This document shows positions 1 to 64,000 of a stretch of 64,000 nt of DNA, one piece after another (position 1 is the stretch's first letter; each line of letters opens with the position of its first letter). Below the pieces are notes generated by a model. The model did not search any database. It was not told where the DNA came from and saw nothing but the letters and a program-made list of their open reading frames with translations. The stretch covers positions 27,631 through 91,630 of the forward strand of contig CAYYRJ010000001.1 in assembly GCA_964474085.1 (NCBI GenBank), given 5' to 3'. The translations under genes and the position numbers were made by a program. This stretch comes from an uncultured Planctomycetales bacterium. GTDB lineage: Bacteria; Omnitrophota; Gorgyraeia; Zapsychrales; JANLHA01.

Positions 1-70
1 ATTTAAGTTTGAAGACGACGGGACGAGGGTGACATATTACGACCAGAAACCGTTTTAGATTCTTAAAGAC

Positions 71-1165
71 ATGAAAAAAGTTTTAGTCACAGGGGCTTTG
101 GGGTATTTGGGAAGTGTGTTATGCCAAAATTTAAAGGATTTAGGCTATCACGTTATTGGGCTGGATACGGGATTTTTTAAAGACTCCTGTCTTGGCACAC
201 CGCGTGATCCTCAAGTCATTTTGGCGGATATGCGCGCATTTGATCCGCAGTATTTAGATGGGATCGATGCGGTCATTCATCTAGCGGCAGTTTCTAATGA
301 CCCTTTCGGAAAAATTTCCGTCGATAAAATTTACGATCCGACACGGTGCTATGCGATAACGCTCGCGAGATTATGCAAACAGCGGGGGATCCGATTTATT
401 TTTCCATCGAGCTGTTCGGTTTATGGGCAGGCAAAACTTGGCGTTTTATCTGAAACTTCCCAAGTTAACCCTCAGACGCCGTATTCTCTAAATAAATTAC
501 AAATTGAAAGTGACCTGTTGGAGTTATCGTGTGGGGATTTTTTGCCGATTATTTTACGCTTTGCAACAGTTTATGGACCTTCAGCGCGCATCCGTTTTGA
601 TCTTGTCGTTAATATGTTGACGGCCATGGCTTTTACCCAAAAAGAAATCGTGCTTAACTCTGACGGGAAAGCATGGCGGCCGCATGTGCATATTGAAGAT
701 GTCTGCCAAGCGTTTCGCTTGAGTTTAGAATTTAGCCCTCAGAACAAAGACCAAATGATCTTTAATGTCGGGGATGACCAAGAAAATTTTCAAATTATTA
801 GCGTTGCCCAAATGATCCAAAAAAAAGTCGCCGGCTCCTCGATCAGGTTTATGAATCAAATGTCGACGGAGCAAGAAAATTTGGAGCTCATAAAAGATCG
901 AAAAATCCACGACGGAGTTGATAAACGGACATATCAAGTCACATTTAAAAAAATTAATGAGATGATGGGTTTTAAGAGCCAATGGAGTTTAGAAAAAGGT
1001 ATCCAACAGCTTCTGGAGCATTTTGACCGTATGGGTTTAACCAAAGAGGAATTTTTAGATAAGAAGTATTATCGTCTGCAGCAGATTGAATATTTACACG
1101 AAAGCGGTTTGATTGATGACGATTTGTTTTGGACGACAAACACAGAGGGTATTTTGAATGCTTAA
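71..1165 (+). CDS. NAD-dependent epimerase/dehydratase family protein (extended SDR)
   Basis: N-terminal Rossmann motif VLVTGALGYLGS. Catalytic YxxxK-like region (YSLNK). 364 aa with a C-terminal extension. ATG at 71. Confidence 0.8.
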   Translation: MKKVLVTGALGYLGSVLCQNLKDLGYHVIGLDTGFFKDSCLGTPRDPQVILADMRAFDPQYLDGIDAVIHLAAVSNDPFGKISVDKIYDPTRCYAITLARLCKQRGIRFIFPSSCSVYGQAKLGVLSETSQVNPQTPYSLNKLQIESDLLELSCGDFLPIILRFATVYGPSARIRFDLVVNMLTAMAFTQKEIVLNSDGKAWRPHVHIEDVCQAFRLSLEFSPQNKDQMIFNVGDDQENFQIISVAQMIQKKVAGSSIRFMNQMSTEQENLELIKDRKIHDGVDKRTYQVTFKKINEMMGFKSQWSLEKGIQQLLEHFDRMGLTKEEFLDKKYYRLQQIEYLHESGLIDDDLFWTTNTEGILNA

Positions 1166-1682
1166 GCTTTTTTCAAAAAATCTGATGATCAGGCCTTTTG
1201 TGTCGACGGATATTACGCCCTCTTATATCGCTGCGTTAAATGATCCTAAGGTCGTGCAATTTACAGGCGCGCAATTTGTGAAATGGAATAAAAAAAATCT
1301 CGCGGCGTATGTGGCTTATGCCAATGAAAAAGGCAAGTCAGTGCTTTTAGGGATTTTTTTAAAATCCGACGAGCGGCATATCGGCAATATCCGACTGTTT
1401 AACTTTGATTTGAATCATCGGCGTGTTGAGCTAGGTATTATGATTTTTGATAAAGGTCAGTGGAAGAAAGGTTATGCGACAGAAGCGCTCAATTTGGTTT
1501 GCGATTTTGTTTTTGAAAAATTAAACCTGCATAGAATTTGCGCAGATTACTATTCGGTTAACAAAGCATCCGCACGGATGTTTCAAAAATCCGGCTTTAA
1601 AGTTGAAGGCAAATTTAAAGACCATTTTATCTTTAAGCACCGTTATGTTGATTCGATCCGTGTGGCGAAGATAAATCCATAA
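1158..1682 (+). CDS. GNAT family N-acetyltransferase (RimL/RimJ-like)
   Basis: 174 aa. GNAT-like core (RVELGIMIFDKGQWKKGYATEA). Overlaps the upstream stop by 8 bp. Confidence 0.7.
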   Translation: MLKLFSKNLMIRPFVSTDITPSYIAALNDPKVVQFTGAQFVKWNKKNLAAYVAYANEKGKSVLLGIFLKSDERHIGNIRLFNFDLNHRRVELGIMIFDKGQWKKGYATEALNLVCDFVFEKLNLHRICADYYSVNKASARMFQKSGFKVEGKFKDHFIFKHRYVDSIRVAKINP

Positions 1683-1697
1683 AGCTAAGGCTTGTCT

Positions 1698-2831
1698 ATG
1701 AAAACAATCGCTAGCGCTGGCCCTTCGATTAGCAAATTAGAGATAAAACTTGTTTATGAGGCGGTCAAAGAAGGTTGGTATGAAAAACGCAGCAAGCATC
1801 TTGACCAGTTTGTCGACGAATTTTCGGCGTACACGGGTTTGAAATATTGTTTGCCGACTTCTCATTGCACGGACGCGATTCATTTGGCTTTACTGTCATT
1901 GGGTATCGGGCCGGGCGATGAGGTTATCGTTCCAGATATCGCATGGGTGGCTGTGGCGGCACCAGTCGATTATGTGAAAGCTGTGCCTGTTTTTGCGGAC
2001 ATTGACCCTCAAAGCTGGTGTTTGTCCGCAGAATCCTTTCAACGGTCGATCACCCCAAGAACGAAAGCTGTTATCGTCGTGGATCTGTATGGCAATATGC
2101 CGGATATGGACGAGATTCTCTGCATTGCCAAGAAAAATAAAATTGTTGTGATCGAAGATGCCGCGGAAGCTATGGGCGCAACTTACAAAGGAAAAAAAGC
2201 CGGCACCTTTGGGCGGGTCAATGTTTTTAGTTTTAATGCGACCAAACTTTTGATGGCAGGGCAAGGGGGGATGTTTGCGACCAATAACAAAAAGCTCTAT
2301 GAACTGGCTAAGTCCTACGCTCATCATGGGATGGTCAAATATACTGATAAGACGACGTTTTGGTCGGTCAAAATCGGTTACAATTATCAGTGGACAAATA
2401 TCCAAGCGGCTCTCGCGTTGGCGCAATTGCGGCGGCTTAGTCAACTGGTCAAAGAGCGCAGGCAGATTTTTGAATGGTATCGAGAAGCCCTTGATGATGT
2501 CGACGGACTTACGCTTAATCCGCAAACAGAAAATATTTATAATACGTTTTGGGTCGTCACAGCGATTGTGGATTCTCAATACGGTTTGAACAAGGAAGGC
2601 TTGATGGCCGCGTTTAGAAAACAGGGCATTGATACGCGTCCTTTTTTTTATCCCATTAGCTCCATGCCAGCTTATAAGAAATATTCGCAAGGTCGTCGCT
2701 ACCGTCAAAATAACAAAAATGCATATCGTCTTTCATCATACGGCATCAGTTTTCCGTCGGCAGCAACTTTGACAAAAAAAGATGTCTTTTTTGTCTGTAA
2801 AATTTTCAAAGAAATTCTTCGGTCCAAATGA
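1698..2831 (+). CDS. DegT/DnrJ/EryC1/StrS family PLP-dependent sugar aminotransferase
   Basis: Typical fold-type I sugar aminotransferase layout and motifs (FSFNATKLL PLP-lysine region). ATG at 1698 with AAGG 7 nt upstream. The ORF track's first codon, 1692, is TTG. Confidence 0.85.
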   Translation: MKTIASAGPSISKLEIKLVYEAVKEGWYEKRSKHLDQFVDEFSAYTGLKYCLPTSHCTDAIHLALLSLGIGPGDEVIVPDIAWVAVAAPVDYVKAVPVFADIDPQSWCLSAESFQRSITPRTKAVIVVDLYGNMPDMDEILCIAKKNKIVVIEDAAEAMGATYKGKKAGTFGRVNVFSFNATKLLMAGQGGMFATNNKKLYELAKSYAHHGMVKYTDKTTFWSVKIGYNYQWTNIQAALALAQLRRLSQLVKERRQIFEWYREALDDVDGLTLNPQTENIYNTFWVVTAIVDSQYGLNKEGLMAAFRKQGIDTRPFFYPISSMPAYKKYSQGRRYRQNNKNAYRLSSYGISFPSAATLTKKDVFFVCKIFKEILRSK

Positions 2832-3847
2832 CGGGAATCTCTTTAAAAGACAAATTGACCATTGTCGTCCCGACGTATAATCGTTATGATTATCTTGTCA
2901 GATGGCTTAGTTATTATCAGTTAAAAAGGTTTCCCTGCGCGATTAAGATTTTAGATTCAAGCGCCGATAAGACATATTCGAAACAGTTAGAGCAATTGTT
3001 AACTGACCCAAACGTCAGTTGCCAAAAATTTGATAGCTCAACTTTTTTTGTTCACAAAATTGCGCAGGGGTTAAAAAGTGTAGAGACGCCCTTTAGTGTC
3101 TTGTGTGCCGACGATGATTTTTTGGTCCCTTCTGGGTTAGAGCAGTGTGTTGAATTTTTGTCAAATCATTCGGATTTTTTATCGTGTCAGGGGCGCTCGA
3201 TTTTGCATCAGCTCAAAGAGGACAAATTTTTGTGGATGCCCAATGGACTAAATGCGCTCTCGGTAGACCAACAGACCCCGGCTAAACGCTTTGATTTTTT
3301 CTTCCCCGATAATTATTGTGGGTATCCCTTGTATGCTGTACATCGGACGGATCTCCATAAAGAAATTTGGGGCGCGGCTGATCATTGCGTTTCTGATTGG
3401 GGGTTATCGGAAATATTCCCTTCATCTTTAAGCGTTATTTTAGGCAAAATGAAAATTTTGGATTGTTTTTACTCTTCGAGAGAAACAAACACTTATAATT
3501 GGGTGGATGCAAAGGCTCATCAGCGGATGTATTCAACAGAAAAAGTTGATCAAGTGGTGACAAGTTTGGCAAAACGCATGGATTCTAATTTGGTCCGAGA
3601 AAAATTTAATAGATATTTTGAATTTTGTGAAACAAAAATATCTGCAAATTCTGATAAAATTAAAAACAAAAGCTATTTAAGAAGATCATTGGGAACACTA
3701 AAAGAATGTGTAATCCGTTGCTTTTGGCTTGCCAAGATTAATAATCCGTTTGAGTTCTTTCAAGAACTAAAAGATCTAAAATGCTCGATTTCCAAGTTTA
3801 AGATTGACGAAGAAACGCAAAGAAATTTTCGGGAGTCGTATCGATGA
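2828..3847 (+). CDS. glycosyltransferase-like protein (PTYNR / CADDDF motifs, resembles the TIGR04440 family found with N-acetyl sugar amidotransferases)
   Basis: N-terminal IVVPTYNR and a later CADDDF acidic motif. 339 aa. Start overlaps the upstream stop (ATGA). Confidence 0.55.
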   Translation: MTGISLKDKLTIVVPTYNRYDYLVRWLSYYQLKRFPCAIKILDSSADKTYSKQLEQLLTDPNVSCQKFDSSTFFVHKIAQGLKSVETPFSVLCADDDFLVPSGLEQCVEFLSNHSDFLSCQGRSILHQLKEDKFLWMPNGLNALSVDQQTPAKRFDFFFPDNYCGYPLYAVHRTDLHKEIWGAADHCVSDWGLSEIFPSSLSVILGKMKILDCFYSSRETNTYNWVDAKAHQRMYSTEKVDQVVTSLAKRMDSNLVREKFNRYFEFCETKISANSDKIKNKSYLRRSLGTLKECVIRCFWLAKINNPFEFFQELKDLKCSISKFKIDEETQRNFRESYR

Positions 3848-4911
3848 GTCAAAGTAAGAATGTCACGATATGCATTCCGACGAAGAACCGTTGCGATTTT
3901 TTAAAAAGAGCGATTGCCTATTACGCAAAGATTGGTTTTCAGGGACATATTTTTGTGGCGGATGCCAGTGATCCTCAAAAATTTCTGGAGAATAAAGAAA
4001 ATATCAAGCTTTACCAAAACGATGTCCAAATCGGGCATTTTTCTTGTGCGGGCAAAAGTATTCTGGAATCTGTCGACTGTGTGAATCAATTTTTGCAAAC
4101 TCCTTATGCAGCCGTGTGCTCGGATGATGACTTTCTTTGTTTAAAAGGATTGGAAGATGCCGTAAATTTTATGGACGAGCATCCGGATTATTCGGCGTGT
4201 CATGGGGTGGGTGCTATTTTTGGGTTGGACTCCAGCGGCGCGCATGGAAAAATCTGCGAAATTTTGCCGTATCCTCAAGCGAGCATAACGCAAGATACAG
4301 GCACGCTTCGCTTGGAAGAATATTTTCGGCAAGGACCACTGGCTTTAGTTTATTCTGTTTGCCGAAGCTCGCTTTGGAAACAAATGTGGCGGCAGTATCC
4401 TGATGCGAAAAGTTGTTTTATTTTTGATGAGCTTATTCCGTCGAGCTTTTGTGCTATTGCAGGAAAAATCGGTGAAGTGGATTCATTATATCTTGTCCGG
4501 CAAATGCATGAGGGGATTTATTCGCAGCCTGCGTTTTTGCAATGGGTCATGCATCCATTGTGGCAGGGTAATTTTAAAGAATTGCGTGAAAGGGTTGTCG
4601 GTCAACTGATCGAGGTAGATCATATTTCTCATCAGCAAGCTGAACAGAATTTTGACAAAATTTTTCAGGATTATTTTATAAAATTGTTTAAAGTTTTTAT
4701 CGAAAAAGGGGAAAATACGAAGTCCCAAGGGAACACTTTGAAAGATGTCATTAAAAAATCGTCGCCATTGATGAGCAAATTTTATTTTTTACTTAAAAAG
4801 TATAGTTCTTTTTATTTTCGTCAGGAAATCGGGTTAAAAATGTTAAAAGCAGATTCAAAGTATTTTGACGATTTTGATCCCATAGTCAAAACTATCACGC
4901 AAACCAATTGA
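3844..4911 (+). CDS. glycosyltransferase-like protein, paralogue of the preceding gene
   Basis: ICIPTKNR and CSDDDF motifs at the same positions as in 2828-3847. ATGA overlap with the upstream gene. Confidence 0.55.
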   Translation: MSQSKNVTICIPTKNRCDFLKRAIAYYAKIGFQGHIFVADASDPQKFLENKENIKLYQNDVQIGHFSCAGKSILESVDCVNQFLQTPYAAVCSDDDFLCLKGLEDAVNFMDEHPDYSACHGVGAIFGLDSSGAHGKICEILPYPQASITQDTGTLRLEEYFRQGPLALVYSVCRSSLWKQMWRQYPDAKSCFIFDELIPSSFCAIAGKIGEVDSLYLVRQMHEGIYSQPAFLQWVMHPLWQGNFKELRERVVGQLIEVDHISHQQAEQNFDKIFQDYFIKLFKVFIEKGENTKSQGNTLKDVIKKSSPLMSKFYFLLKKYSSFYFRQEIGLKMLKADSKYFDDFDPIVKTITQTN

Positions 4912-4926
4912 AAATAGGACGAAATT

Positions 4927-5901
4927 GTGAAGAAAATTTTGATCACAGGCGCAGCAGGTTTTGTTGGGTCTCATTTGACGGAAGTTTTGGTAAAAAAGGG
5001 CCTCGATGTCAAAGCTTTGGTGCGCTACAATTCGCAAAATAAGTGGGGTTGGTTAGAGGAAACCCAAGTCAAAAAGGATATTGAAATTGTCAGCGGCGAT
5101 GTTCGCGATTACGATAGTGTGTCCAAGGCGCTTAAAGGATGCGAAGCGGTGTTTCATTTGGCTGCGCTCATTGGGATTCCGTATTCCTATATTTCGCCTT
5201 TAGCATATATCAAAACGAATGTTGAGGGGACGTATAATATTTTAGAAGCTGCCAGAGAACAAAAACTTCAACAGGTTCTGATTACCTCGACGAGTGAAAC
5301 GTATGGCAGCGCGCAATCGATTCCTATTAGTGAAGAACATCCATTAGTTGCTCAATCGCCTTATGCGGCCAGCAAAATCGCTGCTGATCAATTGGCTTTA
5401 AGCTACTATCGATCTTTTGGTTTGCCGGTTAAAGTCGTTCGGCCTTTTAACACGTTTGGCCCCCGGCAATCGGCGCGCGCGATTATTCCAACGATTATTA
5501 CTCAGATTTTATCCGGCCAACTAAAAATCCAATTGGGTAATCTTTCTCCGACGAGAGATTTTACGTTTGTGACTGACACGGCAGAGGCATTTTGGGCGAT
5601 TTATCAGTCGAAAAAAAGTATCGGGCAGGTCGTTAATATCGGGTCTGGCCAGGAGATTTCGATTGAAGCGTTAGCCAAACAGATCGCAGGACTGGCAAAT
5701 AAAAATATCGAAATTGTTCCACACAAAGAGAGAATACGAGTTAAAACCAGCGAAGTCGAGCGTTTATGCGCGGATAACACAAAATTAAAGAAAATGACAG
5801 CATGGAAACCGCAGTTTGATTTAAAGAGAGGACTTAAAGAAACAATCCGTTGGTTTGAAACCCGCATGAATTTATATAAACCCGAGGTTTACAATGTCTA
5901 A
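4927..5901 (+). CDS. NAD-dependent epimerase/dehydratase (UDP-sugar 4-epimerase / 4,6-dehydratase family)
   Basis: ILITGAAGFVGSHL Rossmann motif, and YAASK catalytic motif. GTG start at 4927. Confidence 0.8.
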   Translation: MKKILITGAAGFVGSHLTEVLVKKGLDVKALVRYNSQNKWGWLEETQVKKDIEIVSGDVRDYDSVSKALKGCEAVFHLAALIGIPYSYISPLAYIKTNVEGTYNILEAAREQKLQQVLITSTSETYGSAQSIPISEEHPLVAQSPYAASKIAADQLALSYYRSFGLPVKVVRPFNTFGPRQSARAIIPTIITQILSGQLKIQLGNLSPTRDFTFVTDTAEAFWAIYQSKKSIGQVVNIGSGQEISIEALAKQIAGLANKNIEIVPHKERIRVKTSEVERLCADNTKLKKMTAWKPQFDLKRGLKETIRWFETRMNLYKPEVYNV

Positions 5902-6874
5902 GCGGATTTTAATCGTCGGATGCGGGCAGATCGGTAGCCGTCATTTGCAGGCGGTCAGTGGCATGCAAGAAGTCGCCAGCATCGACGTTGTTGATTGCAA
6001 TGACAGTTCGCTTAAGTTAGGACAAAAACGCTTAAGCGAGGTTGTCGGTAAAAATCCGGCGATCACTTATCATTGGCTTGAAGGCTTGGAAAGTTCTTTA
6101 AAAGGCGCTGATCTTTGCATTGTGGCCACATCCGCTTTGGGACGCACAAAACTTGTTCGGGAAATTTTTGACCTGACGGGGATAAAACACTTTATTATTG
6201 AAAAATTAGCGGCACAGTCGACTGAAGAATATCAAGAGCTTTTGGATTTTTCCCGTCGGAATCATTTGAATATTTGGGTCAATTGTCCGACGAGATCCTA
6301 CGCTGTGCATCAATATATCAAATCCCAAATAGATCCGCGTGAGCCTCTTGTTTTTAGTCAAATTGGCGGCAACTTTGGCCTTGCTTGCAACGGTATTCAT
6401 TATGCGGATTTGTTTTTGTTTTATGATCAAACAAATGACATCCATTCTGTAAGTACCACAATAGACGCTGTCCTTCATCCGTCTAAGCGAGGCAAGGACT
6501 TTTTTGATTTAAGCGGCGTTTTGACAGGGTGTACGTCTAAGGGCAGTAAATTTATTCTTGCCTATGCTCCAGATCATACGATGGCTGATGTTGTAACGAT
6601 TTTTACTAAACGCGCAAGGTTTATGGTGGACATTATTAACGGCTGGGCGCAAGAAAGTATCGACGGTAAACCTTGGCAGAAAATTCCGATTGAGAGCAAA
6701 ATCAACGTGAGCGATACGACACAAATTTTTTGTGGGGATATCTTTCTTCATAATTCTTGTGCCTTACCGACTCTGCAGGAATGTTGGCCAGCGCACCGTT
6801 TTATTTTGACAGAAACATTGCCGCATTTTAACCGTTTATTAAAAACCCAGAATCAATTTTGTCCGGCGACGTAA
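5894..6874 (+). CDS. Gfo/Idh/MocA-like oxidoreductase
   Basis: N-terminal ILIVGCGQIGSRHL dinucleotide-binding motif. 326 aa. Confidence 0.55.
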   Translation: MSKRILIVGCGQIGSRHLQAVSGMQEVASIDVVDCNDSSLKLGQKRLSEVVGKNPAITYHWLEGLESSLKGADLCIVATSALGRTKLVREIFDLTGIKHFIIEKLAAQSTEEYQELLDFSRRNHLNIWVNCPTRSYAVHQYIKSQIDPREPLVFSQIGGNFGLACNGIHYADLFLFYDQTNDIHSVSTTIDAVLHPSKRGKDFFDLSGVLTGCTSKGSKFILAYAPDHTMADVVTIFTKRARFMVDIINGWAQESIDGKPWQKIPIESKINVSDTTQIFCGDIFLHNSCALPTLQECWPAHRFILTETLPHFNRLLKTQNQFCPAT

Positions 6875-6878
6875 AGCA

Positions 6879-7841
6879 ATGACTGCTAAGAAAATAAAGA
6901 TAGCTTTGGTGGGGGCAGGGTGGGTAGCCAGAGAGCATTTAAAAGTCCTTAAGTCATTGCCACAGGTCAGTGTTGTTGGTATCACATCGCGGACATTGGC
7001 AAAAGCCCAAAGCTTGGCCGACGAATTTGGTATTTGCGGTGTGTTTAAAGACCTTCCAACTTTGGTTCGAGAAAGTCAACCGGACGCATTGCTTATTTTA
7101 GTCAGCCAAGATCAAATGTTTGAAGTTGCAACTGCTGCAATGAAGTTTGGTTTACCGTTATTTATAGAAAAACCGGCTGGGTTAAACCCGCAACAAAATT
7201 TGAAGCTTGCCCGAGAGGCCAAAAGAAGAAAAGTCCGGACGATGGTTGGATTTAATCGGCGGTATTATTCGATTTTTCATAAAGGGTTTAAGATTATCCG
7301 TCAGCATGGGGAGCTTTTGGGCGTTTTTGTCGAAGGCCATGAACGGATGTGGCGCGTTCGAGATGCGAAAAAATTTTCTAAAAAAGTTTTGGACCAATGG
7401 ATTTATGCTAACAGCACACATACGATTGACCTGTTACGGTTTTTGGGTGGTCAGATAAAATCTGTTAAATCTATTTCGAAACGTTCTTTTGGCGAAGCCC
7501 GTGGCGATCAATTTGCGGCCCTCATTGAGTTTAAATCAGGTGCTTTAGGGCAGTATCAGGCATATTGGTACTCGCCCGGCGGATGGCGTGTGGTTTTGTA
7601 TGGCAACGGGGTTACGGTCGAATTTAAACCGTTAGAAAATGGCGTGTGGCTGGACAAAAATTTTGTACAGCATCCGATTAAACCCGACGCCGTTGACAAA
7701 AAATTTAAACAAGGTTTTTATCATCAGATGATAGCATTTTTGAAAATGGTCCGTGGCGAAAAATCAACGTGGCCTTCGACGGATTTGGAAGACAGTTATC
7801 AAACGATGCTTTTGGCCGAAAAAATCTCACAAGGCCGTTAA
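6879..7841 (+). CDS. Gfo/Idh/MocA family oxidoreductase
   Basis: IALVGAGWVAREHL N-terminal Rossmann motif, and EKP motif (LFIEKPAG). Confidence 0.75.
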   Translation: MTAKKIKIALVGAGWVAREHLKVLKSLPQVSVVGITSRTLAKAQSLADEFGICGVFKDLPTLVRESQPDALLILVSQDQMFEVATAAMKFGLPLFIEKPAGLNPQQNLKLAREAKRRKVRTMVGFNRRYYSIFHKGFKIIRQHGELLGVFVEGHERMWRVRDAKKFSKKVLDQWIYANSTHTIDLLRFLGGQIKSVKSISKRSFGEARGDQFAALIEFKSGALGQYQAYWYSPGGWRVVLYGNGVTVEFKPLENGVWLDKNFVQHPIKPDAVDKKFKQGFYHQMIAFLKMVRGEKSTWPSTDLEDSYQTMLLAEKISQGR

Positions 7842-7856
7842 AGGTAAAATAAACAC

Positions 7857-8507
7857 ATGTCCCAAAAGAAAATTTTGATAATCGGCGGCGGTGGTCATGC
7901 AAAATCTTTGATCAGCGTCATCAAGAAGTCCAAGATTTTTAAAATTATTGGTTATGTGGATATCCAAGACCATGGCCGGATTTTAGGAATTCCTTATTTG
8001 GGGACAGATCAAGACTTAAAAAGAATCGCAAAAAGATTTCGGTGCTTTTTGGCTGCTTTGGGTATCGGGACAACAGCGCTTTCTCATAAGCGTCGTCAAA
8101 TAGTTGAAGAATTGACCGCTTTGGGCTTTCAGTGGCCAGCGATTGTTTCTCCGACGGCGATTATCAATGAAGAAGTGGTTTTAGGGCAGGGGACTGTTGT
8201 TTTTGACGGTGCAATTATTAATGCGGGGACATCTGCAGGACAAGGGTGTATTTTTAATACGGGCTGTATTGTCGATCATGATTGTGCCATAGGCGACTTT
8301 GTGCATATTGCGCCCGGGGCAGTTTTAAGCGGTGGGGTTGTGGTTGGCGATAATTGTTTGCTGGGCACTGGTGTCAAGGTTATCCAATGCGTATCGATTG
8401 CCCGCGATTGTTTGATAGGTGCTGGCGCTGTCGTCGTCAAAGATATCAAAAAAGCTGGGACGTATGTTGGGGTTCCCGCTTGCCTCAAAAAGGATTGTCG
8501 TGCATGA
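7857..8507 (+). CDS. neuD: NeuD/PglD-family sugar O/N-acetyltransferase (left-handed beta-helix)
   Basis: N-terminal ILIIGGGGHAKSL Rossmann-like motif. C-terminal hexapeptide repeats. Confidence 0.8.
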   Translation: MSQKKILIIGGGGHAKSLISVIKKSKIFKIIGYVDIQDHGRILGIPYLGTDQDLKRIAKRFRCFLAALGIGTTALSHKRRQIVEELTALGFQWPAIVSPTAIINEEVVLGQGTVVFDGAIINAGTSAGQGCIFNTGCIVDHDCAIGDFVHIAPGAVLSGGVVVGDNCLLGTGVKVIQCVSIARDCLIGAGAVVVKDIKKAGTYVGVPACLKKDCRA

Positions 8508-9520
8508 AGCGGTTAAAGACTTTTATTATTGCCGAAGCCGGAGTCAATCATAATGGAAAACTTGCCTTAGCCAAACAGTTGATTAAGGCAGCCAAAAGCG
8601 CTGGTGCAGATGCGGTTAAGTTTCAAACTTTTAACGCAGAGCGTCTGGTGACGGCAACAGCCAGCAAAGCGACTTATCAGAAAAAACTGACTTTGCCCAG
8701 TGAAACACAGCTGGCGATGCTAAAAAAATTGGAACTTAGTCGGAGTGATCATAAACAGTTGCTTGCCTGCTGTCGGGAAAATAAAATTTTATTTTTATCA
8801 ACAGCGTTTGATGAGCAAAGCGCGGATTTATTAGATGCGCTGGGCATGAAGATTTTTAAAATTCCCTCGGGTGAAATAACAAATCTCGAATTTCTTAAAT
8901 ATATTGCTCAAAAGGGCAAGCCGATGATTTTGTCAACGGGGATGTCGACGTTAAAGGAAGTTGAGCTTGCGGTCAAAAGTATTTTTTCAGCAGGCAATAA
9001 GCGCCTGACCCTTTTGCATTGTGTCAGTGATTATCCGGCAGCCTTCGATCAGCTTAATTTAAAAGCAATCGAAACTTTGCAAAAAACTTTTCGTTTGCCG
9101 GTCGGGTTTTCGGACCATAGTCTGGGGATTTTAATGGCTCCTGTCGCAGTTGCGTTGGGGGCGGTGGTTATTGAAAAGCATTTGACGGTGGATCAGACTT
9201 TGCCCGGGCCGGATCATCAGGCTTCAGTAAAGCTGCAAGAATTTAAGATGATGGTCGAAAATATACGCCTGGTTGAAAGCGCATTAGGAAACGGGAACAA
9301 AGTACCGGCCTTGTGTGAAGATGATTGCCGAAAGATAGCCCGTAGAAGTTTGACCGCTGTTTGCGACATAGCCAAGGGAGAAAAATTGTTGAGTTCTGAT
9401 ATTGTTCTCAAGCGTCCGGGGACAGGAATTTTTCCAGCGGACTTAAAGAAAGTCGTCGGGCGGCAGGTTTTAAAAAACATCACAAAAGACGAGACATTGA
9501 CATGGGCCAAAATAAAATAA
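8504..9520 (+). CDS. neuB: nonulosonic acid synthase (NeuB/LegI/PseI family)
   Basis: FIIAEAGVNHNG...AKSAGADAVKFQTF N-terminus typical of NeuB-family aldolases. C-terminal SAF/antifreeze-like domain. Start at ATG 8504 overlapping the upstream stop (ATGA). The ORF track start, 8354, is upstream of the conserved N-terminus. Confidence 0.9.
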   Translation: MKRLKTFIIAEAGVNHNGKLALAKQLIKAAKSAGADAVKFQTFNAERLVTATASKATYQKKLTLPSETQLAMLKKLELSRSDHKQLLACCRENKILFLSTAFDEQSADLLDALGMKIFKIPSGEITNLEFLKYIAQKGKPMILSTGMSTLKEVELAVKSIFSAGNKRLTLLHCVSDYPAAFDQLNLKAIETLQKTFRLPVGFSDHSLGILMAPVAVALGAVVIEKHLTVDQTLPGPDHQASVKLQEFKMMVENIRLVESALGNGNKVPALCEDDCRKIARRSLTAVCDIAKGEKLLSSDIVLKRPGTGIFPADLKKVVGRQVLKNITKDETLTWAKIK

Positions 9521-10761
9521 ACCCGGATTTTGCATTTCCCTTTTTGTGCGCGACCGATCGTCGCGCAATAGGTTGTAATGCAAAGTTTGGGATAAGAAAA
9601 ATTTGTGTGGTCAGCGGTTCTCGGGCAGATTATGGCCATTTGCAAAGCTTGATGCGTGCGTGCGCGCTAGATTCGTCCATTGACCTGCAAATGATTGTGA
9701 CAGGGTCGCATCTTGCCAAAGAGCAAGGGCAAACGTATCGGCAGATACAAAAAGATGGTTTTAAAATTCATGCTAAAGTCAACATATCAAAATTTGATGA
9801 TTCCGCCGTTGGCATCACAAAACGCATCGGGTTAGCTTGCCATGGCTTTGGAGATGCGTTTGCGCGTTTAAGTCCGGATATTGTTGTTGTCTTTGGTGAT
9901 CGCTACGAGATTTTAGCGGCGACGATTGCCGCTTATGTGGGAAAGCTTATCATCGCTCATTTGCACGGCGGAGAATTATCAGAAGGAGCGCTCGATGAGG
10001 GGTTTCGTCACGCGATAACAAAAATGGCGCACGTTCACTTTGCCGCCACAGAGAATTATCGTCGACGCATTGTCCAATTAGGCGAGCAGCCTAAGAATGT
10101 TTTTAATTTTGGAGCGCCGGGCTTGGATGCGCTGCGGAGTATGAAGTTGTTATCGAAGGACGCTTTGTCGTCGGAACTAAAATTTGATTTAAAGGGGCGC
10201 TGTGCCATTGTCACGTTTCATCCCGAAACCTTGGATCGCGGCTTATCGCGAAAGCAATTGGATGGGATTTTAACCGCCATCGGAGCGTTTGATTTAAAGG
10301 TCATTTTTACTAAAGCCAATATGGATCCACAAGCCCTGCAGATTAATAAAGCGCTTGCAGAGTTTTGTAAAAAAAATCCTCTGCGCTATCGGCTCGTCGA
10401 TAATCTTGGGGTGCAAAAATATTGGAGTTGTTTGGCTAGTTTTGATCTTATGATTGGAAACTCTTCCAGCGGGATTATTGAAGCCCCGTCTTTTAGGTTG
10501 CCGGTTATTAACGTCGGGGATCGGCAAAAGGGGCGCATTCGATCTTGCAATATTATTGATGTGCCGATAAAAACTTTCGATATTCGCAAGGCCATTGCCA
10601 AAGCTCTTTCTAAGTCTTTTAAAAAATCGTTGATAGCAATGAAAAATCCATATCAGCGTTTTGACGACGGGAAAAGTGGCTGGCGGATTAAAGAGCAATT
10701 AAAACGCGTGGAGATTGATGGAGATATTTTAAAGAAAAAATTTTTTGATAGGGCAAGGTAA
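9502..10761 (+). CDS. neuC: UDP-N-acetylglucosamine 2-epimerase, hydrolysing type (NeuC/LegG family)
   Basis: KICVVSGSRADYG...HLHGGE motifs of NeuC-type epimerases. Start is uncertain. ATG 9502 would translate the 70-bp palindromic element as a 33-aa leader. GTG 9607 would remove the first beta-strand. Confidence 0.75.
   Translation: MGQNKINPDFAFPFLCATDRRAIGCNAKFGIRKICVVSGSRADYGHLQSLMRACALDSSIDLQMIVTGSHLAKEQGQTYRQIQKDGFKIHAKVNISKFDDSAVGITKRIGLACHGFGDAFARLSPDIVVVFGDRYEILAATIAAYVGKLIIAHLHGGELSEGALDEGFRHAITKMAHVHFAATENYRRRIVQLGEQPKNVFNFGAPGLDALRSMKLLSKDALSSELKFDLKGRCAIVTFHPETLDRGLSRKQLDGILTAIGAFDLKVIFTKANMDPQALQINKALAEFCKKNPLRYRLVDNLGVQKYWSCLASFDLMIGNSSSGIIEAPSFRLPVINVGDRQKGRIRSCNIIDVPIKTFDIRKAIAKALSKSFKKSLIAMKNPYQRFDDGKSGWRIKEQLKRVEIDGDILKKKFFDRAR
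9527..9596. repeat. ~70-bp extended palindromic element, copy 1 (second copy at 38048-38118)
   Basis: Outer arms TTTGCATT / AATGCAAA. Inner 8-bp stem TGCGCGAC-CGATC-GTCGCGCA. About 90% identical to copy 2 and ends about 10 bp before an in-frame GTG. Confidence 0.6.
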
Positions 10762-10767
10762 ATTCAT

Positions 10768-11829
10768 ATGCAAAAAGAAGTTAAAGACTTTTTAATTGAC
10801 CGTCACGAGTCGATCAAGCAGGCGATGGAACGTTTAAGCAAAGTCGGCTCTAAGCAGCTTTTTGTGGTTGACGAAAAGACAACGATCCTTGGAGCTTTAA
10901 GCGATGGCGACATCCGCAAGTGGGTTCTTACGGGCGGTTCTCTTCGGCAAAAGGTGATTAAAATTTGTAACAAAAAACCGATCACTGTAAATAAAAATTA
11001 TTCTATTGAGTTTGTTCGCCAGACGATGCTCAAATTTGAAATACAAGCGATTGCGGTTGTCAATGCCAAAAATCTTGTCAGCGATGTTCTTACGTGGGAA
11101 CAGGTTTTTGCCGGCAAAGTGCATGCGCGCAAAGAACATTTGGATGCTTCGGTTGTGATCATGGCCGGCGGCAAGGGCACGCGGCTGGATCCTTTTACGC
11201 GTATTTTGCCCAAAGCATTGATTCCTATCGACGGGAAACCTGTCATTGAAGTTATTATGGATAAATTCAATGAATATGGCACAAAGGATTTTTATATTAC
11301 TCTTAACCATAAAGCGCGGATGATCAAGTCGTATTTTGAGGAGATGAATCAAAAATATCAGATCACGTATATCCAAGAAGATAAGCCACTGGGGACAGCC
11401 GGCAGCCTTAAGGCATTGGAAAAAAAGCTCAAAGGGCCATTTTTGGTAACCAATTGCGACGTCATTATCGACAGCGACTATACGGATATGGTCCATTTTC
11501 ACAAGACAAATAAACATGATCTGACGGTTGTCGTTTCCTGCCGGCATTATGTGATTCCTTACGGGGTCTGCGAAATCGAAGGACGCGGTTTACTTAAAGG
11601 GATTACAGAAAAGCCCGGATATGATCTTCTGGTCAATACCGGAATGTATGTCATGAACAATCGAATTTTAACTTTTATTCCTCGAGAGAAGTTTTTTAAC
11701 ATGACGGATCTGATAAGTGTCGCGAAAAAGAAGAATTTCAAAATCGGGGTTTATCCTGTCAATGAAAAGTCATGGATGGATATTGGGCAATGGGAAGAAT
11801 ATAACCGGACATTAAAAATTCTTCATTAG
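10768..11829 (+). CDS. CBS-domain sugar-phosphate nucleotidyltransferase (PtmE-like)
   Basis: N-terminal tandem CBS region, then MAGGKGTRLDPFTRILPKALIPIDGKPVIE nucleotidyltransferase signature. Confidence 0.8.
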   Translation: MQKEVKDFLIDRHESIKQAMERLSKVGSKQLFVVDEKTTILGALSDGDIRKWVLTGGSLRQKVIKICNKKPITVNKNYSIEFVRQTMLKFEIQAIAVVNAKNLVSDVLTWEQVFAGKVHARKEHLDASVVIMAGGKGTRLDPFTRILPKALIPIDGKPVIEVIMDKFNEYGTKDFYITLNHKARMIKSYFEEMNQKYQITYIQEDKPLGTAGSLKALEKKLKGPFLVTNCDVIIDSDYTDMVHFHKTNKHDLTVVVSCRHYVIPYGVCEIEGRGLLKGITEKPGYDLLVNTGMYVMNNRILTFIPREKFFNMTDLISVAKKKNFKIGVYPVNEKSWMDIGQWEEYNRTLKILH

Positions 11830-11845
11830 ATAGCAAAGGTTATTG

Positions 11846-12757
11846 ATGCCTGTGATGCGTTTGATCGCGCGGCTGGATATTAAGGGGCCGAATCTCGTTA
11901 AAGGAGTTCATTTAGAAGGATTGCGCGTTTTAGGCAAGCCTGAGTCCTTTGCCGGTAAGTATTTTAAGCAAGGGATTGATGAAATTATTTATATTGATAC
12001 GGTAGCCAGCCTTTACGGACGCGATAATCTTTTGGGTATTGTTAAGCGTTCGGCCGAAAATATTTTTGTCCCGTTAACAGCGGGAGGCGGAATTCGTAGC
12101 GTCGAGGATATCCGTAATCTTTTACGGGCTGGAGCAGATAAAGTCGCGATCAACACGGCTGCTGTTTATAATCCAAAGTTTATTTTGGAGTCTTCGAGAA
12201 TGTTTGGTTCACAATGTATTGTTGTTTCTATTTGTGCCAAACAAACTAATAAGGACCAGTACGAGGCTTGGACAGATAATGCCCGGGAGCGATCAGGAAA
12301 AAATGTTTTTGACTGGGCAAGGGAAGCAGTGGATTTGGGGGCGGGAGAACTTTTGATTACCAGTATAGACCAGGAAGGAACCGCAAAAGGGTATGATATT
12401 GATTTGGTGCGGCGTATTGCCGACCAAGTACCAGTCCCCGTCATTGCCAGTGGCGGTGCAGGAAATGCCCAGCATTGTCTTGAAGTTATTGAACAAGGCC
12501 ATGCGGACGCGGTTTGTGCGGCGTCTCTTTTTCACTATTGTCAGTTAAAAGAACTACAATCGCAGGAACAATATCAAGAGGAAGGCAATGTGGAATTTAT
12601 CAAAAACAGTCGTGATACGTTGGGCTTTTTAAAAACCCGTCTTAATCCGATGAGTATTCCCGACTTGAAAACATATTTACAAAATCATGGTGTCACTTGT
12701 CGTATGGTCGAATGGTTGAAAGACGATCAAAATTCGTCGTCAGCGTGTGTTGATTAA
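11846..12757 (+). CDS. hisF: imidazole glycerol phosphate synthase cyclase subunit homologue (HisF-like, WbuZ-type)
   Basis: HisF-fold motifs (RLIARLDIKG, LTAGGGIRS, ASGGAG). ATG 11846 with AAAGG 5 nt upstream. Sits next to a HisH-like gene and an amidotransferase. Confidence 0.85.
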   Translation: MPVMRLIARLDIKGPNLVKGVHLEGLRVLGKPESFAGKYFKQGIDEIIYIDTVASLYGRDNLLGIVKRSAENIFVPLTAGGGIRSVEDIRNLLRAGADKVAINTAAVYNPKFILESSRMFGSQCIVVSICAKQTNKDQYEAWTDNARERSGKNVFDWAREAVDLGAGELLITSIDQEGTAKGYDIDLVRRIADQVPVPVIASGGAGNAQHCLEVIEQGHADAVCAASLFHYCQLKELQSQEQYQEEGNVEFIKNSRDTLGFLKTRLNPMSIPDLKTYLQNHGVTCRMVEWLKDDQNSSSACVD

Positions 12758-12765
12758 GGAATTTT

Positions 12766-13428
12766 ATGGATGCTTGCATCATTGATTATGGCTTGGGAAA
12801 CCTTTTTAATTTGCAAAAGGCCGCCCGTTTTTTAGGAGTCAAGGTTGAAGTTTCAAGCGATCCTAATAAAGTAAGAACTGCTAACAAATTAATTTTGCCC
12901 GGCGTAGGCGCGTTTGAGGATGGCATGAATAATTTGAAAAAGGCGGGTCTAGATATTGCGATCAAAGATTTTATTCAGACCGGAAAACCTTTTTTAGGGA
13001 TTTGTTTAGGGATGCAACTTTTAATGCAAGAGAGTGAAGAAAATGGTGTCTTTGAGGGGCTTGGCATCATTCCCGGGAGGGTTGTGCGTTTGCAAGAATC
13101 AGGGACACAGAAGATGTGCGTGAAAATTCCTCATGTCGGATGGAATAAAATTTTGTATCCCCAAGCGAAAAATGGACAGCCAAGAATTTGGGACGACACT
13201 ATTTTAAAAAATTTAAAAGAAGGCAGTTATTTTTATTTTGTTCATTCGTATCAGGTCATCCCTGACGATAAATCTGTCATATTGTCTGAAACGATATATG
13301 CAGATAACCGATTCTGTTCCGTTCTAAAATCAAAGAATGTGTATGCCTGCCAATTTCATCCGGAGATGAGTGCGGGGGATGGACTTAAGGGGATTGATAA
13401 TTTCTTTAAATTGCAAGGGAATGGATAA
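12766..13428 (+). CDS. hisH: class-I glutamine amidotransferase, HisH-like (WbuY-type)
   Basis: GICLGMQLL catalytic Cys motif. HVGWN and C-terminal FHPE motifs. Confidence 0.85.
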   Translation: MDACIIDYGLGNLFNLQKAARFLGVKVEVSSDPNKVRTANKLILPGVGAFEDGMNNLKKAGLDIAIKDFIQTGKPFLGICLGMQLLMQESEENGVFEGLGIIPGRVVRLQESGTQKMCVKIPHVGWNKILYPQAKNGQPRIWDDTILKNLKEGSYFYFVHSYQVIPDDKSVILSETIYADNRFCSVLKSKNVYACQFHPEMSAGDGLKGIDNFFKLQGNG

Positions 13429-13433
13429 ATCAT

Positions 13434-14654
13434 ATGCTTTTTCCTAATAAAACAATGGATCGCCAGTTGGCCAAGAGTCCTGCGAAGGTATTCTTTTGCA
13501 AAAAATGTGTTGTTTCCAATCAACGGCCCCGGATTACTTTTAATGAACAGGGGATTTGTAGTGCCTGTCAATATGCGCATCAAAAGCACAACGTCATTGA
13601 TTGGGAAGTCAGAGAAAAGATGTTTTTAGATCTTTTAGATCGGTATCGATCAAAAGACGGCAGTTATGATTGCGTGGTCCCCGGAAGCGGCGGCAAAGAC
13701 AGCAGTTATGTCGCTCATCAATTAAAATATAAGTATGGTATGCACCCATTAACCGTGACGTGGGCGCCGTTTATATATACGGATGTCGGTTGGAAGAATT
13801 ATGTTGAATTCAAGGATCATGGTTTTGATAATTTGCTCTGTTTTCCAGACGGGATTATTCACCGTAAACTAGCCAGGCTAGCGTTTGAATTATTGGGGGA
13901 TGCGTGGGAACCTTTTGCATACGGCCAGAAAGCTTACGCCTTTCATATTGCCTGCAAGTTTAAGATTCCTCTTATTTTTTATGGGGAAAGCGGGGAAGTC
14001 GAATACGGCGGTTCCACAAAAAATATTAATACTCCGCACGAAACGATCCAGGATTGGAAGGAATTTTATTATAAGGGATCCGGCATTGATGAGCTTGTGG
14101 AACATGGGCGTCAGGCAGGAATTTTTACGCCAGAGGATTTTAAGGATAATTCTTTTATGTTTTATCGGCCTCCTTCGCCCAAAGAGCTTCAAGAGGTCAA
14201 TCCGCAAATGCATTGGTTCTCGTATTATAAAAAGTGGGTGCCTCAAGAAAATTATTATTATGCGGTTGAACATACGGGCTTTGTGGCTAATTCTGATGGA
14301 CGCTCTGAGGGGACATACTCTAAATATGCTAGTTTGGACGATAAAACCGACGGATTTCATTTTTATTTAGCTTTCATTAAGTTTGGCATCGCACGGGCTA
14401 CCTCCGACGCGGCGCATGAAATCCGTGACGGCCATTTAACCCGGGAAGAGGGGATGGCATTGGTTAAACGTTATGACGGGGAATTTCCAAAGAAATATTA
14501 TAAGGAATTCTTGGAGTATTTGGGAATTGAAGATAAAGATTTTTGGGAGATTGTCGATTTTTATCGTTCTATGGTTCCTCACATCTGGACGAAGGTAAAC
14601 GGAGAGTGGAAATTATGCCACACTGTAAATAAAACTGGAGTGCATGACTGCTAA
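13434..14654 (+). CDS. N-acetyl sugar amidotransferase (PP-loop ATP pyrophosphatase, WbuX/PseA/LfnA family)
   Basis: N-terminal Cys cluster (CKKCVVSNQRP...CSAC), PP-loop SGGKDSSY. 406 aa. Confidence 0.8.
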   Translation: MLFPNKTMDRQLAKSPAKVFFCKKCVVSNQRPRITFNEQGICSACQYAHQKHNVIDWEVREKMFLDLLDRYRSKDGSYDCVVPGSGGKDSSYVAHQLKYKYGMHPLTVTWAPFIYTDVGWKNYVEFKDHGFDNLLCFPDGIIHRKLARLAFELLGDAWEPFAYGQKAYAFHIACKFKIPLIFYGESGEVEYGGSTKNINTPHETIQDWKEFYYKGSGIDELVEHGRQAGIFTPEDFKDNSFMFYRPPSPKELQEVNPQMHWFSYYKKWVPQENYYYAVEHTGFVANSDGRSEGTYSKYASLDDKTDGFHFYLAFIKFGIARATSDAAHEIRDGHLTREEGMALVKRYDGEFPKKYYKEFLEYLGIEDKDFWEIVDFYRSMVPHIWTKVNGEWKLCHTVNKTGVHDC

Positions 14655-15594
14655 AATGAAAATGTTAAAAATACTTTTCTTTGGCTTAGGTTCTATCGGC
14701 GTGCGGCATGCGCAAATCTTGCGAAAAGATTTTAAGCATGAGCTTTATGCGTTTCGCTCGGGCAAAACGTCCAAAGAAAATTTGCTTAAGGTCCCGGAGC
14801 TTTCAAGCTGGGAAAGCGTTGATCGGCTAAAGCCTGAGATTGCGTTTATTACCAACCCGACTAGTGAACATTTGTCGACAGCCCTCGAATGCGCCCAGCG
14901 TGGCATGCATCTATTTATTGAAAAGCCGCTCGCGGATTCTCTTGCCGGGGTCAGTCAGCTGATAGCGCTTTGTCATAAGAAGAAACTTTCGGCCTATGTC
15001 GCTTATTGTTTGCGCTTTCATCCGGTCATTATCAAAATCAAAGAATTGCTTAAAGACAAAAAAGCACTCCATGCCCGCGTTGTATGCTCCTCGATGCTTC
15101 ATGCGTGGCGACCGGGGTCAGATCCTAAAAAAAGCTATTCTGCCCGACGGGCATTAGGCGGGGGGGTTATCTTGGACCTTTCGCATGAATTTGATTATAT
15201 TCGTTTTTTGCTAGGTGAAATAAAGTCTATCACAGGAATCAAGGGCCGCATGGGCCATGTCACGGTTGACAGTGAAGATTTTGCGGATACTTTAGTGACT
15301 TTGGAAAATGGCGTTATTGTCAATTGTCATTTGAATTTTGCAAGTTTTCAGACAGAACGTAAAATTCAAATTGATTTCAAACAAGGATTTATCGAGGGGG
15401 ACTTGATTAATAATACGATAATTTATCAGGCCAGAGGCAAAATCCGCCACTTTAGGTTTCCCGTTGACCGCAATGCCTATTTGAAAACGCAAACGGAATA
15501 TTTCTTCAAAAATTTAAAATATCCGGACCGGATAACTAATCTTAGGGAATCACAAATCCTTTTGGAAAAGATTTTGGAGTTTAGAAATGCTTAA
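14644..15594 (+). CDS. Gfo/Idh/MocA family oxidoreductase
   Basis: ILFFGLGSIGVRH Rossmann motif and LFIEKP motif. Confidence 0.7.
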   Translation: MTAKMKMLKILFFGLGSIGVRHAQILRKDFKHELYAFRSGKTSKENLLKVPELSSWESVDRLKPEIAFITNPTSEHLSTALECAQRGMHLFIEKPLADSLAGVSQLIALCHKKKLSAYVAYCLRFHPVIIKIKELLKDKKALHARVVCSSMLHAWRPGSDPKKSYSARRALGGGVILDLSHEFDYIRFLLGEIKSITGIKGRMGHVTVDSEDFADTLVTLENGVIVNCHLNFASFQTERKIQIDFKQGFIEGDLINNTIIYQARGKIRHFRFPVDRNAYLKTQTEYFFKNLKYPDRITNLRESQILLEKILEFRNA

Positions 15595-16306
15595 AGAAAA
15601 AATTCTTTTGACTGTTTGCGCCCGCGGCGGGTCCAAGGGGGTTGCGAATAAAAATATCCGCCCTTTGTGCGGCGCGCCTTTGATTAGCCACACGATCAAG
15701 CAAGCTAAAAGCTGGGGCCGGGCGGATAAAATCATCTGCTCGACGGATTCTCTTGCGATAGCCCAAGTCGCCAAAGACTCTGGCGCAACCGTCGCTTTTA
15801 TGCGCCCTTCAAATTTGGCAACAGACAAGACAGGGAAGCTTGCGGTTTTAAAACATGCTTTAAAAACAATGGAAAAAATCGACAAGACAAAATATCCGGT
15901 TCTTGTCGACTTGGATGTTAGCGCGCCACTTAGGCAAGTTGAAGATATTGAAGGAGCGTATCAATTGTTTTTGCAAAAAAAAGCGCATTCGGTTGTCAGC
16001 GCAACCAAAGCCCGTCGTAATCCATATTTTAATATGCTCGAAGTAAAACCCAACGGTTTGGCAGCGCTGGTTAAAAAATCGTCCAAACTATTTTTAAGAC
16101 GTCAGGATGTCCCGCCCATTTATGATATGAACGCCTCGATTTATGTTTATGCTAGAGATTTTCTTTTAAACCCTAAAACCAAAACGTGTTTATCAAAAAA
16201 AACTTTCGTCTGGGAAATGCCCGAGTCGTCAGCTTTTGATATTGATTCTGAATTTGATTTTCAATTAATCGAGTTTTTAGTCAGCAAAGGGAATGTCGCG
16301 CTATGA
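15587..16306 (+). CDS. neuA: CMP-nonulosonic acid synthetase (acylneuraminate cytidylyltransferase family, NeuA/LegF-like)
   Basis: ARGGSKGVANKNIRPLCGAPLI signature of CMP-NeuAc/CMP-Kdo synthetase-like cytidylyltransferases. Confidence 0.8.
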   Translation: MLKEKILLTVCARGGSKGVANKNIRPLCGAPLISHTIKQAKSWGRADKIICSTDSLAIAQVAKDSGATVAFMRPSNLATDKTGKLAVLKHALKTMEKIDKTKYPVLVDLDVSAPLRQVEDIEGAYQLFLQKKAHSVVSATKARRNPYFNMLEVKPNGLAALVKKSSKLFLRRQDVPPIYDMNASIYVYARDFLLNPKTKTCLSKKTFVWEMPESSAFDIDSEFDFQLIEFLVSKGNVAL

Positions 16307-17094
16307 CAGATTATTTAAAGAAGTTTAGGCTTGATGGAAAAAATGCTGTTGTCGTTGGAGGCGCTGGGTTAATCGGACGCGAAGTTGTTAGCGCATTAGC
16401 GCAAGCCTCGGCACGGGTTGTTATCGCTGATAATAATGCAAAAAATGCCAAAAAATTAGTGAAGTCATTGTCCGGGGCAAAGGGCAAAGTGACTTTTACG
16501 GATTTTGATATTTCTAAACTCGAAGATTTAAAAAGCAATATTGAATCTTTGGTTAAAAGTTTAAAAGGTATTGATATTTGGGTCAACTGCGCGTATCCCA
16601 AGACGGCGGATTGGGGACTGCTGCCTGAGGATGTTACTGTCGAGTCGTGGCGAAAGAATGTGGACAGTCAATTAAACGCGACAGCTTTGTGTTGTACGAA
16701 TGTCGCCAAGCATATGAAAAAAAAGGGCGGCAGTATTATCAATTTAGGATCGATTTATGGCGTTGTCGGCGGTAAATTTGATCTTTATCAAGGCACCAAG
16801 GTGGTGCCCTTGCCGATTATTTATTCGGCGGTCAAAGGTGGCATTGTCAATTTGAGCCGTTATTTAGCGTCGTATTATGGACGGTATAATATTCGTGTAA
16901 ACACCGTTTGTCCCGGTGGAGTTTTGGACGGCCAAGATAAAGATTTTGTTGCGAAATATGCCAAACAAACACCTTTAGGCCGTATGGCCAAGCCGCAAGA
17001 AGTCGCTGCGACAGTTTTATTTTTAGCAAGTGATGCCGCCTCTTATGTGATCGGTGCGACGGTTATGGTCGACGGCGGATGGACAGCTGTTTAG
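16303..17094 (+). CDS. SDR family oxidoreductase (PtmA-like)
   Basis: VVVGGAGLIGREV Rossmann motif. SDR layout. ATGA overlap with the upstream gene. Confidence 0.8.
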   Translation: MTDYLKKFRLDGKNAVVVGGAGLIGREVVSALAQASARVVIADNNAKNAKKLVKSLSGAKGKVTFTDFDISKLEDLKSNIESLVKSLKGIDIWVNCAYPKTADWGLLPEDVTVESWRKNVDSQLNATALCCTNVAKHMKKKGGSIINLGSIYGVVGGKFDLYQGTKVVPLPIIYSAVKGGIVNLSRYLASYYGRYNIRVNTVCPGGVLDGQDKDFVAKYAKQTPLGRMAKPQEVAATVLFLASDAASYVIGATVMVDGGWTAV

Positions 17095-17106
17095 AAGAGA
17101 AAATTG

Positions 17107-18297
17107 ATGACGAAGAAGAACATTGCTGTTTCCAAAGATAATAAATTTATTCCTTTAAGCGTCCCGGAGATTTCCGACGATGAGTGGAAATACGTTAAGG
17201 AATGTCTCGATACCGGCTGGGTTTCTTCGGCAGGACCTTTTGTAAAAAAATTTGAACAGCGCTGTGCGGATTATATTGGCCGCAAATATGCGGTTGCTTG
17301 TACGTCTGCTACGGCGGGGTTGCATACAGCCCTTATGGTTTTAGATGTGAAGCTCGATGAGGAAGTGATTGTTCCTGATTTGACATTTGCCGCGCCGGCT
17401 TTTGCGGTGCGTTACATCGGGGCATGGCCGTTGTTTGTCGATGTTGAAGAAAAATATTTTCAAATCGACCCCCAGAAACTCAAGGATTTTTTGATCCAAG
17501 GATGTATTTTTAAAAATGGGCAGGTCATTAATCGCAAAACCAGACGTCGTGTCCGTGCTCTTTTGCCAGTCCATTTGCTGGGGCATCCGGTTGAAATGAA
17601 GCCTCTTATGGCTTTGGCCAAGAAATTTGGTTTGGCGGTTGTTGAGGATGTTGCCGAAAGTCTCGGTGCTGTCTGTGACGGAAAAAAAGTTGGGACCTTT
17701 GGCGATATCGCTGTTTTAAGTTTTAATGGGAATAAAATTATCACCTGCGGCGGGGGAGGGATGTTTTTGACCGACTCTAAAACTTTGGCTAAGAAAGCAA
17801 GTTATTTGACAACCCAAGCTAAGGATGACCCAGTCGAGTCTATCCATAACACGATTGGGTATAATTATCGTTTAAATAATTTGCAAGCGGCCGTCGGTTT
17901 GGCGCAGTTTGAAAAGTTAGATAAGTATATTGAGAAGAAAAATTCTATTGCCCAAAATTATGCGAAAGCCTTAAAGGAAGTTTGTGGTCTGCATTTGCCG
18001 CAGCAAGCGTCATGGGCGCAATCGATTTGGTGGTTATACACTGTTTTGGTCGACAAAAGAAAATATGGAATCGACTCCAGAACGTTAATGAAAATTTTAG
18101 AATTGCAAAATATCCAAACACGACCTCTGTGGCATCCTCTTCATAGCCTCAAAGCTTTTAAAGGGTGCATGGCTTACAAAATTGAAAAATCACTAAAGTT
18201 ATATCAGCAAGCCTTGAGTTTACCGTCGTCGGTTGGGATGACAGCAGACGAGCAGGCAAGAGTCATAGAGATTTTGCGCGCGTCTGCTAAAAATTAA
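17107..18297 (+). CDS. DegT/DnrJ/EryC1/StrS family sugar aminotransferase (LegC/PglE-like)
   Basis: LSFNGNKIITCGGGG PLP-lysine region. ATG 17107 with a purine-rich RBS. The ORF track's first codon, 17104, is TTG. Confidence 0.85.
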   Translation: MTKKNIAVSKDNKFIPLSVPEISDDEWKYVKECLDTGWVSSAGPFVKKFEQRCADYIGRKYAVACTSATAGLHTALMVLDVKLDEEVIVPDLTFAAPAFAVRYIGAWPLFVDVEEKYFQIDPQKLKDFLIQGCIFKNGQVINRKTRRRVRALLPVHLLGHPVEMKPLMALAKKFGLAVVEDVAESLGAVCDGKKVGTFGDIAVLSFNGNKIITCGGGGMFLTDSKTLAKKASYLTTQAKDDPVESIHNTIGYNYRLNNLQAAVGLAQFEKLDKYIEKKNSIAQNYAKALKEVCGLHLPQQASWAQSIWWLYTVLVDKRKYGIDSRTLMKILELQNIQTRPLWHPLHSLKAFKGCMAYKIEKSLKLYQQALSLPSSVGMTADEQARVIEILRASAKN

Positions 18298-18310
18298 GGA
18301 AAGAGACGAT

Positions 18311-18592
18311 ATGTTTAAGAATTTTGTTTTTGATTTCTGGGCGTGGTGGGGATTTTTTGCTCAATTCTTGTTTATGATGAGCTTTGTCGTTCAGTGGTAT
18401 AAATCCGAAAAGTTAAAGCAAAGCCATTTGCCAAATGAGTTTTGGTATTTGCGTTTGGTCGCGTCTTTAATGCTTATCGTTTACGTAGTCAAAAAGCAGG
18501 ACTTGGTTTTTTTTATCGGTGTTATTTTGCAGTCGGCTATTTATATACGCAATATCATTTTGATCAAAAACGGAGATCAAACAAATGTCTAA
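18311..18592 (+). CDS. small membrane protein, lipid-A-biosynthesis N-terminal (LAB_N)-like domain
   Basis: 93 aa with three predicted TM helices. Directly upstream of and overlapping a GT2 gene, the usual position of LAB_N / GtrA-like partners. Confidence 0.5.
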   Translation: MFKNFVFDFWAWWGFFAQFLFMMSFVVQWYKSEKLKQSHLPNEFWYLRLVASLMLIVYVVKKQDLVFFIGVILQSAIYIRNIILIKNGDQTNV

Positions 18593-19529
18593 TTTAATTT
18601 CCATTGTTGTCCCGGTTTACAATGAACAGCAAAGCCTTGCGCCTTTGTTTGAAAAAATAAGTGCCGTGATGAAGGATATTTCACAAAAATCGTTTGAAGT
18701 TATTTTTATCGACGATGGCAGCAGTGACGGGTCTTGGGAGGTCATCGAAAAGTTGGCAGCTAAAAATGTCTATATGGTCCGTGCGGTTCGTTTTCGCAAA
18801 AATTTTGGCAAGTCTCAGGCTTTGTCGGTGGGGTTTGCGCTGGCGCAAGGTGACCCGATTATTTCTATGGACGCGGACTTGCAGGATGATCCGCAGGAGA
18901 TCCCGATTTTTCTTGAAATGATCAAAGACGGCGCAGATTTGGTCTCGGGGTGGAAAATCAATCGCAAGGACCCTTTATCAAAACGATTACCTTCAAAAGT
19001 TTTTAATGCGGTTGTTCAAGTCATCTCGGGAGTCAAGCTCCATGATTTTAATTGCGGATTTAAAGCTTATCGTCGTGAAGTGCTTAAACATATCAAAATT
19101 TATGGCGAGCTGCATCGATTTATTCCAGTTTTAGCGTACGGGTATGGTTTTAAAATTGCCGAGGTCGCGGTTAAGCATAATCCCAGACAATTCGGACATT
19201 CCAAATATGGTTTAGAGCGTTATGCGAGGGGGTTTTTGGATCTTCTGACTGTTATTACGACGACGCGTTTTATTCGTCGGCCGTCTCATCTTTTTGGCGG
19301 GTGGGGGATTATTTCGGGGCTGATTGGATTTAGTATTTTGTTTTATTTAAGCATCCATTGGGTCATGGGAACGCCGATTGCCGCACGGCCGTTATTTTTC
19401 TTAGGCATTATGCTAAGCATTATGTCTGTGCAGATGATTTCGCTGGGACTTATCGCTGAGCTTTTTATTTATTATGCCAAGCCCAACGAAAATGAAGAGT
19501 TGATCAAACAAAAAATAAACCTTTCGTAA
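18585..19529 (+). CDS. family 2 glycosyltransferase, polyprenyl-phosphate sugar synthase type (ArnC/GtrB/DPM1-like)
   Basis: ISIVVPVYNE...IFIDDGSSDGS GT2 signature, DAD motif (SMDADLQDD). Two C-terminal TM helices. Confidence 0.8.
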   Translation: MSNLISIVVPVYNEQQSLAPLFEKISAVMKDISQKSFEVIFIDDGSSDGSWEVIEKLAAKNVYMVRAVRFRKNFGKSQALSVGFALAQGDPIISMDADLQDDPQEIPIFLEMIKDGADLVSGWKINRKDPLSKRLPSKVFNAVVQVISGVKLHDFNCGFKAYRREVLKHIKIYGELHRFIPVLAYGYGFKIAEVAVKHNPRQFGHSKYGLERYARGFLDLLTVITTTRFIRRPSHLFGGWGIISGLIGFSILFYLSIHWVMGTPIAARPLFFLGIMLSIMSVQMISLGLIAELFIYYAKPNENEELIKQKINLS

Positions 19530-19539
19530 AGTCACCGAC

Positions 19540-20907
19540 ATGGAATTTCAGCAAATACTTTCGCAAAGAAAAAGTGTCCGTAATTTTAAGCTTGCGCCTG
19601 TTCCACAAAAGGACATTCTGTCGATTATTGAAGCTGGGGTCTGTGCTCCCACCCCCTGCAATCAGCAATTATGGCGTTTTGTGGTTGTCGATGATGAAAA
19701 GTTAAAGGAGCGTTTGATTACTCAAGCCTATTGTTCGACGCTTATCCGTAAGGCGGCCAGTGTGATTGTGGTTATCTACGATGGATGGAATCAAAAGGAA
19801 GCGATACAATCCGGTTCGATGGCGATTATGAATATGCTCAATCGCAGTTGGGAGCTTGAGCTGGGCGCTTGCTGTATCAACAGCTTTGGTGATCAAACAA
19901 GAATCAAAGAAATTTTGAATATCCCTGACGGTTACGTCGTTGTATCTTTCGTTATATTAGGATATTGCGATGATTTAAAAAATGAGCAGTTCCCTTTGGT
20001 CGATCGCCGGCCTCTAAAAGAGGTTGTGAGTTTTAATGGGTATCAATCACGGCGCGATTATTCCAAAAGCTATGACCCGGATGTTTGGGAAAAAGATAAT
20101 CTCGACGATTATCAAAGGTATTATTGCCGCAAAACTTTTTTGGGCAAGCCGATGGATTTGGTCTCGGATTATGAACTTGACGTGATTAAAAAGCAGTTGC
20201 AAGATCTTAACGGAGATATTCTTGATATCTTTTCTTATGATGGTTCGTATCTAAAATTATTCCCGGAGCAAAAAATCTATTCTTTAAATCTCAACCCAAT
20301 AACCGCTCGCTATGCGCAGAGTGCTTTGTCAACGCAGCAAAACGACACGGAACGTCTTGAAAGTCTCACATGGCAAGAGCTGACCGATGGCCAAAAGAAT
20401 TTGGAACAAGTCCGTTATATCACCATGATTATGAAGGCCGAGCGCGTTTCCAAAAAAATTCTCAATGATTTGTTGGGGGTTTTGGCCAAAACAGTTAAAG
20501 TGGACACGGAATTTATTGTGATTGCCAGAAAGAAAAATTTATTTCTTAATGCTTTTTTATTTCTTTTGCGCTTATTTTTTGGCGATGATGTGCGCAAAAC
20601 CGGAATTTTTGCTTTTTTTGGCCCGTATGCTCCCGTTGATGTGAATATTATTTCTACACTATTTGAGCAGAATGGCTGGAAGTTAACGTGCAAACAGCAA
20701 TACTTTTTTTTGCCGGCGTTTTTTCAGCAAATTTTGCAGATGATTTTTCAGTTTTATAAAAGCGGCAAGACCAGTTATGTCCACCGTAACTCTCACAATA
20801 ACTTTATGACACGCAGTTATGATCGGCTGCTTAAATTTCAAGGGTTAAAGAAAACTTTTTTCGGTTCTCTGGTCGTCTTAAAGTTTCGTTTGGAAAAAAC
20901 ATCATGA
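19540..20907 (+). CDS. nitroreductase-family N-terminal domain fused to a ~280-aa domain of unknown function
   Basis: Residues 1-170 match the nitroreductase fold (RKSVRNF...PTPCNQQLWRFVVV). The rest has no motif I recognise. Confidence 0.55.
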   Translation: MEFQQILSQRKSVRNFKLAPVPQKDILSIIEAGVCAPTPCNQQLWRFVVVDDEKLKERLITQAYCSTLIRKAASVIVVIYDGWNQKEAIQSGSMAIMNMLNRSWELELGACCINSFGDQTRIKEILNIPDGYVVVSFVILGYCDDLKNEQFPLVDRRPLKEVVSFNGYQSRRDYSKSYDPDVWEKDNLDDYQRYYCRKTFLGKPMDLVSDYELDVIKKQLQDLNGDILDIFSYDGSYLKLFPEQKIYSLNLNPITARYAQSALSTQQNDTERLESLTWQELTDGQKNLEQVRYITMIMKAERVSKKILNDLLGVLAKTVKVDTEFIVIARKKNLFLNAFLFLLRLFFGDDVRKTGIFAFFGPYAPVDVNIISTLFEQNGWKLTCKQQYFFLPAFFQQILQMIFQFYKSGKTSYVHRNSHNNFMTRSYDRLLKFQGLKKTFFGSLVVLKFRLEKTS

Positions 20908-22502
20908 ACAAAAAAGTTTATTTTGATGCGCTATTGCCCAATATCCCAAGGATTTTAAGCCAAATAAATCCTAATCTCAGCTCGCAGACTTTCGGCTGTT
21001 GCGAGAGGTATTATTGGCACAACAATGTCACGGCGATTGCCAACGCCCGTTTTCAGGAAGCGGTTTTAACACTTGCGCTTGTTTATCAACATGGCCCCAC
21101 TGAATACAAAGATAACCCTTATCTATTGCGTTTGATTAACGGGACAATTGGCTTTTGGCTAAAAATCCAAGAGTCCGACGGGTCATTCAATGAATGGTAC
21201 GAGCATGAAGGCAGTTATGTGGCAACCGCTTTTTCGACTTACGCAGTCAGTGAAGCAGTTTTGCTCTTAGGGAAAGAAAAGATTGAGAACGTTGAGGCTG
21301 TGCTTTCAGCACTTGTTAAAGCAAGTTTTTGGCTTGGGTGCCGCAGCCAGAAGTCGGTTTATAATCAACAGTCCGGCGCTTTGATTGCAATTTATAATAC
21401 GTATTTATTGACGAAAAACGATGAGCTTAAAAAAATTGTTCAAAACCATGAGCAGCTTATTTCTTCGTGCCAAACTTCCGAAGGCTGGTTTTTAGAATAT
21501 GGCGGACCGGATATCGGGTATTTGTCTTTGACGGTCGATTATTTGGCCAAATATTATCAAAAGAGCGGATCGGCACTTATTGAGCAGGTCTTGACAAAAG
21601 CGTTGGAGTTTTTGGCTCAGTTTATTCATAGCGACGGCACCTCTGGCGGCGCTTATGCAAGCCGTGAGACGGAGTTTTTGATTGCGCATGGTGTTGAATT
21701 GCTCGCGGCCAAAAATAAAAATGCCGCTTTTATAGCCGCAGTCATTCGAAGAAATCTTGCAGAAGATAGGGGTGTTACGCCTTTTTCTTTGGATGACCGA
21801 TACCTTATCTATAATGGCTATACTTTTTTACAGGCTGGGTTAGATGGGTGTGAAGAACTTCCGGCAACTCAATTGAATCGTCCGAGTTTTTTACATTATC
21901 CCTTGGCTGGGATTGTGATTTGGCGTCGGGATACGTTAGAGCTTATTGCTAATTTGAAAAAATTAGGGACATTTGTTGCGATTGTTGATGGTAAAAAAAT
22001 CAATGATAGTGGAGTTTTAGTTGAGGCCAAGCAAAACCTCTATAGCGGATATTTGCAAAGCGATGTCCATATTTTGCAGATTGATGAGGGTGGATTTAGT
22101 GTCGAGGGTAAGTTGTGCTTTTTAAAAGAAAACAAGATGACGCCGGGTAAGCAAATTTTATTGTATATTGTCCAGTTTTTCCTCGGGAGGTTTGAGAAAT
22201 TAAGAGCGTATATCAAAGAAACACTTCGCAAAAAATTAATTACTCAACATAAGACTTCGGACATTGTTTTAAAACGGACGATTTGTTTTAAAGAGAATGC
22301 TGTAAGTATTTGCGATGAACTTAAAGGGTTAAAGACTTTTAAAAGGATGATTGTCGGAGCAAGGTTGTCGTTTATATATGTTCCGTCATCGCGGCTTTTT
22401 CAACGTGAGAATCTTTCTGAACAAGCCCCGGAAGTTTTTACGGCAGAACAATTAGAAAGGGATAAGTTTGCCGTCCGTCGAGAATTTTCAATTCATGGAT
22501 AG
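20904..22502 (+). CDS. hypothetical protein (532 aa)
   Basis: Long ORF in operon context with ATGA overlap with the upstream gene. No motif I recognise with confidence. Confidence 0.45.
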   Translation: MNKKVYFDALLPNIPRILSQINPNLSSQTFGCCERYYWHNNVTAIANARFQEAVLTLALVYQHGPTEYKDNPYLLRLINGTIGFWLKIQESDGSFNEWYEHEGSYVATAFSTYAVSEAVLLLGKEKIENVEAVLSALVKASFWLGCRSQKSVYNQQSGALIAIYNTYLLTKNDELKKIVQNHEQLISSCQTSEGWFLEYGGPDIGYLSLTVDYLAKYYQKSGSALIEQVLTKALEFLAQFIHSDGTSGGAYASRETEFLIAHGVELLAAKNKNAAFIAAVIRRNLAEDRGVTPFSLDDRYLIYNGYTFLQAGLDGCEELPATQLNRPSFLHYPLAGIVIWRRDTLELIANLKKLGTFVAIVDGKKINDSGVLVEAKQNLYSGYLQSDVHILQIDEGGFSVEGKLCFLKENKMTPGKQILLYIVQFFLGRFEKLRAYIKETLRKKLITQHKTSDIVLKRTICFKENAVSICDELKGLKTFKRMIVGARLSFIYVPSSRLFQRENLSEQAPEVFTAEQLERDKFAVRREFSIHG

Positions 22503-23052
22503 ACCTATGGCCAAAAATCCAAATTATAAATATTTTGCCCGTGAGATAAGTTTGCGGCTTTTGCAAATTATTATCTTTTCTTTTTTCTTTGAGGTTCCGC
22601 CGCTTAGGCAGATTAGGCATGCGATTGTCAGGGTCTTGTTTAAAGGGTCTAAAGGTATTGATATCGGGATGGGCTGTTATTTTGTTGTTCCACATAAGTC
22701 GGATTGCGCACAGTTGACTATTGGTAAAAATGTTAAAGTGCATCGTAATGTCGAGATCGATTATAGCGGTGGGGTCATTATTGAGGATGACGTTTGGATC
22801 AGCCAGAATGTTCTTATTGAGACGCATGAGCACAAAATTACAGCTAGGCCTAAAAAAGAATGGGGCATTGAATTCTCTGCTCTGGTTATTGAGAAAGACG
22901 CTTGGCTAGCTGCCAATGTTACCATTTTACCGAATGTCAAAAAAATAGGACGCGGTGCCGTGATTGGTGCCGGTGCTGTTGTGACCAACGATGTAGATGC
23001 GATGACAATTGTCGGCGGAGTGCCAGCGCGGGTCATTGGAAAAAGATCTTAA
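22495..23052 (+). CDS. hexapeptide-repeat sugar O-acetyltransferase (WbbJ/LacA/MAT-like)
   Basis: Left-handed beta-helix repeats (IGKNVKVHRNVEID...VWISQNVLI...AWLAANVTIL...IGAGAVV). Start is uncertain (ATG 22495 or 22507). The track start, 22468, is TTG. Confidence 0.7.
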   Translation: MDRPMAKNPNYKYFAREISLRLLQIIIFSFFFEVPPLRQIRHAIVRVLFKGSKGIDIGMGCYFVVPHKSDCAQLTIGKNVKVHRNVEIDYSGGVIIEDDVWISQNVLIETHEHKITARPKKEWGIEFSALVIEKDAWLAANVTILPNVKKIGRGAVIGAGAVVTNDVDAMTIVGGVPARVIGKRS

Positions 23053-23069
23053 AGAAAGGTTTTGGTGAA

Positions 23070-23822
23070 ATGGTTGACCCCTCATTTGAAAAATTGACAC
23101 AAGCCTGCCTTTCGATTGATCAAGTTCAGTCCGATTTTCGTAATGCGAACATGTATCCTCTGCTTGTTTCGTATTTAAAAAAACAATCCTTGTTGGATAT
23201 CGGTTGTGGATCAGGACATTTTTTGCATTATGCACAACAAGCTGGATTTGAAGTTGCTGGAGTTGAACCTAACGACGGGTTGATCAAACTCGCTGACAGA
23301 TTGTACAGGGATTTGAGCCCTAAAATACAAAAGTTATTTGCCGAGAATCTCAGTGAAGTCAAAGGCTGTTACGATAATATTTCTTTGATTGATGTTTTGG
23401 AACATATTGAGGATGATGTCAGTTTATTGAAGAAAATTCCTAAGCTTCTTAATCCCGACGGACAACTCATCGTTTTTGTACCGTGTTTTTCACATTTATA
23501 CGGTGTCCGTGATGAATCAATAGGACATTACAGACGTTATCAAAAATCTGAGCTTATTGACAAATTGACCCGTTGTGGTTTTGAAATAGTATCTATCCGA
23601 TACTGGAATATGCTTGGATATTTTCCGTATTTTATTTCCGAGAAGATACTTAAAAAACCGTTGGGCTATGAGCTTAGAACAAAAAGTGCGACAAACAAAG
23701 GAATTAAGAATTATCTTAATAAGCTGTTGGGTTTTTGGTTTAAATATATTGAAAATCAGGTTGATTTTGGGTTTGGTTTAAGTTTGTTATGTATTGCAAA
23801 GATTGATATGGCTAAACAATAG
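23070..23822 (+). CDS. class I SAM-dependent methyltransferase
   Basis: LLDIGCGSGHF motif I, and LLNPDGQLIV post-II region. ATG 23070. The track ORF from 22902 starts inside the upstream gene. Confidence 0.75.
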   Translation: MVDPSFEKLTQACLSIDQVQSDFRNANMYPLLVSYLKKQSLLDIGCGSGHFLHYAQQAGFEVAGVEPNDGLIKLADRLYRDLSPKIQKLFAENLSEVKGCYDNISLIDVLEHIEDDVSLLKKIPKLLNPDGQLIVFVPCFSHLYGVRDESIGHYRRYQKSELIDKLTRCGFEIVSIRYWNMLGYFPYFISEKILKKPLGYELRTKSATNKGIKNYLNKLLGFWFKYIENQVDFGFGLSLLCIAKIDMAKQ

Positions 23823-23860
23823 GCTAGCAAAAATATATTTTTGGATAAGGAGAAATAGGC

Positions 23861-25486
23861 ATGCCGCAAAACAGTAAAATTGAAAAGAAGTTTCTTCTTT
23901 TGATGGGTGCCATTATTGTCTTGTTTCTGTTGGTCTGGTTTTTTTCTGCTCGAAGTTTTACCGGCTGGGGGGATGAAATTACCCATTTTTCGACGGCCAA
24001 GGGACTTGTCGAGACCGGGGAATATAGAACATGGGCTTTTGATAAAGGATATGCCAACCCCTATCTTTATACACGAGGGCTTGTGATTACGTATCTTGCG
24101 AGTATAGTTTATAAAATTTCAGGCTTGTCTCTTTTGGCCTTTCGCGTGATCCCTCTTGTTTTTGTAATGTTGACATTTTTAACTTTTGCACTTTATATCC
24201 GTTTTCGACATCGGGCTACAGCTAAAGCTCTAGTGTATGCGGCGATTTTCTTTTTTGGGCAGGCATTTATTTTTGAACAGTCAGTCTATGTCAGAGTCTA
24301 TGCGCCGCTAGGTTGGTTTATGGTTATGACTTTGATCCTTTTTTGGGAATCTGCCGTCGCTTTTGGAAAACGAAATCTTGTGTCAGGGGTTTGGTTTTTG
24401 GTGGGAAGTCTGTTTCTGCTTATTTTGCCGGCAGCAGATCATTGGCAGGTCTCCCATATCGCAATTTATTTTTTGGGATTTCTTTTAACATGGCCTGTAT
24501 TTTTGAATATCTTTCTAAAGTTCGACGATAGATTTAGCATAAGGGTAAAGATTTTTTGGATAGGCAGCATTATTTTACTTGCGCCGTTTCTTGTTTTTTT
24601 CTTGGATTTGAGTATGGCGCATTTGATTATGAATACAAAAAAGCTTGTTTTGGGGCGTAATTATGTGACGTATTGGGACAATTTGGTAGGGTTAGTCCGT
24701 TATGTTTTGGCCTTGAATGTTTGTTTTTTAGGTCTTCATTGGGCGATGCAAATACTGAGAAAAAATAAAAGATTGGACTTTTATTCTTGGCTTTTTTATA
24801 CGGGTATTATCTCAGGAATCTTAATAGGACTTTTTAACCCGCATAATCATATATTTTATTCGCGATTCTTTTATGTTTCGGTTGTGTTGGCTGGGTTAGG
24901 GTTTTCCCAAATGTTGCTTCGTCTTCAATTATCTAAAATAGCAATGCGATGGGTTCTCGGTATTTTTATTCTTTTGAATACAAGCTTGTTTGGGGTAAAT
25001 GTTTATTATGAACGCAGTAATATTCGTATTGCCATATCGTGGCTTGAAAAAAATTTAAAGCAAGACGATGCCCTTTTGGTTTTTGCCAGTCAGTTGGAGC
25101 TCCACGGCGGAAAGTCTTTACTGCCTCGGACCTACTCAGTGGCCCCCAGTCAAGATCCGATGGAGATTGTAAAATTGCTGGAACGATTAGAAACAAGTTT
25201 GGCTAATGAAATTTATTTTTTATATACTGACGAATACCAATTTCGCGATTATCTTTATTTGTTAACCGTCGGGGAGGACCGCAGCGCGCCTAATGATCTG
25301 TTCCGCCAGCTTCAAGAAGTAGTTTTTTCGAAACCCGTAATTTCAGGATTACGGTCGTGTAATCTTGTGAGGTACAAAAAAGCTGATCTCGTTGCAGCGT
25401 TGCAAAAATTATTGCAGGAAGGGTATCCATCGCAATTTAAAGCACCGGAGAAAAGAATTTTGAAAAAGATTTTCAAGCTTCGATGA
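23861..25486 (+). CDS. GT-C fold membrane glycosyltransferase (ArnT/PMT family-like)
   Basis: 541 aa, about 12 predicted TM helices, first extracytoplasmic loop with acidic DE motif (GWGDEITH). Strong RBS AAGGAGAAATAGG. Confidence 0.55.
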   Translation: MPQNSKIEKKFLLLMGAIIVLFLLVWFFSARSFTGWGDEITHFSTAKGLVETGEYRTWAFDKGYANPYLYTRGLVITYLASIVYKISGLSLLAFRVIPLVFVMLTFLTFALYIRFRHRATAKALVYAAIFFFGQAFIFEQSVYVRVYAPLGWFMVMTLILFWESAVAFGKRNLVSGVWFLVGSLFLLILPAADHWQVSHIAIYFLGFLLTWPVFLNIFLKFDDRFSIRVKIFWIGSIILLAPFLVFFLDLSMAHLIMNTKKLVLGRNYVTYWDNLVGLVRYVLALNVCFLGLHWAMQILRKNKRLDFYSWLFYTGIISGILIGLFNPHNHIFYSRFFYVSVVLAGLGFSQMLLRLQLSKIAMRWVLGIFILLNTSLFGVNVYYERSNIRIAISWLEKNLKQDDALLVFASQLELHGGKSLLPRTYSVAPSQDPMEIVKLLERLETSLANEIYFLYTDEYQFRDYLYLLTVGEDRSAPNDLFRQLQEVVFSKPVISGLRSCNLVRYKKADLVAALQKLLQEGYPSQFKAPEKRILKKIFKLR

Positions 25487-25535
25487 AAGAAGAATCTTAG
25501 CCAACCGCTGGTATACTGACTAACTGAAGATTTTT

Positions 25536-27644
25536 ATGCGGGCATTATTATCTGTATTAGAAGAGTCTGTCTTGTTCATTGAATGGCTTGATACAGGAAG
25601 CTTGTTTTTTGAAGTCATCCCGTATTTTTTGAGGCATGGAAGAAAGATATCCAAAACGATTTTTGTTTTTGATGCTTCTTTAAGTGCGTTGCGTCTAACT
25701 CGATGTGTAAGCTTTTTAATGAAATGGAAAATTGAGCTTGTTCGTTTTGAGCTCTCTGAAATCAGGGACCAGAATAATTTTTCACTGCGGCTGCGTTTGG
25801 ATTATTTTGATATAGGAGCGATCACAGATAAAATTACTGCTAATGCCGCTTTTCAAAATTATATTTGTCACTTTAAAGATCCACAACACTTAAGTCATTA
25901 TCTGGCTAAAGATTTTATCGAATTTGATTTAACGTCTTTGCAACGCCATCGCCAGATTTTGCATGCGATTACACTTGTAAATGTCAGCCGCTGGTATTTG
26001 AAAAATGGAAACTGCGGCATAAAGTTGTTTTTAAAAAAACGCTGTTGGCCTGAAATTTTGCAAGAATATGCGCGTGATTTGAATGTTGTTCTGGTTTTTG
26101 CATTGCCTTTTTACAATTTTGCTTTTGATACAAAAAGAGCTGTACGTCAGTTTTTAGCACGTTATGTTCATTGGGGTATTTTTTTCTTGCGAAACATAAA
26201 GTTTGTTTTTCGGAAAATCCATGTTCGTAATGCGGTTTGCCAAAGAGGCGATGTATCAAAAATATTGAAATATAAATTGGGTGTTGAGTATTATGGCCAT
26301 TTGAATTTAGAAAGAAAGGATGCGTTTTCAGATTTATTTTTTTATTCCCAATCTCAATTAAAGGGAGAGGAGATTACGCTTCTTTTTAGTTTACCGCAGG
26401 ATCCGCTTGATCAAAACAAATCGGTGGAATTACAAAAGCATGATATTTCAGCGTTGGTCCGTTTTCCCAGCGCTAGCCATTTGCCATTGTCTCAAGCTTC
26501 CGTGCATGACCCGTGGTCTGTCCCAGATGCGTGGCATTTGAGTGATCCTTTGCCTAATGTTCAAAGAAATGATAAGTATTTTGCTATTTTACGGAAGAAA
26601 ACAGTTACTTACAATCGTCAGCTAGGGTATTGGAAAGATCTTTTTATAAAAAACAATATCCGTCTGTATACCCACTGGTATAAATATGATGCTAAGCATA
26701 TTCCTCTCGCAGATGCTTTGAAAAGTTTAGGCGGAATATCAGCTCTATATCAGAGGGCTTATGAGTCTCATCCGATCCGGGGATTGTCCATTGTTTCGGA
26801 TGTAGTCTTTTGTTATAGTAAAAATAATTTTGCTATTGAAAAAGACAACCGGTCCGATATTGGTTATCAGGTTGTCACGGGGTTTTTGGGAGATTTTCGT
26901 TTTCCCCATTTAAAAGAGAAAGCTTTGGAGATTGCTAGGCCTTTGCGTGAAAAAGGGGTAAAACGAATTATCGCTTTTTTGGATGAAAACACGCTCGACG
27001 ACGGACGCTGGTTTGTTGGGCATGCTTTCACGCAAAGAAATTATGCTTATTTGATTGATAAAGTTCTTAAAGATCCACGGTACGGGATTATTTTTAAACC
27101 CAAAGTTTCATGGAATCTGCGTCGTCGGCTGGGAGATGTCGCAAAGCAGCTTGATGAATTGCAAAAATGTGGGCGAGGTGTTATTTTGGGAGGCGGTTGT
27201 CTGCAGAATATGCACCCGCCGGCGCTGGCGGCTCTGGCAGCTGACCTAACGATTCACGAATGTTTAAGCGCTGGCTCAGCCGGTGTTGAGGCCGCCCTTG
27301 CGGGGGCGCCAACGTTATTTTTGGACACCGAAGGCTGGCCGGTTAGTCCCTTTTATCAAGGGGGTTTAGGAAAAGTTGTATTTCAGGATTGGCCGTCTTT
27401 ATGGCAGGCCTGCGAAGATTTTTTTGAAAAGCCTGCGGCAAAAGCGTCGATCGGAAATTGTGCGCCTTTTTTAAGTGAAATAGACCCGTTTCGTGACGGA
27501 CGTGCCGCCGAGCGTATGGGGACTTATTTGAAATGGCTGCTTAACGGTTTAAACGCCGGTTTGCCGCGTCAAGAGGTGTTGGCAGATGCCGCAGAAAAGT
27601 ACACAAAACTTTGGGGTAAAGATAAGATCCATTTAAAAAACTAA
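25536..27644 (+). CDS. hypothetical protein (702 aa), possibly a GT-B-like / capsule-biosynthesis-like C-terminal domain
   Basis: Long ORF. C-terminal GGG...HP...SAG.EAAL.G.P segment loosely resembles nucleotide-sugar binding regions. Nothing diagnostic. Confidence 0.4.
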   Translation: MRALLSVLEESVLFIEWLDTGSLFFEVIPYFLRHGRKISKTIFVFDASLSALRLTRCVSFLMKWKIELVRFELSEIRDQNNFSLRLRLDYFDIGAITDKITANAAFQNYICHFKDPQHLSHYLAKDFIEFDLTSLQRHRQILHAITLVNVSRWYLKNGNCGIKLFLKKRCWPEILQEYARDLNVVLVFALPFYNFAFDTKRAVRQFLARYVHWGIFFLRNIKFVFRKIHVRNAVCQRGDVSKILKYKLGVEYYGHLNLERKDAFSDLFFYSQSQLKGEEITLLFSLPQDPLDQNKSVELQKHDISALVRFPSASHLPLSQASVHDPWSVPDAWHLSDPLPNVQRNDKYFAILRKKTVTYNRQLGYWKDLFIKNNIRLYTHWYKYDAKHIPLADALKSLGGISALYQRAYESHPIRGLSIVSDVVFCYSKNNFAIEKDNRSDIGYQVVTGFLGDFRFPHLKEKALEIARPLREKGVKRIIAFLDENTLDDGRWFVGHAFTQRNYAYLIDKVLKDPRYGIIFKPKVSWNLRRRLGDVAKQLDELQKCGRGVILGGGCLQNMHPPALAALAADLTIHECLSAGSAGVEAALAGAPTLFLDTEGWPVSPFYQGGLGKVVFQDWPSLWQACEDFFEKPAAKASIGNCAPFLSEIDPFRDGRAAERMGTYLKWLLNGLNAGLPRQEVLADAAEKYTKLWGKDKIHLKN

Positions 27645-27650
27645 AACGCT

Positions 27651-28667
27651 ATGGCTAAAAAGAAAAAGTATCTTATCACCGGTGGGGCAGGGTTTATTGG
27701 GAGCCATTTTGTTCACCACTTGTACCGCACACATCAGAACATCGAAGTTTGTGTTTTAGACAAATTAGCTTATTCTTCGAACATAAAGAATTTACAGCCC
27801 TATTCTCTTCGTCGGGATTTTGCGTTTATCAAAGGCGATATTTGTGATGCCAAGTCTGTCGCTTATGCCATGGCAGGGGCCGATGTGGTGGTCAATTTTG
27901 CTGCGCAGGTCGCTGTCGACCGCTCGATTGATGACCCGCAATCATTTTTAAAAACGGATATTTTTGGCGTTTATACTTTGCTTGAAGAAGCCAGAAAGCA
28001 AAAGCATTTAAAGAAATTTGTCCAAATATCTACCGACGAAGTCTACGGCCAGATTTTAAAAGGGAGTTTTAAAGAAAGTTCTCAGACTTTGCCGCGCAAC
28101 CCTTACGCTGCTTCCAAGCTTGGCGGGGAGCGTTTGGCGTACAGTTTTTTTAAAACCTATGATCTTCCCGTTGTTATCACGCGCGCGGCCAACAATTATG
28201 GGCCCTTGGCTTATCCGGAAAAAGTGATCCCGCTTTTTATTACGAACCTTTATGACGGCTTGTCCGTGCCGGTTTATGGCGATGGTCAACAGATGCGCGA
28301 TTGGCTTTATGTCGAAGACCATTGCACGGCCATTGATCTTTTGATCAATAAAGGCCAAGACGGAGAAGTGTATAATGTCGGTGCGGGCGAGTCGTGCACG
28401 AACCTGCAGTTGACCAAGCGAATTTTAAATTTGATGCAGAAAGATGAATCGTTGATTAAGTTTGTGGCCGACAGACCCGGTCATGATTTTCGCTATAGCT
28501 TAAATTGTCAGAAGCTAAAACGCCTTGGCTGGAGGCCAAAATATAATCTTGCCGACGGACTTAAAGTGACCGTTGACTGGTACAAAAATAACGAAGCGTT
28601 ATGGCGGCCGCTAAAAAATAAATTGGACAAACGTTTTGTCAGCGGATTTTGGGGGGCAAAAAAATGA
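27651..28667 (+). CDS. rfbB: dTDP-glucose 4,6-dehydratase
   Basis: YLITGGAGFIGSHF...STDEVYG...YAASK motifs. 338 aa. Confidence 0.9.
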   Translation: MAKKKKYLITGGAGFIGSHFVHHLYRTHQNIEVCVLDKLAYSSNIKNLQPYSLRRDFAFIKGDICDAKSVAYAMAGADVVVNFAAQVAVDRSIDDPQSFLKTDIFGVYTLLEEARKQKHLKKFVQISTDEVYGQILKGSFKESSQTLPRNPYAASKLGGERLAYSFFKTYDLPVVITRAANNYGPLAYPEKVIPLFITNLYDGLSVPVYGDGQQMRDWLYVEDHCTAIDLLINKGQDGEVYNVGAGESCTNLQLTKRILNLMQKDESLIKFVADRPGHDFRYSLNCQKLKRLGWRPKYNLADGLKVTVDWYKNNEALWRPLKNKLDKRFVSGFWGAKK

Positions 28668-29413
28668 AAGGTGTTCTTTTAGCTGGTGGGAGCGCTGTAC
28701 GCCTTCGGCCATTAACGAAGGTGACCAACAAACATCTGCTGCCGGTTTACAAAAAACCGATGATTTATTATCCGTTGGAAACTTTGCTTAAGGCGGGGAT
28801 TAAAGACATTTTAATCGTCACCGGCGGAGAGCATGTGGGCGATTTTTTTCAGCTGCTTGGCTCAGGCAAGGAATGGGGAGCGCATTTTAGTTATGAAATT
28901 CAAGAAGGAAATACCGGCACCGCGGCGGCTTTGCTTTTGGCCGAGGACTTTGTTGGCGATCAAGCTTTTATGGCTATTTTAGGTGATAATGTGGTTTGCG
29001 AAGATGTCGCTCTCTTTGTCGCGGACTTTAAGCGGCAAGAGCAAAAGTTTAAGGCCAAAATTTTGATCGCTAAGGTCAAGGACCCCCAGAAGTATGGTGT
29101 TATTGAATTTGACGGAAAACAGATCAAGAATATCGTCGAAAAACCGCAGCATCCGGTTTCCCAATACGTGAATACTGGTCTGTGGATGTTTTTGCCTGAG
29201 GTGTTTTCGCTTTTAAAAAATCTCAAAAAAAGTCCGCGCGGCGAATATGAAGTGACCGATGTTCTTTCGCATTATGCCCGAGAAAAAGTTTTGTCCTATG
29301 CGATTCTCAGGGGCCCATGGACGGATGCGGGCAGTTTTGAATCGCTCTACAATGCTACGGTTTTGATGAAAAAGCTTGAAGATAAACTATCAAAAAAATA
29401 TGAAGTCCGTTAA
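28664..29413 (+). CDS. sugar-1-phosphate nucleotidyltransferase (short RfbA/RmlA-like thymidylyltransferase)
   Basis: GVLLAGGSAVRLRPLTKVTNKHLLPV signature. ATG 28664 overlapping the rfbB stop (ATGA). Confidence 0.75.
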   Translation: MKGVLLAGGSAVRLRPLTKVTNKHLLPVYKKPMIYYPLETLLKAGIKDILIVTGGEHVGDFFQLLGSGKEWGAHFSYEIQEGNTGTAAALLLAEDFVGDQAFMAILGDNVVCEDVALFVADFKRQEQKFKAKILIAKVKDPQKYGVIEFDGKQIKNIVEKPQHPVSQYVNTGLWMFLPEVFSLLKNLKKSPRGEYEVTDVLSHYAREKVLSYAILRGPWTDAGSFESLYNATVLMKKLEDKLSKKYEVR

Positions 29414-30251
29414 AATTCTTGTCACTGGCGCCAATGGTTTTGTCGGTCAGGCGCTTTGTCGACGGTTAATGGCTCTTAAATACGAAGTTTATGGTTTGGA
29501 TCGCAATCAACCCTTCATGGCTGGTTTTGCAGATTTTTATTGTCAAGACATCACAAAACCTTTTGATCTTAAAGAAAACTTTCATTTTGTTTTTCACTGT
29601 GCGGCCCATAATGTTACGCATGTGGGAAGTCAGGATGCGGATCTGTACCATCGGGTCAATGTTGTGGGGACCGAAAATATTTTAAAGGCCGTCAAGACGG
29701 ATCATTTTGTTTTCTTGTCGACGGCAAAGGTCTATCTTGCCCAAGGAAAACCTCTCGATGAAGACTGTCCGGTTTTGCCTTTGCAGAAATACGAAAAAAG
29801 TAAGCTTGCCGCCGAACAGATTTGTTTTCAGCGCTTAGACGAACGCAGTTTAATTATTTTTCGCTGTGTCAATATTGTCGGTTTGGGTCAACCTGATAAA
29901 GCGGTTATTCCGGTTCTTTTCAAAAACGCTTATGTCGGTGAACCGCTTGATATTTTTGCCCCGCGCGGATCAGTTTTGCAATTTTTATTTGTTGAAGACG
30001 CGGTTGATGCGTTTGTGAAGGTGATTGAAAAAGGACATTTGTCGGGTGTTTATAATCTTGCTAGTCAAGAGCATATTCGGTTAGACCAATTGGCAGAAAT
30101 GATTAAGGCCATGTGCCGATCTAACAGTGAAATTCATTTTGCCGATGAAAGCGTCCCGGAGTTTTCGCAAGTGCTTTGTGCTAAGGCCCAAAACGCTTTA
30201 GGCTGGAAAGCCAAGACTTCGGTCAGAGAAATTTTAGAAAGTTATGGATAA
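29400..30251 (+). CDS. NAD(P)-dependent epimerase/reductase (dTDP-4-dehydro-6-deoxyhexose reductase-like)
   Basis: ILVTGANGFVGQAL Rossmann motif, YEKSK catalytic motif. ATG 29400 inside the track ORF 29376. Confidence 0.65.
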   Translation: MKSVKILVTGANGFVGQALCRRLMALKYEVYGLDRNQPFMAGFADFYCQDITKPFDLKENFHFVFHCAAHNVTHVGSQDADLYHRVNVVGTENILKAVKTDHFVFLSTAKVYLAQGKPLDEDCPVLPLQKYEKSKLAAEQICFQRLDERSLIIFRCVNIVGLGQPDKAVIPVLFKNAYVGEPLDIFAPRGSVLQFLFVEDAVDAFVKVIEKGHLSGVYNLASQEHIRLDQLAEMIKAMCRSNSEIHFADESVPEFSQVLCAKAQNALGWKAKTSVREILESYG

Positions 30252-30315
30252 CTGCCAAGGTGTTTTATCTGAGAATTATCGGTTATTAGGGTTTTTTGTA
30301 GCTTTAAAAGTAAAT

Positions 30316-30344
30316 TTGCATATCCCAGCCTTAAATGGTAAATA
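30316..30344 (+). promoter_or_regulatory. candidate sigma70-type promoter (TTGCAT-N17-TAAATA) for the J-like/Hsp70/kinase module
   Basis: Hexamers with 17-bp spacing in the 140-bp AT-rich gap upstream of the ATG at 30392. Confidence 0.3.
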
Positions 30345-30391
30345 TATAGATATACTTTAATGGGTTTATAGCCGTAGGGGAGACGTAAGAG

Positions 30392-32575
30392 ATGAATCTA
30401 TATCAAAATAATGCGTTTAGAGTTTTAGGGCTTTTGACCAATGCGACGACGGCCGAAATTGTCGCGCGTGCCAACGAAATCAAGGTCAAAAAGTCGGTAA
30501 ATTTTGACGGCGGCTACCAGTATGACTTTCCGTGGTTAGGCGTTCTTGATCGCAGTGAGGAAAATATTGCCAGCGCCCTTCAGCGGCTCGAAGACCCTGT
30601 CCGGCGGATTAAGCAGGAACTTTCCTGGTTTTGGCTGCAGTCAGACGCTGACCGTCAGGCCCTTAAAGCATTGTCAGAGCAGCAGTTAAAAAACGCTTTT
30701 GCCATTTGGCTTAAAGAGAGCGGTTTGACTGAAAGCAATCTCTGCGAAAAAGAAATTTCGCCGGCAACGACCCCGGAGGCTTTAGTTGCTTTGCATAATC
30801 TTTTTGTCCTTTTTCAATCGACTCTTTTACGCAATGAAATTAATGCCGGCCAAGGTGAGGCTTTTGTCCTTTTGGGGAATGATACGAATTCCCAGGAGAA
30901 TTGGGCTATTGCTTTAAGAGTTTTTAATTTTTTGCATACCAATGAAAAGTTTTGGGAATTGGTCAAGAAGCGCATCGACGCTATGCAGGACCGGCGCGTA
31001 CAAAATATTTCGATGGAAGAGATTAAAGAAAGCGCGCTTAATAATGCTCTTTCAGGTCATTTTTTTCTCATGACTAAAGCGTTGGGCAACAAAGATTTAC
31101 CGATGTTAGATAAGCATATCGAAATCCTTGAAAACGCCAATATGCCGGTTGACCTTTATAAGTCAGGTTTAAATTTGGTTCTCAACACGCGCATTGAGAG
31201 CATCAATGCGCTTTGTGATGAATTTGTCCGCGAAAGAAAAGTCGCTGAAGACAAAGGCGACGGGTCGCTTTATAAAAGCCTTTTCTACAAATATCGGGAT
31301 AGCGCTAAACCGTTGATTGACGACTGTAATATCGTTGACCGCAAGGGGATGACGGATTTTGGCGTTTCGCGCGAAAAATTTGCCAAGTCGTTTCAGCAAT
31401 TGTCTTGGAAGCTTAATAAAAGCGGGGATGCTCTGGGTGCATTGGAAAGCATGAATGAAGCGTACAAGAATTTATACTCGGACGCTTTAAAAATGGAATG
31501 CGAAAAAGACGCAGAACGCATCATTAAAGATGCTATTGAGCAATACAGTGACGATGCCACCAAGTTGATTGCCCCGGCAAACGGCAAAGCCCCGCTTGAT
31601 CAGGTTTTAAATATCAAAGAGCAATATCTTAATCAGGTCAAATCGGTGTTTTCTACCGGCGAAGTTTTTATGACCGATAAACTCGAAGGGTTGCTTCGCG
31701 AGCTTGTCGCCAAGGAGCTTCAGCTGATTTCTGTCGAGGTGCATGACAAATATCAAGCGTACGAGCATGCAGACGAAATTATTAAAGAAGCGATGGATTG
31801 GGCAGACCAGGCTAACAATGACGCGTTTAAAAAAGAGCTGGAAGCCGTCAAAAGAGATTGGTTGGAAGGGATTGAAACACGAACCACAAAGCCTCGTATT
31901 ATTATCGAGGAGTCACGACAAAAACCGGTATTTGCATGGGCTGTGGGGATGGCCCTTATTGTCGCGGCGATCTTTTCGGTCGTTGTTGCGATACAGGTAT
32001 CATCCAAAACGCCGCTTCCACCGTCGACAGTGACCGCTAAAACATCAGCCTCGCAAGAGGAGCCGATGAAGTCTTCATCGCAAAAGATTGTTTTACCCTC
32101 AAGTCCGTCGACGAGTGCGCCATCAATGGCGATAAAGGCCGCTGCTGCTGTTATTGCCGTCGCCCCGGCTGTTTTGCCGTCGCAGGCACAAGCTCAAAGC
32201 GCTCGTGAAAATCCTTTGCCTGTCGTTGTTGAAATGCCTCTGTCTGTGCAAGACGAAACTCTGATTGCCGAGGCTGCAGAGGTCAAATCCCAAATTTCCG
32301 CCCACAAGGATAAGATCAAAAGCATGGAGACTGAGCTTGAGATGCTTAGGCGGGAAAATGAGGTCCGTCAGGCCTCGATTGACCGGCTCGACAATAAGAT
32401 CGGTACCAACCCTGACAGCGTTGAATATAATTTTTGGGTCAATGAGCATAATGAGCTAGTCCGTGAACAAAATCAGGCTATCGAAGTCTCAAAAGAAAAG
32501 TATCGACAATACCAAGAAGAGTTCAAACGTCAGCAAGAGATGATCATGTCCTATAACGAACGTTTTGCACGATAA
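30392..32575 (+). CDS. membrane-anchored J-like domain protein with a long coiled-coil region and one TM helix
   Basis: N-terminus NAFRVLGLL...AEIVARANEI...ALQRLEDPVRRIKQEL aligns to J-domain helices II and IV, but there is no HPD tripeptide. TM helix VFAWAVGMALIVAAIFSVVVAIQV near residue 515. Pro/Ser/Ala-rich linker and a C-terminal heptad coiled coil. Good RBS. Confidence 0.6.
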   Translation: MNLYQNNAFRVLGLLTNATTAEIVARANEIKVKKSVNFDGGYQYDFPWLGVLDRSEENIASALQRLEDPVRRIKQELSWFWLQSDADRQALKALSEQQLKNAFAIWLKESGLTESNLCEKEISPATTPEALVALHNLFVLFQSTLLRNEINAGQGEAFVLLGNDTNSQENWAIALRVFNFLHTNEKFWELVKKRIDAMQDRRVQNISMEEIKESALNNALSGHFFLMTKALGNKDLPMLDKHIEILENANMPVDLYKSGLNLVLNTRIESINALCDEFVRERKVAEDKGDGSLYKSLFYKYRDSAKPLIDDCNIVDRKGMTDFGVSREKFAKSFQQLSWKLNKSGDALGALESMNEAYKNLYSDALKMECEKDAERIIKDAIEQYSDDATKLIAPANGKAPLDQVLNIKEQYLNQVKSVFSTGEVFMTDKLEGLLRELVAKELQLISVEVHDKYQAYEHADEIIKEAMDWADQANNDAFKKELEAVKRDWLEGIETRTTKPRIIIEESRQKPVFAWAVGMALIVAAIFSVVVAIQVSSKTPLPPSTVTAKTSASQEEPMKSSSQKIVLPSSPSTSAPSMAIKAAAAVIAVAPAVLPSQAQAQSARENPLPVVVEMPLSVQDETLIAEAAEVKSQISAHKDKIKSMETELEMLRRENEVRQASIDRLDNKIGTNPDSVEYNFWVNEHNELVREQNQAIEVSKEKYRQYQEEFKRQQEMIMSYNERFAR

Positions 32576-32606
32576 CATCGATTCGGATAATTCAAGTAGC
32601 TAATCT

Positions 32607-32987
32607 ATGGGTGAAAACGATTCTGAGTATCAGGATTTTGTTGTCGAGATCGCCATTGAATTTTGGCGTTTAGAAAAACGCTTTGGCAAGGCAGGCTCTT
32701 TTTTATCTGCAGAAGAACGACAGCTGTTTGCGGACCAAATGCAAAGAATGCGCCGTGTTCTTGAAAAATACGAGATAGAAATTCGCGATCCCAAAGGCGA
32801 AATCTATATGGATGGCCGCAGCCTAAAAGCGATTTATATCGAAGAAGTTTCCGATTTCCCCGCCGGTGAGTGCCGCATTATTGAAACTGTTAAACCTTGT
32901 GTTTGCTATAAAGGCTGTGTTATTTTTTCAGGTGAAGTTATTGTAGGTCAAGGCAAGACTCCTAAGCCTAACAAGGTCAGCCCATGA
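32607..32987 (+). CDS. small protein, possibly a GrpE-like nucleotide-exchange-factor remnant (helical N-terminus plus beta C-terminus)
   Basis: 126 aa. C-terminal ...CYKGCVIFSGEVIVGQ resembles the GrpE C-terminal beta segment (KGY..RV.RPA.V.V). Its stop overlaps the Hsp70 start (ATGA). Confidence 0.35.
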   Translation: MGENDSEYQDFVVEIAIEFWRLEKRFGKAGSFLSAEERQLFADQMQRMRRVLEKYEIEIRDPKGEIYMDGRSLKAIYIEEVSDFPAGECRIIETVKPCVCYKGCVIFSGEVIVGQGKTPKPNKVSP

Positions 32988-35488
32988 GCCGGCGAACCGT
33001 CGATTTTGGCATTGATTTAGGAACGACAAATTCGGCGATTGCTCTTATGGAGCATGGGCAGGCGAAGGTCTTAAAAAACTTTAAACAAAGTGAAATTACC
33101 CCCTCTGTTGTCCGTATTGATGAAAACGGCAGTGTGATCGTCGGGCAAAGTGCGTATAACCGTCTTTACACGGATCGTGAAAATACATTCTCTGCATTCA
33201 AGTTGCTGATGGGCACGCGCCAGACGAAGAATTTTGTCCGTTCTGGACGTATTTTAAAACCTGAAGAATTGTCCGCTGAAGTCCTCAAAGACCTTAAAGC
33301 GACGGTGCGTTTGCGTCTGCCCGATGAACCGGATATGACGGCGGCGGTGATTACGGTTCCTTGTTATTTTGAAATGACCCAATCCCAGGCGACGAGTGTG
33401 GCGGCAAAACTTGCCGGTATTGAGTTTGCGCCGCTTTTGCAGGAACCGATTGCAGCGTCGATAGCGTACGGCTTTATGGAAAAAATGCCCAAAGGCTATT
33501 GGATTGTTTATGACTTAGGTGGCGGGACTTTTGATGTGGCGCTTTTGTCGGCGAAGGATGGGCATTTGGTTGTCGTTGATCATGATGGTGACAATTATCT
33601 AGGCGGCGGCGATTTTGATTGGCGTATCGTCGAGGAAATTATTTATCCGGTCTTGCGTGAAACGTATCACTTGCCGGGTTTAGGCCGTAATTTAGAGTAT
33701 GGGTTACTTAACGCTGTTCTTAAATACGCTGCCGAAGAGGCAAAAATCAATCTTTCACAAAGTGAAAAGACCGAAATTATTGTCGAGGAAATGGAAAGCC
33801 TCAAAGACCATGACGGCAAAAGGGTGGCTCTTCGCATTGCGTTTAATCGTCAGCAGTTAAATGCAGTTATTGGAGAAGATGTTGAAAAAAGCATACGGTT
33901 GTTTCGTAACCTTTTAAAAAATCAAAAACTTGCCGCCGCAGACGTTGGGCATTTGATTCTTGTTGGAGGGCCGACACAAATTCCTTATATTCGCGAGCGT
34001 TTAAAGGATGAATTTCAGATCCCGATTAATTATTCGGTCGACCCGATGACGGTCGTCGCCAAAGGGGCGGCGATTTACGCTTCCTGCCAACTTCTTGCCC
34101 CGGGCAAGATTCCCACAGATAACAAAGCTCTCAGTGTTCAATTAAACTATGAGCCGATGACAACAGCGCTGCAGGTTAGTGTCGCCGGAAAAATTGTGAG
34201 CGCCAAAGATGCGTCATTGCCTTCGGGGATGAAACTGCAGATTAGAAGTGCTGCCGGCGACTGGCAAAGCGGGATGATAGAAATCCGTGACGGTGTTTTT
34301 TTTGCGTCGTTGTTATTGCAGCCGAATGGTGTTAATACATTTATCCTCGCTTTGTTTGATCAGAGCGCAAATCAGGTGCCTGTCGATGGGGATTCTTTTT
34401 CTATTACACAGGGCATGTCGGTGGGTGCTCCGCCTTTGGCGCGTTCGATTGGTGTTGAATTGCACGACGGGACTTTTGACAGATTGTTGGCCAAAGGCGT
34501 TTCTTTGCCGGTCAAAGCTTCTTATACATATCATGCGGCCAAGGACATTCATCCCGGGCAGGAACAAGAGGCTATTGAAATTCCTGTGCGCGAGGGAGAA
34601 AGTGACCGCTTTGATTTGAATCGGCATTTGGGGACTTTGGTTATTCGCGGGACAGATATAGGGCGCAAAATTCCTGTTAACGCCGACGTGGAAGTCACGA
34701 TCTTTGTCGATCAGTCGCGCAGCGTTTCGGCCGAGGCGTTTATCCCTGTGTTGGACCAGAAATTTTCAATGAAAATCCCGAATATGACCTCGCCCTTGCC
34801 TGAGAGCAAGGATTTTCCGTTGATCCTTGAGCGTCAAGAAAAGCGTTGGAAAGAAATTCAACAGAAGGCCGGGAGTTTAAAAATTTCATTGGCGCAAGCG
34901 GCTGTTTTGGTCAATGGCTATTTTACAGAAATCAATCGTGAAATTAAAGCCGTCAGCGGCTTAGACCCGATTGTCATTGAAAAAGTCGACCGGCGCCTTA
35001 AAGAATTGCAAGAGCATCTTGATGCTGCCGGCAAAATTGTGTTTTGGCCGGCGTTATTGCAGGAATATAAACAGCGTTTTGCCGATGCGATGGATACCGT
35101 CGAGAATTTTGCTGGAAATGTCCAGTACCTGGAGCGTTTGAATTTGTTGAAAAAAGATGCAGATAAAGCAGTTGCTTTAAGTGACAGCAAGCGTTTGAAT
35201 AAGGCCTTGGAAGACATCAATGATTTAAAGTGGGAAATTTTATTTCGACAAAAAGATTTTTGGATTGGAGCTTTTCAGGAGTTGCGGCAAAAAGAGCCCG
35301 AAAAATTTATAAATCCCAAGCGTGCCCATGATTTGCTTGAGGAGGGAGGGCGCGCGCTTTTGCGTCAGGATACCGAGTCGGTGCAAAGCATCACCATTGA
35401 ATTATGGAAACTGATTTCCTCAGATGAGCAAGCGCATATTACGCAGGCGGTCAATACGCGCTCTGGCATCAAAAGAAAAAAATCTTAA
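32984..35488 (+). CDS. atypical Hsp70 family chaperone (DnaK/HscC-like) with an inserted segment and an extended C-terminal helical region
   Basis: NBD motifs GIDLGTTNS, VITVPCYF, DLGGGTFD and ILVGGPTQIP. An SBD-beta-like block (IGVEL.DG.F..L...G..LP......Y...D.....AIEIPV.EGE....LGTLVI.G...G...V.ADVEVTIFVDQSRSVSAEAF). An extra segment of about 100 aa between the NBD and the SBD. About 230 aa of helical C-terminus. Confidence 0.85.
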   Translation: MSRRTVDFGIDLGTTNSAIALMEHGQAKVLKNFKQSEITPSVVRIDENGSVIVGQSAYNRLYTDRENTFSAFKLLMGTRQTKNFVRSGRILKPEELSAEVLKDLKATVRLRLPDEPDMTAAVITVPCYFEMTQSQATSVAAKLAGIEFAPLLQEPIAASIAYGFMEKMPKGYWIVYDLGGGTFDVALLSAKDGHLVVVDHDGDNYLGGGDFDWRIVEEIIYPVLRETYHLPGLGRNLEYGLLNAVLKYAAEEAKINLSQSEKTEIIVEEMESLKDHDGKRVALRIAFNRQQLNAVIGEDVEKSIRLFRNLLKNQKLAAADVGHLILVGGPTQIPYIRERLKDEFQIPINYSVDPMTVVAKGAAIYASCQLLAPGKIPTDNKALSVQLNYEPMTTALQVSVAGKIVSAKDASLPSGMKLQIRSAAGDWQSGMIEIRDGVFFASLLLQPNGVNTFILALFDQSANQVPVDGDSFSITQGMSVGAPPLARSIGVELHDGTFDRLLAKGVSLPVKASYTYHAAKDIHPGQEQEAIEIPVREGESDRFDLNRHLGTLVIRGTDIGRKIPVNADVEVTIFVDQSRSVSAEAFIPVLDQKFSMKIPNMTSPLPESKDFPLILERQEKRWKEIQQKAGSLKISLAQAAVLVNGYFTEINREIKAVSGLDPIVIEKVDRRLKELQEHLDAAGKIVFWPALLQEYKQRFADAMDTVENFAGNVQYLERLNLLKKDADKAVALSDSKRLNKALEDINDLKWEILFRQKDFWIGAFQELRQKEPEKFINPKRAHDLLEEGGRALLRQDTESVQSITIELWKLISSDEQAHITQAVNTRSGIKRKKS

Positions 35489-35498
35489 GGTCTCATAC

Positions 35499-36386
35499 AT
35501 GTCCCGCAATTTTGAAGTTTTGCCGCAATATACCGTGATCCGCGATACCTATACCGTCGAGAACGTTTTGGGTGAAGGGGCTTTTGGTGTTGTCTATAAA
35601 GTCCGCCATAAGTTTCTTGGCATTCAGGCGCTTAAAGTTTTTCATCCCGAAAAATTGTCTGAAAAAATAGCTAGCGATTTTCTCAATGAAGCGGTCATCC
35701 TTTCTAAGATCACGCATCCGAATGTTGTGCGCGTTTTTGAAGCGAACCATTTTGATCTTCAGGGAAAAGGTGTCGCCTACGTGGCGATGGAATATGTCGC
35801 CGGCGGAACGCTTGATGCGTATATCCGTAAAAATGTCCGGCTTGAAATTAATTTGGCACTGCAAATTCAGATGATGATTTGCCGCGGTTTGGCGCACGTT
35901 CATGCTTTTAGCCCGCCTATCATTCATCGGGATGTCAAGCCACAAAATATCATGCTTGATTTGTCGTCGAAGAATTTTGTCGTTAAAGTCTCTGATTTTG
36001 GGCAGGCCCAACACGCGGACCCTTTGACAAAATTGGCCCAGTCGGCCGGGACGCTTGCCTATATGGCCCCGGAGGGTTTTTGGAATTATAAATCGCCCGC
36101 CAGTGATGTGTATTCGGCGGGAATGATTTTATACATTATGTTGACCGGAGTTGCCCCGTTTAAGATTCCGCAGAATCTTGGGGACAAGGACAGGCAAGAA
36201 GTCGAGCGGGCCATACGCAAAGCCCGCAGCACTGATCCTGAGTCTCCGTCGGTGTTCAATCCAAGGATCGATCCGAAGTTAAGTGCGATTGTCCTTAAGT
36301 CGCTCTCTTACGACGCTGCCAAGCGCTATCAGGATGCGGCAGAGTTTTTGTCGGCTTTGGAAAATTATGTTTCGCCGGATAAGTAA
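35499..36386 (+). CDS. Hanks-type serine/threonine protein kinase (cytoplasmic, kinase domain only)
   Basis: GEGAFGVVYK glycine loop, AL-K lysine, HRDVKPQNIML catalytic loop, DFG (SDFGQA), APE motif. ATG 35499. Confidence 0.85.
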   Translation: MSRNFEVLPQYTVIRDTYTVENVLGEGAFGVVYKVRHKFLGIQALKVFHPEKLSEKIASDFLNEAVILSKITHPNVVRVFEANHFDLQGKGVAYVAMEYVAGGTLDAYIRKNVRLEINLALQIQMMICRGLAHVHAFSPPIIHRDVKPQNIMLDLSSKNFVVKVSDFGQAQHADPLTKLAQSAGTLAYMAPEGFWNYKSPASDVYSAGMILYIMLTGVAPFKIPQNLGDKDRQEVERAIRKARSTDPESPSVFNPRIDPKLSAIVLKSLSYDAAKRYQDAAEFLSALENYVSPDK

Positions 36387-36409
36387 TCTATTTAGAAAGG
36401 AATTTTTAC

Positions 36410-36754
36410 GTGAACAAAATCATATGTTTGGTTGTTAAAACCGGCCCTTTAAAAGGCCATAAATATTTTGTGAAAGCGGATTGTCCTGTTCTAATCGGGC
36501 GTGGCGAAGAAGCCAATATCCGAATCGATTATGACAAGTTTTGTTCGCGCAGCCATGCGGTGGTTTACTGGGAAAATGATGCCTGTTGCATCAAGGATTT
36601 AAACAGTACCAACGGGACGCATGTCAACAAAGTGCGGATTTTGGGAAATGTGCGTTTGGAAAATAAAAACATCTTGAGCTTTGGCTCAACAGAGGTTGTG
36701 GTTTTTATTTTAGACCACATGAAGGACGCAAAATCATTGATGGACCTTGATTAG
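36410..36754 (+). CDS. FHA domain-containing protein
   Basis: 114 aa. LIGRGEEANIRI....SRSHAV......C.I.DLNSTNGTHVN matches the FHA core (G-R...S-xx-H...NGT). GTG start with AGAAAGGAA RBS. Confidence 0.8.
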   Translation: MNKIICLVVKTGPLKGHKYFVKADCPVLIGRGEEANIRIDYDKFCSRSHAVVYWENDACCIKDLNSTNGTHVNKVRILGNVRLENKNILSFGSTEVVVFILDHMKDAKSLMDLD

Positions 36755-36776
36755 TATAGATGAAGTCTGCGTTGAT

Positions 36777-37901
36777 ATGACAAAAACAAAGATCCTGATC
36801 TGTGGAACGCTCCCGCCGCCGAATTTTGGGCACAGCATGCTTTATAAAGCGCTGATGGAATCCCGTTTTGCCCAAGAGTTTGATATTGTTTTTTTTAACA
36901 TAAAATTTTGGTCGTATGAACAGCACCATAAGGTTACAGCCGCAAAACTTTTTAAATTCGTCCAATATTATTTTCAATTTATCACGTTAATACTTACGAA
37001 ACGGCCGCAGTATGTTTTGTATGCGATCAGTTTTGACAAGATGCCGTTTTTGAAGGATTTTGTTTTTTGCATGACCGCAGAGATTTTGGGTTGTAAAGTT
37101 GTTTTGCATGATATGGGCCAGTATGTGCGTGAGCTTTATGATTCCTCGTCGATGTTTTTCCGCAGCCTGATGCGTTTTATGCTTAAAAGAATGACAGCAA
37201 GCCTTGTCCTAGGGGAATTGACGCGTAAAGTTTACGAGGGGCTTATGCCGAGCGATCGCGTTTATGCGATCCCTGCGGCGACCGCGGATTCTGCAAATTC
37301 TATTTTTCCAGTTGAAGATCGATGGCCCGGCGAAAAAATCAGGGTGCTCTTTTTTTCGTTTTTGCAAAAGTCCAAAGGCATTTGGGTCGCGCTGGAAGCG
37401 ATGCCAAAGGTCATTGCCCAAAATCCCAATGTTTATTTTACTTTTGCCGGCCCCGCCGAGTCGCAGGAGTTTGTTAGGCAAATGAATGATTTTATTGTCC
37501 GCAATCACCTAGAAAAGCATTTTGAATATGTTGGTTATGTCGGTGATGAAGAAAAACGAAGTGAATATTTTCGCAACTGTGATATCTATATCTTCCCGAC
37601 GCTGCGCGATGTTTTTGGGTTAGTCCTTTTGCATGCGATGGCAGAAGGCCGTCCGGTCATCGCTTCTTATGAGGGTGCAATCCCTGAAATTGTCGACGAT
37701 GGCCAAACAGGTTTTCTTTTCCAAAAATCCGATGCTGCGGCTTTGGCAGAAAAAATATTGCTTCTTGCACGCGACCGCCAAGCTCGTGCTATGATGGGCA
37801 AAAATGGGCGGATCAAATATGAGCGGCTTTATACGCTGGATGCGTATGCACAGCGGATGATTGATTTTTTTTCGTCTTTAGATAAACTTAGTAGATATTA
37901 A
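36777..37901 (+). CDS. family 4 (GT-B) glycosyltransferase
   Basis: C-terminal EX7E region (FPTLRDVFGLVLLHAMAEGRPVIASYEGAIPEIVDDGQTGFLF). ATG 36777. The track start, 36747, is TTG. Confidence 0.75.
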   Translation: MTKTKILICGTLPPPNFGHSMLYKALMESRFAQEFDIVFFNIKFWSYEQHHKVTAAKLFKFVQYYFQFITLILTKRPQYVLYAISFDKMPFLKDFVFCMTAEILGCKVVLHDMGQYVRELYDSSSMFFRSLMRFMLKRMTASLVLGELTRKVYEGLMPSDRVYAIPAATADSANSIFPVEDRWPGEKIRVLFFSFLQKSKGIWVALEAMPKVIAQNPNVYFTFAGPAESQEFVRQMNDFIVRNHLEKHFEYVGYVGDEEKRSEYFRNCDIYIFPTLRDVFGLVLLHAMAEGRPVIASYEGAIPEIVDDGQTGFLFQKSDAAALAEKILLLARDRQARAMMGKNGRIKYERLYTLDAYAQRMIDFFSSLDKLSRY

Positions 37902-38040
37902 CCCGGCTTTTGCATTAGCCTCGCTCCTGCGAGGCCAAGCAAAAGCCGCCCAAAGGGCCGCATGTCTCGACACCGTCGAGACGTGCGGGGTTAATCCTTG
38001 CGGTAAACCGCGACCACAGGGAGTCCCTGTGGGACAACCG
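37902..38040 (+). other. GC-rich multi-hairpin intergenic region (candidate structured RNA or protein-binding region)
   Basis: Nested stems GGCTTTTGC[GCCTCGC-TCCT-GCGAGGC]GCAAAAGCC, CCGCA[GTCTCGAC-ACC-GTCGAGAC]GTGCGG, GCGG-TAAA-CCGC and CCACAGGGA-GT-CCCTGTGG. No U-tract follows. Local GC is far above the surrounding sequence. Confidence 0.3.
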
Positions 38041-38047
38041 AAGGCAA

Positions 38048-38118
38048 ATTTTGCATTTCCTTTTTTGTGCGCGACGGATCGTCGCGCACTGGGTTGTAAT
38101 GCAAAATTTGGGATTAAG
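38048..38118. repeat. ~70-bp extended palindromic element, copy 2
   Basis: About 90% identical to 9527-9596. Ends 8 bp before the GTG start of the WecG/TagA-family gene, and is non-coding here (in-frame TAA inside it). Confidence 0.6.
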
Positions 38119-38126
38119 GAAAGAAA

Positions 38127-38879
38127 GTGGCCGTAAGATTTTTTGACATTTTTGGCGTGCGGATTAGTGCGGTTAATTTAAACGTCGCCTGCAGCCAAAT
38201 TGAAACCTGGATTGAAGAAGGGATAAGGACATATGTCTGCGTCGCGCCGGTTTCGACACTTATCGATTGTCAAAATGACGCAGAGTACCGGCAGATTGTT
38301 AATAGTGCGGGGATGGTCACACCCGACGGAATGCCGCTTGTCTGGGTGGGGCGGCGGCGTTGCGGAAATTTAGTCCAAAGGACTTATGGGCCGGATTTAA
38401 TGACGAGTTTTTGTGCTGTAAGCGAAAGCAAAGGCTACAAACATTTTTTTTATGGCGGGTCCAGCCAAGCTAACCGTCTTTTGATTCAAAATCTAAAATT
38501 ACGTTTTCCAAAACTGATCATTGCCGGTCAATATGCTCCCGCTTACGTAGCGCCCAAACAGCAGGAAAAGCCGGATGTCATTGATCTGATTAATGCGTCG
38601 GGCGCAGATGTGTTGTGGGTCGGATTAGGTTCGCCCAAACAGGATTTTTGGATGGCTAAGCACAGAGCGTTACTCAATGTTTCGGTTATGATTGGTGTTG
38701 GGGCGGCCTTTGATTTTTTGGGTGGGACAAAACGACAAGCGCCTCGATGGATGCAACGCTTAGGATTTGAATGGGTGTTTCGGCTGTGTTGTGAACCGCG
38801 GCGTTTGTGGCGACGATATCTTTATGGCAATGCGCGGTTTATTTATCTTTTTATGACAAAAGAACTTTTTCGCAAATAG
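38127..38879 (+). CDS. WecB/TagA/CpsF family glycosyltransferase (N-acetylmannosaminyltransferase-like)
   Basis: FDIFGVRISAV...TPDGMPLVW...FFYGG signature of the WecG/TagA family. GTG start after AAGGAAAGAAA. Confidence 0.85.
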   Translation: MAVRFFDIFGVRISAVNLNVACSQIETWIEEGIRTYVCVAPVSTLIDCQNDAEYRQIVNSAGMVTPDGMPLVWVGRRRCGNLVQRTYGPDLMTSFCAVSESKGYKHFFYGGSSQANRLLIQNLKLRFPKLIIAGQYAPAYVAPKQQEKPDVIDLINASGADVLWVGLGSPKQDFWMAKHRALLNVSVMIGVGAAFDFLGGTKRQAPRWMQRLGFEWVFRLCCEPRRLWRRYLYGNARFIYLFMTKELFRK

Positions 38880-38899
38880 GATCATAGGCTAAAGGGTGT

Positions 38900-40321
38900 A
38901 TGAAAATTCTTAACCGGATTGTTTTAATAAAGCTTCTCTATATCTGTATCGATATTGTTTGTGTCCTGTTGGCCGTATATTTGACTTGCTTGCTGCGACG
39001 AGAGACATTGCCCTTTGAGGTCACTTTAAGCGGGTTTTTTAATCCGAAAAGTTCAATTCATTTTATTTTTATTTTGTGGCTGGGGACGATTGTTTTTTTT
39101 AACAGCCTTCACGGTCTCTATCAGACCCGACGGGAACTTGTGGAAAGCATCGAGATTTGGAAAGTTGTCCGCTGTGTGTTTGATTCGGTTGTTGTCGCGG
39201 TTTTGGCAATTTATTTTTTCAAGATTCAGTCTTTTCCGAGAATGGTTTTGTTTTTATCGGCCTTGCTTATTGTTGTCTTTTTATCATTCTGGCGAATTTT
39301 AAAACGGGCATTTGTCCTTTTGTTGGTCAGCCGAGGATACAATAATTTCAACGTGCTTATTATTGGTGCGGGTAAAGTGGGAAGTGCACTGGCGCAAGAA
39401 ATACAAAAACGAAAGACGCTGGGCTTAAGGATTGCAGGATTTCTTGATGATTTAAGACCATCGTCAGAAATTTGTCAGGGCTATCCAATTCTTGGCAAGA
39501 TTGCAGATTTCCCGATGATTGCGCAGCAGAATTTTATTAATACCATTTTTATTACGACCCATCATGATAGCCGGGTATTTTTACAGCTGCTTGAGCAGGC
39601 CAGGGAAATGCGTTTGGCGGTTCGTGTCGTGCCCGACGGATTTGAGCTAACGCGAGGTGAATTTGGAAAATACAATATCGGTTTTATTCCTGTGCTTGAG
39701 TATTTTAACGAAGGCATTGGCTTTCGACATCCGGGCAAACGTCTTTTTGATTTTTTGGCAGCTTCGTTTTTACTTGTGATATTTTCGCCGCTGATGGCGC
39801 TTTTGGCAATTTTGATTAAACGCGACAGTCCAGGCCCGGTGTTTTATCTTTCCCGCCGCTATGGCCGATGCGGGAAAGAATTTTGGATGTACAAATTTCG
39901 CAGCATGGTGAGCAATGCCGACGATTTTCAAAGTCAGTTGCAAGACAAAAATGAAGCTGACGGCCCGATTTTTAAAATTCGCAGCGATCCGCGGGTTACC
40001 CAGTTTGGAAAATTTTTGCGCAAGTTTAGTCTCGATGAGATTCCCCAGCTGATCAATGTTGTCAAAGGGGAAATGAGTTTGGTCGGCCCAAGGCCTTTTC
40101 CTATCGAGCAAATCGAAAAAGAAGATTTGCGCCAGCTCAAACGTCTCGAAGTCAAACCTGGGATTACCGGACTCTGGCAGATTCGCGGGCGCAGCGATAT
40201 TTCGTTTAGTCGTTTGATAAAATGGGATATTTGGTATATTAACAATTGGTCATTTTGGCTGGATATCAGTATTCTTTTACAAACGATCCCAGTGGTTGTT
40301 AAAGGCAATGGGGCCTATTAA
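38900..40321 (+). CDS. polyprenyl-phosphate hexose-1-phosphate transferase (WbaP/WcaJ-like initiating sugar transferase)
   Basis: N-terminal TM helices, central Rossmann-like domain. C-terminal bacterial sugar transferase motifs (DEIPQLINV...MSLVGPRP...KPGITGLWQIRGRS). Confidence 0.85.
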   Translation: MKILNRIVLIKLLYICIDIVCVLLAVYLTCLLRRETLPFEVTLSGFFNPKSSIHFIFILWLGTIVFFNSLHGLYQTRRELVESIEIWKVVRCVFDSVVVAVLAIYFFKIQSFPRMVLFLSALLIVVFLSFWRILKRAFVLLLVSRGYNNFNVLIIGAGKVGSALAQEIQKRKTLGLRIAGFLDDLRPSSEICQGYPILGKIADFPMIAQQNFINTIFITTHHDSRVFLQLLEQAREMRLAVRVVPDGFELTRGEFGKYNIGFIPVLEYFNEGIGFRHPGKRLFDFLAASFLLVIFSPLMALLAILIKRDSPGPVFYLSRRYGRCGKEFWMYKFRSMVSNADDFQSQLQDKNEADGPIFKIRSDPRVTQFGKFLRKFSLDEIPQLINVVKGEMSLVGPRPFPIEQIEKEDLRQLKRLEVKPGITGLWQIRGRSDISFSRLIKWDIWYINNWSFWLDISILLQTIPVVVKGNGAY

Positions 40322-40368
40322 GGCAAGTCAATGGAAGTTAAACAATAAAGTCTACCGTTAAGGGAAAT

Positions 40369-42359
<1,991 letters not shown>

Positions 42360-42392
42360 TCTGGGGGGAGAAATTGTAGGAAATTTTTCGGC

Positions 42393-42420
42393 TGGACAAA
42401 GTAATCTTCTTACGTATAAT
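42393..42420 (+). promoter_or_regulatory. candidate sigma70 promoter TGGACA-N16-TATAAT upstream of pgk
   Basis: Near-consensus hexamers 60 bp upstream of the pgk ATG. Confidence 0.4.
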
Positions 42421-42478
42421 ATTCCAATTCTTAATTCTGCAAATTTCATCAATACAATATATAAGAGAAGGAAGGCCT

Positions 42479-43660
42479 ATGAGTAAACTCACTGTCAAAG
42501 ATCTTGATGTAAAGGGTAAAAAAGTTTTGATCCGTGTTGATTTTAATGTCCCGCTGGATGACAAACTCAACATTACCGATGACCGGCGCATTCGCGAAGC
42601 GCTTGCGACCATTGAATATGTTCTCAAGCAGGGAGCTGCGAAGGTGATTTTGATGAGCCATTTGGGCCGTCCGGAAGGCCAAGTCGTCGAAGACCAAAGA
42701 CTCGCCCCTGTCGGAAAGCAATTGGAAAAACTTTTAGGACAAAAAGTCCTTTGCACCAAAGATTGCGTCGGCGATGAAGTCAAAAAAGCCATCGAGTCAA
42801 GCCAAGAAAAAGTTGTTTTATTAGAAAACCTTCGTTTTCATAAAGCCGAAACCAAAAATGATCCTGCGTTTGCCAAACAGTTAGCGTCTTTGGCCGATGT
42901 TTTTGTCAATGATGCTTTTGGAACTTCGCATCGCGCGCATGCCTCAACGCATGGCGTAACGCAATATCTTAAATCTGCTGCTGGTTTTCTTCTCGAAAAA
43001 GAAATCAAATACCTCAGCCAAGCGACCAACAATCCGGCCAAGCCGTTTGTTATTATTTTAGGCGGCGCAAAAGTTTCGGATAAAATTGCACTGATTGAAA
43101 ATATGCTGCCTAAGGTCGATTCGATTATTATCGGCGGTGGGATGGTGTATACATTTTTAAAAGCACTCGGTAAAGAAATCGGAACGTCACTTTTGGAAGC
43201 AGACAAAATCGATATGGCTAAATCAATTCTTGAAAAAGCCAAGGCCGCTAAAGTCAATATTGTTTTGTCGTCGGACTTTGTTGCGGTCAGAGATTTTAAA
43301 AATCCGGCTGAGCGTAAAATTGTTAAGGACCTTGAACCAGGCTGGTCAGGTGTGGACATCGGGCCGCAAACGCGCCAGGCTTTTAAAGCTGTTTTGTCGA
43401 CGGCCAAGACTGTTGTTTGGAACGGGCCAGTCGGCGTTTTTGAAGTTAAGGAATATTCTGACGGCACGCGCGAAATTGCAGAATATTTAGCCAGCCTTAA
43501 GGGTGTGGTCACAATCGTTGGCGGAGGCGACACAGCCGCGGCGGTAGCAAAATTTAATTGTGAAGAAGGGATGACGCACATTTCAACCGGCGGGGGCGCT
43601 TCGCTTGAACTTTTGGAAGGCAAAGTTTTACCGGGCATCGCCGCTTTGACGGATAAATAA
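42479..43660 (+). CDS. pgk: phosphoglycerate kinase
   Basis: VLIRVDFNVP, HLGRPEG and GGGA motifs. RBS AAGGAAGG. Confidence 0.95.
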   Translation: MSKLTVKDLDVKGKKVLIRVDFNVPLDDKLNITDDRRIREALATIEYVLKQGAAKVILMSHLGRPEGQVVEDQRLAPVGKQLEKLLGQKVLCTKDCVGDEVKKAIESSQEKVVLLENLRFHKAETKNDPAFAKQLASLADVFVNDAFGTSHRAHASTHGVTQYLKSAAGFLLEKEIKYLSQATNNPAKPFVIILGGAKVSDKIALIENMLPKVDSIIIGGGMVYTFLKALGKEIGTSLLEADKIDMAKSILEKAKAAKVNIVLSSDFVAVRDFKNPAERKIVKDLEPGWSGVDIGPQTRQAFKAVLSTAKTVVWNGPVGVFEVKEYSDGTREIAEYLASLKGVVTIVGGGDTAAAVAKFNCEEGMTHISTGGGASLELLEGKVLPGIAALTDK

Positions 43661-43732
43661 TGGACGCTGGACGTTAGACGTTGGAGGTTAGTATCAATTT
43701 ATAATTATTGAAGAACAGTTAAGGACTTAATT

Positions 43733-44497
43733 ATGCGAAAAATTATCATTGCTGGAAATTGGAAAATGTACAAGACCTCGTTTGAGGCCGTTGAACTGGT
43801 CACGGAACTTAAGAGAACTTTAGGCGATATGAATGAAGTCGACGTTGTCGTTTGCACGCCTTTTACCGCACTATCGGAAGTCAAAGATATCCTAAACGAT
43901 TGCAGTATCGGTTTGGGCGCACAGAATATTTATTGGGAGGACTTCGGTGCGTTTACCGGTGAGGTTTCGGCTCCGATGATCAAAGCGATTGGTGTTGAAT
44001 ATGTCATTATTGGCCATAGTGAACGCCGCCAGTTCTTTGGCGAGACAGACGCAACTGTTAACAAAAAAATCAAGGCCGCTTTAAAACATGCGCTTATCCC
44101 GATTGTTTGTATCGGCGAAGTTTTAAGTGAACGAGAGAGTGGAAAAACTTTTGACGTGATCAAGACTCAACTGGAAGGTTCGCTTATTAACCTCACCGCT
44201 CTTGAAATGGAAAACATTGTTTTGGCCTATGAGCCTGTTTGGGCGATTGGTACGGGTAAGACCGCAACGCCGGCGCAAGCTCAAGAAGTGCATAAATTTA
44301 TTCGGGACTGGCTCACCAAGAAATATGATGCGGCGATTGCAAACAAAGTCCGTATTCAATACGGCGGGAGCGTCAAGCCTGAGAATACCGCAGAACTGAT
44401 GGGACAGCCGGACATAGACGGAGCTTTAGTTGGAGGCGCGAGTTTAAAAAGCGATTCGTTTACGGCGATTGTCAAAAATTGTTTAGCGCTTAAGTGA
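43733..44497 (+). CDS. tpiA: triose-phosphate isomerase
   Basis: IIAGNWKM, IIGHSERR, AYEPVWAIGTG motifs. Confidence 0.95.
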   Translation: MRKIIIAGNWKMYKTSFEAVELVTELKRTLGDMNEVDVVVCTPFTALSEVKDILNDCSIGLGAQNIYWEDFGAFTGEVSAPMIKAIGVEYVIIGHSERRQFFGETDATVNKKIKAALKHALIPIVCIGEVLSERESGKTFDVIKTQLEGSLINLTALEMENIVLAYEPVWAIGTGKTATPAQAQEVHKFIRDWLTKKYDAAIANKVRIQYGGSVKPENTAELMGQPDIDGALVGGASLKSDSFTAIVKNCLALK

Positions 44498-44517
44498 TCC
44501 TTTAAGAAAGGGAAAAT

Positions 44518-44934
44518 ATGACATTTGTTTTAATTATCCATTCATTGGTGTGTGTCCTTTTGGTCACTGTGATTCTTATGCAATCAGGACGCGGAGGTGG
44601 TTTGACCGAAGGATTTGCCGCCGCTGAAACGATGTTTGGCGCTAAGACCAACGAATTTATGGTGCGCGCAACAAGTGTGTTGGCTGTGTTGTTTGTTATT
44701 ACCAGCTTAACTTTGGCCCATTTTTCTGCGCGTCGGGACCAGTCGCTCATGGATCGTTTGATGGACAAGACAAAAAATCCGGACATTAAGATCAACATTC
44801 CCTTAGACGACAAAGATATGAAGAAGGATGCACAGAGCCCTGCTGTTTCTGACGTAAATAAAGAAGAAAAAGCGGCGGTTGAAAAGTCTTTGCCGGTTAC
44901 AGCAACGAGTACTCCAGTTGCCGAAAAGAAGTAA
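44518..44934 (+). CDS. secG: preprotein translocase subunit SecG
   Basis: LLVTVILMQSGRGGGL motif, conserved position downstream of tpiA, extended C-terminal tail. Confidence 0.8.
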   Translation: MTFVLIIHSLVCVLLVTVILMQSGRGGGLTEGFAAAETMFGAKTNEFMVRATSVLAVLFVITSLTLAHFSARRDQSLMDRLMDKTKNPDIKINIPLDDKDMKKDAQSPAVSDVNKEEKAAVEKSLPVTATSTPVAEKK

Positions 44935-44954
44935 TAATTTCTTTCGATTTTCTC

Positions 44955-46697
44955 ATGGCCTATTTTTCGCAGAATTGCAGAAATTATTTGTGCCAACTCT
45001 TTTTTATCATCTTATTTTTATTTAATTTTTCCGTCGTAGCCGGGGCGCAGGAGCCCCGCTATGGCGGCTTGCCCGCCTATGGTGGGGATCTCATTCTTTC
45101 CTCGACTTCGGACCCCAAATCGTTTAACGATATCACCGCGCAAGAAACTTCGACACACACTGTTACCGGCTATATTTTTGAAGGTCTGACTCATCTTGAT
45201 GCTTTGACGCTTAAAGTCGAGCCTGCCTTGGCTGAAAGTTGGCTTGTCAGTGAAGATGGAATGACGTGGACTTTTCATCTGCGGGCGAATGTGCGCTGGA
45301 ATGACGGAGAGCCTTTTGGCGCCGATGATGTTGTCTTTACGTTTAATGATTTGATTTACAACGACGATGTTGTTTGTTCCGGCCGTGATATTTTTAAAAT
45401 CGACGGAAAAATTTTTAAAGTTGAAAAAGTTGACGATTTAACCGTGAGATTTACTCTTCCGGTTAAGTTTGCGCCTTTTCTTGCGAGCATGGGCCAGTCG
45501 ATTTTGCCTAAGCACAAGTTGGCAAAAGCTGTGGCCCAGAAAAAATTTAATTTTACCTGGGGGATTGATACGCCGCCCTCTGAGATTGTGGGCACCGGGC
45601 CGTTTAAATTAGCGTCGTATTTGCCTGGTGAGCGTTTTGTTCTGGTACGCAATCCTTTGTATTGGAAAAATTCTGCCGACGGCAAGAACCTGCCATACCT
45701 CGATCGTATTATTTATTTGATCGTCCAAAATCAGGATACGTCGATGCTCAAGTTTCTTGATGGCGAAGTTGATTTTATCTCTTTGCGAGGGTTTGAATAT
45801 CCGATGATCAAACCCCGAGAAGCTCAGGGCAATTTTACGGTTTATGATTCGGGGCCGGATTTTGGCAGCAGCTTTCTTGTTTTTAATCAGAACACGGGCA
45901 TCAATCCGAAGACAAAAAAAACTTTTGTTGAGCCGGTCAAATCGAAATGGTTTTTGGACATCCATTTTCGACGGGCAGTGGCCCACGCGATCGATAAAAC
46001 AAAAATGATCGAAATCCTTATGAATGGTTTGGGGTATCCGCAGATTTCGGATATGAGCGAAAGCGCCGGATTTTTTTATAACCCGAATGTCGAAGTTTAT
46101 GAATACGATTTAAATAAGGCGAAGAAAATTTTGCACGATGCCGGTTATATCGACCGCAATGCGGATGGTGTCATCGAAGACCCCGACGGGCACAATGTTG
46201 AATTTAACCTTTTGACGAATTCCGGGAATGTCGAGCGCGTGCAGATTGCCAGCATTATCCGTCACGACTTGCAGTCTTTGGGGATGAAGGTTAATTTTCT
46301 CTCTCTTGAATTTAATACGCTCGTCACAAAACTTAATGCGACTTATGATTGGGATGCGATTGTTTTGGGGTTGACTGGTGGCATTGAACCGCATTTTGGC
46401 AAAAATGTTTGGCATTCGACGGGCAGTTTGCATATGTGGTATCCTCTGCAAAAAAAACCTGCGACTTTATGGGAAAAAAGAATCGACGAAATTTTTGATC
46501 AGGGTGTTTCAGAGCTTAATGAGAACAAGCGCAAAGCCCTTTATGATGAATTTCAGCTGATTGTCTCCCAAGAGCTTCCTTTGATTTATACGGTGCTCAA
46601 TAGCAATCTTTATGCGATACGAAATAAATTCGGTAATTTAAAACCAACAAGCTTCGCTGGGCCGTTTCATAATATTGAGGAAATTTATATTAAGTAG
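44955..46697 (+). CDS. ABC transporter substrate-binding protein, family 5 (peptide/nickel, OppA/DppA-like)
   Basis: Signal peptide then the SBP_bac_5 layout. 580 aa. Followed by hairpins and then permease/ATPase genes. Confidence 0.85.
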   Translation: MAYFSQNCRNYLCQLFFIILFLFNFSVVAGAQEPRYGGLPAYGGDLILSSTSDPKSFNDITAQETSTHTVTGYIFEGLTHLDALTLKVEPALAESWLVSEDGMTWTFHLRANVRWNDGEPFGADDVVFTFNDLIYNDDVVCSGRDIFKIDGKIFKVEKVDDLTVRFTLPVKFAPFLASMGQSILPKHKLAKAVAQKKFNFTWGIDTPPSEIVGTGPFKLASYLPGERFVLVRNPLYWKNSADGKNLPYLDRIIYLIVQNQDTSMLKFLDGEVDFISLRGFEYPMIKPREAQGNFTVYDSGPDFGSSFLVFNQNTGINPKTKKTFVEPVKSKWFLDIHFRRAVAHAIDKTKMIEILMNGLGYPQISDMSESAGFFYNPNVEVYEYDLNKAKKILHDAGYIDRNADGVIEDPDGHNVEFNLLTNSGNVERVQIASIIRHDLQSLGMKVNFLSLEFNTLVTKLNATYDWDAIVLGLTGGIEPHFGKNVWHSTGSLHMWYPLQKKPATLWEKRIDEIFDQGVSELNENKRKALYDEFQLIVSQELPLIYTVLNSNLYAIRNKFGNLKPTSFAGPFHNIEEIYIK

Positions 46698-46722
46698 AAT
46701 TTGTTTTTTTAAATTCGATTTT

Positions 46723-46817
46723 CCTTCTCCCCATTGGGGAGAAGGTTAGGATGAGGGGGAGGAGCAAGAAATCCCCCTCACCTTAATCCTCTCCCCAGGG
46801 TATTGGTTGGGGAGAGG
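46723..46817 (+). repeat. cluster of three related hairpins (CTCCCC...GGGGAG cores) between the SBP gene and the downstream genes
   Basis: CCTTCTCCCC-ATT-GGGGAGAAGG (46723-46745). TGAGGGGGA-N11-TCCCCCTCA (46752-46780). CCTCTCCCCA-N10-TGGGGAGAGG (46788-46817). Confidence 0.45.
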
Positions 46818-46869
46818 AAATTAAAAATGAGTTAGTCTGTATTATTTGAATGTTTAAGGTGGTGGGCGG

Positions 46870-47616
46870 ATGATGGTTGCTAAAAATTCTTTTTTGGTCA
46901 TGGGCGGATTATTTTTTTTGCTCAGCCTTTATGCAATTCTAAATCATGATTTAAGCATTGCTATTATTTTTGTTTGGTCGGGGGCTGTTTTTTGTTCTTT
47001 TTGGTTGTTACATTTTCTAAAAGTTAATTTTTCTTTAGATTACGGGCGGTGGATAGTCAGAGATTCATTTTTAAAATGTCTTTTTTTAAGCGCATTATTA
47101 TTCCCATTTCTTTTTATCAAATATTTAGCATTTGTGATTCAATCTTTTGGTAAAGAAAAACCTATTTCTCAAATAACTGACAGGATATTCATTGGCCAGC
47201 AATTGTTGTGGTTCCATGAGAAGATTTTTAGAGAGAAAAACATAGGCGCTGTATTGGATATTACCGTTGAAAATCGAGAGCCATATTTTATTGCCAGGGA
47301 TAAATCCGTAAATTATTTGAGGATTCCGGTTCTTGATAAAACAAGCCCGTCGATCAAGCAATTAGAACAAGGCGTAGTTTGGGGCTTGGAGCAAGTTTCG
47401 CAGGGACGCAATTTGTATGTGCATTGTGGCGCAGGACACGAGAGAAGCGCAACGTTTGTTTGTGCGATGCTACTAAGGTTGAAATTGTATAAAACTTTAG
47501 AGCAATCGATTATACAAGTTCAACGTATTCGGCCAAAGGTTAGGTTTGTTGGTGGTCAACAAATGATTTTGCAGAAATGGTTTGAACAAGGGGATACAAA
47601 AGGAAAGTTTTTATAA
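46870..47616 (+). CDS. membrane-anchored dual-specificity/tyrosine-type protein phosphatase (CX5R)
   Basis: Three N-terminal TM helices. C-terminal VHCGAGHERSATF P-loop. Its stop overlaps the start of the ABC permease gene (TAATG). Confidence 0.7.
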   Translation: MMVAKNSFLVMGGLFFLLSLYAILNHDLSIAIIFVWSGAVFCSFWLLHFLKVNFSLDYGRWIVRDSFLKCLFLSALLFPFLFIKYLAFVIQSFGKEKPISQITDRIFIGQQLLWFHEKIFREKNIGAVLDITVENREPYFIARDKSVNYLRIPVLDKTSPSIKQLEQGVVWGLEQVSQGRNLYVHCGAGHERSATFVCAMLLRLKLYKTLEQSIIQVQRIRPKVRFVGGQQMILQKWFEQGDTKGKFL

Positions 47617-48581
47617 TGCTTCGCTACATTCTTCGTCGATTATTTACAACTCTGCCGCTTTTGCTGGTCATGTCCTTCGTCGTTTTTGCATTTATGAAAA
47701 TGACGCCGGGCAATTATTATGACAGTTTAAAGCTTAATCCGCAGATTTCCCCGGAAACAATTGAGCGCTATATGAAGCTTTATCAGCTTAACAAGCCGCT
47801 TGTCGTTCAATATTTTTCGTGGCTTAAAAATCTTTTTCACCTAGAGCTTGGATATTCTTTTTTTTACAATATTCCCGTCGTCAATGTCATCGGAAGCCGG
47901 ATGTGGAATACCTTTATCCTCTCTTTAGCTAGTCTCATCCTCACATGGGGCGTCGCCATCCCTTTAGGTGTTTATGCTGCGGTTAACCGCAATAAATTTT
48001 CTGATCGATTGATTCAGCTTTTGTCTTATCTTGCTTTGTCGAGCCCGAGTTTTTTTGTCGCGATGCTTTTTTTATATTTTGCCAGTCAAAGTGGTCTTTT
48101 GCCTTTAGGGGGAATGCACAGCGCCAATTACGATGAGCTCAATTTTGTGGGCAGGTTTTTTGATCTTTTACGCCACGTTGCAATTCCGGCGGTGGCTTTA
48201 TCGATTGCATCGATAGGGGCATTGCAAAGAATTATGCGTGGGAATATGCTCGAAGTTTTAGGTCAGCAGTACATTTTGACGGCGCGTGCAAAAGGTTTGA
48301 GCGAAAATCGGGTTATTTACGTCCACGCTTTGCGCAATGCGATTAATCCTCTGATTACTCTTTTAGGCTACGAATTTTCAGGCCTTTTAAGCGGGGCGGC
48401 GTTGTTAGAAATTATTTGCAGCTGGCCGGGCTTAGGCGCTTTGATGCTCACCGCCGTACAATCGAAAGATATTTATCTGGTTATGGCAACGTCGTTAATG
48501 GGCAGTGTCCTTTTGATTATCGGAAATCTTTTAGCGGACATTCTGCTTGTTCGTCTTGATCCGAGGATACGTTATGAATAA
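47616..48581 (+). CDS. ABC transporter permease (DppB/OppB family)
   Basis: Six TM helices, EAA-like loop (ARAKGLSENRVIYVHALRNA). Confidence 0.9.
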   Translation: MLRYILRRLFTTLPLLLVMSFVVFAFMKMTPGNYYDSLKLNPQISPETIERYMKLYQLNKPLVVQYFSWLKNLFHLELGYSFFYNIPVVNVIGSRMWNTFILSLASLILTWGVAIPLGVYAAVNRNKFSDRLIQLLSYLALSSPSFFVAMLFLYFASQSGLLPLGGMHSANYDELNFVGRFFDLLRHVAIPAVALSIASIGALQRIMRGNMLEVLGQQYILTARAKGLSENRVIYVHALRNAINPLITLLGYEFSGLLSGAALLEIICSWPGLGALMLTAVQSKDIYLVMATSLMGSVLLIIGNLLADILLVRLDPRIRYE

Positions 48582-49650
48582 ACAAACATTGACCCAGCTT
48601 GCATGGCAAAAATTTTGTGCGAACCGTCTTGCGGTTTTTTGTCTGATTGTCTTGGGCCTTATTCATGCGGCGGCGATTTTTGCCGACTTTCTTGCGCCGT
48701 ATTCGTTTGGCAATGAAGATCGGATGTTCTCTTATGCAAGCCCAAGCAAAATTCATTTGCGCGATGAAAACGGTACATGGCATTGGCCATTTATTTATGG
48801 CCGAGAAATTGTTTTTGATCAAAACCATAAACGTGAATACAAAGATATCTTCCAAAAAAAATATTCACTTCAGATTTTTGTGCGGGGCGATTCGTACAAA
48901 ATTTTTGGGTTGATTCCTTGTTCTTTACATTTGTTTGGCGTTAATGATGGCGGGCGGATTTATCTTTGCGGTGCGGATTCAAGAGGCAGGGATTTATTTT
49001 CGCGGCTTTTGCATGGCGCACGGGTTTCTTTGTCGATTGGAATAATTGGTGTCATCATTTCCTTTTCGATTGGACTGCTCGTCGGAGGAATTGCCGGTTA
49101 TTACGGCGGGAAAGTGGATGATCTTTTGATGCGCGTCTGCGAAATGTTTATGTTATTCCCGAGTTTTTATTTGCTTTTGGCGCTGCGCGCGGTTGTACCG
49201 GCGAACTTTACGTCCGTGCAAGTCTATTTGGCGATCATTGTGATTTTGTCGTTTATCGGCTGGGCGAGTTTGGCGCGGGTCATTCGCGGGATGTGCTTGT
49301 CGCTTAAAGAGCGGGAATATGTTTTGGCCGCCAAAACAATGGGGCTATCGGACTTGTCGATTATTTTGCACCATATTTTGCCGCACACATTGTCGTATTC
49401 GCTTATTGCGCTGATGCTTTCAATTCCCGGGTACATTCTCGCCGAGTCGTCGCTGAGTTTGATTGGGTTGGGTATTCAAGATCCGTATGCCAGCTGGGGA
49501 AATTTGCTCTCCGAGGCGATGGGCATTGTAAAAATTAAATTCGCGCCGTGGATTCTTTTACCGGGCTTTTTTATTTTGGTTACGGTGATGTGCTTTAATG
49601 TGATCGGCGATGCCCTGCGCGATGTGTTGGACCCTAAGAGCGAGCGTTAA
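48574..49650 (+). CDS. ABC transporter permease (DppC/OppC family)
   Basis: OppC-type N-terminal extension plus six-TM core. ATG 48574 overlapping the upstream stop. Confidence 0.9.
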   Translation: MNKQTLTQLAWQKFCANRLAVFCLIVLGLIHAAAIFADFLAPYSFGNEDRMFSYASPSKIHLRDENGTWHWPFIYGREIVFDQNHKREYKDIFQKKYSLQIFVRGDSYKIFGLIPCSLHLFGVNDGGRIYLCGADSRGRDLFSRLLHGARVSLSIGIIGVIISFSIGLLVGGIAGYYGGKVDDLLMRVCEMFMLFPSFYLLLALRAVVPANFTSVQVYLAIIVILSFIGWASLARVIRGMCLSLKEREYVLAAKTMGLSDLSIILHHILPHTLSYSLIALMLSIPGYILAESSLSLIGLGIQDPYASWGNLLSEAMGIVKIKFAPWILLPGFFILVTVMCFNVIGDALRDVLDPKSER

Positions 49651-49655
49651 GCAAT

Positions 49656-50429
49656 ATGTTAATTGAAATAAAAAATTTATCCGTAGGCGTTACGAGTTCG
49701 GGCAAAGAGAAAACAATTCTCGACAATGTCTCTTTGTCGATTGAGAATCGTTCGATTTTTGCCTTAGTCGGCGGTTCGGGCAGCGGCAAGAGTACGACGG
49801 GGCTTTCTATCTTACGGCTTTTAGCGCCGGGGCTTCATGTTTTAAACGGTGAAATTTTATTTGGGCAGCGGGACCTTTTGCAAATTTCAATAGAAGACTT
49901 GCGCCAAGTGCGCGGCAAAGAAATTGCTATGGTTTTTCAGGAGCCACTGTATGCTTTTAATCCTGTTTTTACCGTCGGAAAACAAATCGAGGAAGTTTTT
50001 GGCTGTCACGTTGATTTTTCGAAAAATAAGAGAACACAAGAAACGCTGGCCCTGTTGGACTTAGTCGGGATTAAGGAGCCGGGGCGCGTTTATAAAAGTT
50101 ATCCGCATCAGTTAAGTGGCGGGATGCGCCAGAGGGCGATGATCGCCCAAGCGCTGGTTTTAAAACCAAAGCTTATCATTGCCGATGAGCCGACGAGCAG
50201 TTTGGATGTTACGCTACAGGCGCGGATCATGGAACTTTTTTTAAAATTGCGTGCCGAGTTTGATTTGTCTGTTCTGTTGATCACGCATGATTTGGGGGTC
50301 GTCAAGCACTTGGCTGACCATGTGGCCGTCATGGGCGGCGGGAAAATTATCGAAACAGCCCCAACGGCAGAGATTTTTACAAATCCCAGGGATCCTTATA
50401 CACAAAAACTTTTGACCTATGCTTGTTGA
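49656..50429 (+). CDS. ABC transporter ATP-binding protein (DppD/OppD-like)
   Basis: Walker A GGSGSGKST, LSGGMRQR signature, Walker B LIIADEPTS. Confidence 0.9.
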   Translation: MLIEIKNLSVGVTSSGKEKTILDNVSLSIENRSIFALVGGSGSGKSTTGLSILRLLAPGLHVLNGEILFGQRDLLQISIEDLRQVRGKEIAMVFQEPLYAFNPVFTVGKQIEEVFGCHVDFSKNKRTQETLALLDLVGIKEPGRVYKSYPHQLSGGMRQRAMIAQALVLKPKLIIADEPTSSLDVTLQARIMELFLKLRAEFDLSVLLITHDLGVVKHLADHVAVMGGGKIIETAPTAEIFTNPRDPYTQKLLTYAC

Positions 50430-51291
50430 ATTAAAAAATATTAAAAAATATTTTCCGCTGCCAAAACAGATTTTTGTCAGGCAACGAGAATTTGTCAAAG
50501 CTGTCGATGGGGTGGATCTTGTGATCAATCCGGGGGAGAATCTAGGGCTTGTTGGGGAATCGGGTTCTGGAAAGACAACCTTAGGGCGCATTATTTTAAA
50601 ATTGTATGAGCCCGACGGCGGTTCGTTTATTTTTGACGGGCAGGATTGGACAAGCCTTTGTGGTTCCAAGCTGCGAATTGCACGCAAAAATGTAGGGGTG
50701 GTTTTTCAGGACCCTTATAATAGTTTGGACCCTCGCTTTAGTGTGCGAGGCATTTTGCGCCAAGCGCTCAAGGCGAGATTATTATCCGAAAATTTGACAA
50801 TTTTTGCGCAAGAGGCGCAGATGATTGAAACGCTTAAAGCTGTCGGTCTTGACGAAAATGCTTTAGGCCGTTTTCCGCATGAATTTAGCGGGGGCGAGCG
50901 CCAGCGCATTGCGATTGCTCGAAGCTTGCTCATGAAACCAAAGCTTTTGATTTTGGATGAGGCGGTTTCGTCGTTAGATGTCCTTGTGGCCGGACAGATT
51001 ATGGAGCTTTTGGTCAAATTGCAAAAACAGTACAATGTGACCTATCTGTTTATCACGCACAATTTGCGTATTGTAAAAAAACTTTGTCAAAAAATAGCGG
51101 TTATGCACAGCGGGCGCATTGTCGAAACGGGAAACGTCGATGAAATTTTTGCAAATCCCCTGCATCCGTACACGCAGGAACTTTTGGCGGCGGCTTTGTC
51201 GTATAAATCGTCTAAAAGTGAAGTTGTCTATCAATTTGGCGAAAATTCTCGTTTAATTGATAATGGAAATGGCCATTTTGTGATATCCTAA
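50419..51291 (+). CDS. ABC transporter ATP-binding protein (DppF/OppF-like)
   Basis: Walker A GESGSGKTT, FSGGERQR, LLILDEAVSSLD. Confidence 0.9.
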   Translation: MLVELKNIKKYFPLPKQIFVRQREFVKAVDGVDLVINPGENLGLVGESGSGKTTLGRIILKLYEPDGGSFIFDGQDWTSLCGSKLRIARKNVGVVFQDPYNSLDPRFSVRGILRQALKARLLSENLTIFAQEAQMIETLKAVGLDENALGRFPHEFSGGERQRIAIARSLLMKPKLLILDEAVSSLDVLVAGQIMELLVKLQKQYNVTYLFITHNLRIVKKLCQKIAVMHSGRIVETGNVDEIFANPLHPYTQELLAAALSYKSSKSEVVYQFGENSRLIDNGNGHFVIS

Positions 51292-51298
51292 TACGCAT

Positions 51299-53653
51299 AT
51301 GTTTACCTTATCTGATAGTTTTTGGCGGCGATTAAATCTCATTGCCGGCTTTTTTGTCCTTTTGGCGAGTGTGGGGTTTTTGGTTTTTATGGCTCACCTA
51401 GAAATCAAGGACCTTGACCTTTGGCTGCATATTGGGATGGGCCGCTATATCGTCGAGCATAATTTCCAAGTTCCCACTGTTGATATTCTTTCCTGCACCG
51501 TGGCCGGGACCCCGTGGGTTAATCATGAATGGTTGTTTCAGGTCATTGTTTATTCCATTTATAATAACTGGGGCGTTACGGGGTTGATTACGATGCAGGT
51601 TTGGCTGGTGGCGATAACGTTTTTGCTGCTGGTTTTTTTGGGGTATAACCGTAAAAATCTTTTTTTGATCGTTCTTTCATTGCTTTTGGTTTCGTTGGTC
51701 TATCAAAGCCGTTTTACAATTCGTCCGGATTTATACAGTTTGTTTTTCTTTGCCATTTACGTTGTGATGTTAGGCTTTTTTATTCATCGCAAATGGTCTG
51801 TCTGGGTGTTTTTTATTGTGCAAATTTTTTGGGCCAATATGCATGGCTTTTTCTTTTTGGGCCCGCTTATTGTGGGTGTAAGCCTTTTGGGCGAATGGAT
51901 TAAACGTTCTGTGCGCCTTCCCTGGGAATGGAACAAAATTGGGCGGTTGACTGACAAAGAATATTACCGGCTAAAACTTATCCTGGGATTGGCGATTTTA
52001 GCCTGCTTTTTTACGCCGACGGGGGTGCACGGCGCGATTTATCCGCTGAAAGTATTTTTTCAGATCTCCGGCGAGTCAAAAATTTTCTTTAGCAAAATTA
52101 TCGAATTGCAAAAGCCGATTACGCAAGCGACTCTTTTTTCCTTTCAAGATTGGGCGGAATATAAAGTTCTTATCATTATTTCTTTTTTAAGCTTTTTCTT
52201 TAATCGTCGTAAACTTGATATCGGTATTTTCCTGTTTTGGCTGTTTTTCCTTCTCTTTTCGTTGGCGGCTATCCGAAATCTTGTCTTCTTTGCTTTTGCC
52301 GCATATCTGGCCTTTGTGATCAATATTGCAACGATCAGGTTTAAGGACATTGTTCCAATTCGTTTTACGAACAGAAAATTTCTTTATATTACTTCGATTG
52401 TGGCAAATGTTCTTTTGGTTTTTTGGGTGATACGCCTTTATACGCAAGTTTATGACAATGGTTATTTTGATTTTGACAAATATGAACGCAAAAGTGAGTT
52501 TGGCGGAATTTCTCAGCATCAATTTCCGATTAAGGCAGCGGAGTTTTTGGCCAAGAATAAAGTGCGTGGGAACTTTTACAATGATTTTAATTCGGGCGCA
52601 TATTTAGTTGGACACTGTTTTCCTAATATCAAGGTTTTTATCGATGGGCGAACTGAAGTTTATGGCCCGACGTTTTTTAAGTATTACCAGGAAATAGAAA
52701 ATGCCGATAAAGTTGATAATTTTAAAGCGGCGCTGAAACGTTTTCAAATTACCGGCGTTTTTTTTAACTCGGTTCATAATCCGATCCCGCCGAATATTTT
52801 TAATTATCTCTATAATAGTCCGGATTGGGCGGTCGTTTATTTTGATTCAGATGGGGTTGTTTTTCTGAAGAATACACCGATTAACCGTGATCTGATTATT
52901 CACAAGCGCATTGATTTAAAGACATGGAAAGCCAGAGAAATGGATTTGTACCGCTTAGGCGCCAAACAGGTGTCACCGTATCCGAACCTGAATCGTGCTT
53001 TTACTCTTGAGAGTTTAGGGCTCGATGATGCCGCTGCGGCGGAAGCTAATGCGGCGATTGCGGTCAACCCCGGTTATACCGGACCGTATAAAGTGCTGGG
53101 TAAAGTTGCCGGTAAGAAAAAAGATTTTCAATTTGCCTACGAAAATTTTCGTATCGCCTCGTTATTGTCGTCGAGCGACAAAGTTGCGCGAATGAACATG
53201 GCTCAAGCGCTCTGTGATTTGAAACGATATGATCAGGCGGCGCTTGCTTATCAGAAGATCATTGACACATGGCCCAAGTCAGCCAGCGCCTATTTTAAAT
53301 TGGCCAAAATGAATATTATTTTGGGACGACATCGTGCGGCTGTTGACTTGATAAATCAGGGTTGTCAGGTTGATTGTTCTGCCTCCGAGGAGATTTTAGA
53401 GGTTGGCGATATGCTGCGCGATGCCAAAGCGTATTCTCTGGCTCGCAAAAGCTATGAAGTTGTCCTTCATCATAATCCAAAACTTGAAAGCCCGTATTTG
53501 CGTTTATCCCAGATTTATGAAAAGACCGGTGATCGTAGCAAGTCGATCGGGATTTTAAAACAAGGTTTGGCAAAAAATCCGGAAAGTAAAGAGCTTAAAG
53601 AAAAACTTCGATCCTTGGGTGTTTTGGTTAATAAAAAGCAGGTCAAGTCGTAG
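51299..53653 (+). CDS. polytopic membrane protein with C-terminal TPR repeats (possible GT-C-like glycosyltransferase)
   Basis: About 500 aa with 12 or more TM helices, then about 280 aa of TPR-like repeats. Confidence 0.55.
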   Translation: MFTLSDSFWRRLNLIAGFFVLLASVGFLVFMAHLEIKDLDLWLHIGMGRYIVEHNFQVPTVDILSCTVAGTPWVNHEWLFQVIVYSIYNNWGVTGLITMQVWLVAITFLLLVFLGYNRKNLFLIVLSLLLVSLVYQSRFTIRPDLYSLFFFAIYVVMLGFFIHRKWSVWVFFIVQIFWANMHGFFFLGPLIVGVSLLGEWIKRSVRLPWEWNKIGRLTDKEYYRLKLILGLAILACFFTPTGVHGAIYPLKVFFQISGESKIFFSKIIELQKPITQATLFSFQDWAEYKVLIIISFLSFFFNRRKLDIGIFLFWLFFLLFSLAAIRNLVFFAFAAYLAFVINIATIRFKDIVPIRFTNRKFLYITSIVANVLLVFWVIRLYTQVYDNGYFDFDKYERKSEFGGISQHQFPIKAAEFLAKNKVRGNFYNDFNSGAYLVGHCFPNIKVFIDGRTEVYGPTFFKYYQEIENADKVDNFKAALKRFQITGVFFNSVHNPIPPNIFNYLYNSPDWAVVYFDSDGVVFLKNTPINRDLIIHKRIDLKTWKAREMDLYRLGAKQVSPYPNLNRAFTLESLGLDDAAAAEANAAIAVNPGYTGPYKVLGKVAGKKKDFQFAYENFRIASLLSSSDKVARMNMAQALCDLKRYDQAALAYQKIIDTWPKSASAYFKLAKMNIILGRHRAAVDLINQGCQVDCSASEEILEVGDMLRDAKAYSLARKSYEVVLHHNPKLESPYLRLSQIYEKTGDRSKSIGILKQGLAKNPESKELKEKLRSLGVLVNKKQVKS

Positions 53654-53684
53654 AATATAAAAATTTTTAACAGGAAAGAACCTT

Positions 53685-54914
53685 ATGGATTCCAGAGACG
53701 TCTTAACGTTTATTCTCGCCGGCGGCAAAGGCGAGCGCTTAAATCCCTTGACCCGTGATCGCGCCAAGCCTGCGGTTCCTTTTGGCGGCATTTACCGCAT
53801 TGTGGATTTTACGCTAAGCAATTGTGTCAATTCTGGTTTGCGACGGATTTATATCCTTATCCAGTACAAATCGTTTTCTTTACAAAAACATTTGCTCGCC
53901 GGTTGGGACGTTGTTTCCAGCCAATTAGGCGAATTTATCGACGTCATTCCGCCCCAACAGCGTATTAGCGCCGATTGGTATCGTGGGACGGCGGATGCGA
54001 TTTACCAAAATTTTTATGCGATTCGCGATTTAAATCCGCAAATGGTCATGATCTTAGCCGGCGACCATATTTACAAAATGAATTATCAAAAGATGATTCA
54101 ATATCATAAAGAACATCAGGCGGACATGACGGTTGCTTGTATCCCGATGCCCGCCGATACCTCGGTTAATTTTGGTGTTATTGAAGTTGATAAACAAAAT
54201 CAAATTCACGGTTTTCAGGAAAAGCCGCAGAACCCCAAAACGATTCCAACAGATCCGACGAGGATTTCGGCTTCGATGGGCATTTATCTTTTTAATACGC
54301 AAACGCTTTGGGAAGAGTTGGAGGTGGATGCAAAGAATTTGCTTTCTGAACACGATTTTGGTAAAAATGTTATTCCGCAAATGATCAAGGCCAAGCGCCG
54401 GGTCTTTGCCTATAATTTCGTCGATGAAAATAATCAGCCGCGTTACTGGCGTGACATCGGAACGCGCGATGCGTATTATCAGGCGAATATGGATTTGGTT
54501 AAGTCAAATCCTGAATTTAATCTTTTTGACCGGCAATGGCCGGTGCGCACGTACCATTCGCAATATCCGCCGATTAAAGTGCAAAATGCGCAAGGCGGTA
54601 ACGGTGCGTCGATTCCGGGTGTTGTATTTGATTCTTTGATCGCGGGGGGTTGTTTTATCAATGGCGCGCAGGTGCGCAGTTCAGTCTTGTCGCCTAATGT
54701 CCGCATCGAAAAATACGCGTCGGTCGTTAATTCGGTTGTCATGGGCGATGTTGTCGTTGGAGAACATGCCAAAATTCAGAATGCGATTATTGATAAAGAA
54801 GTTGTGATTCCCGCACATGCTTCGATCGGTTATGATTTGGAGTTGGATCGCAAACGTTTTGACGTGACGACATCCGGGATTGTGATTGTCGCCAAAAAAT
54901 CAGCTGTGCAATAA
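53685..54914 (+). CDS. glgC: glucose-1-phosphate adenylyltransferase
   Basis: ILAGGKGERLNPLTRDRAKPAVPFGGIYRIVDFTLSNCVNSG signature, C-terminal beta-helix. Confidence 0.9.
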   Translation: MDSRDVLTFILAGGKGERLNPLTRDRAKPAVPFGGIYRIVDFTLSNCVNSGLRRIYILIQYKSFSLQKHLLAGWDVVSSQLGEFIDVIPPQQRISADWYRGTADAIYQNFYAIRDLNPQMVMILAGDHIYKMNYQKMIQYHKEHQADMTVACIPMPADTSVNFGVIEVDKQNQIHGFQEKPQNPKTIPTDPTRISASMGIYLFNTQTLWEELEVDAKNLLSEHDFGKNVIPQMIKAKRRVFAYNFVDENNQPRYWRDIGTRDAYYQANMDLVKSNPEFNLFDRQWPVRTYHSQYPPIKVQNAQGGNGASIPGVVFDSLIAGGCFINGAQVRSSVLSPNVRIEKYASVVNSVVMGDVVVGEHAKIQNAIIDKEVVIPAHASIGYDLELDRKRFDVTTSGIVIVAKKSAVQ

Positions 54915-55030
54915 GCATGAGTACGGTGTAATCTTAATTATTAATAGTTGTGCTCAATACAAAAGTGCACTTTTCCTGAAGTTAAACCTTTAAAAATTAA
55001 TTTGACAGTGCATTAGGAGAGAAAAGTATT

Positions 55031-56203
55031 ATGATCGTTGCCCCAAAAATTCGTGGTTTTATTTGTACCACAGCCCATCCGGCCGGATGCGCGGCTAATG
55101 TTCGTGAACAGATTGAGTATGTTCAATCGCAGACTAAGATTGCCGGAGGCCCTAAAAATGTTTTAGTGATCGGAGCTTCCAATGGATATGGTTTAGCGTC
55201 GAGGATTGTGGCGGCTTTTGGTTGTGGCGCCAAAACGGTCGGCGTATTTTTTGAAAAGGAAAGCGAAAATGATAAACGTACGGCAACAGCCGGCTGGTAT
55301 AACTCGTTGGCATTTGACCGTGAGGCGAAAGCTGCAGGGCTCTTTTCAGAAAACATTAACGGCGATGCTTTTTCGGATGAAATAAAGCTTCAGACCATAG
55401 CAACCATCAAGAAAAATATGGGGCCCATTGACCTTGTCGTTTATAGTTTGGCCTCGCCGCGCCGGACGGATCCTAAGACAGGCATTTTATACAAATCAAC
55501 GCTCAAGCCAGTTGGTGCGCCGTATACTAATAAATCGATTGATTTTGAAACAGATAAGATCATTGAAGTAACATTGCCATCGGCAACCGCTGACGAAGTT
55601 GCTCACACTGTGGCAGTCATGGGTGGGGAGGACTGGGAGCTTTGGATGGATGCTTTAGAAAAAGAAGGGTTGCTTTCACCTCATGCGATAACCGTTGCGT
55701 ATTCTTATGTTGGCCCAGCGGTGACGCATGCGGTTTATCGCAGCGGGACGATTGGAGCAGCCAAAGACCATTTGGAGGCAACCGCCAAAAAACTCGACGA
55801 GCGTTTAAAGAAAAAGCAAGGACGGGCGTTTGTTTCGGTTAACAAGGCGCTTGTGACACAATCCAGTTCCGCGATTCCGTTTATTCCGCTTTATTTTACG
55901 ATTCTGATGAAAGTGCTTATCCAAAAAGGGTTGCATGAGGAATGTATTCACCAGATGGTGCGGCTGTTTAGCCAAAGATTATATACCGGCAAGCCTGTCC
56001 CCGTCGACAGCGAAGGCCGCATTCGTGTGGATGACTGGGAAATGCGCGAAGACGTTCAGCAGGAAGTTGCGGCCGCTTGGGCTGGCGTGACCAGTGAAAA
56101 CGTCAAGCAAGTCGCGGATGTCGCAGGGTATCACAAAGACTTTTTGAAACTTTTTGGTTTTGGATTGAAGAATGTCGATTACAGCGCGGATGTCAAGATC
56201 TGA
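55031..56203 (+). CDS. fabV: trans-2-enoyl-CoA/ACP reductase (NADH), FabV family
   Basis: N-terminal MIVAPKIRGFICTTAHPAGC and GASNGYGLASRI motifs. About 390 aa. Confidence 0.85.
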   Translation: MIVAPKIRGFICTTAHPAGCAANVREQIEYVQSQTKIAGGPKNVLVIGASNGYGLASRIVAAFGCGAKTVGVFFEKESENDKRTATAGWYNSLAFDREAKAAGLFSENINGDAFSDEIKLQTIATIKKNMGPIDLVVYSLASPRRTDPKTGILYKSTLKPVGAPYTNKSIDFETDKIIEVTLPSATADEVAHTVAVMGGEDWELWMDALEKEGLLSPHAITVAYSYVGPAVTHAVYRSGTIGAAKDHLEATAKKLDERLKKKQGRAFVSVNKALVTQSSSAIPFIPLYFTILMKVLIQKGLHEECIHQMVRLFSQRLYTGKPVPVDSEGRIRVDDWEMREDVQQEVAAAWAGVTSENVKQVADVAGYHKDFLKLFGFGLKNVDYSADVKI

Positions 56204-56204
56204 T

Positions 56205-57125
56205 TTATTTGTGGAACAACAGCTTAACAAGCACCGGCAAATGGTCGGACCCGACGCTGGGTCCGACTTTTCGTTCTAAGACTTTAAAATTTTTGCTCAC
56301 CAAACAATGGTCGATGGTAATCCCCACGTAAGGCAAAAATGACGGCCAAGATGTCTGCAGACCAAAACCTTCCCGAGAGTCTTTAAGATCCAAATCTTTT
56401 TTTAGTTTCTCAAAAGAATATGACCACGACGTTGCATTAAGATCGCCAATTAAAATAATATCTTCTTGTAAGTGCGGTTTTAATAATCCGATTTGTTCAA
56501 GTTGTGTATTGTGCCAGCGAAAATGTTCGACAGTTCCCGGCGGCATTGGGTGTGTAAAAATAAGTGACACAGGTTGGCCTTCTAGGATTATTTTTCCGAT
56601 GAGACTTGGGATAAGATCGCTTGCAAAGTATTTGATTTGCATGTCCTCCAAAGGAATTTTGCTGTAAAGCCCCAGTCCAAAATTATTTTCTTGCGAAACT
56701 TCTTTAGAGTACGGGTAGATTTTTAAGAGGGAAGATAATTCTTTGATCCAACGGGCGTTGATTTCTTCGAGGGCCAAAATATCTGGCGAGTTTCTTTGAA
56801 TATAATCACCGACGGCCTTGTAGTTTGTGTTGGGCGAATTGACGTTGATCAATAGAATTTTGATCGATTTCCTTGCCGTCGGAATTGTGGATTCTTCCTC
56901 GGGGAAATAGTAGGGAACAATCAGGCTTAAATTGATCAGAGCAAAAACTGTGATGATAAGAAATAATTTTTTGCCCTTTTGAAAGAGGCACAACAAAAGA
57001 CACGCAAGCTGTATCGCCAAATATTGCAGGCGAAAGTGTGATGCTAGATCAAACCACCAACCGTAGCGGCTCAAAAATCCGGCGAGGGTTAGGATCATCG
57101 ATGCATATAAAAAAAGATACGGCAT
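56205..57125 (-). CDS. endonuclease/exonuclease/phosphatase (EEP) family protein with N-terminal TM helices
   Basis: EEP motifs (ILALEEIN, IGDLNAT, GSDHLPV). Last gene of the minus-strand operon. Confidence 0.7.
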   Translation of the reverse strand: MPYLFLYASMILTLAGFLSRYGWWFDLASHFRLQYLAIQLACLLLCLFQKGKKLFLIITVFALINLSLIVPYYFPEEESTIPTARKSIKILLINVNSPNTNYKAVGDYIQRNSPDILALEEINARWIKELSSLLKIYPYSKEVSQENNFGLGLYSKIPLEDMQIKYFASDLIPSLIGKIILEGQPVSLIFTHPMPPGTVEHFRWHNTQLEQIGLLKPHLQEDIILIGDLNATSWSYSFEKLKKDLDLKDSREGFGLQTSWPSFLPYVGITIDHCLVSKNFKVLERKVGPSVGSDHLPVLVKLLFHK

Positions 57126-57127
57126 TT

Positions 57128-58648
57128 TTAGCTCGTTGTCAGATTTTTCTTTATCGTTTTATGTTCTTGTAATGCTAAAGCCCAAGTTATCACAGCACAA
57201 AGGCAGGGCAAGAACAAGGGGAACAAGATCAGTTCTTTTTCTGAGAGAACTCCAAAGACATAGGCGATTCCCACAAATGGCGAAAGAGCCCCAATGTTAA
57301 CCATATCTTCGAATTTATTGTCGCATGCAAGACTAACCAACCACGGAAGAAATGCCCACCAGACGATTAAGACCGTCACAAAAAAGACTTTGTTGGTGCG
57401 TAAACGGCTTAAACGGAAATATTCCAAAAATCCGGCAAGTGCAAGGATGTGGCTTGAAAGCATAACCAAAACAGCAAACGCGGGGAGTATGGAAACTTTT
57501 TGTAGAAAGATATAAGGAATCATAAAAACTGCTCCGATGACCAGATAGATAAGCAGGGTAGGCAAGGACGATGCCCCGTCGTCAAATAGAGATTTTGGCG
57601 TGCTTAAGACAAGATACTTTGTTCGTTTAAAATAGCTAGGCACGGTAATAAAACTGACAAAAACGCCAATGGCCGCAAATAAAATAATAAAAACACCCAT
57701 ACTTTGAAGTGTAAAACTTTCTAACGAAGTATTGTTATGGTAATGGTGGCGGTCATAAAAACCTTGTCCAAAAATTTCACTAAAATGATTGTGCGTGGCG
57801 ATAAAAAATCCTGTCACTATAAAAAAGATAAAACAGCAAAGGCGAAGCACATCTTCTTTAGACCATGCCGGGCTATTGGGCAAGCTAAAAATTCTTTTAA
57901 GGCCTTTGACCATGAGCAGAATTAGAGGGATTTGGACGAGCGCTTGTACGACGATCAAAGGCAAGTTTAAAATATAAAACCAGCCGTTAAATTTGAGAGA
58001 AGGTTCGTGGTAAATATAATTAAGCGCCGTTGCACCGAACAGATGCGCAAAGAAATTGGATTCCGATGAAGAAAACATAAATCCAATGAGCGGCCAGATG
58101 AAAAATAAGACTAAAAACAAAAGTCCGATTGGGGAAACGCGTTTTTTGGTCGGAGACATCAGAGTTAAGACAGCCGCACTGGTATGAAAGAAAATTCCTG
58201 TCAATAAAAGCGAAGCGTTAAATAGCAGAATATCGATGAGCCCAACCTTAGGTAAAAGTGCAAATGGCAGCTCGACGACAAAAAGCAGTGCAAAGACCGA
58301 CCATTCAAACCATGCTGCACCAAAAACAAGGCCGATGACTTTTTCGAGAACAGCTTGTGGAGAGTTGCGGTGAAAGTCGAGTGTTTCAAAGCTGCGTTCG
58401 CGTCCGCTTAAAGAGGAGACGATGAGCGTTCCAATCAAAAGCAAAACGACCGCTTGGATGGTTGTCAGGACATTAAATAAACTATGCAAGACAATATTGG
58501 GTGTTCGATCATAAAGAGAAATCGAAAGAAAGGATAAGAAGAGAATTCCGACGATAAAGATTGTGAAGCAAATAAGCTGGATGGGCCGATTGCGTTCATG
58601 CCAGCAGCTTAAGAACAGGGCATTGTCTTTGAGATTAAACGGGTTCAT
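57128..58648 (-). CDS. polytopic membrane protein, putative ABC exporter permease (ABC-2-like)
   Basis: 506 aa, more than 10 TM helices. Start overlaps the stop of the upstream ABC ATPase (ATGA). Confidence 0.55.
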   Translation of the reverse strand: MNPFNLKDNALFLSCWHERNRPIQLICFTIFIVGILFLSFLSISLYDRTPNIVLHSLFNVLTTIQAVVLLLIGTLIVSSLSGRERSFETLDFHRNSPQAVLEKVIGLVFGAAWFEWSVFALLFVVELPFALLPKVGLIDILLFNASLLLTGIFFHTSAAVLTLMSPTKKRVSPIGLLFLVLFFIWPLIGFMFSSSESNFFAHLFGATALNYIYHEPSLKFNGWFYILNLPLIVVQALVQIPLILLMVKGLKRIFSLPNSPAWSKEDVLRLCCFIFFIVTGFFIATHNHFSEIFGQGFYDRHHYHNNTSLESFTLQSMGVFIILFAAIGVFVSFITVPSYFKRTKYLVLSTPKSLFDDGASSLPTLLIYLVIGAVFMIPYIFLQKVSILPAFAVLVMLSSHILALAGFLEYFRLSRLRTNKVFFVTVLIVWWAFLPWLVSLACDNKFEDMVNIGALSPFVGIAYVFGVLSEKELILFPLFLPCLCAVITWALALQEHKTIKKNLTTS

Positions 58649-59589
58649 GCGACCTCCTTTGCGCCAATTTTAAGAAAAATATCTTCGATGGTGTCGTTTT
58701 TTAGAGAACATTCCGCTACAGAAACGCCGGCGGAAAGGATTTTGTTTAAAAATTGCGTGGCTTTGTTTTCGTCATTACCAAAGGCGATCACAAAATTTGA
58801 TTTGTCACGCAAAACTTGATGGGGGGCTATATTTTCGTCGGCGCAGAGTTTTTCTAAAAGCTCTCGGCCTTTTTGTTCGTCGGAAAATCGGACGATGAGC
58901 TTTTGGCCGCCGCCTACCTTTTGGCGGATTTCGTCGATCGATCCCGAAACGACAAGCTTGCCTTTTTCAAGAATGATCGCCGCATCGATAAATTCGCTTA
59001 GTTCAGACAAGATATGGCTAGAAATAAGAATAGTTGCACCGTTGGTGCTGGCTTCCTTAATCAAATCGCGCATATGTCGGCGGGCAATCGGGTCCAAACC
59101 GCTGGCCGGCTCGTCGAGAAGTAAAATGTTGGGATCGGATTGAAGTGTTTTGGCCAAAACCAATCGCTGGCGCATGCCGCGTGATAGGCCTTTGATCAAG
59201 GCATCGCGTTTGGAAACAAGGTCACTTTTATTGAGCCATTTTTCGATGTGGGTCGTACGCTCGGAGCCTTTGAGCCCATAAGCGGCGGCAAAGACGTCTA
59301 AGTATTCCCACACTTTTAAATTTTCATAAACGGGAGAAAAGTCTGGCATGTAACCTAAGTGGCGCAGAGCTTTTTCGCGCGTAAGTTCGAGATTAAAGCC
59401 GTTGAGCAAAATGGTGCCTTGCGTTGGCTCTAAGACGCCGGCTAGGGCTTTGATCGTCGATGTTTTGCCGGCGCCGTTAGGTCCGACAAAGCCGTAGATT
59501 TTTCCTTTTTCAAGCGCAAAGGAAATATCGTGTACGGCGATGACCTCGTCATAGGCTACACGTAAATTTGTGATTTCAACAACGTTCAT
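58645..59589 (-). CDS. ABC transporter ATP-binding protein
   Basis: Walker A GPNGAGKTS, LSRGMRQR, LLLDEPASGLD. RBS AAGGAGA. Confidence 0.9.
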   Translation of the reverse strand: MNVVEITNLRVAYDEVIAVHDISFALEKGKIYGFVGPNGAGKTSTIKALAGVLEPTQGTILLNGFNLELTREKALRHLGYMPDFSPVYENLKVWEYLDVFAAAYGLKGSERTTHIEKWLNKSDLVSKRDALIKGLSRGMRQRLVLAKTLQSDPNILLLDEPASGLDPIARRHMRDLIKEASTNGATILISSHILSELSEFIDAAIILEKGKLVVSGSIDEIRQKVGGGQKLIVRFSDEQKGRELLEKLCADENIAPHQVLRDKSNFVIAFGNDENKATQFLNKILSAGVSVAECSLKNDTIEDIFLKIGAKEVA

Positions 59590-59740
59590 TTTCGTTCTCC
59601 TTCGGTTACGAGTTTAGGCTTTAAAGTAACCAAAACAATCGCGCTTGAAAAGCATTTTAGGGAAATTTTGGTAATATTTATTCTTGTTTGTCTTACCCGC
59701 CTCTGGCAGGGGCCCCTGCCTTCGACGGACGTGCGTGTTG

Positions 59741-59956
59741 CTAAACGGTACTTTGCGTTTTGTCTAAAACTATGAAACTGAGCAATCCGCCTGTGATCAT
59801 AACCCCGCCCGCGACAAAATAAATTCCAGCGGTCATAATTAAGTCCAACCTGTTGGTCAGTGCAAAAGGCACGCAGGCCATCGACCCAAACCCACCGACG
59901 GCAACACAACACAGCGCGAGCGCTTTGCAAACGTGTTTGATAGCTTCTGGTGTCAT
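59741..59956 (-). CDS. small membrane protein (72 aa, two TM helices)
   Basis: Strong RBS AGGGGGTG 8 nt upstream of ATG 59956. Hydrophobic segments ALALCCVAVGGFGSMACV and IYFVAGGVMITGGLLSFIV. The track ORF extends to 60001 through the palindrome. Confidence 0.5.
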   Translation of the reverse strand: MTPEAIKHVCKALALCCVAVGGFGSMACVPFALTNRLDLIMTAGIYFVAGGVMITGGLLSFIVLDKTQSTV

Positions 59957-59986
59957 ATTATTCACCCCCTTTCGATTAATTTTTTT

Positions 59987-60014
59987 GTAGGGAACAGGCA
60001 TGCCTGTTCCCTAC
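59987..60014. promoter_or_regulatory. perfect 28-bp palindrome GTAGGGAACAGGCATGCCTGTTCCCTAC
   Basis: Perfect inverted repeat with no spacer. Lies between the permease stop (60017) and the small-protein RBS. The flanking A/T run is on the wrong side for an intrinsic terminator in either orientation. Confidence 0.5.
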
Positions 60015-60016
60015 GA

Positions 60017-61498
60017 TTAGAACTCTACATCTATCCATTTTTCAAAAGCTAATTTGAGAAACAGGCCGGCCAAAGTCAGGCATAAAAGCGCGTTTACAAT
60101 CAGCCAGCTCGTCGGATTTTTGCTGCCCCAATAAAATTCAGCAATGATAAGCACGCAAAGCACCAGCCCATTGCCGACAACGGCGCGTTCATCTTTCATT
60201 GCGCTTAAAGTGGCCAGCCACGAGAAGCAAAATATTGAAAAGCTAAAAGTTAAAAAAACAAACGCCCAAAAGTGCGGCTGATAAATTTGTTTTGCGCCCG
60301 AAACCCAATCTGGGACAAACCCAAAGTAAACGGCAATGATCAGCCAATAAACGCAGAGGTTGCCGATAAATTTGATGCCTTGTTCTTTAAAAAAGTCGCT
60401 GCGCCTGACGGGTTTGATCAAATCAAAATCCCAAAAGATCATGTTTTTGTAATTGGTAATCGCTGTGAGCAAAACCGCAGCCGTGCCAAGAAGAAGAAAA
60501 TTTGTTTCTGCTTTCGCGTTGACAATCAATTCTGCCGTCGGGAGTCTGAGAAAAATCAAATATAACGGCAAGAGGGCCAGCGATAAAAGCAAGAGAGAAT
60601 AAATGTTCGGCTGACCGACAGACCCCCAATTGTGAGCGCGCGCCCACAATTGGCGCTGTTTGTAATAAGGGATAATCGCTGTTTTTGTCGTCGGAATACG
60701 AAAAACTTTTAGACAGCGGGCTTTAAAACGATTTGCCTTTTCTTCAAGGGCCGCCTGGTTGCGCAGGGTTTTTTGCGGCGGCCAGACTAATAAAAAAGGA
60801 TATTCAAAATGTTCGTTTTTCAAAGTCAACAGCCGGCGGATAAACAAAAAGAACAAAGCGCCGACGCTGATAAGCGCAATATCAAAAGCCAGCCGATAAG
60901 ATGAAAAAATTTGCAGCAGGCTGATCATGTTTTGTCCGATGAAAACCAAAACGATGTATCCAGCGACGACAAAATAACCCATCGACAGATACCCTAAATA
61001 AAGCATCGACAACCCCATAAAAAAGACGACAAGATAAATTGACGCATAGTTTACCGAAACGCCAAGCACTTGCAGGCAAAAGATTTTGGCTAGCGTCATC
61101 GCCCCGTAGCTTAAGAGAACCATGATCGTTACCATAAAGAGTAAAATCACAAGCACGCTTATCGTATGCGCTCTGCGATATCCCGGAAGAAGAGAGGCGC
61201 GGTCATTGGCAAATTGACGCTTGATCAGTAAACCAAAGCTAAACATCAGCCACAATCCGAGAATAAAGACTAAGGTCAAAAGTTCTTCGCCGAGCATATA
61301 TTTCTGCACGAGAATATCTAAATATTTGTGTTCTGCGATGGTCAAGGAAATAGCTGGTTGACGTATTAAATTTTTTTCAATACCCCAATAAATCAAGGCC
61401 TGCATCGCGCACAATGAAAAAAAACTTAAAGTGCAAAGGACCATAAACCCCGGCTCGCGCAGATATAAGAGAAAGATGTGTTTAAGTTTCCGGATCAT
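60017..61498 (-). CDS. polytopic membrane protein, putative ABC exporter permease (ABC-2-like)
   Basis: 493 aa, multi-TM. Start overlaps the stop of the upstream ATPase (ATGA). Confidence 0.55.
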   Translation of the reverse strand: MIRKLKHIFLLYLREPGFMVLCTLSFFSLCAMQALIYWGIEKNLIRQPAISLTIAEHKYLDILVQKYMLGEELLTLVFILGLWLMFSFGLLIKRQFANDRASLLPGYRRAHTISVLVILLFMVTIMVLLSYGAMTLAKIFCLQVLGVSVNYASIYLVVFFMGLSMLYLGYLSMGYFVVAGYIVLVFIGQNMISLLQIFSSYRLAFDIALISVGALFFLFIRRLLTLKNEHFEYPFLLVWPPQKTLRNQAALEEKANRFKARCLKVFRIPTTKTAIIPYYKQRQLWARAHNWGSVGQPNIYSLLLLSLALLPLYLIFLRLPTAELIVNAKAETNFLLLGTAAVLLTAITNYKNMIFWDFDLIKPVRRSDFFKEQGIKFIGNLCVYWLIIAVYFGFVPDWVSGAKQIYQPHFWAFVFLTFSFSIFCFSWLATLSAMKDERAVVGNGLVLCVLIIAEFYWGSKNPTSWLIVNALLCLTLAGLFLKLAFEKWIDVEF

Positions 61499-62370
61499 TT
61501 GTTAAGCTCCAAAAAGATTTCTTCAAGATTTAAGTCTTCGACGGTAATTTCGGCGTTAAGTTGTTTTGTAAGATCATAAACAAGCCGGTCGCTAAACTCG
61601 CGTACCGTTACCAGAGCTGTCTGACCGTTGACTTCGCAGGACAAAGAGTCGGAAATAGAAAGATTGCTGGGAAGTAAATCACTGCTTTTGATGCGCAGAC
61701 GTTTGACGCGGTCTTTAAGGGTGTCCAGCCCGCCTGTAAAATCTACGTTTCCTTTATTGAGTATGGCCACCCGGTCAGTGACGCGTTCAAGATCCGGCGT
61801 AATATGGCTCGAAAAAAAGATTGTACAGTCACGGTCAGAGACGATTTCTAGGATGGTTTTTAAAAATTGCCGGCGCGCCATTGGGTCAAGGCTTGCGACC
61901 GGCTCGTCAAAAATCAAAAGCTGTGGTTCGTGGCACAGCGCTAAGATGATCGAGACTTTTTGCATTTGCCCCTCGGAGAGAAGGCCGATGCGGTCCTTGG
62001 GATCGACGTCCCAATCGTGTAAAAGTTTTTCAACGAGTTTGGGATTCCACTTAGGATAAAACGAAGCGGTGTACGCAATTAATTCTTCGACGGTAAGCCA
62101 TGAGTAGAGCTGATCGCTTTGGGGTGTGTAGCCGATTTGCTCTTTGGTTTTGTCCGAGAAGTCCCAAGGATTTTCGCCAAAAAGATCAATGCGCCCCGAC
62201 GTGGGTTTGACGAGCCCTAAGAGCGCTTTGATCAAGGTCGTTTTGCCGGCCCCGTTTTTTCCCATCAGGCCAAACACAGAGCCTTTGGGAACGATAAGGT
62301 CAATCTTTTTTAGTGCTTCTTTCCCGCCATATATTTTGCTGACTTCTTGTACGACGATGACGTTTTCCAT
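61495..62370 (-). CDS. ABC transporter ATP-binding protein
   Basis: Walker A GKNGAGKTT, LSEGQMQK, LLIFDEPVASLD. ATG 62370 (MENVIVVQEVSK) with GGGAGAAATAAT RBS. The track ORF extends to 62415. Confidence 0.9.
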   Translation of the reverse strand: MENVIVVQEVSKIYGGKEALKKIDLIVPKGSVFGLMGKNGAGKTTLIKALLGLVKPTSGRIDLFGENPWDFSDKTKEQIGYTPQSDQLYSWLTVEELIAYTASFYPKWNPKLVEKLLHDWDVDPKDRIGLLSEGQMQKVSIILALCHEPQLLIFDEPVASLDPMARRQFLKTILEIVSDRDCTIFFSSHITPDLERVTDRVAILNKGNVDFTGGLDTLKDRVKRLRIKSSDLLPSNLSISDSLSCEVNGQTALVTVREFSDRLVYDLTKQLNAEITVEDLNLEEIFLELNK

Positions 62371-62371
62371 A

Positions 62372-62764
62372 TTATTTCTCCCATTCTTCGTCAATGAGCT
62401 TATGGACTTGCTCAACGGTTAAAGAAAGCTGTTTGCCCTTTAGGACGACTTCACTAATTAAAGGGGCAATCGTTTCGTGGTTTGTGTTTAGAAACTTTTT
62501 GGAACTTGTTCCTTGAGCGACTTTCATTCCTTGGCCGCGCAAGTGCTCGACAACGCCTTCTTTTTCCAGAAGGGAATAGGCTTTCGAAACCGTCATCGGA
62601 TTAATTTCTAAGTCTTTGGACATTTGGCGCACCGATGCAAGCAGATTGCCGGCCGGCAAATTTCCTAGTGCGATGTGTGTTTTGACCTGGTCCATGACTT
62701 GTCGATAAACGGGTACGCCCGACGATGGATTGATTTGAAAGTAATATTTGGGTTTCTTTTGCAT
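62372..62764 (-). CDS. GntR family transcriptional regulator, YtrA subfamily (short C-terminus)
   Basis: wHTH VYRQVMDQVKTHIALGNLPAGNLLASVRQMSKDLEINPMTVSKAYSLLEKEGVV. Only 130 aa. First gene of an operon with ABC ATPase and permease genes. Confidence 0.85.
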   Translation of the reverse strand: MQKKPKYYFQINPSSGVPVYRQVMDQVKTHIALGNLPAGNLLASVRQMSKDLEINPMTVSKAYSLLEKEGVVEHLRGQGMKVAQGTSSKKFLNTNHETIAPLISEVVLKGKQLSLTVEQVHKLIDEEWEK

Positions 62765-62781
62765 ATCTTTCTCCGATTCGC

Positions 62782-62794
62782 TTGTGTATCACAA
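62782..62794. promoter_or_regulatory. candidate GntR operator: inverted repeat TTGTG-TAT-CACAA
   Basis: 18 bp upstream of the GntR start on the minus strand. Followed by the direct repeat TAATACAC TAATACAC. Confidence 0.3.
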
Positions 62795-62843
62795 GAGTAA
62801 TACACTAATACACCAAAGTCAAGGGGTGATTTTATTTTTTTTC

Positions 62844-62871
62844 TTGACAAAAAGCATTTGATTCGTAGAAT
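62844..62871 (+). promoter_or_regulatory. sigma70-type promoter TTGACA-N16-TAGAAT of groESL
   Basis: Consensus -35, near-consensus -10, directly abutting the CIRCE element. Confidence 0.55.
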
Positions 62872-62897
62872 TAGCACTCTAGTTAATGCAGTGCTAA
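62871..62897 (+). promoter_or_regulatory. CIRCE operator (HrcA binding site)
   Basis: TTAGCACTC-N9-CAGTGCTAA, one mismatch to the consensus TTAGCACTC-N9-GAGTGCTAA. Lies between the promoter and groES. Confidence 0.7.
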
Positions 62898-62950
62898 TCC
62901 AGATTTTGGATTTGCTTTCATAAATAACCGTTTCAACAAGGAGGTAGGCA

Positions 62951-63250
62951 GTGAAGTTACAACCGTTAGCAGACAGAATCATCGTCAAACCTCTCGAGGC
63001 CATCGAGAAGACCAAGGGCGGCATTTTGCTTCCCGAAACCGCCAAAGAAAAGCCCCAAGAAGGCAAAATTGTCGCGGTTGGCAAAGGTAAAGTTTTGGAT
63101 AATGGCCAAATCAGCGCTCCGGAGGTCAAAGTGGGCGACCGCATTCTTTATGGCAAATACAGTGGTAGCGAAATCACCACAACCGAAGGCGAAGATCTTT
63201 TGATCATGCGCGAAGATGACATTTTAGCTGTTTTTAAGGATACAAAATAG
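62951..63250 (+). CDS. groES: co-chaperonin GroES
   Basis: [15 protein letters not shown]...[26 protein letters not shown] start with AAGGAGG RBS. Confidence 0.95.
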
Positions 63251-63367
63251 AGACCCTTTGGACGGGTGACCCGAAGGCGGGTCCCCTGCCGCCCGCAGCT
63301 TGCGAGGACGGTAGGGTGCCGCATGGGTTAGGACCCGTCACAGATCATTTTTAAACAACTGAACTAA

Positions 63368-64000
<633 letters not shown>

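Follow-up and report, generated by a model that had tools for sequence, protein, structure and literature searches.

The neuB–neuC junction

Within the stretch of DNA analysed here (64,000 nt in all, referred to as the window), the genes neuB and neuC overlap, the ATG of neuC at 9502 sitting 19 nt before the neuB stop codon, TAA at 9518-9520. The coding features at this junction are:

8504-9520, plus strand: neuB, putative sialic/legionaminic-acid-type synthase of 338 aa, with Pfam NeuB and SAF domains; the MITE target is the TAA that ends it, at 9518-9520
9502-10761, plus strand: neuC, predicted legG-type hydrolysing 2-epimerase of 419 aa; an ORF probably read from an ancestral ATG at 9502 through the element
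9595-9615, plus strand: codons for the first Rossmann beta-strand, RKICVVS (residues 32-38), corresponding to strand E32-38 of the AlphaFold model

The neuB product scored 439 bits against TIGR03569 (cut-off 399.65). A longer neuB ORF is possible from TTG 8354 in the ORF listing; orthologous neuB gene calls are 338-342 aa long, and from these we infer that the gene starts at ATG 8504. The neuC ORF runs from ATG 9502 to 10761 and its translation begins MGQNKINPDFAFPFLCATDRRAIGCNAKFGIRKICVVSGSRADYG..., the predicted N-terminal peptide of a product initiated at 9502 being MGQNKINPDFAFPF.... Against TIGR03568 this product scored 433.9 bits (cut-off 235.9), with residues 32-387 aligned to model positions 1-355, and its Epimerase_2 domain is complete (PF02350 model positions 3-347 of 347). 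With the curated cut-off passed and a full Epimerase_2 domain, the predicted protein is classed as a NeuC/LegG hydrolysing 2-epimerase. The solved LegG-type structure PDB 5zlr matched it with E = 2.4e-84, residue 2 of 5zlr pairing with residue 32. An AlphaFold model built with 37 homologues gave a mean pLDDT of 84.7; residues 1-28 fall below 50, strand 1 spans residues 32-38, and the rest of the fold is intact and confidently modelled. Inspection of the sequence upstream of ATG 9502 revealed no strong Shine-Dalgarno sequence, a point against translation from there.

A palindromic element with terminal inverted repeats

The sequence-only reading had placed a palindromic element between the neuB stop and the first strand of NeuC, and this was borne out: nucleotides 9521-9592, which follow the neuB stop and precede the codons for RKICVVSGSRADYG, fold with an energy of -36.2 kcal/mol (z = -6.3). 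Its length had been put at 70 bp and proved to be 72 nt, to which a 3-bp duplication is added. The parts of the element, and the second copy in the window, are:

9518-9520, plus strand: left copy of the target-site duplication, TAA, doubling as the neuB stop (from the filled-versus-empty alignment and the flank table)
9521-9592, plus strand: short-form MITE of 72 nt, with the neuC-frame peptide N-PDFAFPFLCATDRRAIGCNAKFG-I (from the copy alignment, empty-site alignment, flanks and fold)
9521-9536, plus strand: left terminal inverted repeat ACCCGGATTTTGCATT, found at the left end of 13/13 copies
9547-9567, plus strand: central G+C-rich hairpin TGCGCGAC-CGATC-GTCGCGCA, seen in the fold and conserved across all copies
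9577-9592, plus strand: right terminal inverted repeat AATGCAAAGTTTGGGA, which forms G-U pairs with the left repeat on the plus strand
9593-9595, plus strand: right copy of the target-site duplication, TAA, which the neuC frame reads as part of ATA-AGA
37898-38116, plus strand: second copy, a 213-nt long-form MITE (37901-38113) with TTA duplications at 37898-37900 and 38114-38116

The terminal inverted repeats are 16 nt each. Element and duplication together make 75 nt, or 25 codons, placed after neuC codon 6. In the short form, the sense strand folds at -36.2 kcal/mol versus -27.9 kcal/mol for the antisense strand; in the long form, both strands fold equally well. The element did not match terminator or promoter consensus sequences.

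A second copy had also been proposed. A match to the element at 38048-38114 (93% identity over 67 nt, with none expected by chance) confirmed its existence, but this match is only the right-hand part of the 213-nt long form at 37901-38113, which is found downstream of the stop of a GT4 glycosyltransferase gene and upstream of the Shine-Dalgarno sequence and GTG 38127 of a WecG/TagA-family gene. In the alignment of the two copies there is no gap, and TTTCCCTTTTTG versus TTTCCTTTTTTG is a C-to-T substitution (TTTCCC versus TTTCCT). The proposal that one extra C keeps the element open in the neuC frame therefore had to be abandoned, since there is a substitution in place of an insertion and copy 2 is open in the same phase.

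We collected at least 13 copies of the family from the window, from the related locus L001 and from the true matches of a genome-contig scan with the G+C-rich core GCGCGACNGATCGTCGCGC, a scan that returned mostly chance matches in high-GC genomes and, among the matches listed, true copies in three assemblies. They derive from the genome to which the window belongs and from three further MAG assemblies, of which two bear the label "uncultured Planctomycetales" and one "Candidatus Omnitrophota"; those protein homologues that are named belong to Omnitrophota. Among the 13 listed copies, lengths are 72-73 nt for the short form and 188-213 nt for the long form, the usual form being 189 nt. In all 13, the left end is ACCCGGATTTTGCATT and the right end its near-complement, (A/T)CCCAAATTTTGCATT, and 12 have matching 3-bp flanks (TAA in seven, TTA in three, TGA in two). 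These triplets covary left and right: they change together from site to site and are therefore target-site duplications, not element sequence.

The 189-nt form folds into four to five hairpins, with compensatory changes in nine pairs. The 72-73-nt forms (the neuC copy in the window and L062) lack everything between two direct ATTTTGCATT repeats, which suggests that the short form was derived from the 189-nt form by deletion between these repeats. Copies also occur in intergenic spacers. The nearest upstream ORF has the same orientation as the element in 12 of the 13 listed copies, and five of the 13 abut the stop codon of that ORF; insertions tend to hit triplets that resemble stop codons, at operon junctions. 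Either selection at the RNA level or a constraint at the time of insertion could explain the orientation bias. No match to an invariant 22-mer of the long form turned up in a scan of JGI metagenomes, and the 120 contigs returned by an 18-mer from the right end were all rejected, the repeat there being unrelated. Neither an unpaired terminal repeat nor a transposase partner, as expected of an autonomous IS, was found in the window or the related loci.

Empty and filled sites in relatives

A protein search with NeuC returned an identical protein of 419 aa (P0001) and a 98% identical one of 396 aa (P0002), which is element-free and begins MVKNNITKRKICVV, with the leader MVKNNITKRK. In P0003 (87% identical, 458 aa), the leader is longer still. 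Relatives at 67-77% identity begin MGKNKIRKICIV, MGKNKLKKRKICVV or MTKRKICIV, where the window has MGQNKIN[...]IRKICVV. The sequence-only reading held that an N-terminal extension conserved among orthologues would mark the element as ordinary coding sequence; the outcome was mixed and favours insertion, as most orthologues are without the extension and P0003 carries the same element at this site in a longer version.

We examined the DNA of four related loci, namely L001 (encoding P0003), L004 (P0006), L006 (P0007) and L008 (P0004). The last three are element-free and carry ATGGGCAAAAATAAAATAAGAAAAATTTGT or close variants at the neuB-neuC junction. In the alignment, the empty site consists of ATGGGCAAAAATAAAATAA joined directly to GAAAAATTTGT, and the filled site in the window of ATGGGCCAAAATAAAATAA, the inserted block ACCCGG...TTTGGGATAA and then GAAAAATTTGT, that is, a 75-nt insertion with TAA at both ends. 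The CAYNSM assembly, whose neuC site in L004 is empty, carries family members at L028 and L061, which is what mobility predicts. The suggestion that a mobile palindrome was inserted in frame at the 5' end of neuC is thus supported by the empty sites, the target-site duplications and the intergenic copies.

The same alignment bears on the start of neuC. The neuC calls of L004 and L006 begin at an ATG that precedes the neuB stop by 19 nt, just as ATG 9502 does here, and in L004 the stretch from that ATG to the first beta-strand contains no other ATG, GTG or TTG; together these identify ATG 9502 as the ancestral start. Because the ACATGGGC sequence also encodes the neuB C-terminal Thr-Trp-Ala and is constrained as such, its conservation by itself is no proof that the start is used.

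At this neuC site L001 has a 189-nt form, which points the same way and is likewise in frame (192 nt, or 64 codons, with the duplication). Once the 117 nt between the direct repeats are removed, this copy and that of the window are identical at 69 of 72 positions, and in both the core is followed by a private variant, AATAG. Beyond the element, the first 200 nt of neuC are 95% identical between the two, synonymous divergence across the gene is 0.27, and dN/dS is 0.24 for neuC and 0.11 for neuB. The simplest history would be that the long form was inserted once, in an ancestor, and was then shortened by deletion in the lineage of the window. P0002, being 98% identical, element-free and equipped with a different leader, would not fit this history neatly; given P0002, there may have been either one old insertion followed by allele replacement, or two separate insertions. 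The extra six nucleotides of P0002 are probably not an excision footprint, because they bear no likeness to the element ends and because the leader is equally long in a distant relative that is element-free.

Probable translation of neuC through the element

On our preferred reading, to which we assign a probability of roughly 0.8, a MITE was inserted in the neuB TAA and neuC is read from its ancestral ATG 9502 through the element, gaining 25 residues. A non-autonomous MITE with 16-nt terminal inverted repeats and a 3-bp TNA duplication entered the TAA that ends neuB, a triplet that lies between neuC codons 6 and 7 because neuC starts 19 nt upstream; it entered neuC only because the two genes overlap. 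The duplication preserves the neuB stop, and the neuB C-terminus is unchanged. Since element and duplication make 75 nt without a stop in the neuC phase, ribosomes starting at ATG 9502 would read through, and the product would be an epimerase of the NeuC/LegG type whose disordered N-terminal tail, in front of RKICVVS, is longer by 25 residues. This extended NeuC of 419 aa is probably made and active. The leader had been counted as 33 aa from ATG 9502; the insertion adds 25 residues compared with orthologues, and about 7-12 leader residues (MGKNKxxRK) are native.

The open frame is a property of the element. Eight of the listed copies have a length that, with 3 added, is divisible by 3, and every one of these, intergenic ones included, lacks stops in the neuC phase; most copies carry stops in the other two forward phases. 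Since equally long copies in intergenic spacers show the same open phase, openness was not selected at neuC, and we rejected the idea that the in-frame state in two genomes reflects such selection.

Two other copies bear on this. In L098, the 64-residue element peptide that L001 carries in neuC is inserted in frame into the middle of a GT39-family membrane protein of 597 aa; P0121 (533 aa), about 95% identical to it outside the insert, is without exactly those 64 residues. In L052, the target is the TGA of an ATGA stop/start overlap before a DUF192 lipoprotein gene, and the last A of the element together with the duplicated TG rebuilds the native ATG just ahead of the signal peptide.

L052 lends some weight to an alternative that we consider unlikely, namely that neuC is translated from a new start downstream (ATA 9592, ATT 9601, GTG 9607 or TTG 9544) and that the frame from ATG 9502 is open by accident: there, the element edge recreates a start which the signal peptide argues is used. 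In addition, the built-in open frame means that openness alone is no evidence of use, and a GGGA lies 9-13 nt upstream of ATT 9601. At neuC, however, the right junction is ATA and no start is recreated, which leaves the upstream ATG as the only canonical one that spares strand 1; ATT and ATA are very rare as start codons. Starting at GTG 9607 would cost four of the seven strand-1 residues, among them R32 and C35, each conserved in 90% or more of the 37 homologues. Element-free relatives already use the upstream ATG, so the rare start codon offered by the sequence-only reading is unnecessary. Of the positions it listed, ATT 9601 and GTG 9607 are in the neuC frame, but the TTG is at 9544 and not at 9553, which reads ACC. 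The neuC start, described there as ambiguous, matches that of element-free L004 and L006, and on this comparison it is not really ambiguous, with probable translation from 9502.

Somewhat less probable still is that the insertion crippled neuC, leaving a poorly expressed gene or a young pseudogene whose frame has not yet decayed. The hairpin of -36 kcal/mol starts 20 nt past ATG 9502 and might lower expression, which also counts against our preferred reading, and the existence of a 98% identical element-free allele means that the insertion may be recent and polymorphic. Against this, the ORF of 419 codons is intact with its complete Epimerase_2 domain, as is the entire pathway around it, and the dN/dS of 0.24, measured against a relative that has the element at the same site and the private variant AATAG in common with the window, indicates that the gene is kept under purifying selection. 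That the sequence is simply coding sequence peculiar to the lineage, or else a repeat of the REP or small-RNA type, with no transposable insertion at all, is very improbable: the strong structure with compensatory changes in nine pairs and the co-orientation of 12 of 13 copies with the nearest upstream ORF are expected of an RNA-level element, but copies also lie in intergenic spacers, the flanking triplets covary like target-site duplications, precise empty sites exist, and no Rfam family reached its gathering score anywhere in the 64,000-nt window.

Relation to known elements

The element is a MITE by its small size (72-73 or 188-213 nt, with no room for a transposase), its terminal inverted repeats, its target-site duplication, its many copies and its empty sites, both at neuC (L004, L006 and L008) and in the GT39 relative P0121. 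The IS1031 group of the IS5 family uses TNA targets. Canonical Harbinger elements, which are relatives of the IS5 family, generate duplications of 3 bp (PMC12730594). The family described here resembles Tourist-like MITEs and the PIF-Harbinger and IS5 groups in its 3-bp TNA duplication (TAA, TTA, TGA) and short terminal inverted repeats, and differs in that a transposase partner with these ends was not found in the window or related loci. The duplication points to an IS5 or PIF-Harbinger-type enzyme, an assignment made from the duplication alone.

REP/BIME sequences share with our element the stacked hairpins at gene ends and the orientation bias; REPs are linked to RAYT transposases and are not known to have target-site duplications, whereas duplications are present here. 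Correia elements of Neisseria and ERIC are small elements at operon junctions, co-transcribed with their neighbours, and duplicate TA. They are similar to the present family in their inverted repeats, their sites at operon junctions and the occurrence of long and internally deleted short forms, but the duplication here is 3 bp and includes TGA, and the sequences are unrelated. Intragenic ERIC copies have been listed (PMC10969869).

In behaviour, the family resembles Rickettsia palindromic elements (RPEs), short palindromic repeats that lie in frame in unrelated protein genes, so that the host protein gains a peptide segment (PMC10969869). Both have an intrinsic open frame and reside in frame within unrelated protein genes. 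The host is different and unrelated (an Omnitrophota-like MAG), for which reason we do not class the element as an RPE; the likeness is one of behaviour, and the present family, unlike RPEs, has clear terminal inverted repeats, a 3-bp duplication and mostly intergenic copies at gene ends. QMITE1 of Coxiella burnetii differs in host and sequence, and its sister QMITE2 has 7-9 bp direct repeats according to a figure legend (PMC10969869), compared with the 3-bp duplication here. In-frame palindromic insertions are well documented for Rickettsia RPEs, Coxiella QMITE1, ERIC, BOX and Anabaena MITEs (PMC10969869), and the element behaves like them, a likeness that implies no kinship.

In-frame insertion of a palindromic MITE is thus already known from other bacteria, and the neuC insertion reveals no new mechanism. 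It does add a little-studied candidate phylum to Rickettsia, Coxiella, Anabaena and the enterobacteria as hosts of palindromic MITEs in coding sequence; we found no paper on MITEs in Omnitrophota in the literature searched. A simple rule also follows from the site: an element that aims at stop-codon-like triplets enters the next gene wherever two genes overlap. For annotation, the 419-aa neuC call from ATG 9502 is sensible, with the 25 extra residues read as transposon-derived and not as a native domain.

It is tempting to speculate, though we regard this as rather doubtful, that the family is adapted to life at and inside genes in Omnitrophota-like bacteria, either as an RPE-like donor of peptides or as a hairpin module recruited at operon junctions. 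The first would make it an element that invades proteins and is able to donate peptide segments to them; under the second, the hairpin would stabilise or regulate mRNA and would not be a neutral passenger. Pointers towards such a family are that its TNA targets are often stop codons, that the upstream gene runs in the same direction as the element in 12 of 13 copies, that the modal length plus the duplication is a multiple of three, and that there is one stop-free phase per orientation.

Insertion of the element into coding sequence

Two loci outside the window carry the palindromic element within a gene:

L098 551-2344, gene for a GT39-family membrane protein of 597 aa; element at 1428-1616
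L052 3263-3919, minus strand, gene for a DUF192 lipoprotein; element at about 3727-3915

In the GT39-family protein, the 189-nt long form is read in frame and contributes 64 additional residues following ...NLYFVF. A relative of 533 aa (P0121) lacks exactly this 64-residue segment and is approximately 95% identical to the L098 protein outside the insert. At L052, an M48 peptidase gene and the DUF192 lipoprotein gene share an ATGA stop/start overlap, whose TGA was the insertion target; the native ATG of the lipoprotein gene is rebuilt from the final A of the element together with the duplicated TG. After the insertion, the lipoprotein gene has two ATGs in the same frame, separated by 65 codons, and its start is therefore genuinely ambiguous.

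We compared the orientation of 13 copies, from the window and from L001, L035, L044, L052, L061, L062, L082, L098, L118 and L125. Among the matches listed, the nearest upstream ORF has the same orientation as the element in 12 of the 13 copies, and the stop codon of that ORF adjoins the element in five of the 13; in several of the 13 copies the following gene begins 13-28 nt past the element. The second copy in the window (37901-38113) measures 213 nt versus 189 nt for the modal long form, and has the third hairpin in both of its variants, placed in tandem (CGGTAAACCG... and ...GTCCCTGTGGGAC). For the glycosyltransferase upstream of it, the stop codon (37899-37901) is composed of two duplication bases and the first base of the element.

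An 18-mer, TGTAATGCAAAATTTGGG, matched at least 120 JGI metagenome contigs (L126-L245; e.g., Ga0209149 and Ga0209339), which bear a highly repeated unit ending ...TGTGTTTCGAGCAAAAAACTACTATTTGTAATGCAAAATTTGGGGATTTGGGGGATAAT. This unit is unrelated to the palindromic element and is not a form of it.

The neuB-neuC junction and its surroundings

In P0002 (available as protein sequence only), a NeuC 98% identical to the window protein, the element is absent and the leader, MVKNNITKRK, differs, which suggests that the junction is a polymorphic site or has undergone recombination. The longest neuB ORF in the window, which begins at TTG 8354, overlaps the NeuD/PglD-like acetyltransferase gene (7857-8507). 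Orthologous neuB gene calls of 338-342 aa point to ATG 8504 as the real start, giving a 4-nt overlap with the acetyltransferase stop. The genes around the junction encode the following:

Window 5894-14654, two GFO/IDH/MocA oxidoreductases, a PglD-like acetyltransferase, NeuB, NeuC, a CBS-nucleotidyltransferase and HisF/HisH-like proteins

The gene set at L001, which has the long form at the same neuC site, further includes a DegT aminotransferase, a dehydratase and a CMP-transferase. The set resembles a legionaminic-acid-type nonulosonic acid pathway. Among solved structures, the NeuC protein best matches a GDP/UDP-diacetylbacillosamine 2-epimerase.

Among the sources of L001, L004, L028, L035 and other loci, two element-bearing MAGs are labeled "uncultured Planctomycetales". 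Where homologues of their NeuC and GT39 proteins carry an organism name, it is Candidatus Omnitrophota/Omnitrophica, and the taxonomic label of these MAGs may be wrong.

Follow-up and report, generated by a model that had tools for sequence, protein, structure and literature searches.

Older genetics in E. coli described switching of the Rcs capsule phosphorelay by DjlA, DnaK and GrpE. The same organism encodes HscC, an atypical Hsp70, beside its own membrane-anchored J proteins DjlB and DjlC, and in Myxococcus xanthus the Hsp70 paralogue SglK is encoded next to a GrpE homologue, GrpS. DjlA is a co-chaperone of DnaK whose overexpression triggers Rcs (PMC11709261). The extra M. xanthus Hsp70 paralogues SglK and StkA are reported to control exopolysaccharide (PMC4319316, PMC8265645), the Hsp70-like StkA as a negative regulator (PMC4319316). 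Hsp70 proteins also occur in predicted conflict systems. One theme of the GAP1-N2 family comprises predicted GTPase-centred conflict systems with their own Hsp70, GrpE and DnaJ-fused protein, and an active protein kinase features in a separate theme of that family (Kaur, Burroughs, Iyer and Aravind, eLife 2020, PMC7159879). Type III CoCoNuTs, a predicted defence system, contain the Hsp70-like protein CnuD and have TerY-P triad Ser/Thr kinases in the same operons (eLife 2024, PMC11090510).

Here we analyse a five-gene locus in a 64-kb stretch of Omnitrophota DNA (hereafter, the window). The locus is a self-contained cassette of a previously undescribed, horizontally mobile family centred on a private Hsp70 machine. 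A preliminary description knew of no described system of this composition, and searches of PADLOC, NCBIfam and the full texts of a paper collection likewise returned no matching system.

Composition of the cassette

An ORF check of the sequence returned the same five + strand reading frames, at 30392-36754, that had first been listed. A 31-nt gap separates genes 1 and 2, and genes 2 and 3 overlap by 4 nt. The close packing originally noted thus stands, except for the overlap between the Hsp70 and kinase genes: alignment to homologues places the kinase start most likely at an internal ATG at 35499 (MSRNFEVLPQY), 10 nt past the Hsp70 stop, so these two genes do not overlap. A candidate promoter of the cassette's own had also been proposed, a claim not borne out by a scan of 29800-38300, where promoter-like and terminator-like sites did not exceed their frequency in shuffled sequence. 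The sole pointer to such a promoter is an AT-rich stretch of 140 bp between gene 1 and its upstream neighbour (30252-30391, + strand), which on inspection is a possible, unproven promoter region. At the other end, a GT1 glycosyltransferase gene (36747-37901, + strand) begins within the end of the FHA gene, overlapping its stop, so the 3' boundary could not be placed from gene spacing alone and was set by comparative genomics.

Gene 1 (30392-32575, + strand), assigned as an ORF with positional homologues, encodes a J-like protein of 727 aa. Topology analysis orders it as a cytoplasmic N-terminal J-like domain, a helical region, one transmembrane (TM) helix, a linker and a C-terminal coiled coil. 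The J-like domain (aa 1-85; 30392-30646, + strand) has a J-domain fold and aligns to DnaJ helices I-III, with S-V-N in place of HPD; the zinc-finger and C-terminal client-binding domains of DnaJ are absent. The TM helix (aa 516-534; 31937-31993, + strand) has a Kyte-Doolittle score of 2.63, and a single TM helix stands at the equivalent place in the related loci L005, L007 and L010. A second TM helix at aa 577-595, an Ala/Val/Pro segment of weak hydrophobicity, is improbable. The coiled coil (32234-32572, + strand) is conserved in the window, L005, L007, L010 and L011, and is predicted to be extracytoplasmic because homologues have a single TM helix and one of them, L010, carries a LysM domain between that helix and the coiled coil. 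No other component varies nearly as much as gene 1: its positional homologues range from 518 to 891 aa, differ in their middle and C-terminal parts, and include LysM, zinc-ribbon and TM-number variants.

Gene 2 (32607-32987, + strand) encodes a minimal GrpE-like protein of 126 aa with a helical hairpin and beta-domain, a predicted nucleotide-exchange factor (NEF). Gene 3 (32984-35488, + strand) encodes an atypical Hsp70 of 834 aa, whose homologues, each about 835 aa long, number more than 100. Its nucleotide-binding domain (NBD; aa 8-366; 33005-34081, + strand) matches that of DnaK (E about 1e-57). Residue mapping against E. coli DnaK found all catalytic ATPase residues intact, and P/Q/I at the positions of DnaK R167/N170/T173. 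Since both sides of the J-Hsp70 contact are thereby altered, HPD having been lost from gene 1, the pair is probably insulated from housekeeping DnaK/DnaJ. A family-specific insert of ~115 aa (34097-34444, + strand), predicted to be beta-rich, separates the NBD from the substrate-binding domain (SBD); it is conserved in Bacteroidota and gammaproteobacterial relatives, and its profile positions 1-116 had no PDB match. The SBD, comprising SBD-beta and part of the lid (aa ~488-685; 34445-35038, + strand), gave a weak match as a single sequence; the family profile matched the SBDs of Hsc70 and DnaK at E = 7e-10 to 1e-9. A C-terminal extension of ~150 aa (35039-35485, + strand) is conserved across the Omnitrophota-type family and had neither a PDB match nor a detectable relative; a Shewanella relative aligns almost to its end, and the Haliscomenobacter alignment ends at query residue 712.

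Gene 4 (35499-36386, + strand; ORF callable from 35424, 320 aa) encodes a soluble Hanks-type Ser/Thr kinase with readable GxGxxG, AxK, HRD, DFG and APE motifs. It lacks the ~65-aa C-terminal tail that most relatives have. Gene 5 (36410-36754, + strand) encodes an FHA-only protein of 114 aa (NCBIfam FhaB/FipA, 1e-17), a predicted phospho-threonine reader with the motif GR...SRSH...NG and its pThr-binding residues kept. Pfam profile searches, the check first suggested, recognised the Hsp70 NBD (4e-84), the kinase (Pkinase, 2e-48) and the FHA domain (1.5e-18) and gave no match for the gene 1 protein. Collectively, these results uphold the original assignments of a TM-anchored J-like protein, though without HPD, a GrpE-like fold, a DnaK-family ATPase with recognisable NBD and SBD, and hence a J/NEF/Hsp70 triad, alongside a predicted phospho-threonine writer and reader pair.

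Conservation and mobile contexts

Co-occurrence of the homologues elsewhere had been set as a test of the module. Of 14 independent Omnitrophota-type loci that could be evaluated, 12 contain all five families in this order, with Hsp70 identities of 40-97%, an arrangement far beyond chance. The family has a patchy distribution: the search patterns used found 9 loci in 185,579 species genomes. Scans of IMG/VR viral contigs and a phage collection, limited by pattern and identity, yielded no member.

Distant Omnitrophota-type relatives carry the cassette in prophages or integrative islands, with integrases, a resolvase and a transposase alongside. Phage tail genes lie directly upstream of one copy, and another locus has a ParB-methylase and a possible terminase (weak Pfam match). 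Neighbouring defence-type genes include a full-length HmaA (1,987 bits), a Septu-like PtuA/LmuB ATPase with a PtuB-like HNH protein, a DpdF-like helicase and DrmC-like PLD nucleases. In Bacteroidota, Haliscomenobacter plasmid pHALHY02 encodes a J-like protein (E 3e-19), a GrpE-like domain (E 8e-11), a long Hsp70 and a fusion of a kinase to an IetA-type AAA protein, adjoining brxL/pglZ (BREX) and McrBC-like genes. A Tn7-like transposon carries a homologous GrpE-like/long-Hsp70 core as cargo in Shewanella and Aeromonas; the E. coli version of this core lies in an island beside RADAR rdrB, a dptF remnant and IS elements.

Could the locus simply be the housekeeping DnaK/DnaJ/GrpE set in an unusual arrangement? 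Three canonical triad folds are present, and no further dnaK or dnaJ occurs within the window, itself a small part of the genome. However, the Hsp70, which falls below both DnaK and HscA equivalog cut-offs, scores 275-283 bits on DnaK models with cut-offs of 648-822. The J-like protein lacks the DnaJ hallmarks listed above, and the minimal GrpE-like gene has been lost in one related species. Besides this and the patchiness of the family, its modules are rare extras in organisms with a normal DnaK system (E. coli, 1 of 5,426 genomes; Shewanella; Aeromonas; Haliscomenobacter), all on mobile elements. We regard the housekeeping explanation as very improbable. An undescribed chaperone-based conflict/signalling system is suggested instead by relatives from several phyla, which are found on a transposon, on plasmids, in prophages and in anti-phage defence islands.

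A second explanation holds that the cassette serves the assembly or quality control of one or a few particular membrane or surface proteins, such as those of the carrier element, as their dedicated chaperone; the kinase and FHA protein would then be local regulators only, with no sensor-switch. Specialised Hsp70/J pairs with narrow clients, HscA/HscB and HscC/DjlC, provide precedent, and intact ATPase residues together with a true SBD make real client binding likely. Several secreted or membrane proteins trail the gammaproteobacterial versions, and downstream RDD membrane proteins recur, those of Omnitrophota loci and Tn7 cargo being homologous (E 1e-27 to 1e-34). However, no gene for a candidate client stays with the Omnitrophota cassette from one context to the next; the RDD gene is missing from the window and from several loci. 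Moreover, the strict linkage to a kinase, including the Bacteroidota kinase-AAA fusion, points to signalling rather than folding. We consider this explanation unlikely.

The surface-polysaccharide context

In the window's clade the cassette lies between glycan biosynthesis blocks, as originally noted, with rmlB/rmlA/epimerase genes on one side and GT1/WecG/Bac_transf genes on the other, and it does so in five related species (61-97% protein identity). It has become fixed inside a surface-polysaccharide cluster. A variable neighbourhood, proposed earlier as a check for island behaviour, was not seen among these related species; the contexts of more distant relatives differ. The cassette and adjoining glycan genes are all co-oriented. 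The cassette and the glycosyltransferase genes downstream of it may share a transcript, and surface glycan may therefore be part of what the cassette controls here. In the five species its flanks carry no integrase or other mobile-element gene, and no GC or compositional anomaly marks it in the window. With stable synteny, these features fit a domesticated regulatory role equally well.

Such a role could be that of an envelope or surface-glycan regulator, in which the J-like protein senses the state of the envelope or of polysaccharide assembly, the Hsp70/GrpE-like pair modulates the kinase, and kinase and FHA protein tune the adjacent polysaccharide genes. Besides the fixed position, the overlap of the FHA stop with the next glycosyltransferase start and the unremarkable flanks, peptidoglycan-binding domains on some sensor homologues (LysM; PG_binding_1 in Tn7 cargo) are consistent with it, as are the precedents of DjlA-Rcs (PMC11709261) and, in Myxococcus, StkA (PMC4319316), together with SglK. 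However, only one clade shows the glycan context. None of the 12 other distinct contexts examined has a link to glycan synthesis, and at least 10 of them are mobile-element or defence-like, locus L005 having no evident defence neighbours. Carriage as Tn7 cargo or by prophages would be unexpected for a dedicated regulator of one polysaccharide cluster, and the cassette encodes no DNA-binding output. We consider this regulator a tentative second choice. The preliminary description had left the choice between regulatory and conflict roles undecided; the gene neighbourhoods of distant relatives favour conflict or defence, and the fixed glycan-cluster position keeps the regulatory option alive.

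Proposed mechanism and comparison with known systems

We favour, with a probability of roughly 0.55, a mobile, Hsp70-gated kinase/FHA conflict module. The J-like protein would hold the Hsp70 at the inner membrane face and couple it to a cue, the GrpE-like factor would reset the Hsp70, and the Hsp70 cycle would hold or free the adjacent kinase. The FHA protein would then read phospho-threonine marks made by the kinase and elicit a response. On mobile elements this could serve as a conflict- or defence-type sensor-switch triggered by infection or envelope perturbation, with a kinase-driven output like that of stand-alone defence kinases. From this arrangement we infer envelope-to-cytoplasm signalling. 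As the window's kinase lacks the conserved tail, the proposed Hsp70-kinase coupling may differ here. A point against a conflict role is that nothing in the cassette is obviously a toxic effector (a nuclease or a pore, for instance), unless that part is played by the kinase or the membrane proteins.

The GAP1-N2 systems resemble the cassette in encoding their own Hsp70, GrpE and J-domain protein. What defines those systems, however, is a GAP1-N2 GTPase together with FNIII-repeat proteins, and they are found mainly in actinobacteria and firmicutes. In every Omnitrophota-type locus with examined gene annotation, the cassette neither contains nor adjoins a GTPase gene, and its J-like, GrpE-like and long-Hsp70 architectures are not described in the GAP1-N2 paper (PMC7159879). 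Type III CoCoNuTs likewise recruit Hsp70-like NBD and SBD regions to predicted defence, with Ser/Thr kinases in the operon, but they are GTPase/nuclease systems of the McrBC type that include HEPN RNases, and the cassette has no McrB, McrC or HEPN genes. CnuD has degenerate Walker motifs and predicted RNA binding, whereas the cassette Hsp70 retains its ATPase residues and has J-like and GrpE-like partners. PADLOC recognised only the kinase, via generic kinase models: it matches PD-T4-6 (E 3e-62) and mad6 (E 3e-61) over full kinase domains, and PknB-type models fit equally well. The kinase-as-effector logic of PD-T4-6, Stk2-type kinases and the MADS kinase MAD6 would fit the cassette, but these are single-gene systems or parts of unrelated ones, and the likeness is that of a generic Hanks kinase domain.

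Among chaperones, HscC shares with the cassette an atypical Hsp70 adjoining its own membrane-anchored J proteins. DjlB and DjlC, however, have J domains with HPD, and HscC, which is not known to have a dedicated NEF, kinase or FHA protein, lacks the insert and the long tail and is chromosomal, not mobile. SglK/GrpS and StkA, likened here by description, are extra Hsp70s, one beside a GrpE homologue, tied to exopolysaccharide; their operons are not reported to include a J-like membrane partner, kinase or FHA protein. In DjlA the J domain is C-terminal and contains HPD, and a TerB-type domain forms the N-terminal part, whereas the cassette's J-like domain is N-terminal and without HPD. DjlA borrows housekeeping DnaK and GrpE, whereas the cassette's Hsp70 and NEF are private and atypical, and its output is a His-Asp phosphorelay rather than a Hanks kinase and FHA protein within one cassette. 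Nonetheless, in DjlA-DnaK-GrpE/Rcs a membrane-anchored J protein, an Hsp70 and GrpE switch a kinase-based pathway controlling surface polysaccharide, and it is the best functional counterpart for the copy in the glycan cluster.

Composition and boundaries of the five-gene cassette

Five open reading frames (ORFs) lie on the + strand exactly where the preliminary description had placed them. They encode a 727-aa J-like protein (gene 1, 30392-32575), a 126-aa GrpE-like protein (gene 2, 32607-32987), an 834-aa Hsp70 (gene 3, 32984-35488), a Ser/Thr kinase called at 320 aa (gene 4, 35424-36386) and a 114-aa FHA protein (gene 5, 36410-36754). Pfam supports the last three assignments (Hsp70 nucleotide-binding domain, 4e-84; Pkinase, 2e-48; FHA, 1.5e-18) and gives no match to the first two. 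The reported close packing of the genes stands with one amendment: alignment of homologues moves the kinase start from within gene 3 to an ATG at 35499, directly after the Hsp70 stop codon, which is most likely the true start. A promoter belonging to the cassette itself, also proposed, found no support, as promoter- and terminator-like sites are no more common than in shuffled sequence. Gene 1 is preceded only by a 140-bp AT-rich gap. At the other end, the FHA stop codon is overlapped by the next gene, for a glycosyltransferase, and the 3' edge of the module therefore cannot be fixed from spacing alone.

An Rfam scan of the window returned zero matches. Essentially all ORFs of at least 150 aa between 71 and 56203 are on the + strand over 56 kb, and GC skew is positive in each 2-kb bin; the interval forms a single, very long array of co-directional genes, presumably on the leading strand. 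The sugar-nucleotide genes are immediately preceded by two large ORFs of 541 and 702 aa (23861-27644), both members of the glycan cluster. Of these, the 541-aa ORF is conserved in the homologous locus L015 and the 702-aa ORF in both L015 and L001; no Pfam domain is present in their L001 counterparts.

Features of the encoded proteins

Gene 1 contains a domain with the four-helix fold of J domains. The HPD motif is required for stimulation of Hsp70 ATPase activity by J domains. It is missing from all 15 family members aligned and from further homologues aligned to DnaJ; in the alignment to DnaJ, its position is occupied by S-V-N, S-L-G, D-L-G, K-L-G or E-A-E. Pfam DnaJ, DnaJ_C and zinc-finger models do not match the protein, and searching the 15 domains against Pfam at E values up to 10 retrieved no DnaJ match. 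Owing to the absence of HPD, the domain is classed as J-like, as in Tim16/Pam16. The remainder of the protein is helical, with one strong transmembrane helix (aa 516-534), after which come a linker rich in Ser, Pro and Ala and, at the C-terminus, a conserved coiled coil, in agreement with the membrane-anchored, coiled-coil protein originally described. One homologue carries a LysM domain between the transmembrane helix and the coiled coil, which supports an extracytoplasmic location of the C-terminal end. The whole gene 1 profile found nothing significant in the PDB. A large protein search with the J-like profile gave 14 matches, all short fragments, and this presumptive sensor gene is variable between cassettes.

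The gene 2 product has the GrpE fold, comprising a helical bundle and a C-terminal beta-domain. The window protein has no Pfam match and scores below threshold against the NCBIfam GrpE model (E = 0.03); sub-threshold GrpE matches occur in 11 of 35 and 12 of 37 family members (best, 2e-5). Gene 2 is named GrpE-like and is predicted to encode the nucleotide-exchange factor of the cassette Hsp70. At E <= 1e-10 the family comprises 1,482 cluster representatives (50% identity), and the wider members looked up are annotated solely as hypothetical proteins. At L015, from the related metagenome-assembled genome HK-STAS-OMNI-1, the gene is cleanly missing (8802-8866): the gene 1 stop is followed after just 62 nt, free of Ns, by the Hsp70 start, and the remaining four cassette genes are all intact.

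Residues 8-366 of the Hsp70 match the DnaK nucleotide-binding domain at ~1e-57. A family profile of the C-terminal half matches Hsc70/DnaK substrate-binding domains (E values of 7e-10 to 1e-9) and aligns to DnaK 398-600. Together, these matches define a layout of nucleotide-binding domain, ~115-aa insert, substrate-binding beta-domain with lid, and ~150-aa tail; neither insert nor tail has detectable relatives. The catalytic residues of DnaK (D8, K70, E171, D194, T199 and D201) are all kept in the window protein and seven aligned relatives. By comparison with DnaK, R167 is replaced by P, E or A, N170 by Q and T173 by I or V in all eight proteins. These three residues are contacts of the HPD loop, as indicated by DnaK-DnaJ genetics and the structure of DnaK with a J domain. 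With HPD also gone, the canonical contact between J domain and Hsp70 is altered on both sides, and we infer that the two proteins would be dedicated partners, shielded from the housekeeping chaperones. Scores against the DnaK equivalog models NF001413 (283 bits; cut-off, 648) and TIGR02350 (275 bits; cut-off, 822) fall well short of the cut-offs. Full-length homologues of ~835 aa number more than 100, almost all being unnamed metagenomic proteins; the few assigned to a named organism are mostly from Omnitrophota. A family-wide LxLFD-type motif lies inside the insert (LALFD, Hsp70 aa ~445-449; 34316-34330). MAFFT places it against the interdomain linker of DnaK (VLLLD, 389-393), conserved Asp included, in an alignment that may be spurious; the motif may be a displaced linker or coincidental.

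The kinase translation contains a complete set of catalytic motifs (GEGAFG, ALK, HRDVKPQN, DFG and APE), and the FHA protein has the phospho-threonine-binding residues GR, SxxH and NG within IGRG, SRSH and NSTNGT. Most relatives of the kinase carry a conserved C-terminal helical tail of ~65 aa that the window protein does not have (36332-36409). Ending in WRKG[IV][IVL]M, the tail is present in the homologous loci L001 (13378-13572), L003, L005, L010 and L011 and absent from the window, L013, L022 and L007, and appears to have been lost independently at least three times. One might speculate that its hydrophobic, basic-flanked end acts as a built-in Hsp70 client peptide. In the distant cassette version at L011, an extra 241-aa gene with no Pfam match (12560-13285) lies between the Hsp70 and kinase genes.

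Genomic contexts and relatives in cultivated bacteria

Every locus retrieved was searched with local profiles of the five families. In 12 of the 14 independent loci that could be evaluated, the gene order is J-like, GrpE-like, Hsp70, kinase, FHA, with Hsp70 identities of 40-97%; one exception lacks the FHA gene and the other the GrpE-like gene. Thus, recurrence of the gene set in other genomes, on which the preliminary description had made its proposal depend, is established. It had also placed the cassette between glycan blocks; five species of the window's clade (61-97% protein identity) have the cassette in the same position, between rmlB/rmlA/epimerase genes and GT1/WecG/Bac_transf genes. 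Surroundings are fixed among these species but wholly different in relatives of 40-52% identity. Within the clade there are no mobile-element genes beside the cassette and no compositional anomaly. A scan of metagenomes with the downstream GT1 gene for glycan clusters devoid of the cassette recovered distant glycosyltransferases only.

This fixed, possibly co-transcribed position in the clade's glycan cluster favors the main alternative to a conflict role, namely that the cassette regulates the envelope or glycan synthesis. There are models for such a regulator: DjlA-DnaK-GrpE activates the Rcs capsule pathway (PMC11709261), and Myxococcus has Hsp70-like regulators of EPS. We consider this the less likely of the two roles.

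The surroundings in more distant relatives are of another kind. They comprise a ParB-methylase with a possible terminase (weak Pfam match); phage tail genes directly upstream; a transposase; an nSTAND fragment, SNase and relaxase; a resolvase, HNH and SMC-like ATPase; an integrase, cpYpsA, SNase and helicase-DUF559 protein; Schlafen/AlbA_2, PLD, a SIR2 fragment and an integrase; and PLD, SNF2 helicase and DUF1156. PADLOC assigned several of these neighbors to known systems, among them a full-length HmaA (1,987 bits), a DpdF-like helicase, DrmC-like PLD nucleases and an ATPase resembling PtuA/LmuB that is paired with a PtuB-like HNH protein. IMG/VR viral contigs, scanned with a few conserved peptide patterns, and a phage collection yielded no relative.

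Several further observations concern these loci. A small HTH_17 (excisionase/MerR-like) gene lies 0-2 kb upstream of gene 1 at five independent non-glycan loci (L003, 7334-7540; L011, 6631-6822; L028, 5746-5940; L029, 7438-7641; L030, 1135-1329) and could be a regulator of the cassette or a boundary marker of a mobile element; the window has no equivalent. Genes for RDD membrane proteins are found downstream of the cassette at L003 (13946-14830), L005 (12990-13640), L022 (13789-14469) and L024 (18178-18807), and none is present in the window. A contig labeled as archaeal (L009/L010, 'Candidatus Helarchaeota' assembly GCA_013375405.1) holds a complete bacterial-type cassette with a LysM (peptidoglycan-binding) version of gene 1, which reflects horizontal transfer or else the mis-binning of a bacterial contig. 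L013 and L014, closest to the window with 96% and 80% Hsp70 identity, were deposited as 'uncultured Planctomycetales bacterium' and the next ones as Omnitrophota; automatic taxon labels of such TPA assemblies look unreliable.

A tblastn search of plasmids with the family-specific half of the Hsp70 found three records. Plasmid pHALHY02 of Haliscomenobacter hydrossis has five consecutive genes, encoding a 571-aa protein with the J-like N-terminus of the cassette (E = 3e-19), a 299-aa protein ending in a GrpE-like domain (E = 8e-11), an 841-aa Hsp70 (33% identity over 740 residues, E = 5e-106), a 604-aa fusion of Ser/Thr kinase and IetA-type AAA ATPase, and a TerB protein. The row adjoins brxL, pglZ and McrBC-like genes. 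On plasmids of Shewanella xiamenensis and Aeromonas caviae, the GrpE-like and long Hsp70 genes are cargo of a Tn7-like transposon. This Hsp70 (830 aa, 29% identity over 825 residues, E = 1e-84) and the GrpE-like protein share the cargo with an IetA-type AAA ATPase, a protein that binds peptidoglycan, several proteins of membrane or secreted type and an RDD protein. The last, at the end of the Shewanella cargo, is homologous to the Omnitrophota RDD proteins (E values of 1e-27 to 1e-34), identifying RDD by homology as a recurrent accessory component across phyla. In A. caviae pKAM471_1 (L026, 7846-10343), the long Hsp70 gene is broken into ORFs of 546 and 200 aa and has probably become a pseudogene, unlike its near-identical counterpart in Shewanella, which is intact. 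Among 5,426 Escherichia coli genomes, one (HeN100; NZ_CP044443.1, about 4115.5-4122.3 kb) has the GrpE-like/long-Hsp70 type, in an integrative island by RADAR rdrB, a dptF remnant and IS elements. A neighboring 580-aa protein has a weak J-like motif (E about 0.003-0.016).

Judged by homology, the GrpE-like protein and long Hsp70 are the shared core and the downstream module varies. The J-like partner is clear in Omnitrophota and Bacteroidota versions and weak in gammaproteobacterial ones. E. coli, Shewanella, Aeromonas and Haliscomenobacter all carry their homologous modules as extra copies. The Hsp70/GrpE-like family is thus accessory and mobile, which makes it very unlikely that these genes are the housekeeping DnaK/DnaJ/GrpE set; equivalog scores below cut-off and the absence of HPD and of DnaJ zinc-finger and C-terminal domains speak against it as well.

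Predicted function and comparison with known systems

Hsp70 systems are usually viewed as general protein-folding machinery. Our preferred reading of the cassette, argued from gene content and context, is a role in conflict or defense, to which we assign a probability of roughly 0.55. The J-like protein would anchor the Hsp70 at the membrane and cue it, the GrpE-like factor would recycle it, and the Hsp70 cycle would gate the adjacent kinase, with the FHA protein reading the phospho-threonine marks. The kinase, or the AAA ATPase in other lineages, would be the executing arm. A conflict role is compatible with glycan regulation, as a mobile switch could have been domesticated in the window's clade.

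More tentatively, the cassette may exemplify a distinct, new class of mobile systems for immunity or conflict, in which sensing or gating for an effector module falls to a private, orthogonal Hsp70 machine. That machine would combine a J-like membrane sensor lacking HPD with a mini-GrpE and a long Hsp70 that bears an inserted domain. Its effector would be interchangeable between lineages: Omnitrophota would use a Hanks kinase with FHA protein, Bacteroidota a kinase-AAA fusion and gammaproteobacteria an IetA-type AAA ATPase. Such a class would be spread over several phyla, with at least about 1,500 clusters at 50% identity for its GrpE-like partner. If a mobile, self-contained set of Hsp70, J-like protein and exchange factor is indeed wired to a kinase and phospho-threonine reader, bacteria would have repurposed the chaperone cycle as a signaling or immune switch. 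The altered J-Hsp70 interface provides a naturally occurring case of orthogonality between chaperone partners. A defense function would add a mechanistically new class of sensor; a glycan-regulatory function would generalize DjlA-Rcs logic beyond enterobacteria. Although the window derives from an uncultured Omnitrophota-like bacterium, relatives in hosts that can be cultivated (E. coli HeN100, Haliscomenobacter DSM 1100, and Shewanella and Aeromonas with their plasmids) make the hypothesis directly testable.

The earlier view that no system of this composition had been described agrees with our searches. A full-text literature search yielded no description, and NCBIfam (June 2026) contains no cassette-specific model. 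PADLOC-DB v2 matched the kinase alone (PD-T4-6 and mad6 kinase models), leaving the J-like, GrpE-like, Hsp70 and FHA proteins unmatched; in the plasmid versions it matched the IetA-like AAA domain and kinase and nothing else. The threonine-phosphorylation pathway of type VI secretion (PpkA/Fha1/PppA) was rejected, as no T6SS or PP2C families are among the annotated neighbors at Omnitrophota-type loci; the FHA protein matches TagH weakly (1e-7, below cut-off). Among the nearest published ideas are GTPase-centered conflict systems with Hsp70, GrpE and a DnaJ-fused protein (PMC7159879) and CoCoNuT type III with the Hsp70-like CnuD (PMC11090510). The former, GAP1-N2/DO-GTPase systems, have a TRAFAC-clade GTPase as their core, and no GTPase family of any kind is annotated in or beside the cassette at Omnitrophota-type loci. 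The McrB-like GTPase, McrC DUF2357 and HEPN nuclease of CoCoNuT type III are not in the cassette at any locus examined. Moreover, CnuD has degenerate ATPase motifs (PMC11090510), whereas those of the cassette Hsp70 are intact. Because the nearest published systems are defined by GTPases or nucleases absent here, we file the cassette as a dedicated Hsp70 module within a predicted conflict or signaling system.

What the first reader, a model, noticed from the sequence alone, without database searches (positions are those of the whole stretch)
30392..30640. J-domain-like N-terminus without the HPD motif
The first ~80 residues align to J-domain helices II and IV (FRVLGL...AEI....A.EI ... ALQRLEDPVRRIKQEL versus YYEILGV...EIKKAYRKLA ... 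AYEVLSDPEKRAAYDQ). The loop where HPD should sit reads KVKKSVNFDGGYQYDFPW. A J-like domain without HPD usually cannot stimulate Hsp70 ATPase. It may act as a non-stimulating tether or regulator instead, as Pam16/Tim16 does in mitochondria.
Basis: seen in the sequence. Interest (0 to 1): 0.6.

Follow-up and report, generated by a model that had tools for sequence, protein, structure and literature searches.

The report
HPD-less J-like partner of odd Hsp70
The start of this 727-residue membrane protein is a real but very divergent J-domain that lacks the HPD motif. It sits in a conserved, undescribed gene cassette with its own small GrpE-like protein, an unusual Hsp70 and a protein kinase.

Summary
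Residues 1-83 of ORF 30392-32575 are a remote J-domain homologue. Profile-profile comparison gives 94.8% probability (score 42.8, against at most 13.4 in shuffled controls). A PDB-wide profile search returns almost only J-domains, and the AlphaFold model matches J-domains best. HPD is replaced by Q43-Y44-D45. None of 167 related domains has HPD, but the Asp is kept in 156 of them.

The domain is not an isolated oddity. It defines a family of at least 2,151 sequence clusters that Pfam DnaJ does not detect and that sources label hypothetical. Its gene is almost always followed by a small GrpE-fold protein, an Hsp70 of about 840 residues, and usually a Ser/Thr kinase.

That Hsp70 keeps its catalytic residues. 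It has lost the residues that read HPD in DnaK (R167, Q378, D481) and the DVLLLD linker.

The most likely role is a membrane-anchored, co-evolved co-chaperone or tether for this dedicated Hsp70. A Pam16-like inhibitor is less likely, because no HPD-bearing partner is present and a nucleotide exchange factor is retained.

In other genomes the cassette lies in defence islands and mobile elements. I found no description of it in the literature searched. The biochemistry is untested.

The parts
30392..30640 (+). J-like domain core (aa 1-83). Helix I 8-11, helix II 20-35, long loop 36-55, helix III 56-67, helix IV 69-78, then the family-specific WFW motif (aa 79-81).
   Evidence: AF2 model pLDDT 80.6. 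Foldseek top hits are J-domains in PDB and BFVD. hhalign 94.8%. PDB profile search returns mostly J-domains.
30518..30526 (+). HPD-equivalent tripeptide Q43-Y44-D45. The family consensus is [ED]-x-D inside the motif Y-[ED]-x-D-F-P-[WF]-L-G.
   Evidence: hhalign register puts Y42-Q43-Y44-D45 against Y32-H33-P34-D35 of DnaJ. Residue counts over 167 domains: D45 in 156/167, no HPD.
30641..30727 (+). Two extra conserved helices after the J-like core (aa 85-95 and 99-110; D87, A90, L94, A102 and W106 conserved). Canonical J-domains lack them.
30392..32575 (+). Whole gene for the 727-aa J-like membrane protein. It has the J-like domain, a conserved helical region (about aa 113-505, no known family), a TM segment, a Pro/Ser/Ala-rich linker and a C-terminal coiled coil.
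31922..31996 (+). Predicted transmembrane helix (aa about 511-535, FAWAVGMALIVAAIFSVVVAIQV).
   Evidence: Hydropathy scan. 94 of 124 long family members have at least one such segment.
32279..32572 (+). C-terminal coiled-coil region (aa about 630-727) ending ...SYNERFAR. A similar Y-N tail occurs in distant family members.
   Evidence: Alignment. Weak coiled-coil family matches. Sequences.
32607..32987 (+). 126-aa mini-GrpE, made of a helical hairpin plus a beta domain. It is the predicted nucleotide exchange factor of the cassette Hsp70.
   Evidence: AF2 pLDDT 84.4. The top 11 Foldseek PDB hits are all GrpE, with E from 3e-4 and TM up to 0.62. Weak GrpE sequence hits. Present just upstream of the Hsp70 in nearly all cassettes.
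32984..35488 (+). 834-aa non-canonical Hsp70. It has a catalytically intact NBD (aa 8-373), an insert of about 110 aa in place of the DVLLLD linker, an SBD-beta-like region (about aa 487-620) and a long helical C-terminus.
   Evidence: PF00012 E 4e-84. PDB alignments. Residue mapping to E. coli DnaK.
35424..36386 (+). Ser/Thr protein kinase with HRD, DFG and APE motifs. The real start is probably M26 at 35499, 11 nt after the Hsp70 stop.
   Evidence: Pkinase E 2e-48. Translation. Homologue alignments begin at aa 17-32.

Best explanation
Residues 1-83 are a true but highly diverged J-domain (J-like) in which HPD has become [E/D/Q]-x-D. It is the head of a single-pass membrane protein that acts as the dedicated co-chaperone or adaptor of the Hsp70 paralogue encoded two genes downstream.

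Together with a mini-GrpE and, usually, a Ser/Thr kinase, it forms a self-contained, horizontally mobile 'J-like / GrpE-like / Hsp70 / kinase' cassette.

Shown here:
- homology to J-domains
- absence of HPD across the whole family
- tight gene linkage to the mini-GrpE and the Hsp70
- intact Hsp70 catalytic residues
- loss in that Hsp70 of the residues that contact HPD in DnaK

Inferred:
- The J-like domain docks on its cognate Hsp70 through a remodelled, co-evolved interface. The retained Asp45 and the conserved aromatic/Gly loop would replace the HPD-R167 contact.
- It thereby localises the Hsp70 to the membrane scaffold and couples its ATPase cycle, with the mini-GrpE resetting the cycle.
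- The kinase transmits or regulates the output.

Whether the domain accelerates ATP hydrolysis or only tethers is undecided. I lean towards a functional trigger, because a dedicated exchange factor is retained. The cellular role is most likely a conflict, defence or envelope-stress module.
For: J-domain homology:
- hhalign of A4 against J-domains gives 94.8%, P 5e-8, well above shuffled controls.
- The PDB-wide hmmsearch with A4 returns mostly J-domain chains, best E 4e-4.
- The AF2 model has J-domains as top Foldseek hits in PDB and in BFVD.

Family-wide loss of HPD with the Asp retained.

Family size: 2,151 representatives at E<=1e-3, with the domain N-terminal in 156/167 cases.

Gene linkage:
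- J-like, small protein, Hsp70 and kinase occur in that order in 11 Omnitrophota-type loci, and a twelfth (L003) has no small-protein gene.
- The Verrucomicrobial locus L017 has the J-like, small-protein and Hsp70 genes, but its contig ends soon after the Hsp70.
- An adjacent Hsp70 is present in 6 of 7 distant relatives probed.
- The same arrangement is found on the Haliscomenobacter hydrossis plasmid.

Mini-GrpE fold.

Hsp70:
- D8, K70, E171, D194, T199 and D201 are all conserved.
- R167 becomes P/E/Y/V/A/D, Q378 becomes Y/F/V, D481 becomes S/Q, N170 becomes Q/S, D211 is deleted, and the linker is replaced by an insert of about 110 aa.
- These are the DnaK residues that contact HPD or its allosteric network, according to PMC8215388.

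Precedent: HscA and HscC, which lack an exchange factor, are described as having fast intrinsic nucleotide release (PMC8215388). Retention of a GrpE-like gene here therefore points to a regulated cycle.
Against: - Pfam DnaJ does not recognise the domain.
- Foldseek E-values are weak (0.02-3), with TM about 0.4-0.67.
- H-to-Q or D-to-N changes in HPD abolish ATPase stimulation in every system tested (PMC8215388). A stimulatory role would therefore need a different mechanism, for which there is no direct evidence.
- The loss of R167 is also seen in cassette Hsp70s whose partner is a TPR protein rather than a J-like protein. It is a feature of the Hsp70 clade, not proof of pairwise co-evolution.
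- One close relative (L003) appears to lack the mini-GrpE gene.
- No physical interaction was modelled or measured.
Confidence: 0.7

Rival explanations
1. Pam16/Tim16-type reading. The J-like domain binds but cannot stimulate the Hsp70. It acts purely as a passive membrane tether or as a negative regulator.
For: HPD is absent in all 167 domains. HPD mutations abolish stimulation in every tested system (PMC8215388). The protein is membrane-anchored. The helix II basic residues that position DnaJ on DnaK (R22, K26, R27) align to V24, N28 and E29.
Against: Pam16 works by heterodimerising with an HPD J-domain, and no such partner is encoded in any cassette. There is no Pfam match to Pam16. The partner Hsp70 has also lost the HPD-reading residues, so the canonical rule may not apply. 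A dedicated GrpE-like factor is retained. D45 and the surrounding loop are under strong conservation.
Confidence: 0.2
2. The domain is a J-fold relic that no longer contacts any Hsp70. It serves another role, such as oligomerisation or binding the kinase or a client, and the gene linkage reflects only a shared pathway.
For: The canonical interface residues are changed on both sides. Some cassettes replace the J-like protein with a TPR/DUF6585 protein. Tandem J-like duplications exist.
Against: The N-terminal domain is the most conserved part of the protein across phyla. Its retention together with both Hsp70 and GrpE homologues recapitulates the DnaK-DnaJ-GrpE triad.
Confidence: 0.07
3. This is not a J-domain homologue at all. 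It is a small helical domain that resembles J-domains by chance or convergence.
For: No PF00226 hit. The narrow profile A2 found no J-domain in PDB. Foldseek E-values are above 0.01.
Against: The broader profile hits J-domain chains for most of its matches out of 177,635 PDB sequences. hhalign scores 42.8 against at most 13.4 for shuffles. The shared motif register is ILG(L/V), A..EI, A...L.DP..R. The genomic partnership with Hsp70 and GrpE-like genes is what homology predicts.
Confidence: 0.03

Closest known systems
Canonical J-domain proteins (DnaJ/Hsp40, Pfam PF00226)
   Same: Same helical-hairpin fold and same motif register: ..ILG[LV].., A..EI on helix II, and A...L.DP..R on helices III-IV. 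The gene is encoded beside an Hsp70 and a GrpE-like gene, as in dnaK-dnaJ-grpE operons.
   Different: There is no HPD; it is replaced by [EDQ]-x-D. The helix II-III loop is about 8 residues longer and carries its own Y..DFP[WF]LG motif. The basic helix II patch is lost. Two extra helices and a WFW motif are added. The domain scores below the Pfam threshold. The partner Hsp70 lacks R167, Q378, D481 and the DVLLLD linker.
E. coli HscC with DjlB/DjlC
   Same: A specialised, non-DnaK Hsp70 is encoded next to its own membrane-anchored co-chaperone, which has an N-terminal J-type domain and a C-terminal TM segment (PMC8215388).
   Different: PMC10410713 groups DjlB and DjlC with the HPE-variant J-domains, and DjlC stimulates HscC. 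HscC is short (550-580 aa) and has no exchange factor. Here the Hsp70 is about 840 aa with an insert, a mini-GrpE is present, a kinase is linked, and both H and P of the motif are lost.
Pam16/Tim16 and other HPD-less J-like domains (e.g. DNAJB13)
   Same: J-fold without HPD, associated with an Hsp70 at a membrane.
   Different: Pam16 acts through an HPD partner (Pam18) on a canonical Hsp70. No HPD partner is encoded here, the Hsp70 itself is remodelled, and there is no sequence match to the Pam16 family.
Hsp70-containing predicted conflict systems: GAP1-N2 GTPase systems with HSP70, GrpE and DnaJ-fused proteins (PMC7159879), and CoCoNuT type III CnuD (PMC11090510)
   Same: Hsp70 homologues, some with GrpE or DnaJ and some with kinases, embedded in defence-type neighbourhoods. 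CnuD also combines an Hsp70 NBD/SBD with a helical-repeat C-terminus.
   Different: No GAP1-N2 or McrB GTPase is present in this cassette. CnuD has degenerate ATPase motifs, whereas this Hsp70 keeps all catalytic residues. Those papers do not describe an HPD-less J-like family.

Membership tests
J-domain (DnaJ, PF00226) | Four-helix J fold with a helix II-loop-helix III hairpin | tested here: met
   AF2 model (pLDDT 80.6) has helices at 8-11, 20-35, 56-67 and 69-78. Top Foldseek hits in PDB and BFVD are J-domains, with probability up to 0.99 and target-normalised TM 0.5-0.67, but weak E-values.
J-domain (DnaJ, PF00226) | Sequence match to the Pfam DnaJ model at its gathering score | tested here: not met
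   No hit at E<=10 for the window protein or 12 relatives. One distant relative scored 16.9 bits against a cut-off of 27.8.
J-domain (DnaJ, PF00226) | Remote homology to J-domains by profile methods | tested here: met
   hhalign 94.8%, P 5e-8, with controls at or below 13.4 against 42.8. The PDB profile search returns mostly J-domain chains, best E 4e-4.
J-domain (DnaJ, PF00226) | His-Pro-Asp tripeptide in the helix II-III loop | tested here: not met
   The aligned position reads Q43-Y44-D45. None of 167 family domains has HPD. The Asp is kept in 156/167.
J-domain (DnaJ, PF00226) | Stimulates ATP hydrolysis of a partner Hsp70 | not testable with these tools
   Needs ATPase assays with the cassette Hsp70.
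J-domain (DnaJ, PF00226) | Functional partnership with an Hsp70 (tested here as gene linkage) | tested here: met
   An Hsp70 lies two or three genes downstream in all 12 Omnitrophota-type loci and in Verrucomicrobial locus L017, in 6 of 7 distant relatives, and on the H. hydrossis plasmid.
Pam16/Tim16-type J-like regulator | Acts as a heterodimer with an HPD-bearing J-domain protein (Pam18) | tested here: not met
   No HPD J-domain protein is encoded in any cassette examined. A partner encoded elsewhere in the genome cannot be excluded.
Pam16/Tim16-type J-like regulator | Sequence membership of the Pam16 family | tested here: not met
   No Pfam match at E<=10.
GrpE (the 126-aa neighbour) | GrpE fold: paired helices plus a C-terminal beta domain | tested here: met
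   AF2 pLDDT 84.4. The top 11 Foldseek PDB hits are all GrpE (E 3e-4 to 0.03; 4ani TM 0.62, rmsd 3.4 Å).
GrpE (the 126-aa neighbour) | Match to GrpE sequence models at the curated cut-off | tested here: not met
   NCBIfam GrpE E 0.03, 14 bits against 201. Pfam GrpE matched 4 of 14 members, best E 1e-3. hhalign against E. coli GrpE 128-196 gave E 2e-3 and probability 14%.
DnaK-type Hsp70 (the 834-aa neighbour) | Actin-like NBD with catalytic D8, K70, E171, D194, T199 and D201 | tested here: met
   All are invariant in 13 cassette Hsp70s. PF00012 E 4e-84.
DnaK-type Hsp70 (the 834-aa neighbour) | DVLLLD interdomain linker and the J-domain-reading residues R167, Q378 and D481 | tested here: not met
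   R167 becomes P/E/Y/V/A/D, Q378 becomes Y/F/V, D481 becomes S/Q. The linker is replaced by an insert of about 110 aa.
Known anti-phage defence systems (PADLOC-DB v2) | Match of any cassette protein to a defence-system model | tested here: not met
   No hits for the J-like, mini-GrpE or Hsp70 proteins at E<=1.

The most novel reading that the evidence does not exclude
The J-like / mini-GrpE / ~840-aa Hsp70 / kinase cassette is a previously unrecognised and widespread Hsp70 machine, a fourth bacterial Hsp70 type beside DnaK, HscA and HscC. Its J-like domain would trigger or gate the ATPase by a non-HPD mechanism. The cassette would act as a membrane-associated immune or stress-signalling system that is carried on plasmids, transposons and defence islands.
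Probability: 0.35. Interest if true: 0.85.

Novelty: new variant of a known kind. Interest (0 to 1): 0.68.

Why it matters
HPD is treated as the defining and indispensable feature of J-domains. About 99% have it, and large censuses discard sequences that lack it (PMC13580251; PMC10410713).

Bacterial 'DnaK derivates' are described as unexplored dark matter. They are thought to have lost regulation by J-proteins (PMC13580251).

Here one such Hsp70 clade keeps its own J-like and GrpE-like partners, and both sides of the canonical HPD interface are rewritten. This gives a natural test of whether Hsp70 can be driven without HPD and R167.

It also adds thousands of unannotated proteins to the J-domain superfamily. 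Finally, it points to a candidate Hsp70-plus-kinase conflict or signalling system that can be tested in cultured hosts (Haliscomenobacter hydrossis, Pseudomonas hygromyciniae).

Tried and rejected
- Pfam, NCBIfam, PADLOC and PHROGs scans of the J-like protein gave nothing. The only matches were weak coiled-coil hits and a weak PF25690 (mycobacteriophage gp49) hit at E 0.013-0.016. I treat that as noise or a possible distant J-like relative.
- The narrow profile A2 found no J-domain in PDB. Only the broader 64-sequence profile did.
- The search for related loci with the broad alignment failed because no stretch was conserved enough.
- The viral-contig scan found no relatives.
- The third word-indexed protein search and the cluster-member look-up gave only 'hypothetical protein' labels.
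- A PDB profile search of the full-length J-like protein gave only coiled-coil or TM-type weak hits, so the middle region remains unassigned.
- The promoter/terminator scan was no better than shuffles.
- There were no Rfam hits in 29000-38000.
- I considered and rejected the idea that loss of R167 is specific to J-like-partnered Hsp70s. TPR-partnered cassettes lack it too.
- I considered membership of GAP1-N2 or CoCoNuT systems and rejected it, because no GTPase or McrB is present.
Full report
**The observation**

The finding covers aa 1-83 of a 727-aa ORF (30392-32575, + strand) that begins MNLYQNNAFRVLGL.... The ORF is real. It has full-length homologues at 55-94% identity in Candidatus Omnitrophota metagenome bins. 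A shorter subfamily of 600-630 aa is about 30% identical overall but about 55% identical over the first 110 residues. The N-terminal domain is the most conserved part of the protein. Invariant residues include YQNNAFR, LGL, R26, E29, Y42, D45, W48, G50, DRS, QRLEDP, R72, E76 and WFW.

**Is it a J-domain?**

Pfam DnaJ (PF00226) does not detect it. There is no hit at E<=10 for the window protein or 12 relatives. A narrow profile finds no J-domain in PDB either.

A profile of the domain searched against 1.84 billion cluster representatives found 2,151 proteins at E<=1e-3 and 331 at E<=1e-10. From the best 150 I built a 64-sequence alignment in which no pair exceeds 50% identity (A4).

- **PDB-wide search.** This broader profile, searched against all PDB sequences, returns mostly J-domain chains. 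Examples are mKIAA0962 at 4e-4, DNAJB9 at 6e-4, T. thermophilus DnaJ2 at 2e-3, E. coli DnaJ at 9e-3, and also Sec63 and ERdj5.
- **Profile-profile comparison.** hhalign of A4 against them gives 94.8% probability, P 5e-8, with columns 7-82 aligned to DnaJ 5-72. The score of 42.8 compares with a maximum of 13.4 for 30 column-shuffled controls and 6.8 for the reversed alignment.
- **Predicted fold.** An AlphaFold2 model of aa 1-112 (pLDDT 80.6) has helices at 8-11, 20-35, 56-67 and 69-78, plus two extra helices at 85-95 and 99-110. Its best Foldseek matches are J-domains in PDB (dnj-12, DNAJB12, Sis1, Ydj1, Tid1, CbpA, DnaJ in 5NRO). In the viral BFVD library the best matches are also DnaJ/J-domain proteins. 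E-values are weak (0.02-3), but probabilities reach 0.99 and target-normalised TM is 0.5-0.67.

I conclude that this is a genuine remote J-domain homologue.

**The HPD position**

The profile alignment places Y42-Q43-Y44-D45 opposite Y32-H33-P34-D35 of DnaJ. An insertion of about 8 residues lies just before it. No HPD occurs anywhere in 165 full-length family proteins or in 167 domain copies.

The family consensus at this site is [YF]-[ED]-[TYF]-D-[FL]-P-[FW]-[LMI]-G. The Asp is present in 156 of 167 copies. So His and Pro are lost, the Asp is kept, and the loop is longer and strongly conserved in its own way. The basic helix II residues that position DnaJ on DnaK (R22, K26, R27; PMC8215388) align to V24, N28 and the conserved E29.

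**Gene context**

The gene heads a same-strand cassette of four genes:
- the J-like protein
- a 126-aa ORF (32607-32987)
- an 834-aa Hsp70 homologue (32984-35488; PF00012 NBD, E 4e-84)
- a Ser/Thr kinase (35424 or 35499 to 36386)

The order is conserved in 11 related loci that have enough DNA, while the flanking genes change. A twelfth locus, L003, has no room for the small ORF. The Verrucomicrobial locus L017 has the J-like, small-protein and Hsp70 genes, but its contig ends soon after the Hsp70.

Seven distant family members were looked up on their contigs. Six have the same core: J-like gene, sometimes an extra gene, a small protein, then an Hsp70 of 836-848 aa. This is usually followed by a kinase or a kinase-AAA+ fusion, and often by an FHA protein. 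The seventh contig was too short upstream to judge.

**The small protein is GrpE-like**

Its AF2 model (pLDDT 84.4) is a helical hairpin plus a beta domain. The top 11 PDB fold matches are all GrpE, with E from 3e-4 to 0.03. The best superposition is on G. kaustophilus GrpE, with TM 0.62 and 3.4 Å.

Weak sequence signals agree with this:
- NCBIfam GrpE E 0.03
- Pfam GrpE in 4 of 14 homologues
- hhalign to E. coli GrpE residues 128-196

An HMM of this module finds it immediately upstream of the Hsp70 in every further cassette checked. In some it is the C-terminal domain of a protein of about 300 aa.

**The partner Hsp70**

Aligned to E. coli DnaK, the cassette Hsp70s keep D8, K70, E171, D194, T199 and D201. 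They never have Arg at position 167, which is P, E, Y, V, A or D instead. Other changes are:
- Q378 is Tyr or Phe (Val in one)
- N170 is Gln (Ser in one)
- D481 is Ser (Gln in one)
- D211 is deleted
- E206 and E217 are not acidic in most

The DVLLLD linker is replaced by a beta-rich insert of about 110 residues before an SBD-beta-like segment.

According to the review PMC8215388, H33 bonds the L391 backbone, P34 packs on P419, and D35 bonds R167 and Q378. The basic J-domain residues meet E206, D211, E217 and D477. Both sides of the canonical interface are therefore rewritten in this system.

The R167 loss is also present in cassette variants whose partner is a TPR protein instead of a J-like protein. 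It is a property of the Hsp70 clade, not proof of pairwise co-evolution.

**The rest of the J-like protein**

After the J-like domain comes a conserved helical region (about aa 113-505) with no detectable family. It is followed by a hydrophobic segment at about 511-535, a Pro/Ser/Ala-rich linker and a C-terminal coiled coil. Most long family members have a predicted TM segment (94 of 124). Some have a Cys-rich CxCC module, a CFI-box C-terminus, or tandem J-like domains.

**Wider genomic contexts**

In the window and its closest relatives the cassette sits in a polysaccharide-biosynthesis locus. Elsewhere the neighbourhood differs:
- On Haliscomenobacter hydrossis plasmid pHALHY02, the cassette is J-like (annotated 'CFI-box-CTERM domain-containing protein'), mini-GrpE fusion, Hsp70, kinase-AAA+ and TerB. 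It lies between SIR2/WD40 genes and a BREX-1 system with McrBC-like, COR and macro-domain genes.
- Other copies lie beside an HTH plus DNA methylase (L019), or beside HTH_17, PLD and protease genes (L025).
- A J-less variant is cargo of a Tn7-like element in Shewanella, and another is on a conjugative Pseudomonas plasmid.

PADLOC has no model for any component.

**Mechanism**

The best-supported reading is that the J-like domain is the cognate docking or regulatory module that brings the dedicated Hsp70 to a membrane scaffold, with the mini-GrpE as exchange factor.

I lean towards an active role in the ATPase cycle, through a non-HPD contact involving D45 and the aromatic loop. Two points support this. 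A dedicated exchange factor is retained, whereas HscA and HscC, which release nucleotide fast, have none (PMC8215388). The loop is also under strong purifying selection.

This step is inference. The passive-tether reading remains live, because every tested HPD mutation abolishes stimulation.

A strict Pam16 analogy is disfavoured, because no HPD partner is encoded in the cassette. The cellular function is most plausibly a conflict, defence or envelope-signalling module, judged from modularity, mobility and neighbourhoods. This too is inferred.

**Novelty**

The large J-domain census removed sequences without a full HPD and relied on existing annotation (PMC10410713). Reviews list only DnaK, HscA and HscC as bacterial Hsp70 types (PMC8215388). 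They call other DnaK derivates unexplored dark matter that probably lost J-protein control (PMC13580251).

Hsp70 homologues in predicted conflict systems have been described: GAP1-N2 systems (PMC7159879) and CoCoNuT CnuD (PMC11090510). Those are built around GTPases and do not include this J-like family.

Seven literature searches found no description of this cassette. The library is incomplete, so prior description cannot be excluded.

I rate it a new variant of a known kind: an Hsp70, J and exchange-factor triad with a rewritten interface and an added kinase.

Noticed in passing
window 32607-32987: A 126-aa ORF with no annotation is a truncated GrpE-fold protein (mini-GrpE). The top 11 PDB fold hits are all GrpE, yet it scores far below the GrpE sequence-model cut-offs.
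   Followed up: yes
window 32984-35488: The 834-aa Hsp70 paralogue has intact catalytic residues, no Arg167, Q378 or D481, and a beta-rich insert of about 110 aa in place of the DVLLLD linker. It also has a helical C-terminus of about 250 aa of unknown fold. This resembles the NBD/SBD-plus-HEAT layout described for CoCoNuT CnuD, but the ATPase here is active-looking.
   Followed up: partly
window 35424-36386: The kinase ORF as listed overlaps the Hsp70 stop by 65 nt. Homologue alignments start at aa 17-32, so the true start is probably M26 (35499). HRD, DFG and APE motifs are present, which suggests an active kinase.
   Followed up: partly
L009-L016 (P0013-P0018), alignment A1 columns about 160-200: The shorter Omnitrophota subfamily of J-like proteins carries a zinc-ribbon-like insert (CPxC...CxxCG) shortly after the J-like domain. 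The window protein lacks it.
   Followed up: no
P0039 (aa 14-96 and 426-510), P0055 (aa 1-112 and 492-596), P0120: Some family members carry two tandem copies of the HPD-less J-like domain, each followed by a similar helical region.
   Followed up: no
L030/L031 = NC_015512.1 1-45000 (Haliscomenobacter hydrossis plasmid pHALHY02): A cultured-organism copy of the cassette also includes a TerB protein. It lies in a dense defence island with SIR2, WD40, BREX-1, McrBC-like, COR-domain, macro-domain and DUF4433 genes. RefSeq names the J-like protein 'CFI-box-CTERM domain-containing protein' and the mini-GrpE fusion 'septum formation initiator'.
   Followed up: partly
L032 (Pseudomonas hygromyciniae pSDM007) and L033 (Shewanella xiamenensis plasmid, Tn7-like cargo): These are variants of the mini-GrpE plus Hsp70 core without a J-like protein. 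The partners are a TPR/DUF6585 protein, or AAA+, peptidoglycan-binding and DUF6585 proteins. This suggests modular swapping of the adaptor.
   Followed up: partly
L003 12181-12243 (Omnitrophota MAG HK-STAS-OMNI-1): In this close relative only about 60 bp separate the J-like gene from the Hsp70 gene, and no mini-GrpE homologue is detected. The exchange factor may be dispensable, or it may have been lost or misassembled here.
   Followed up: no
window 30446-30649 (aa 19-86): There is a weak match to Pfam PF25690, the mycobacteriophage L5/D29 gp49 family (E 0.013-0.016, 16 bits against a cut-off of 27). It could be noise, or it could hint that gp49 contains a J-like segment.
   Followed up: no
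window 25536-27644 and the surrounding region from about 1 to 55000: The cassette is embedded in a long same-strand run of sugar-nucleotide and glycosyltransferase genes (RmlA/RmlB-like, WecG, Bac_transf, GT4). A 702-aa ORF just upstream has no Pfam match.
   Followed up: no

Follow-up and report, generated by a model that had tools for sequence, protein, structure and literature searches.

The window, a 64,000-nucleotide stretch of DNA from an uncultured Planctomycetales bacterium, codes for an Hsp70 which, on the evidence of its sequence, belongs to a distinct prokaryotic clade not described before. Its ATPase domain (NBD) is followed by an Ig-like beta-sandwich, a linker-like segment, the SBD-beta and a nine-helix C-terminal region. 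The gene lies in a conserved module that specifies a J-like membrane protein, a mini-GrpE and the Hsp70, to which an Omnitrophota-type branch adds a kinase and an FHA protein (Table 1). We consider it reasonably likely that this Hsp70 is the motor of a self-contained module, running a dedicated chaperone cycle that is probably recruited to the membrane and coupled to phospho-signalling.

Table 1. Genes of the Hsp70 module in the window and the regions distinguished in their products
Feature	Position (nt)	Strand	Basis or remark
727-aa membrane protein	30392..32575	+	N-terminal J-like domain, strong hydrophobic segment
J-like domain without HPD, aa 1 to ~105 of the 727-aa protein	30392 to ~30706	+	HHalign to J-domain alignment
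Hydrophobic segment, aa 512-536 of the 727-aa protein	31925-31999	+	Hydropathy
Mini-GrpE, 126 aa	32607..32987	+	Stop overlaps Hsp70 start by 4 nt
Hsp70 ORF	32984..35488	+	834 aa, ATG start
Hsp70 NBD, aa 1-367	32984..34084	+	Pfam HSP70; PDB alignment to DnaK NBD
Ig-like insert, aa 368-486	34085..34441	+	Beta core aa 383-476 = nt 34130-34411
SBD-beta, aa 487-606	34442..34801	+	HHalign to DnaK alignment; phmmer second stretch
C-terminal helical region, aa 607-834 and stop codon	34802..35488	+	228 aa, nine predicted helices
Hanks-type Ser/Thr protein kinase, no extra domains	35499..36386	+	Pfam Pkinase, E 2e-48
Stand-alone FHA (phosphothreonine-binding) protein, 114 aa	36410..36754	+	Pfam FHA, E 1.5e-18

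Domain architecture of the Hsp70

The N-terminal part of the protein is recovered by the Pfam HSP70 model (aa 8-373, E 4e-84), and the phosphate and adenosine motifs and the catalytic Lys, Glu, Asp and Thr that characterize the NBDs of the superfamily (PF00012) are all present. Across 34 family members D11, G13, T14, K73, E154, D177, G179-181, T182, D184 and G328-G329 are invariant; judged from these intact ATPase residues, the Hsp70 is catalytically competent. One position of the NBD departs from the reference proteins: Arg167 of DnaK, which we take to be a contact of the J-domain HPD in the structure of DnaK with a J-domain, is retained as Arg in HscA and HscC and is replaced by Pro150 in the Hsp70 of the window, where “FAPLLQEP” pairs with “VKRIINEP” of DnaK, “VLRLLNEP” of HscA and “AVRLINEP” of HscC. 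The family also keeps a full-length loop at the place where the GrpE-signature region is wanting in HscA and HscC (Mayer 2021, PMC8215388).

In a phmmer comparison with the PDB, aa 8-367 pair with the DnaK NBD and a second, weak stretch from aa 487 to ~600 corresponds to the DnaK SBD-beta (366/371 to ~490), which leaves about 120 residues of the query where DnaK has about 15. MAFFT alignment to E. coli DnaK, HscA and HscC likewise leaves a single contiguous block (aa 393-487) unmatched in all three, along with aa 369-376 unmatched in DnaK and HscA, and the same single block recurs in eight distant relatives from other phyla. The first-pass annotation had described an Hsp70 paralogue with the canonical NBD motifs and an SBD-beta-like block separated by an insertion of ~100 aa at about nt 34100-34440. 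All of this is borne out, with the insert limits falling close to those proposed and the extra length sitting in one discrete block, not in scattered loop variation. The insert measures ~105-120 aa and has no counterpart in the three E. coli proteins.

The predicted structures agree with these boundaries. In the full-length AlphaFold model (pLDDT 87.3, pTM 0.80) the strands of the insert lie between residues 383 and 476, and when it is modelled alone seven strands are predicted with a pLDDT of 83; hence, on modelling grounds, the insert is an autonomous seven-stranded Ig-like sandwich. A tether (aa 371-380), predicted with low confidence, connects it to the NBD. After the insert and abutting the SBD-beta comes a conserved G-(I/M)-S-V-(A/G)-x-P-P-L segment, where DnaK has VLLLDVTPL; in the Hsp70 itself this reads G-M-S-V-G-A-P-P-L and is less hydrophobic than the VLLLD of DnaK. 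The best superpositions of the full model are with lid-truncated DnaK and BiP structures, including AMPylated BiP (4-5 A rmsd, TMt 0.80), which suggests that, the insert notwithstanding, the modelled NBD and SBD-beta adopt the arrangement of a known Hsp70 state.

Foldseek searches of the PDB with the insert recovered generic Ig-like folds only (E >= 4e-4, TM 0.45-0.58), namely filamin, macroglobulin MG, Rib, PKD, SoxZ and VHH. An origin by duplication of the SBD-beta was considered and rejected, the HHalign probability being 1.5% against the protein’s own SBD-beta and 0.2% against that of DnaK. A profile of the insert matched 640 representative proteins (clustering at 50%). Proteins with the insert are nearly all ~810-855 aa long with the domain at ~365-495, the length holding for most of the best 150 of the 640; the profile also matches two multi-repeat Big_6 adhesin-like proteins.

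The region following the linker-like segment matches the DnaK alignment over 90 columns (HHalign probability 97.4%, E 1.4e-11) and is predicted to form eight strands. It is thus a DnaK-homologous beta sandwich followed by a helical region in the manner of the superfamily, the homology of the latter to the DnaK lid being marginal (HHalign 8.6%). The predicted helices of this C-terminal region span residues 608-826 with pLDDT values mostly of 81-94. Its length, estimated beforehand at ~230 aa and confirmed here (Table 1), is about twice that of the DnaK lid, it includes 77-126 extra residues unmatched in DnaK, HscA and HscC by MAFFT, and it is conserved across phyla. The protein ends in ...SGIKRKKS, with neither an acidic nor an EEVD tail. 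The absence of an EEVD-like tail noted in the first-pass annotation therefore stands, but it is not diagnostic, as bacterial DnaK is to our knowledge equally without one.

A separate clade of prokaryotic Hsp70s

The layout of ~830 aa persists across several phyla in homologues whose identity ranges from 97% to 28%, and the same length in more than 120 full-length homologues rules out a fused or frameshifted ORF. In a tree of NBDs, built by a simple custom neighbor-joining procedure (unrooted, 200 bootstraps), the family is monophyletic and stands apart from DnaK, HscA and HscC in 200/200 replicates. The nearest reference branch is HscC, with a split uniting it with the family in 160/200 bootstraps of this unrooted tree, which holds one HscC sequence. 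The scores against the curated NCBIfam models are far below the respective cut-offs, both for DnaK (NF001413, 282.9 bits against 648; TIGR02350, 275.4 against 822.55) and for HscA (TIGR01991, 252.6 against 708.55; NF003520, 255.7 against 620). Scores and tree together uphold the initial view that this is not a canonical DnaK, HscA or HscC. The family is prokaryotic and patchily distributed across phyla. A scan of contigs for relatives gave mostly generic Hsp70 patterns, the family members among them being L001-L008 only. We found no description of the family in the literature.

Linked partners: a reduced GrpE and a J-like membrane protein

The gene directly upstream of the Hsp70 codes for a mini-GrpE that keeps the C-terminal beta domain of GrpE and the preceding helices and has lost the long N-terminal dimerisation/thermosensor helix. 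Its homology to the GrpE beta domain emerges only through profile-profile comparison: a 27-sequence family alignment matched 57 GrpE sequences from canonical dnaK loci with an HHalign probability of 95% (E 3.8e-8), the 71 aligned columns corresponding to residues 128-197 of E. coli GrpE, and a control comparison with the J-domain gave 0.1%. The protein has no Pfam (PF01025) or NCBIfam match, and a 4-sequence profile searched against the PDB did not retrieve GrpE. The family comprises 184 homologues, and among those listed two are called GrpE by JGI. The mini-GrpE directly precedes the Hsp70 in 15/18 family loci from six or more phyla. We propose that it is the dedicated nucleotide-exchange factor of the Hsp70.

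Further upstream lies the gene for the 727-aa membrane protein, preceded by a 140-nt AT-rich intergenic region and a Shine-Dalgarno-like GGGGAG. Apart from the J-like domain and the hydrophobic segment, the protein has a long helical region, a Ser/Ala/Pro-rich stretch and a charged helical C-terminal tail. No Pfam (including PF00226), NCBIfam or PADLOC family matches it, nor does phmmer against the PDB. The alignment of its N-terminal region matches the J-domain over 58-67 columns spanning helices I-IV with an HHalign probability of 50% (E 1.7e-4) and in the expected register when 22 sequences are used; with 5 sequences the probability was 31% and the register odd. The HPD motif occurs in none of the 22 aligned sequences, its position being empty. 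At this probability the J-domain assignment is only suggestive, and without the HPD the domain is J-like at best; such a domain may not stimulate the ATPase at all. A word-indexed search with the profile returned mostly short fragments. An HMM of the domain finds it beside the Hsp70 in 15 of the 18 loci (again six or more phyla): at the N-terminus of a large neighbouring gene in 14, and internally, after Sel1-like repeats, in L001; L005 has a weak partial match only. We propose that the 727-aa protein is a J-protein-like recruiter of the Hsp70.

The kinase, the FHA protein and the gene neighbourhood

The kinase gene begins with an ATG 11 nt past the Hsp70 stop, preceded by AAGG; an alternative start at 35424 would have it overlap the 3' end of the Hsp70 gene. 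The HRD, DFG and APE motifs are visible in its translation. In the other Omnitrophota-type loci the kinase comes directly after the Hsp70 in 8/9, with a 241-aa gene in between in L091, and the FHA gene follows the kinase in eight of the nine, being missing in L083/L084. This linkage holds down to 40% Hsp70 identity. Both genes are missing from the relatives in Actinobacteria, Proteobacteria, Myxococcota, Firmicutes and Bacteroidota, and are an accessory of one branch, the Omnitrophota type.

The module of the window is embedded in a polysaccharide-biosynthesis cluster of ordinary type. Promoter and terminator scans gave signals at background level. The flanking genes scanned (~9 kb upstream and 6 kb downstream of the module) include no defence or mobile genes, and no isc or hscB genes, the usual company of HscA, lie near the Hsp70. 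In PADLOC-DB v2 no model matches the Hsp70, its GrpE-like and J-like partners or the FHA protein, and the best-scoring models for the kinase, the PD-T4-6 and mad6 defence kinases, are generic kinase matches.

The neighbours of the module in its relatives are of another kind. They include AbiEi/AbiEii (PADLOC E 4e-97 and 7e-175), a DpdF/PsyrT-like helicase, an LmuB/PtuA-like ATPase with a PtuB-like HNH protein, a DrmC-like PLD nuclease, integrases, a resolvase, a transposase, SNase genes, an nSTAND-type ATPase, and Schlafen-AlbA_2 and SIR2-like genes. At least one defence or mobile gene lies within 10 kb in 7/10 Omnitrophota-type contexts, in an association that comes from inspection of ten contexts by hand and is not a statistical enrichment. 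An eighth context (L090) has an HTH_17 gene only; such a gene is recurrent near the module and lies directly upstream of it in L088 and L091. The frequency of these neighbours among the relatives suggests a role other than housekeeping proteostasis and counts against the reading as a dedicated chaperone cycle that we favour.

Comparison with known Hsp70 systems

With the DnaK/GrpE/DnaJ system the module shares the NBD fold and its catalytic residues, a homologous SBD-beta, a helical lid and linked GrpE-type and J-type partners. The NBD identity to DnaK is 35%, however, and there are further differences. Where DnaK joins its NBD to the SBD-beta by a short hydrophobic linker (DVLLLD), ~120 residues intervene here, a ~105-aa Ig-like domain preceding the linker; the lid has roughly double the length, a subdomain IB segment is shortened and Arg167 gives way to Pro. 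On the partner side, GrpE is cut down to 126 aa without its long N-terminal helix, and the J-like domain, devoid of the HPD, belongs to a membrane protein of 727 aa.

HscC of E. coli, which is partnered by the tail-anchored DjlB and DjlC, offers a parallel as a specialised, sporadic Hsp70 with a membrane-anchored J-type partner encoded adjacent to it (PMC8215388). Yet HscC is 550-580 aa long, with a shortened lid and no Ig insert, as against 834 aa and an enlarged lid here. It has no GrpE-type factor and no GrpE-signature loop (PMC8215388), whereas a GrpE-like gene is linked to the present Hsp70, and DjlC has a true J-domain with HP(D/E) (PMC8215388), and HscC retains the Arg167 equivalent. 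By length, lid, GrpE independence and a true J-domain partner, the features by which HscC is recognized (PMC8215388), the Hsp70 of the window is thus not an HscC. The likenesses also include the shortening of the same segment of NBD lobe I and the occurrence of Sel1 repeats, which are borne by some J-like proteins of the family and by products of genes in the E. coli HscC locus.

In Hsp110, a eukaryotic protein that is itself the nucleotide-exchange factor (NEF), the insertions are found within the beta-basket and the lid and are for the most part acidic or disordered. By contrast, the Hsp70 described here has a folded Ig-like domain before the linker and a GrpE-like gene of its own, and is prokaryotic; it is not a member of the Hsp110/Grp170 group, with which it has in common its larger size, the presence of an insertion, a longer helical C-terminus and a linker that has diverged (PMC13580251).

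Hsp70-like units have further been described in predicted conflict systems, by Kaur et al. 2020 (PMC7159879) and as CnuD of the CoCoNuT systems (PMC11090510). The GAP1-N2 GTPase systems show an HSP70+GrpE+DnaJ/TPR theme centred on a GTPase and FNIII-repeat proteins (PMC7159879), and CnuD, whose ATPase motifs are degenerate, is linked with McrB-type GTPases (PMC11090510). Common to these and the present module are an NBD/SBD unit in a multigene module, sometimes a GrpE and a DnaJ/TPR partner, and often a defence neighbourhood. We rejected membership in either group: no GTPase, McrB/McrC or FNIII genes were found in the window flanks or the ten related contexts, and the ATPase motifs here are invariant.

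Functional interpretation and alternatives

The encoding of the Hsp70 beside its own reduced helper proteins and a signalling kinase makes it probable that this is a dedicated machine and not a chaperone for protein folding in general. In the cycle that we favour, the J-like protein would bring the Hsp70 to the membrane, a link suggested by its strong hydrophobic segment. The loss of the HPD in the J-like domain would be matched by that of Arg167 (Pro150) on the Hsp70. Once recruited, the Hsp70 would clamp a limited set of clients through its SBD-beta in an ATP-dependent manner and be reset by the mini-GrpE. The Ig-like domain, flexibly tethered immediately ahead of the interdomain linker, could give a partner or client an additional surface on which to dock. 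This cycle would be tied to phospho-signalling by the kinase and the FHA protein where these are encoded, in the Omnitrophota-type branch.

Of the other readings, one shares this biochemistry and differs in biological role, namely that the five-gene module is a conflict or anti-phage system, or the cargo of mobile elements. Here the Hsp70, through its Ig-like domain and SBD, would sense a sign of infection, for instance a phage protein or a sudden load of unfolded protein, with the Ser/Thr kinase as the effector and the FHA protein reading or regulating it. Precedents exist in the predicted conflict systems with Hsp70-like units (PMC7159879, PMC11090510) and in the chaperone-mediated phage sensing of DnaJ with bNACHT25 (PMC12169576). 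The patchy distribution across phyla and the recurrent HTH_17 gene are consistent with such a role, as are the defence and mobile genes near the module in 7/10 Omnitrophota-type contexts, although these were counted by hand in ten contexts without amounting to a statistical enrichment and the module of the window, in its polysaccharide-biosynthesis cluster, has no such genes in the scanned flanks. The best matches of the kinase to PD-T4-6 and mad6 point the same way, though generically; against this, PADLOC has no model for the Hsp70, mini-GrpE or J-like protein, the conserved core is without a nuclease, NADase or pore-forming effector, and the three-gene core of the other phyla has no kinase. 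We therefore entertain this reading tentatively. Its more specific form, a chaperone-based immune or conflict system with an Ig-like sensor, private J-like and GrpE-like regulators, detection at the membrane and a kinase-FHA output, we regard as unlikely.

A different possibility follows from the Hsp110-like role proposed generally for prokaryotic “DnaK derivatives” (PMC13580251), in which the protein would not cycle independently and would act as a holdase or nucleotide-exchange co-chaperone for a canonical DnaK. Its length beyond that of an Hsp70, its insertion and enlarged helical C-terminus, and the less hydrophobic linker-like segment would fit, and the loss of the Arg167 equivalent could mean a loss of J-stimulation. 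But a protein acting as an NEF has no need of its own linked GrpE-like factor, and a J-like partner linked in 15/18 loci, catalytic residues that are all invariant, and an Ig domain before the linker in place of an acidic loop inside the SBD-beta make this role improbable. That the insertion is an artefact of alignment or annotation, whether loop variation, gene fusion or frameshift, is hardly credible. We found nothing in its favour, the SBD match being just a weak second stretch in HMMER, and it is contradicted by one contiguous block unmatched in three reference Hsp70s, by the recurrence of a length of ~830 aa, both among over 120 homologues and among most of the best 150 of the 640 representative matches, and by the confident model of the insert as an independent domain.

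Implications

Reviews recognize three types of prokaryotic Hsp70, namely DnaK, HscA and HscC, and consider the other “DnaK derivatives” unexplored dark matter (PMC8215388, PMC13580251). The present family is a well-defined and widespread part of that dark matter in which every element of a working Hsp70 is kept and a folded domain has been placed where the NBD meets the linker, at the hinge of Hsp70 allostery. The family constitutes a natural experiment on the extent to which the J-domain and GrpE interfaces are required, on the tolerance of interdomain allostery for the insertion of a domain, and on the wiring of Hsp70 motors to kinases. Should the association with defence islands prove real, a chaperone-driven sensor would be added to the mechanisms of bacterial immunity. 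Were the immune or conflict reading true, these proteins would join DnaK, HscA and HscC as a fourth functional class of full-length Hsp70s in prokaryotes, together with an HPD-independent mode of J-type regulation.

An Hsp70 with a discrete insertion between its NBD and SBD-beta

The Pfam HSP70 match of the Hsp70 protein spans aa 8-373 (E 4e-84). In phmmer comparisons with the PDB, aa 8-367 align to the DnaK NBD and a second, weaker stretch, from aa 487 to about 600, aligns to the DnaK SBD-beta from DnaK residue 366/371; hence, about 120 residues take the place of about 15 in DnaK. When the protein is aligned by MAFFT with E. coli DnaK, HscA and HscC, a single block lacking a counterpart in all three is localized to aa 393-487, with aa 369-376 also unmatched in DnaK and HscA. 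The first-pass annotation had described a discrete insertion between the NBD and SBD-beta, and the one contiguous unmatched block bears this out, the extra length being nowhere seen to spread over loops in the alignment. The long helical C-terminal region that it reported is likewise confirmed: it measures 228 aa, an excess of 77-126 residues over DnaK, HscA and HscC in the same alignment, and its lack of EEVD is uninformative in a bacterial protein.

Features of the Hsp70 module and predicted regions of the Hsp70 protein (AlphaFold2 model)
Feature	Position	Strand	Length	Remarks
J-like protein	30392-32575		727 aa	upstream of Hsp70; no database family
mini-GrpE	32607-32987		126 aa	stop overlaps Hsp70 start by 4 nt
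Hsp70 ORF	32984-35488	+	834 aa	
NBD	aa 1-367			predicted
Tether	aa 371-380			predicted; low confidence
All-beta unit	strands between aa 383 and 476			predicted
Short strand	aa 479-480			predicted
SBD-beta	aa 489-597			predicted
Nine helices	aa 608-826			predicted
Hanks kinase	probable start 35499			downstream of Hsp70
FHA protein				downstream of kinase

The full-length AlphaFold2 model, built on a 34-sequence family alignment, reached a pLDDT of 87.3 and a pTM of 0.80. Modeled by itself (aa 368-486, 20 sequences), the insert again gives a seven-stranded sandwich (pLDDT 83), and the suggestion that it might form a domain of its own is therefore supported by prediction both in context and alone. 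Foldseek searches of the PDB with the insert recover only generic Ig-like domains (E >= 4e-4, TM 0.45-0.58), including those of filamin, macroglobulin MG, Rib, PKD, SoxZ and VHH. An origin by duplication of the SBD-beta was ruled out (HHalign scores the similarity of the insert to the SBD-beta of the same protein at 1.5% and to DnaK at 0.2%); the SBD-beta itself matches DnaK at 97.4% (E 1.4e-11). The full model superimposes best on lid-truncated DnaK and BiP, including AMPylated BiP (4-5 A rmsd, TMt ~0.80), which suggests that the NBD and SBD-beta keep a known Hsp70 arrangement despite the insert. A conserved segment, G-(I/M)-S-V-(A/G)-x-P-P-L, immediately precedes the SBD-beta at the position of the DnaK segment VLLLDVTPL, its G-M-S-V lying at aa 477-480 in this protein; the Ig-like domain thus appears to be an insertion that follows the last NBD helix and precedes the linker.

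Family extent and phylogenetic position

More than 120 homologues (823-842 aa, 100% query coverage, 97-40% identity) come mostly from Omnitrophota-type metagenomes, where they are named merely 'Hsp70 family protein'. Full-length relatives with 28-36% identity, all with the same insertion and long C-terminus, come from Pseudonocardia, Actinophytocola, Reyranella, Byssovorax, a Myxococcales MAG, Clostridium, Pedobacter and a Bacteroidetes MAG. When 1.84 billion representative proteins were searched with a profile built from the insert only, 640 matched at E <= 1e-3, of which 230 reach E <= 1e-10. Almost all of them are proteins of about 810-855 aa that have the domain at about 365-495, or else evident fragments. 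Exceptions are two giant adhesin-like proteins composed of Big_6 Ig repeats, a double Hsp70 in which two NBDs are fused in tandem (P0276, 1544 aa) and an N-terminally extended form (P0358, 1031 aa). A further variant architecture of the family, P0102 (1254 aa), is N-terminally or otherwise extended.

The catalytic residues are invariant across the 34-sequence alignment, and NBD identity of the family is 35% to DnaK, 39% to HscA and 33% to HscC. In a simple neighbor-joining tree of 352 NBD columns, with one HscA and one HscC sequence only, the family is monophyletic and apart from DnaK, HscA and HscC in 200/200 bootstraps. This agrees with the initial view that the protein is none of these three, as does its scoring far under every curated NCBIfam cut-off. 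In reviews, prokaryotic Hsp70s are divided into three types and the remaining derivatives are called unexplored (PMC8215388, PMC13580251); our full-text literature searches found no description of this architecture or of the module.

The linked J-like membrane protein and mini-GrpE

The Hsp70 gene is the third in a co-directional module, and HMMs detect the J-like protein and the mini-GrpE each beside it in 15 of 18 loci, across all phyla sampled. The N-terminus of the J-like protein has the conserved motif NAFRvlGL..A..i ... RLxDPvrRl.dElFWFW (also written NAFRvLGL ... RLEDPvrRi.qElsWFW) and aligns to helices I-IV of J-domains (HHalign 50%, E 1.7e-4); HPD has no equivalent in the 22 sequences aligned. 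The protein has one strong hydrophobic, TM-like segment (aa 512-536). A second hydrophobic stretch, weaker and rich in Ala/Val, lies at aa 577-597, and the C-terminus is charged and helical. Pro150 of the Hsp70 (33431-33433) is nearly invariant in the family at the position of Arg167 in DnaK, HscA and HscC. We take Arg167 of DnaK to contact the HPD aspartate in the DnaK-J-domain complex (5NRO); hence, the losses of Arg167 and of HPD are consistent with each other.

Actinobacterial homologues of the J-like protein have Sel1-like repeats upstream of the J-like domain. The E. coli K-12 hscC locus (676000-690000) has two copies of a set comprising a Sel1-repeat gene, a DUF1266 gene and a tail-anchored J-protein (ybeQ-ybeR-djlB and ybeT-ybeU-djlC). 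Some of the family's J-like proteins show an echo of this Sel1 association.

The mini-GrpE has no Pfam match. Its 27-sequence alignment matches the GrpE C-terminal beta-domain at 95% (E 3.8e-8; control 0.1%), and two homologues among the matches listed are named GrpE by JGI. The GrpE-signature region is missing from HscA and HscC (PMC8215388), where the family keeps a full-length loop; this sequence feature fits the use of a GrpE-type factor.

Kinase, FHA and further module genes

All nine other Omnitrophota-type contexts, in which Hsp70 identity goes as low as 40%, have a kinase, and eight of them have the FHA protein; neither was found at the loci of distant phyla. Two starts are available to the kinase ORF: ATG 35424, which gives a 65-nt overlap with the Hsp70, and ATG 35499, which lies 11 nt past the Hsp70 stop and follows an AAGG. 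In the long form, the kinase domain does not begin until aa 43, and the short form therefore seems the likelier one. In three related loci (L081 11955-12605; L088 9946-10830; L093 13789-14469), the gene after that for the FHA protein codes for an RDD-domain membrane protein, which is absent from the window and may be a sixth, facultative member of the module. All five genes are also found on a contig of a MAG labeled Candidatus Helarchaeota (Asgard archaea; locus L090, GCA_013375405.1, Hsp70 P0112), reflecting either horizontal transfer or a binning error.

Genomic surroundings and biological role

In the window, the module sits within a polysaccharide-biosynthesis cluster coding for RmlB/RmlA-like enzymes, epimerases, a GT4 glycosyltransferase, WecG, Bac_transf and GDP-mannose dehydratase. 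Within 1-56200, some 50 successive ORFs of 200 aa or longer are all encoded on the + strand, and GC skew is positive throughout. Sugar-nucleotide and glycosyltransferase genes make up much of 27-42 kb, which the module interrupts without a GC shift (0.46 vs 0.44); two large ORFs upstream of them (23861-25486, 541 aa; 25536-27644, 702 aa) have no significant Pfam family. The glycosyltransferase gene at 36747-37901, directly after the FHA gene and overlapping its stop, has strong Glycos_transf_1 matches and a borderline one to PF20706, 'GT4 glycosyltransferase in conflict systems' (27.0 bits vs a cut-off of 26).

The neighbors differ in relatives and are often mobile or defense genes: AbiEi/AbiEii, a DpdF/PsyrT-like helicase, an LmuB/PtuA-like ATPase with a PtuB-like HNH protein and a DrmC-like PLD nuclease, besides integrases, a resolvase, a transposase, SNase, nSTAND, Schlafen-AlbA_2, SIR2-like proteins and a recurrent HTH_17 protein. 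By hand count rather than statistical test, one or more of these genes lie within 10 kb in 7/10 contexts, while in an eighth there is an HTH_17 gene only. This small excisionase/MerR-like gene adjoins the module in five related loci (L088 3334-3540; L091 2631-2822; L094 5746-5940; also L083 and L090) and may be a regulator or the mark of an integrative element; in L088 and L091, the J-like gene comes directly after it.

These neighborhoods raise the main rival explanation, a role in conflict or defense, for which Hsp70-like units have been predicted before (PMC7159879, PMC11090510). However, no PADLOC model matches the core proteins; the earlier predicted systems need GTPase or McrBC partners (PMC7159879, PMC11090510) and CnuD has degenerate ATPase motifs (PMC11090510), neither of which applies here. 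We regard such a role as a serious but less likely alternative. A function as an Hsp110-like co-chaperone (PMC13580251) is unlikely, because the Hsp70 has a private GrpE-like gene.

The module combines a complete Hsp70, with invariant ATPase residues and an additional folded domain, with a GrpE homologue and a J-like membrane protein, both linked to it; the kinase/FHA linkage is a feature of one branch. We lean, with some reserve, toward a dedicated chaperone cycle in which the J-like protein would recruit the Hsp70 to the membrane, a part played for HscC by DjlB and DjlC (PMC8215388), and the mini-GrpE would reset its nucleotide state. The Ig-like domain would provide an extra docking surface beside the allosteric linker, and the enlarged lid, together with the kinase/FHA pair, may tie the Hsp70 cycle to a specific client or signal.
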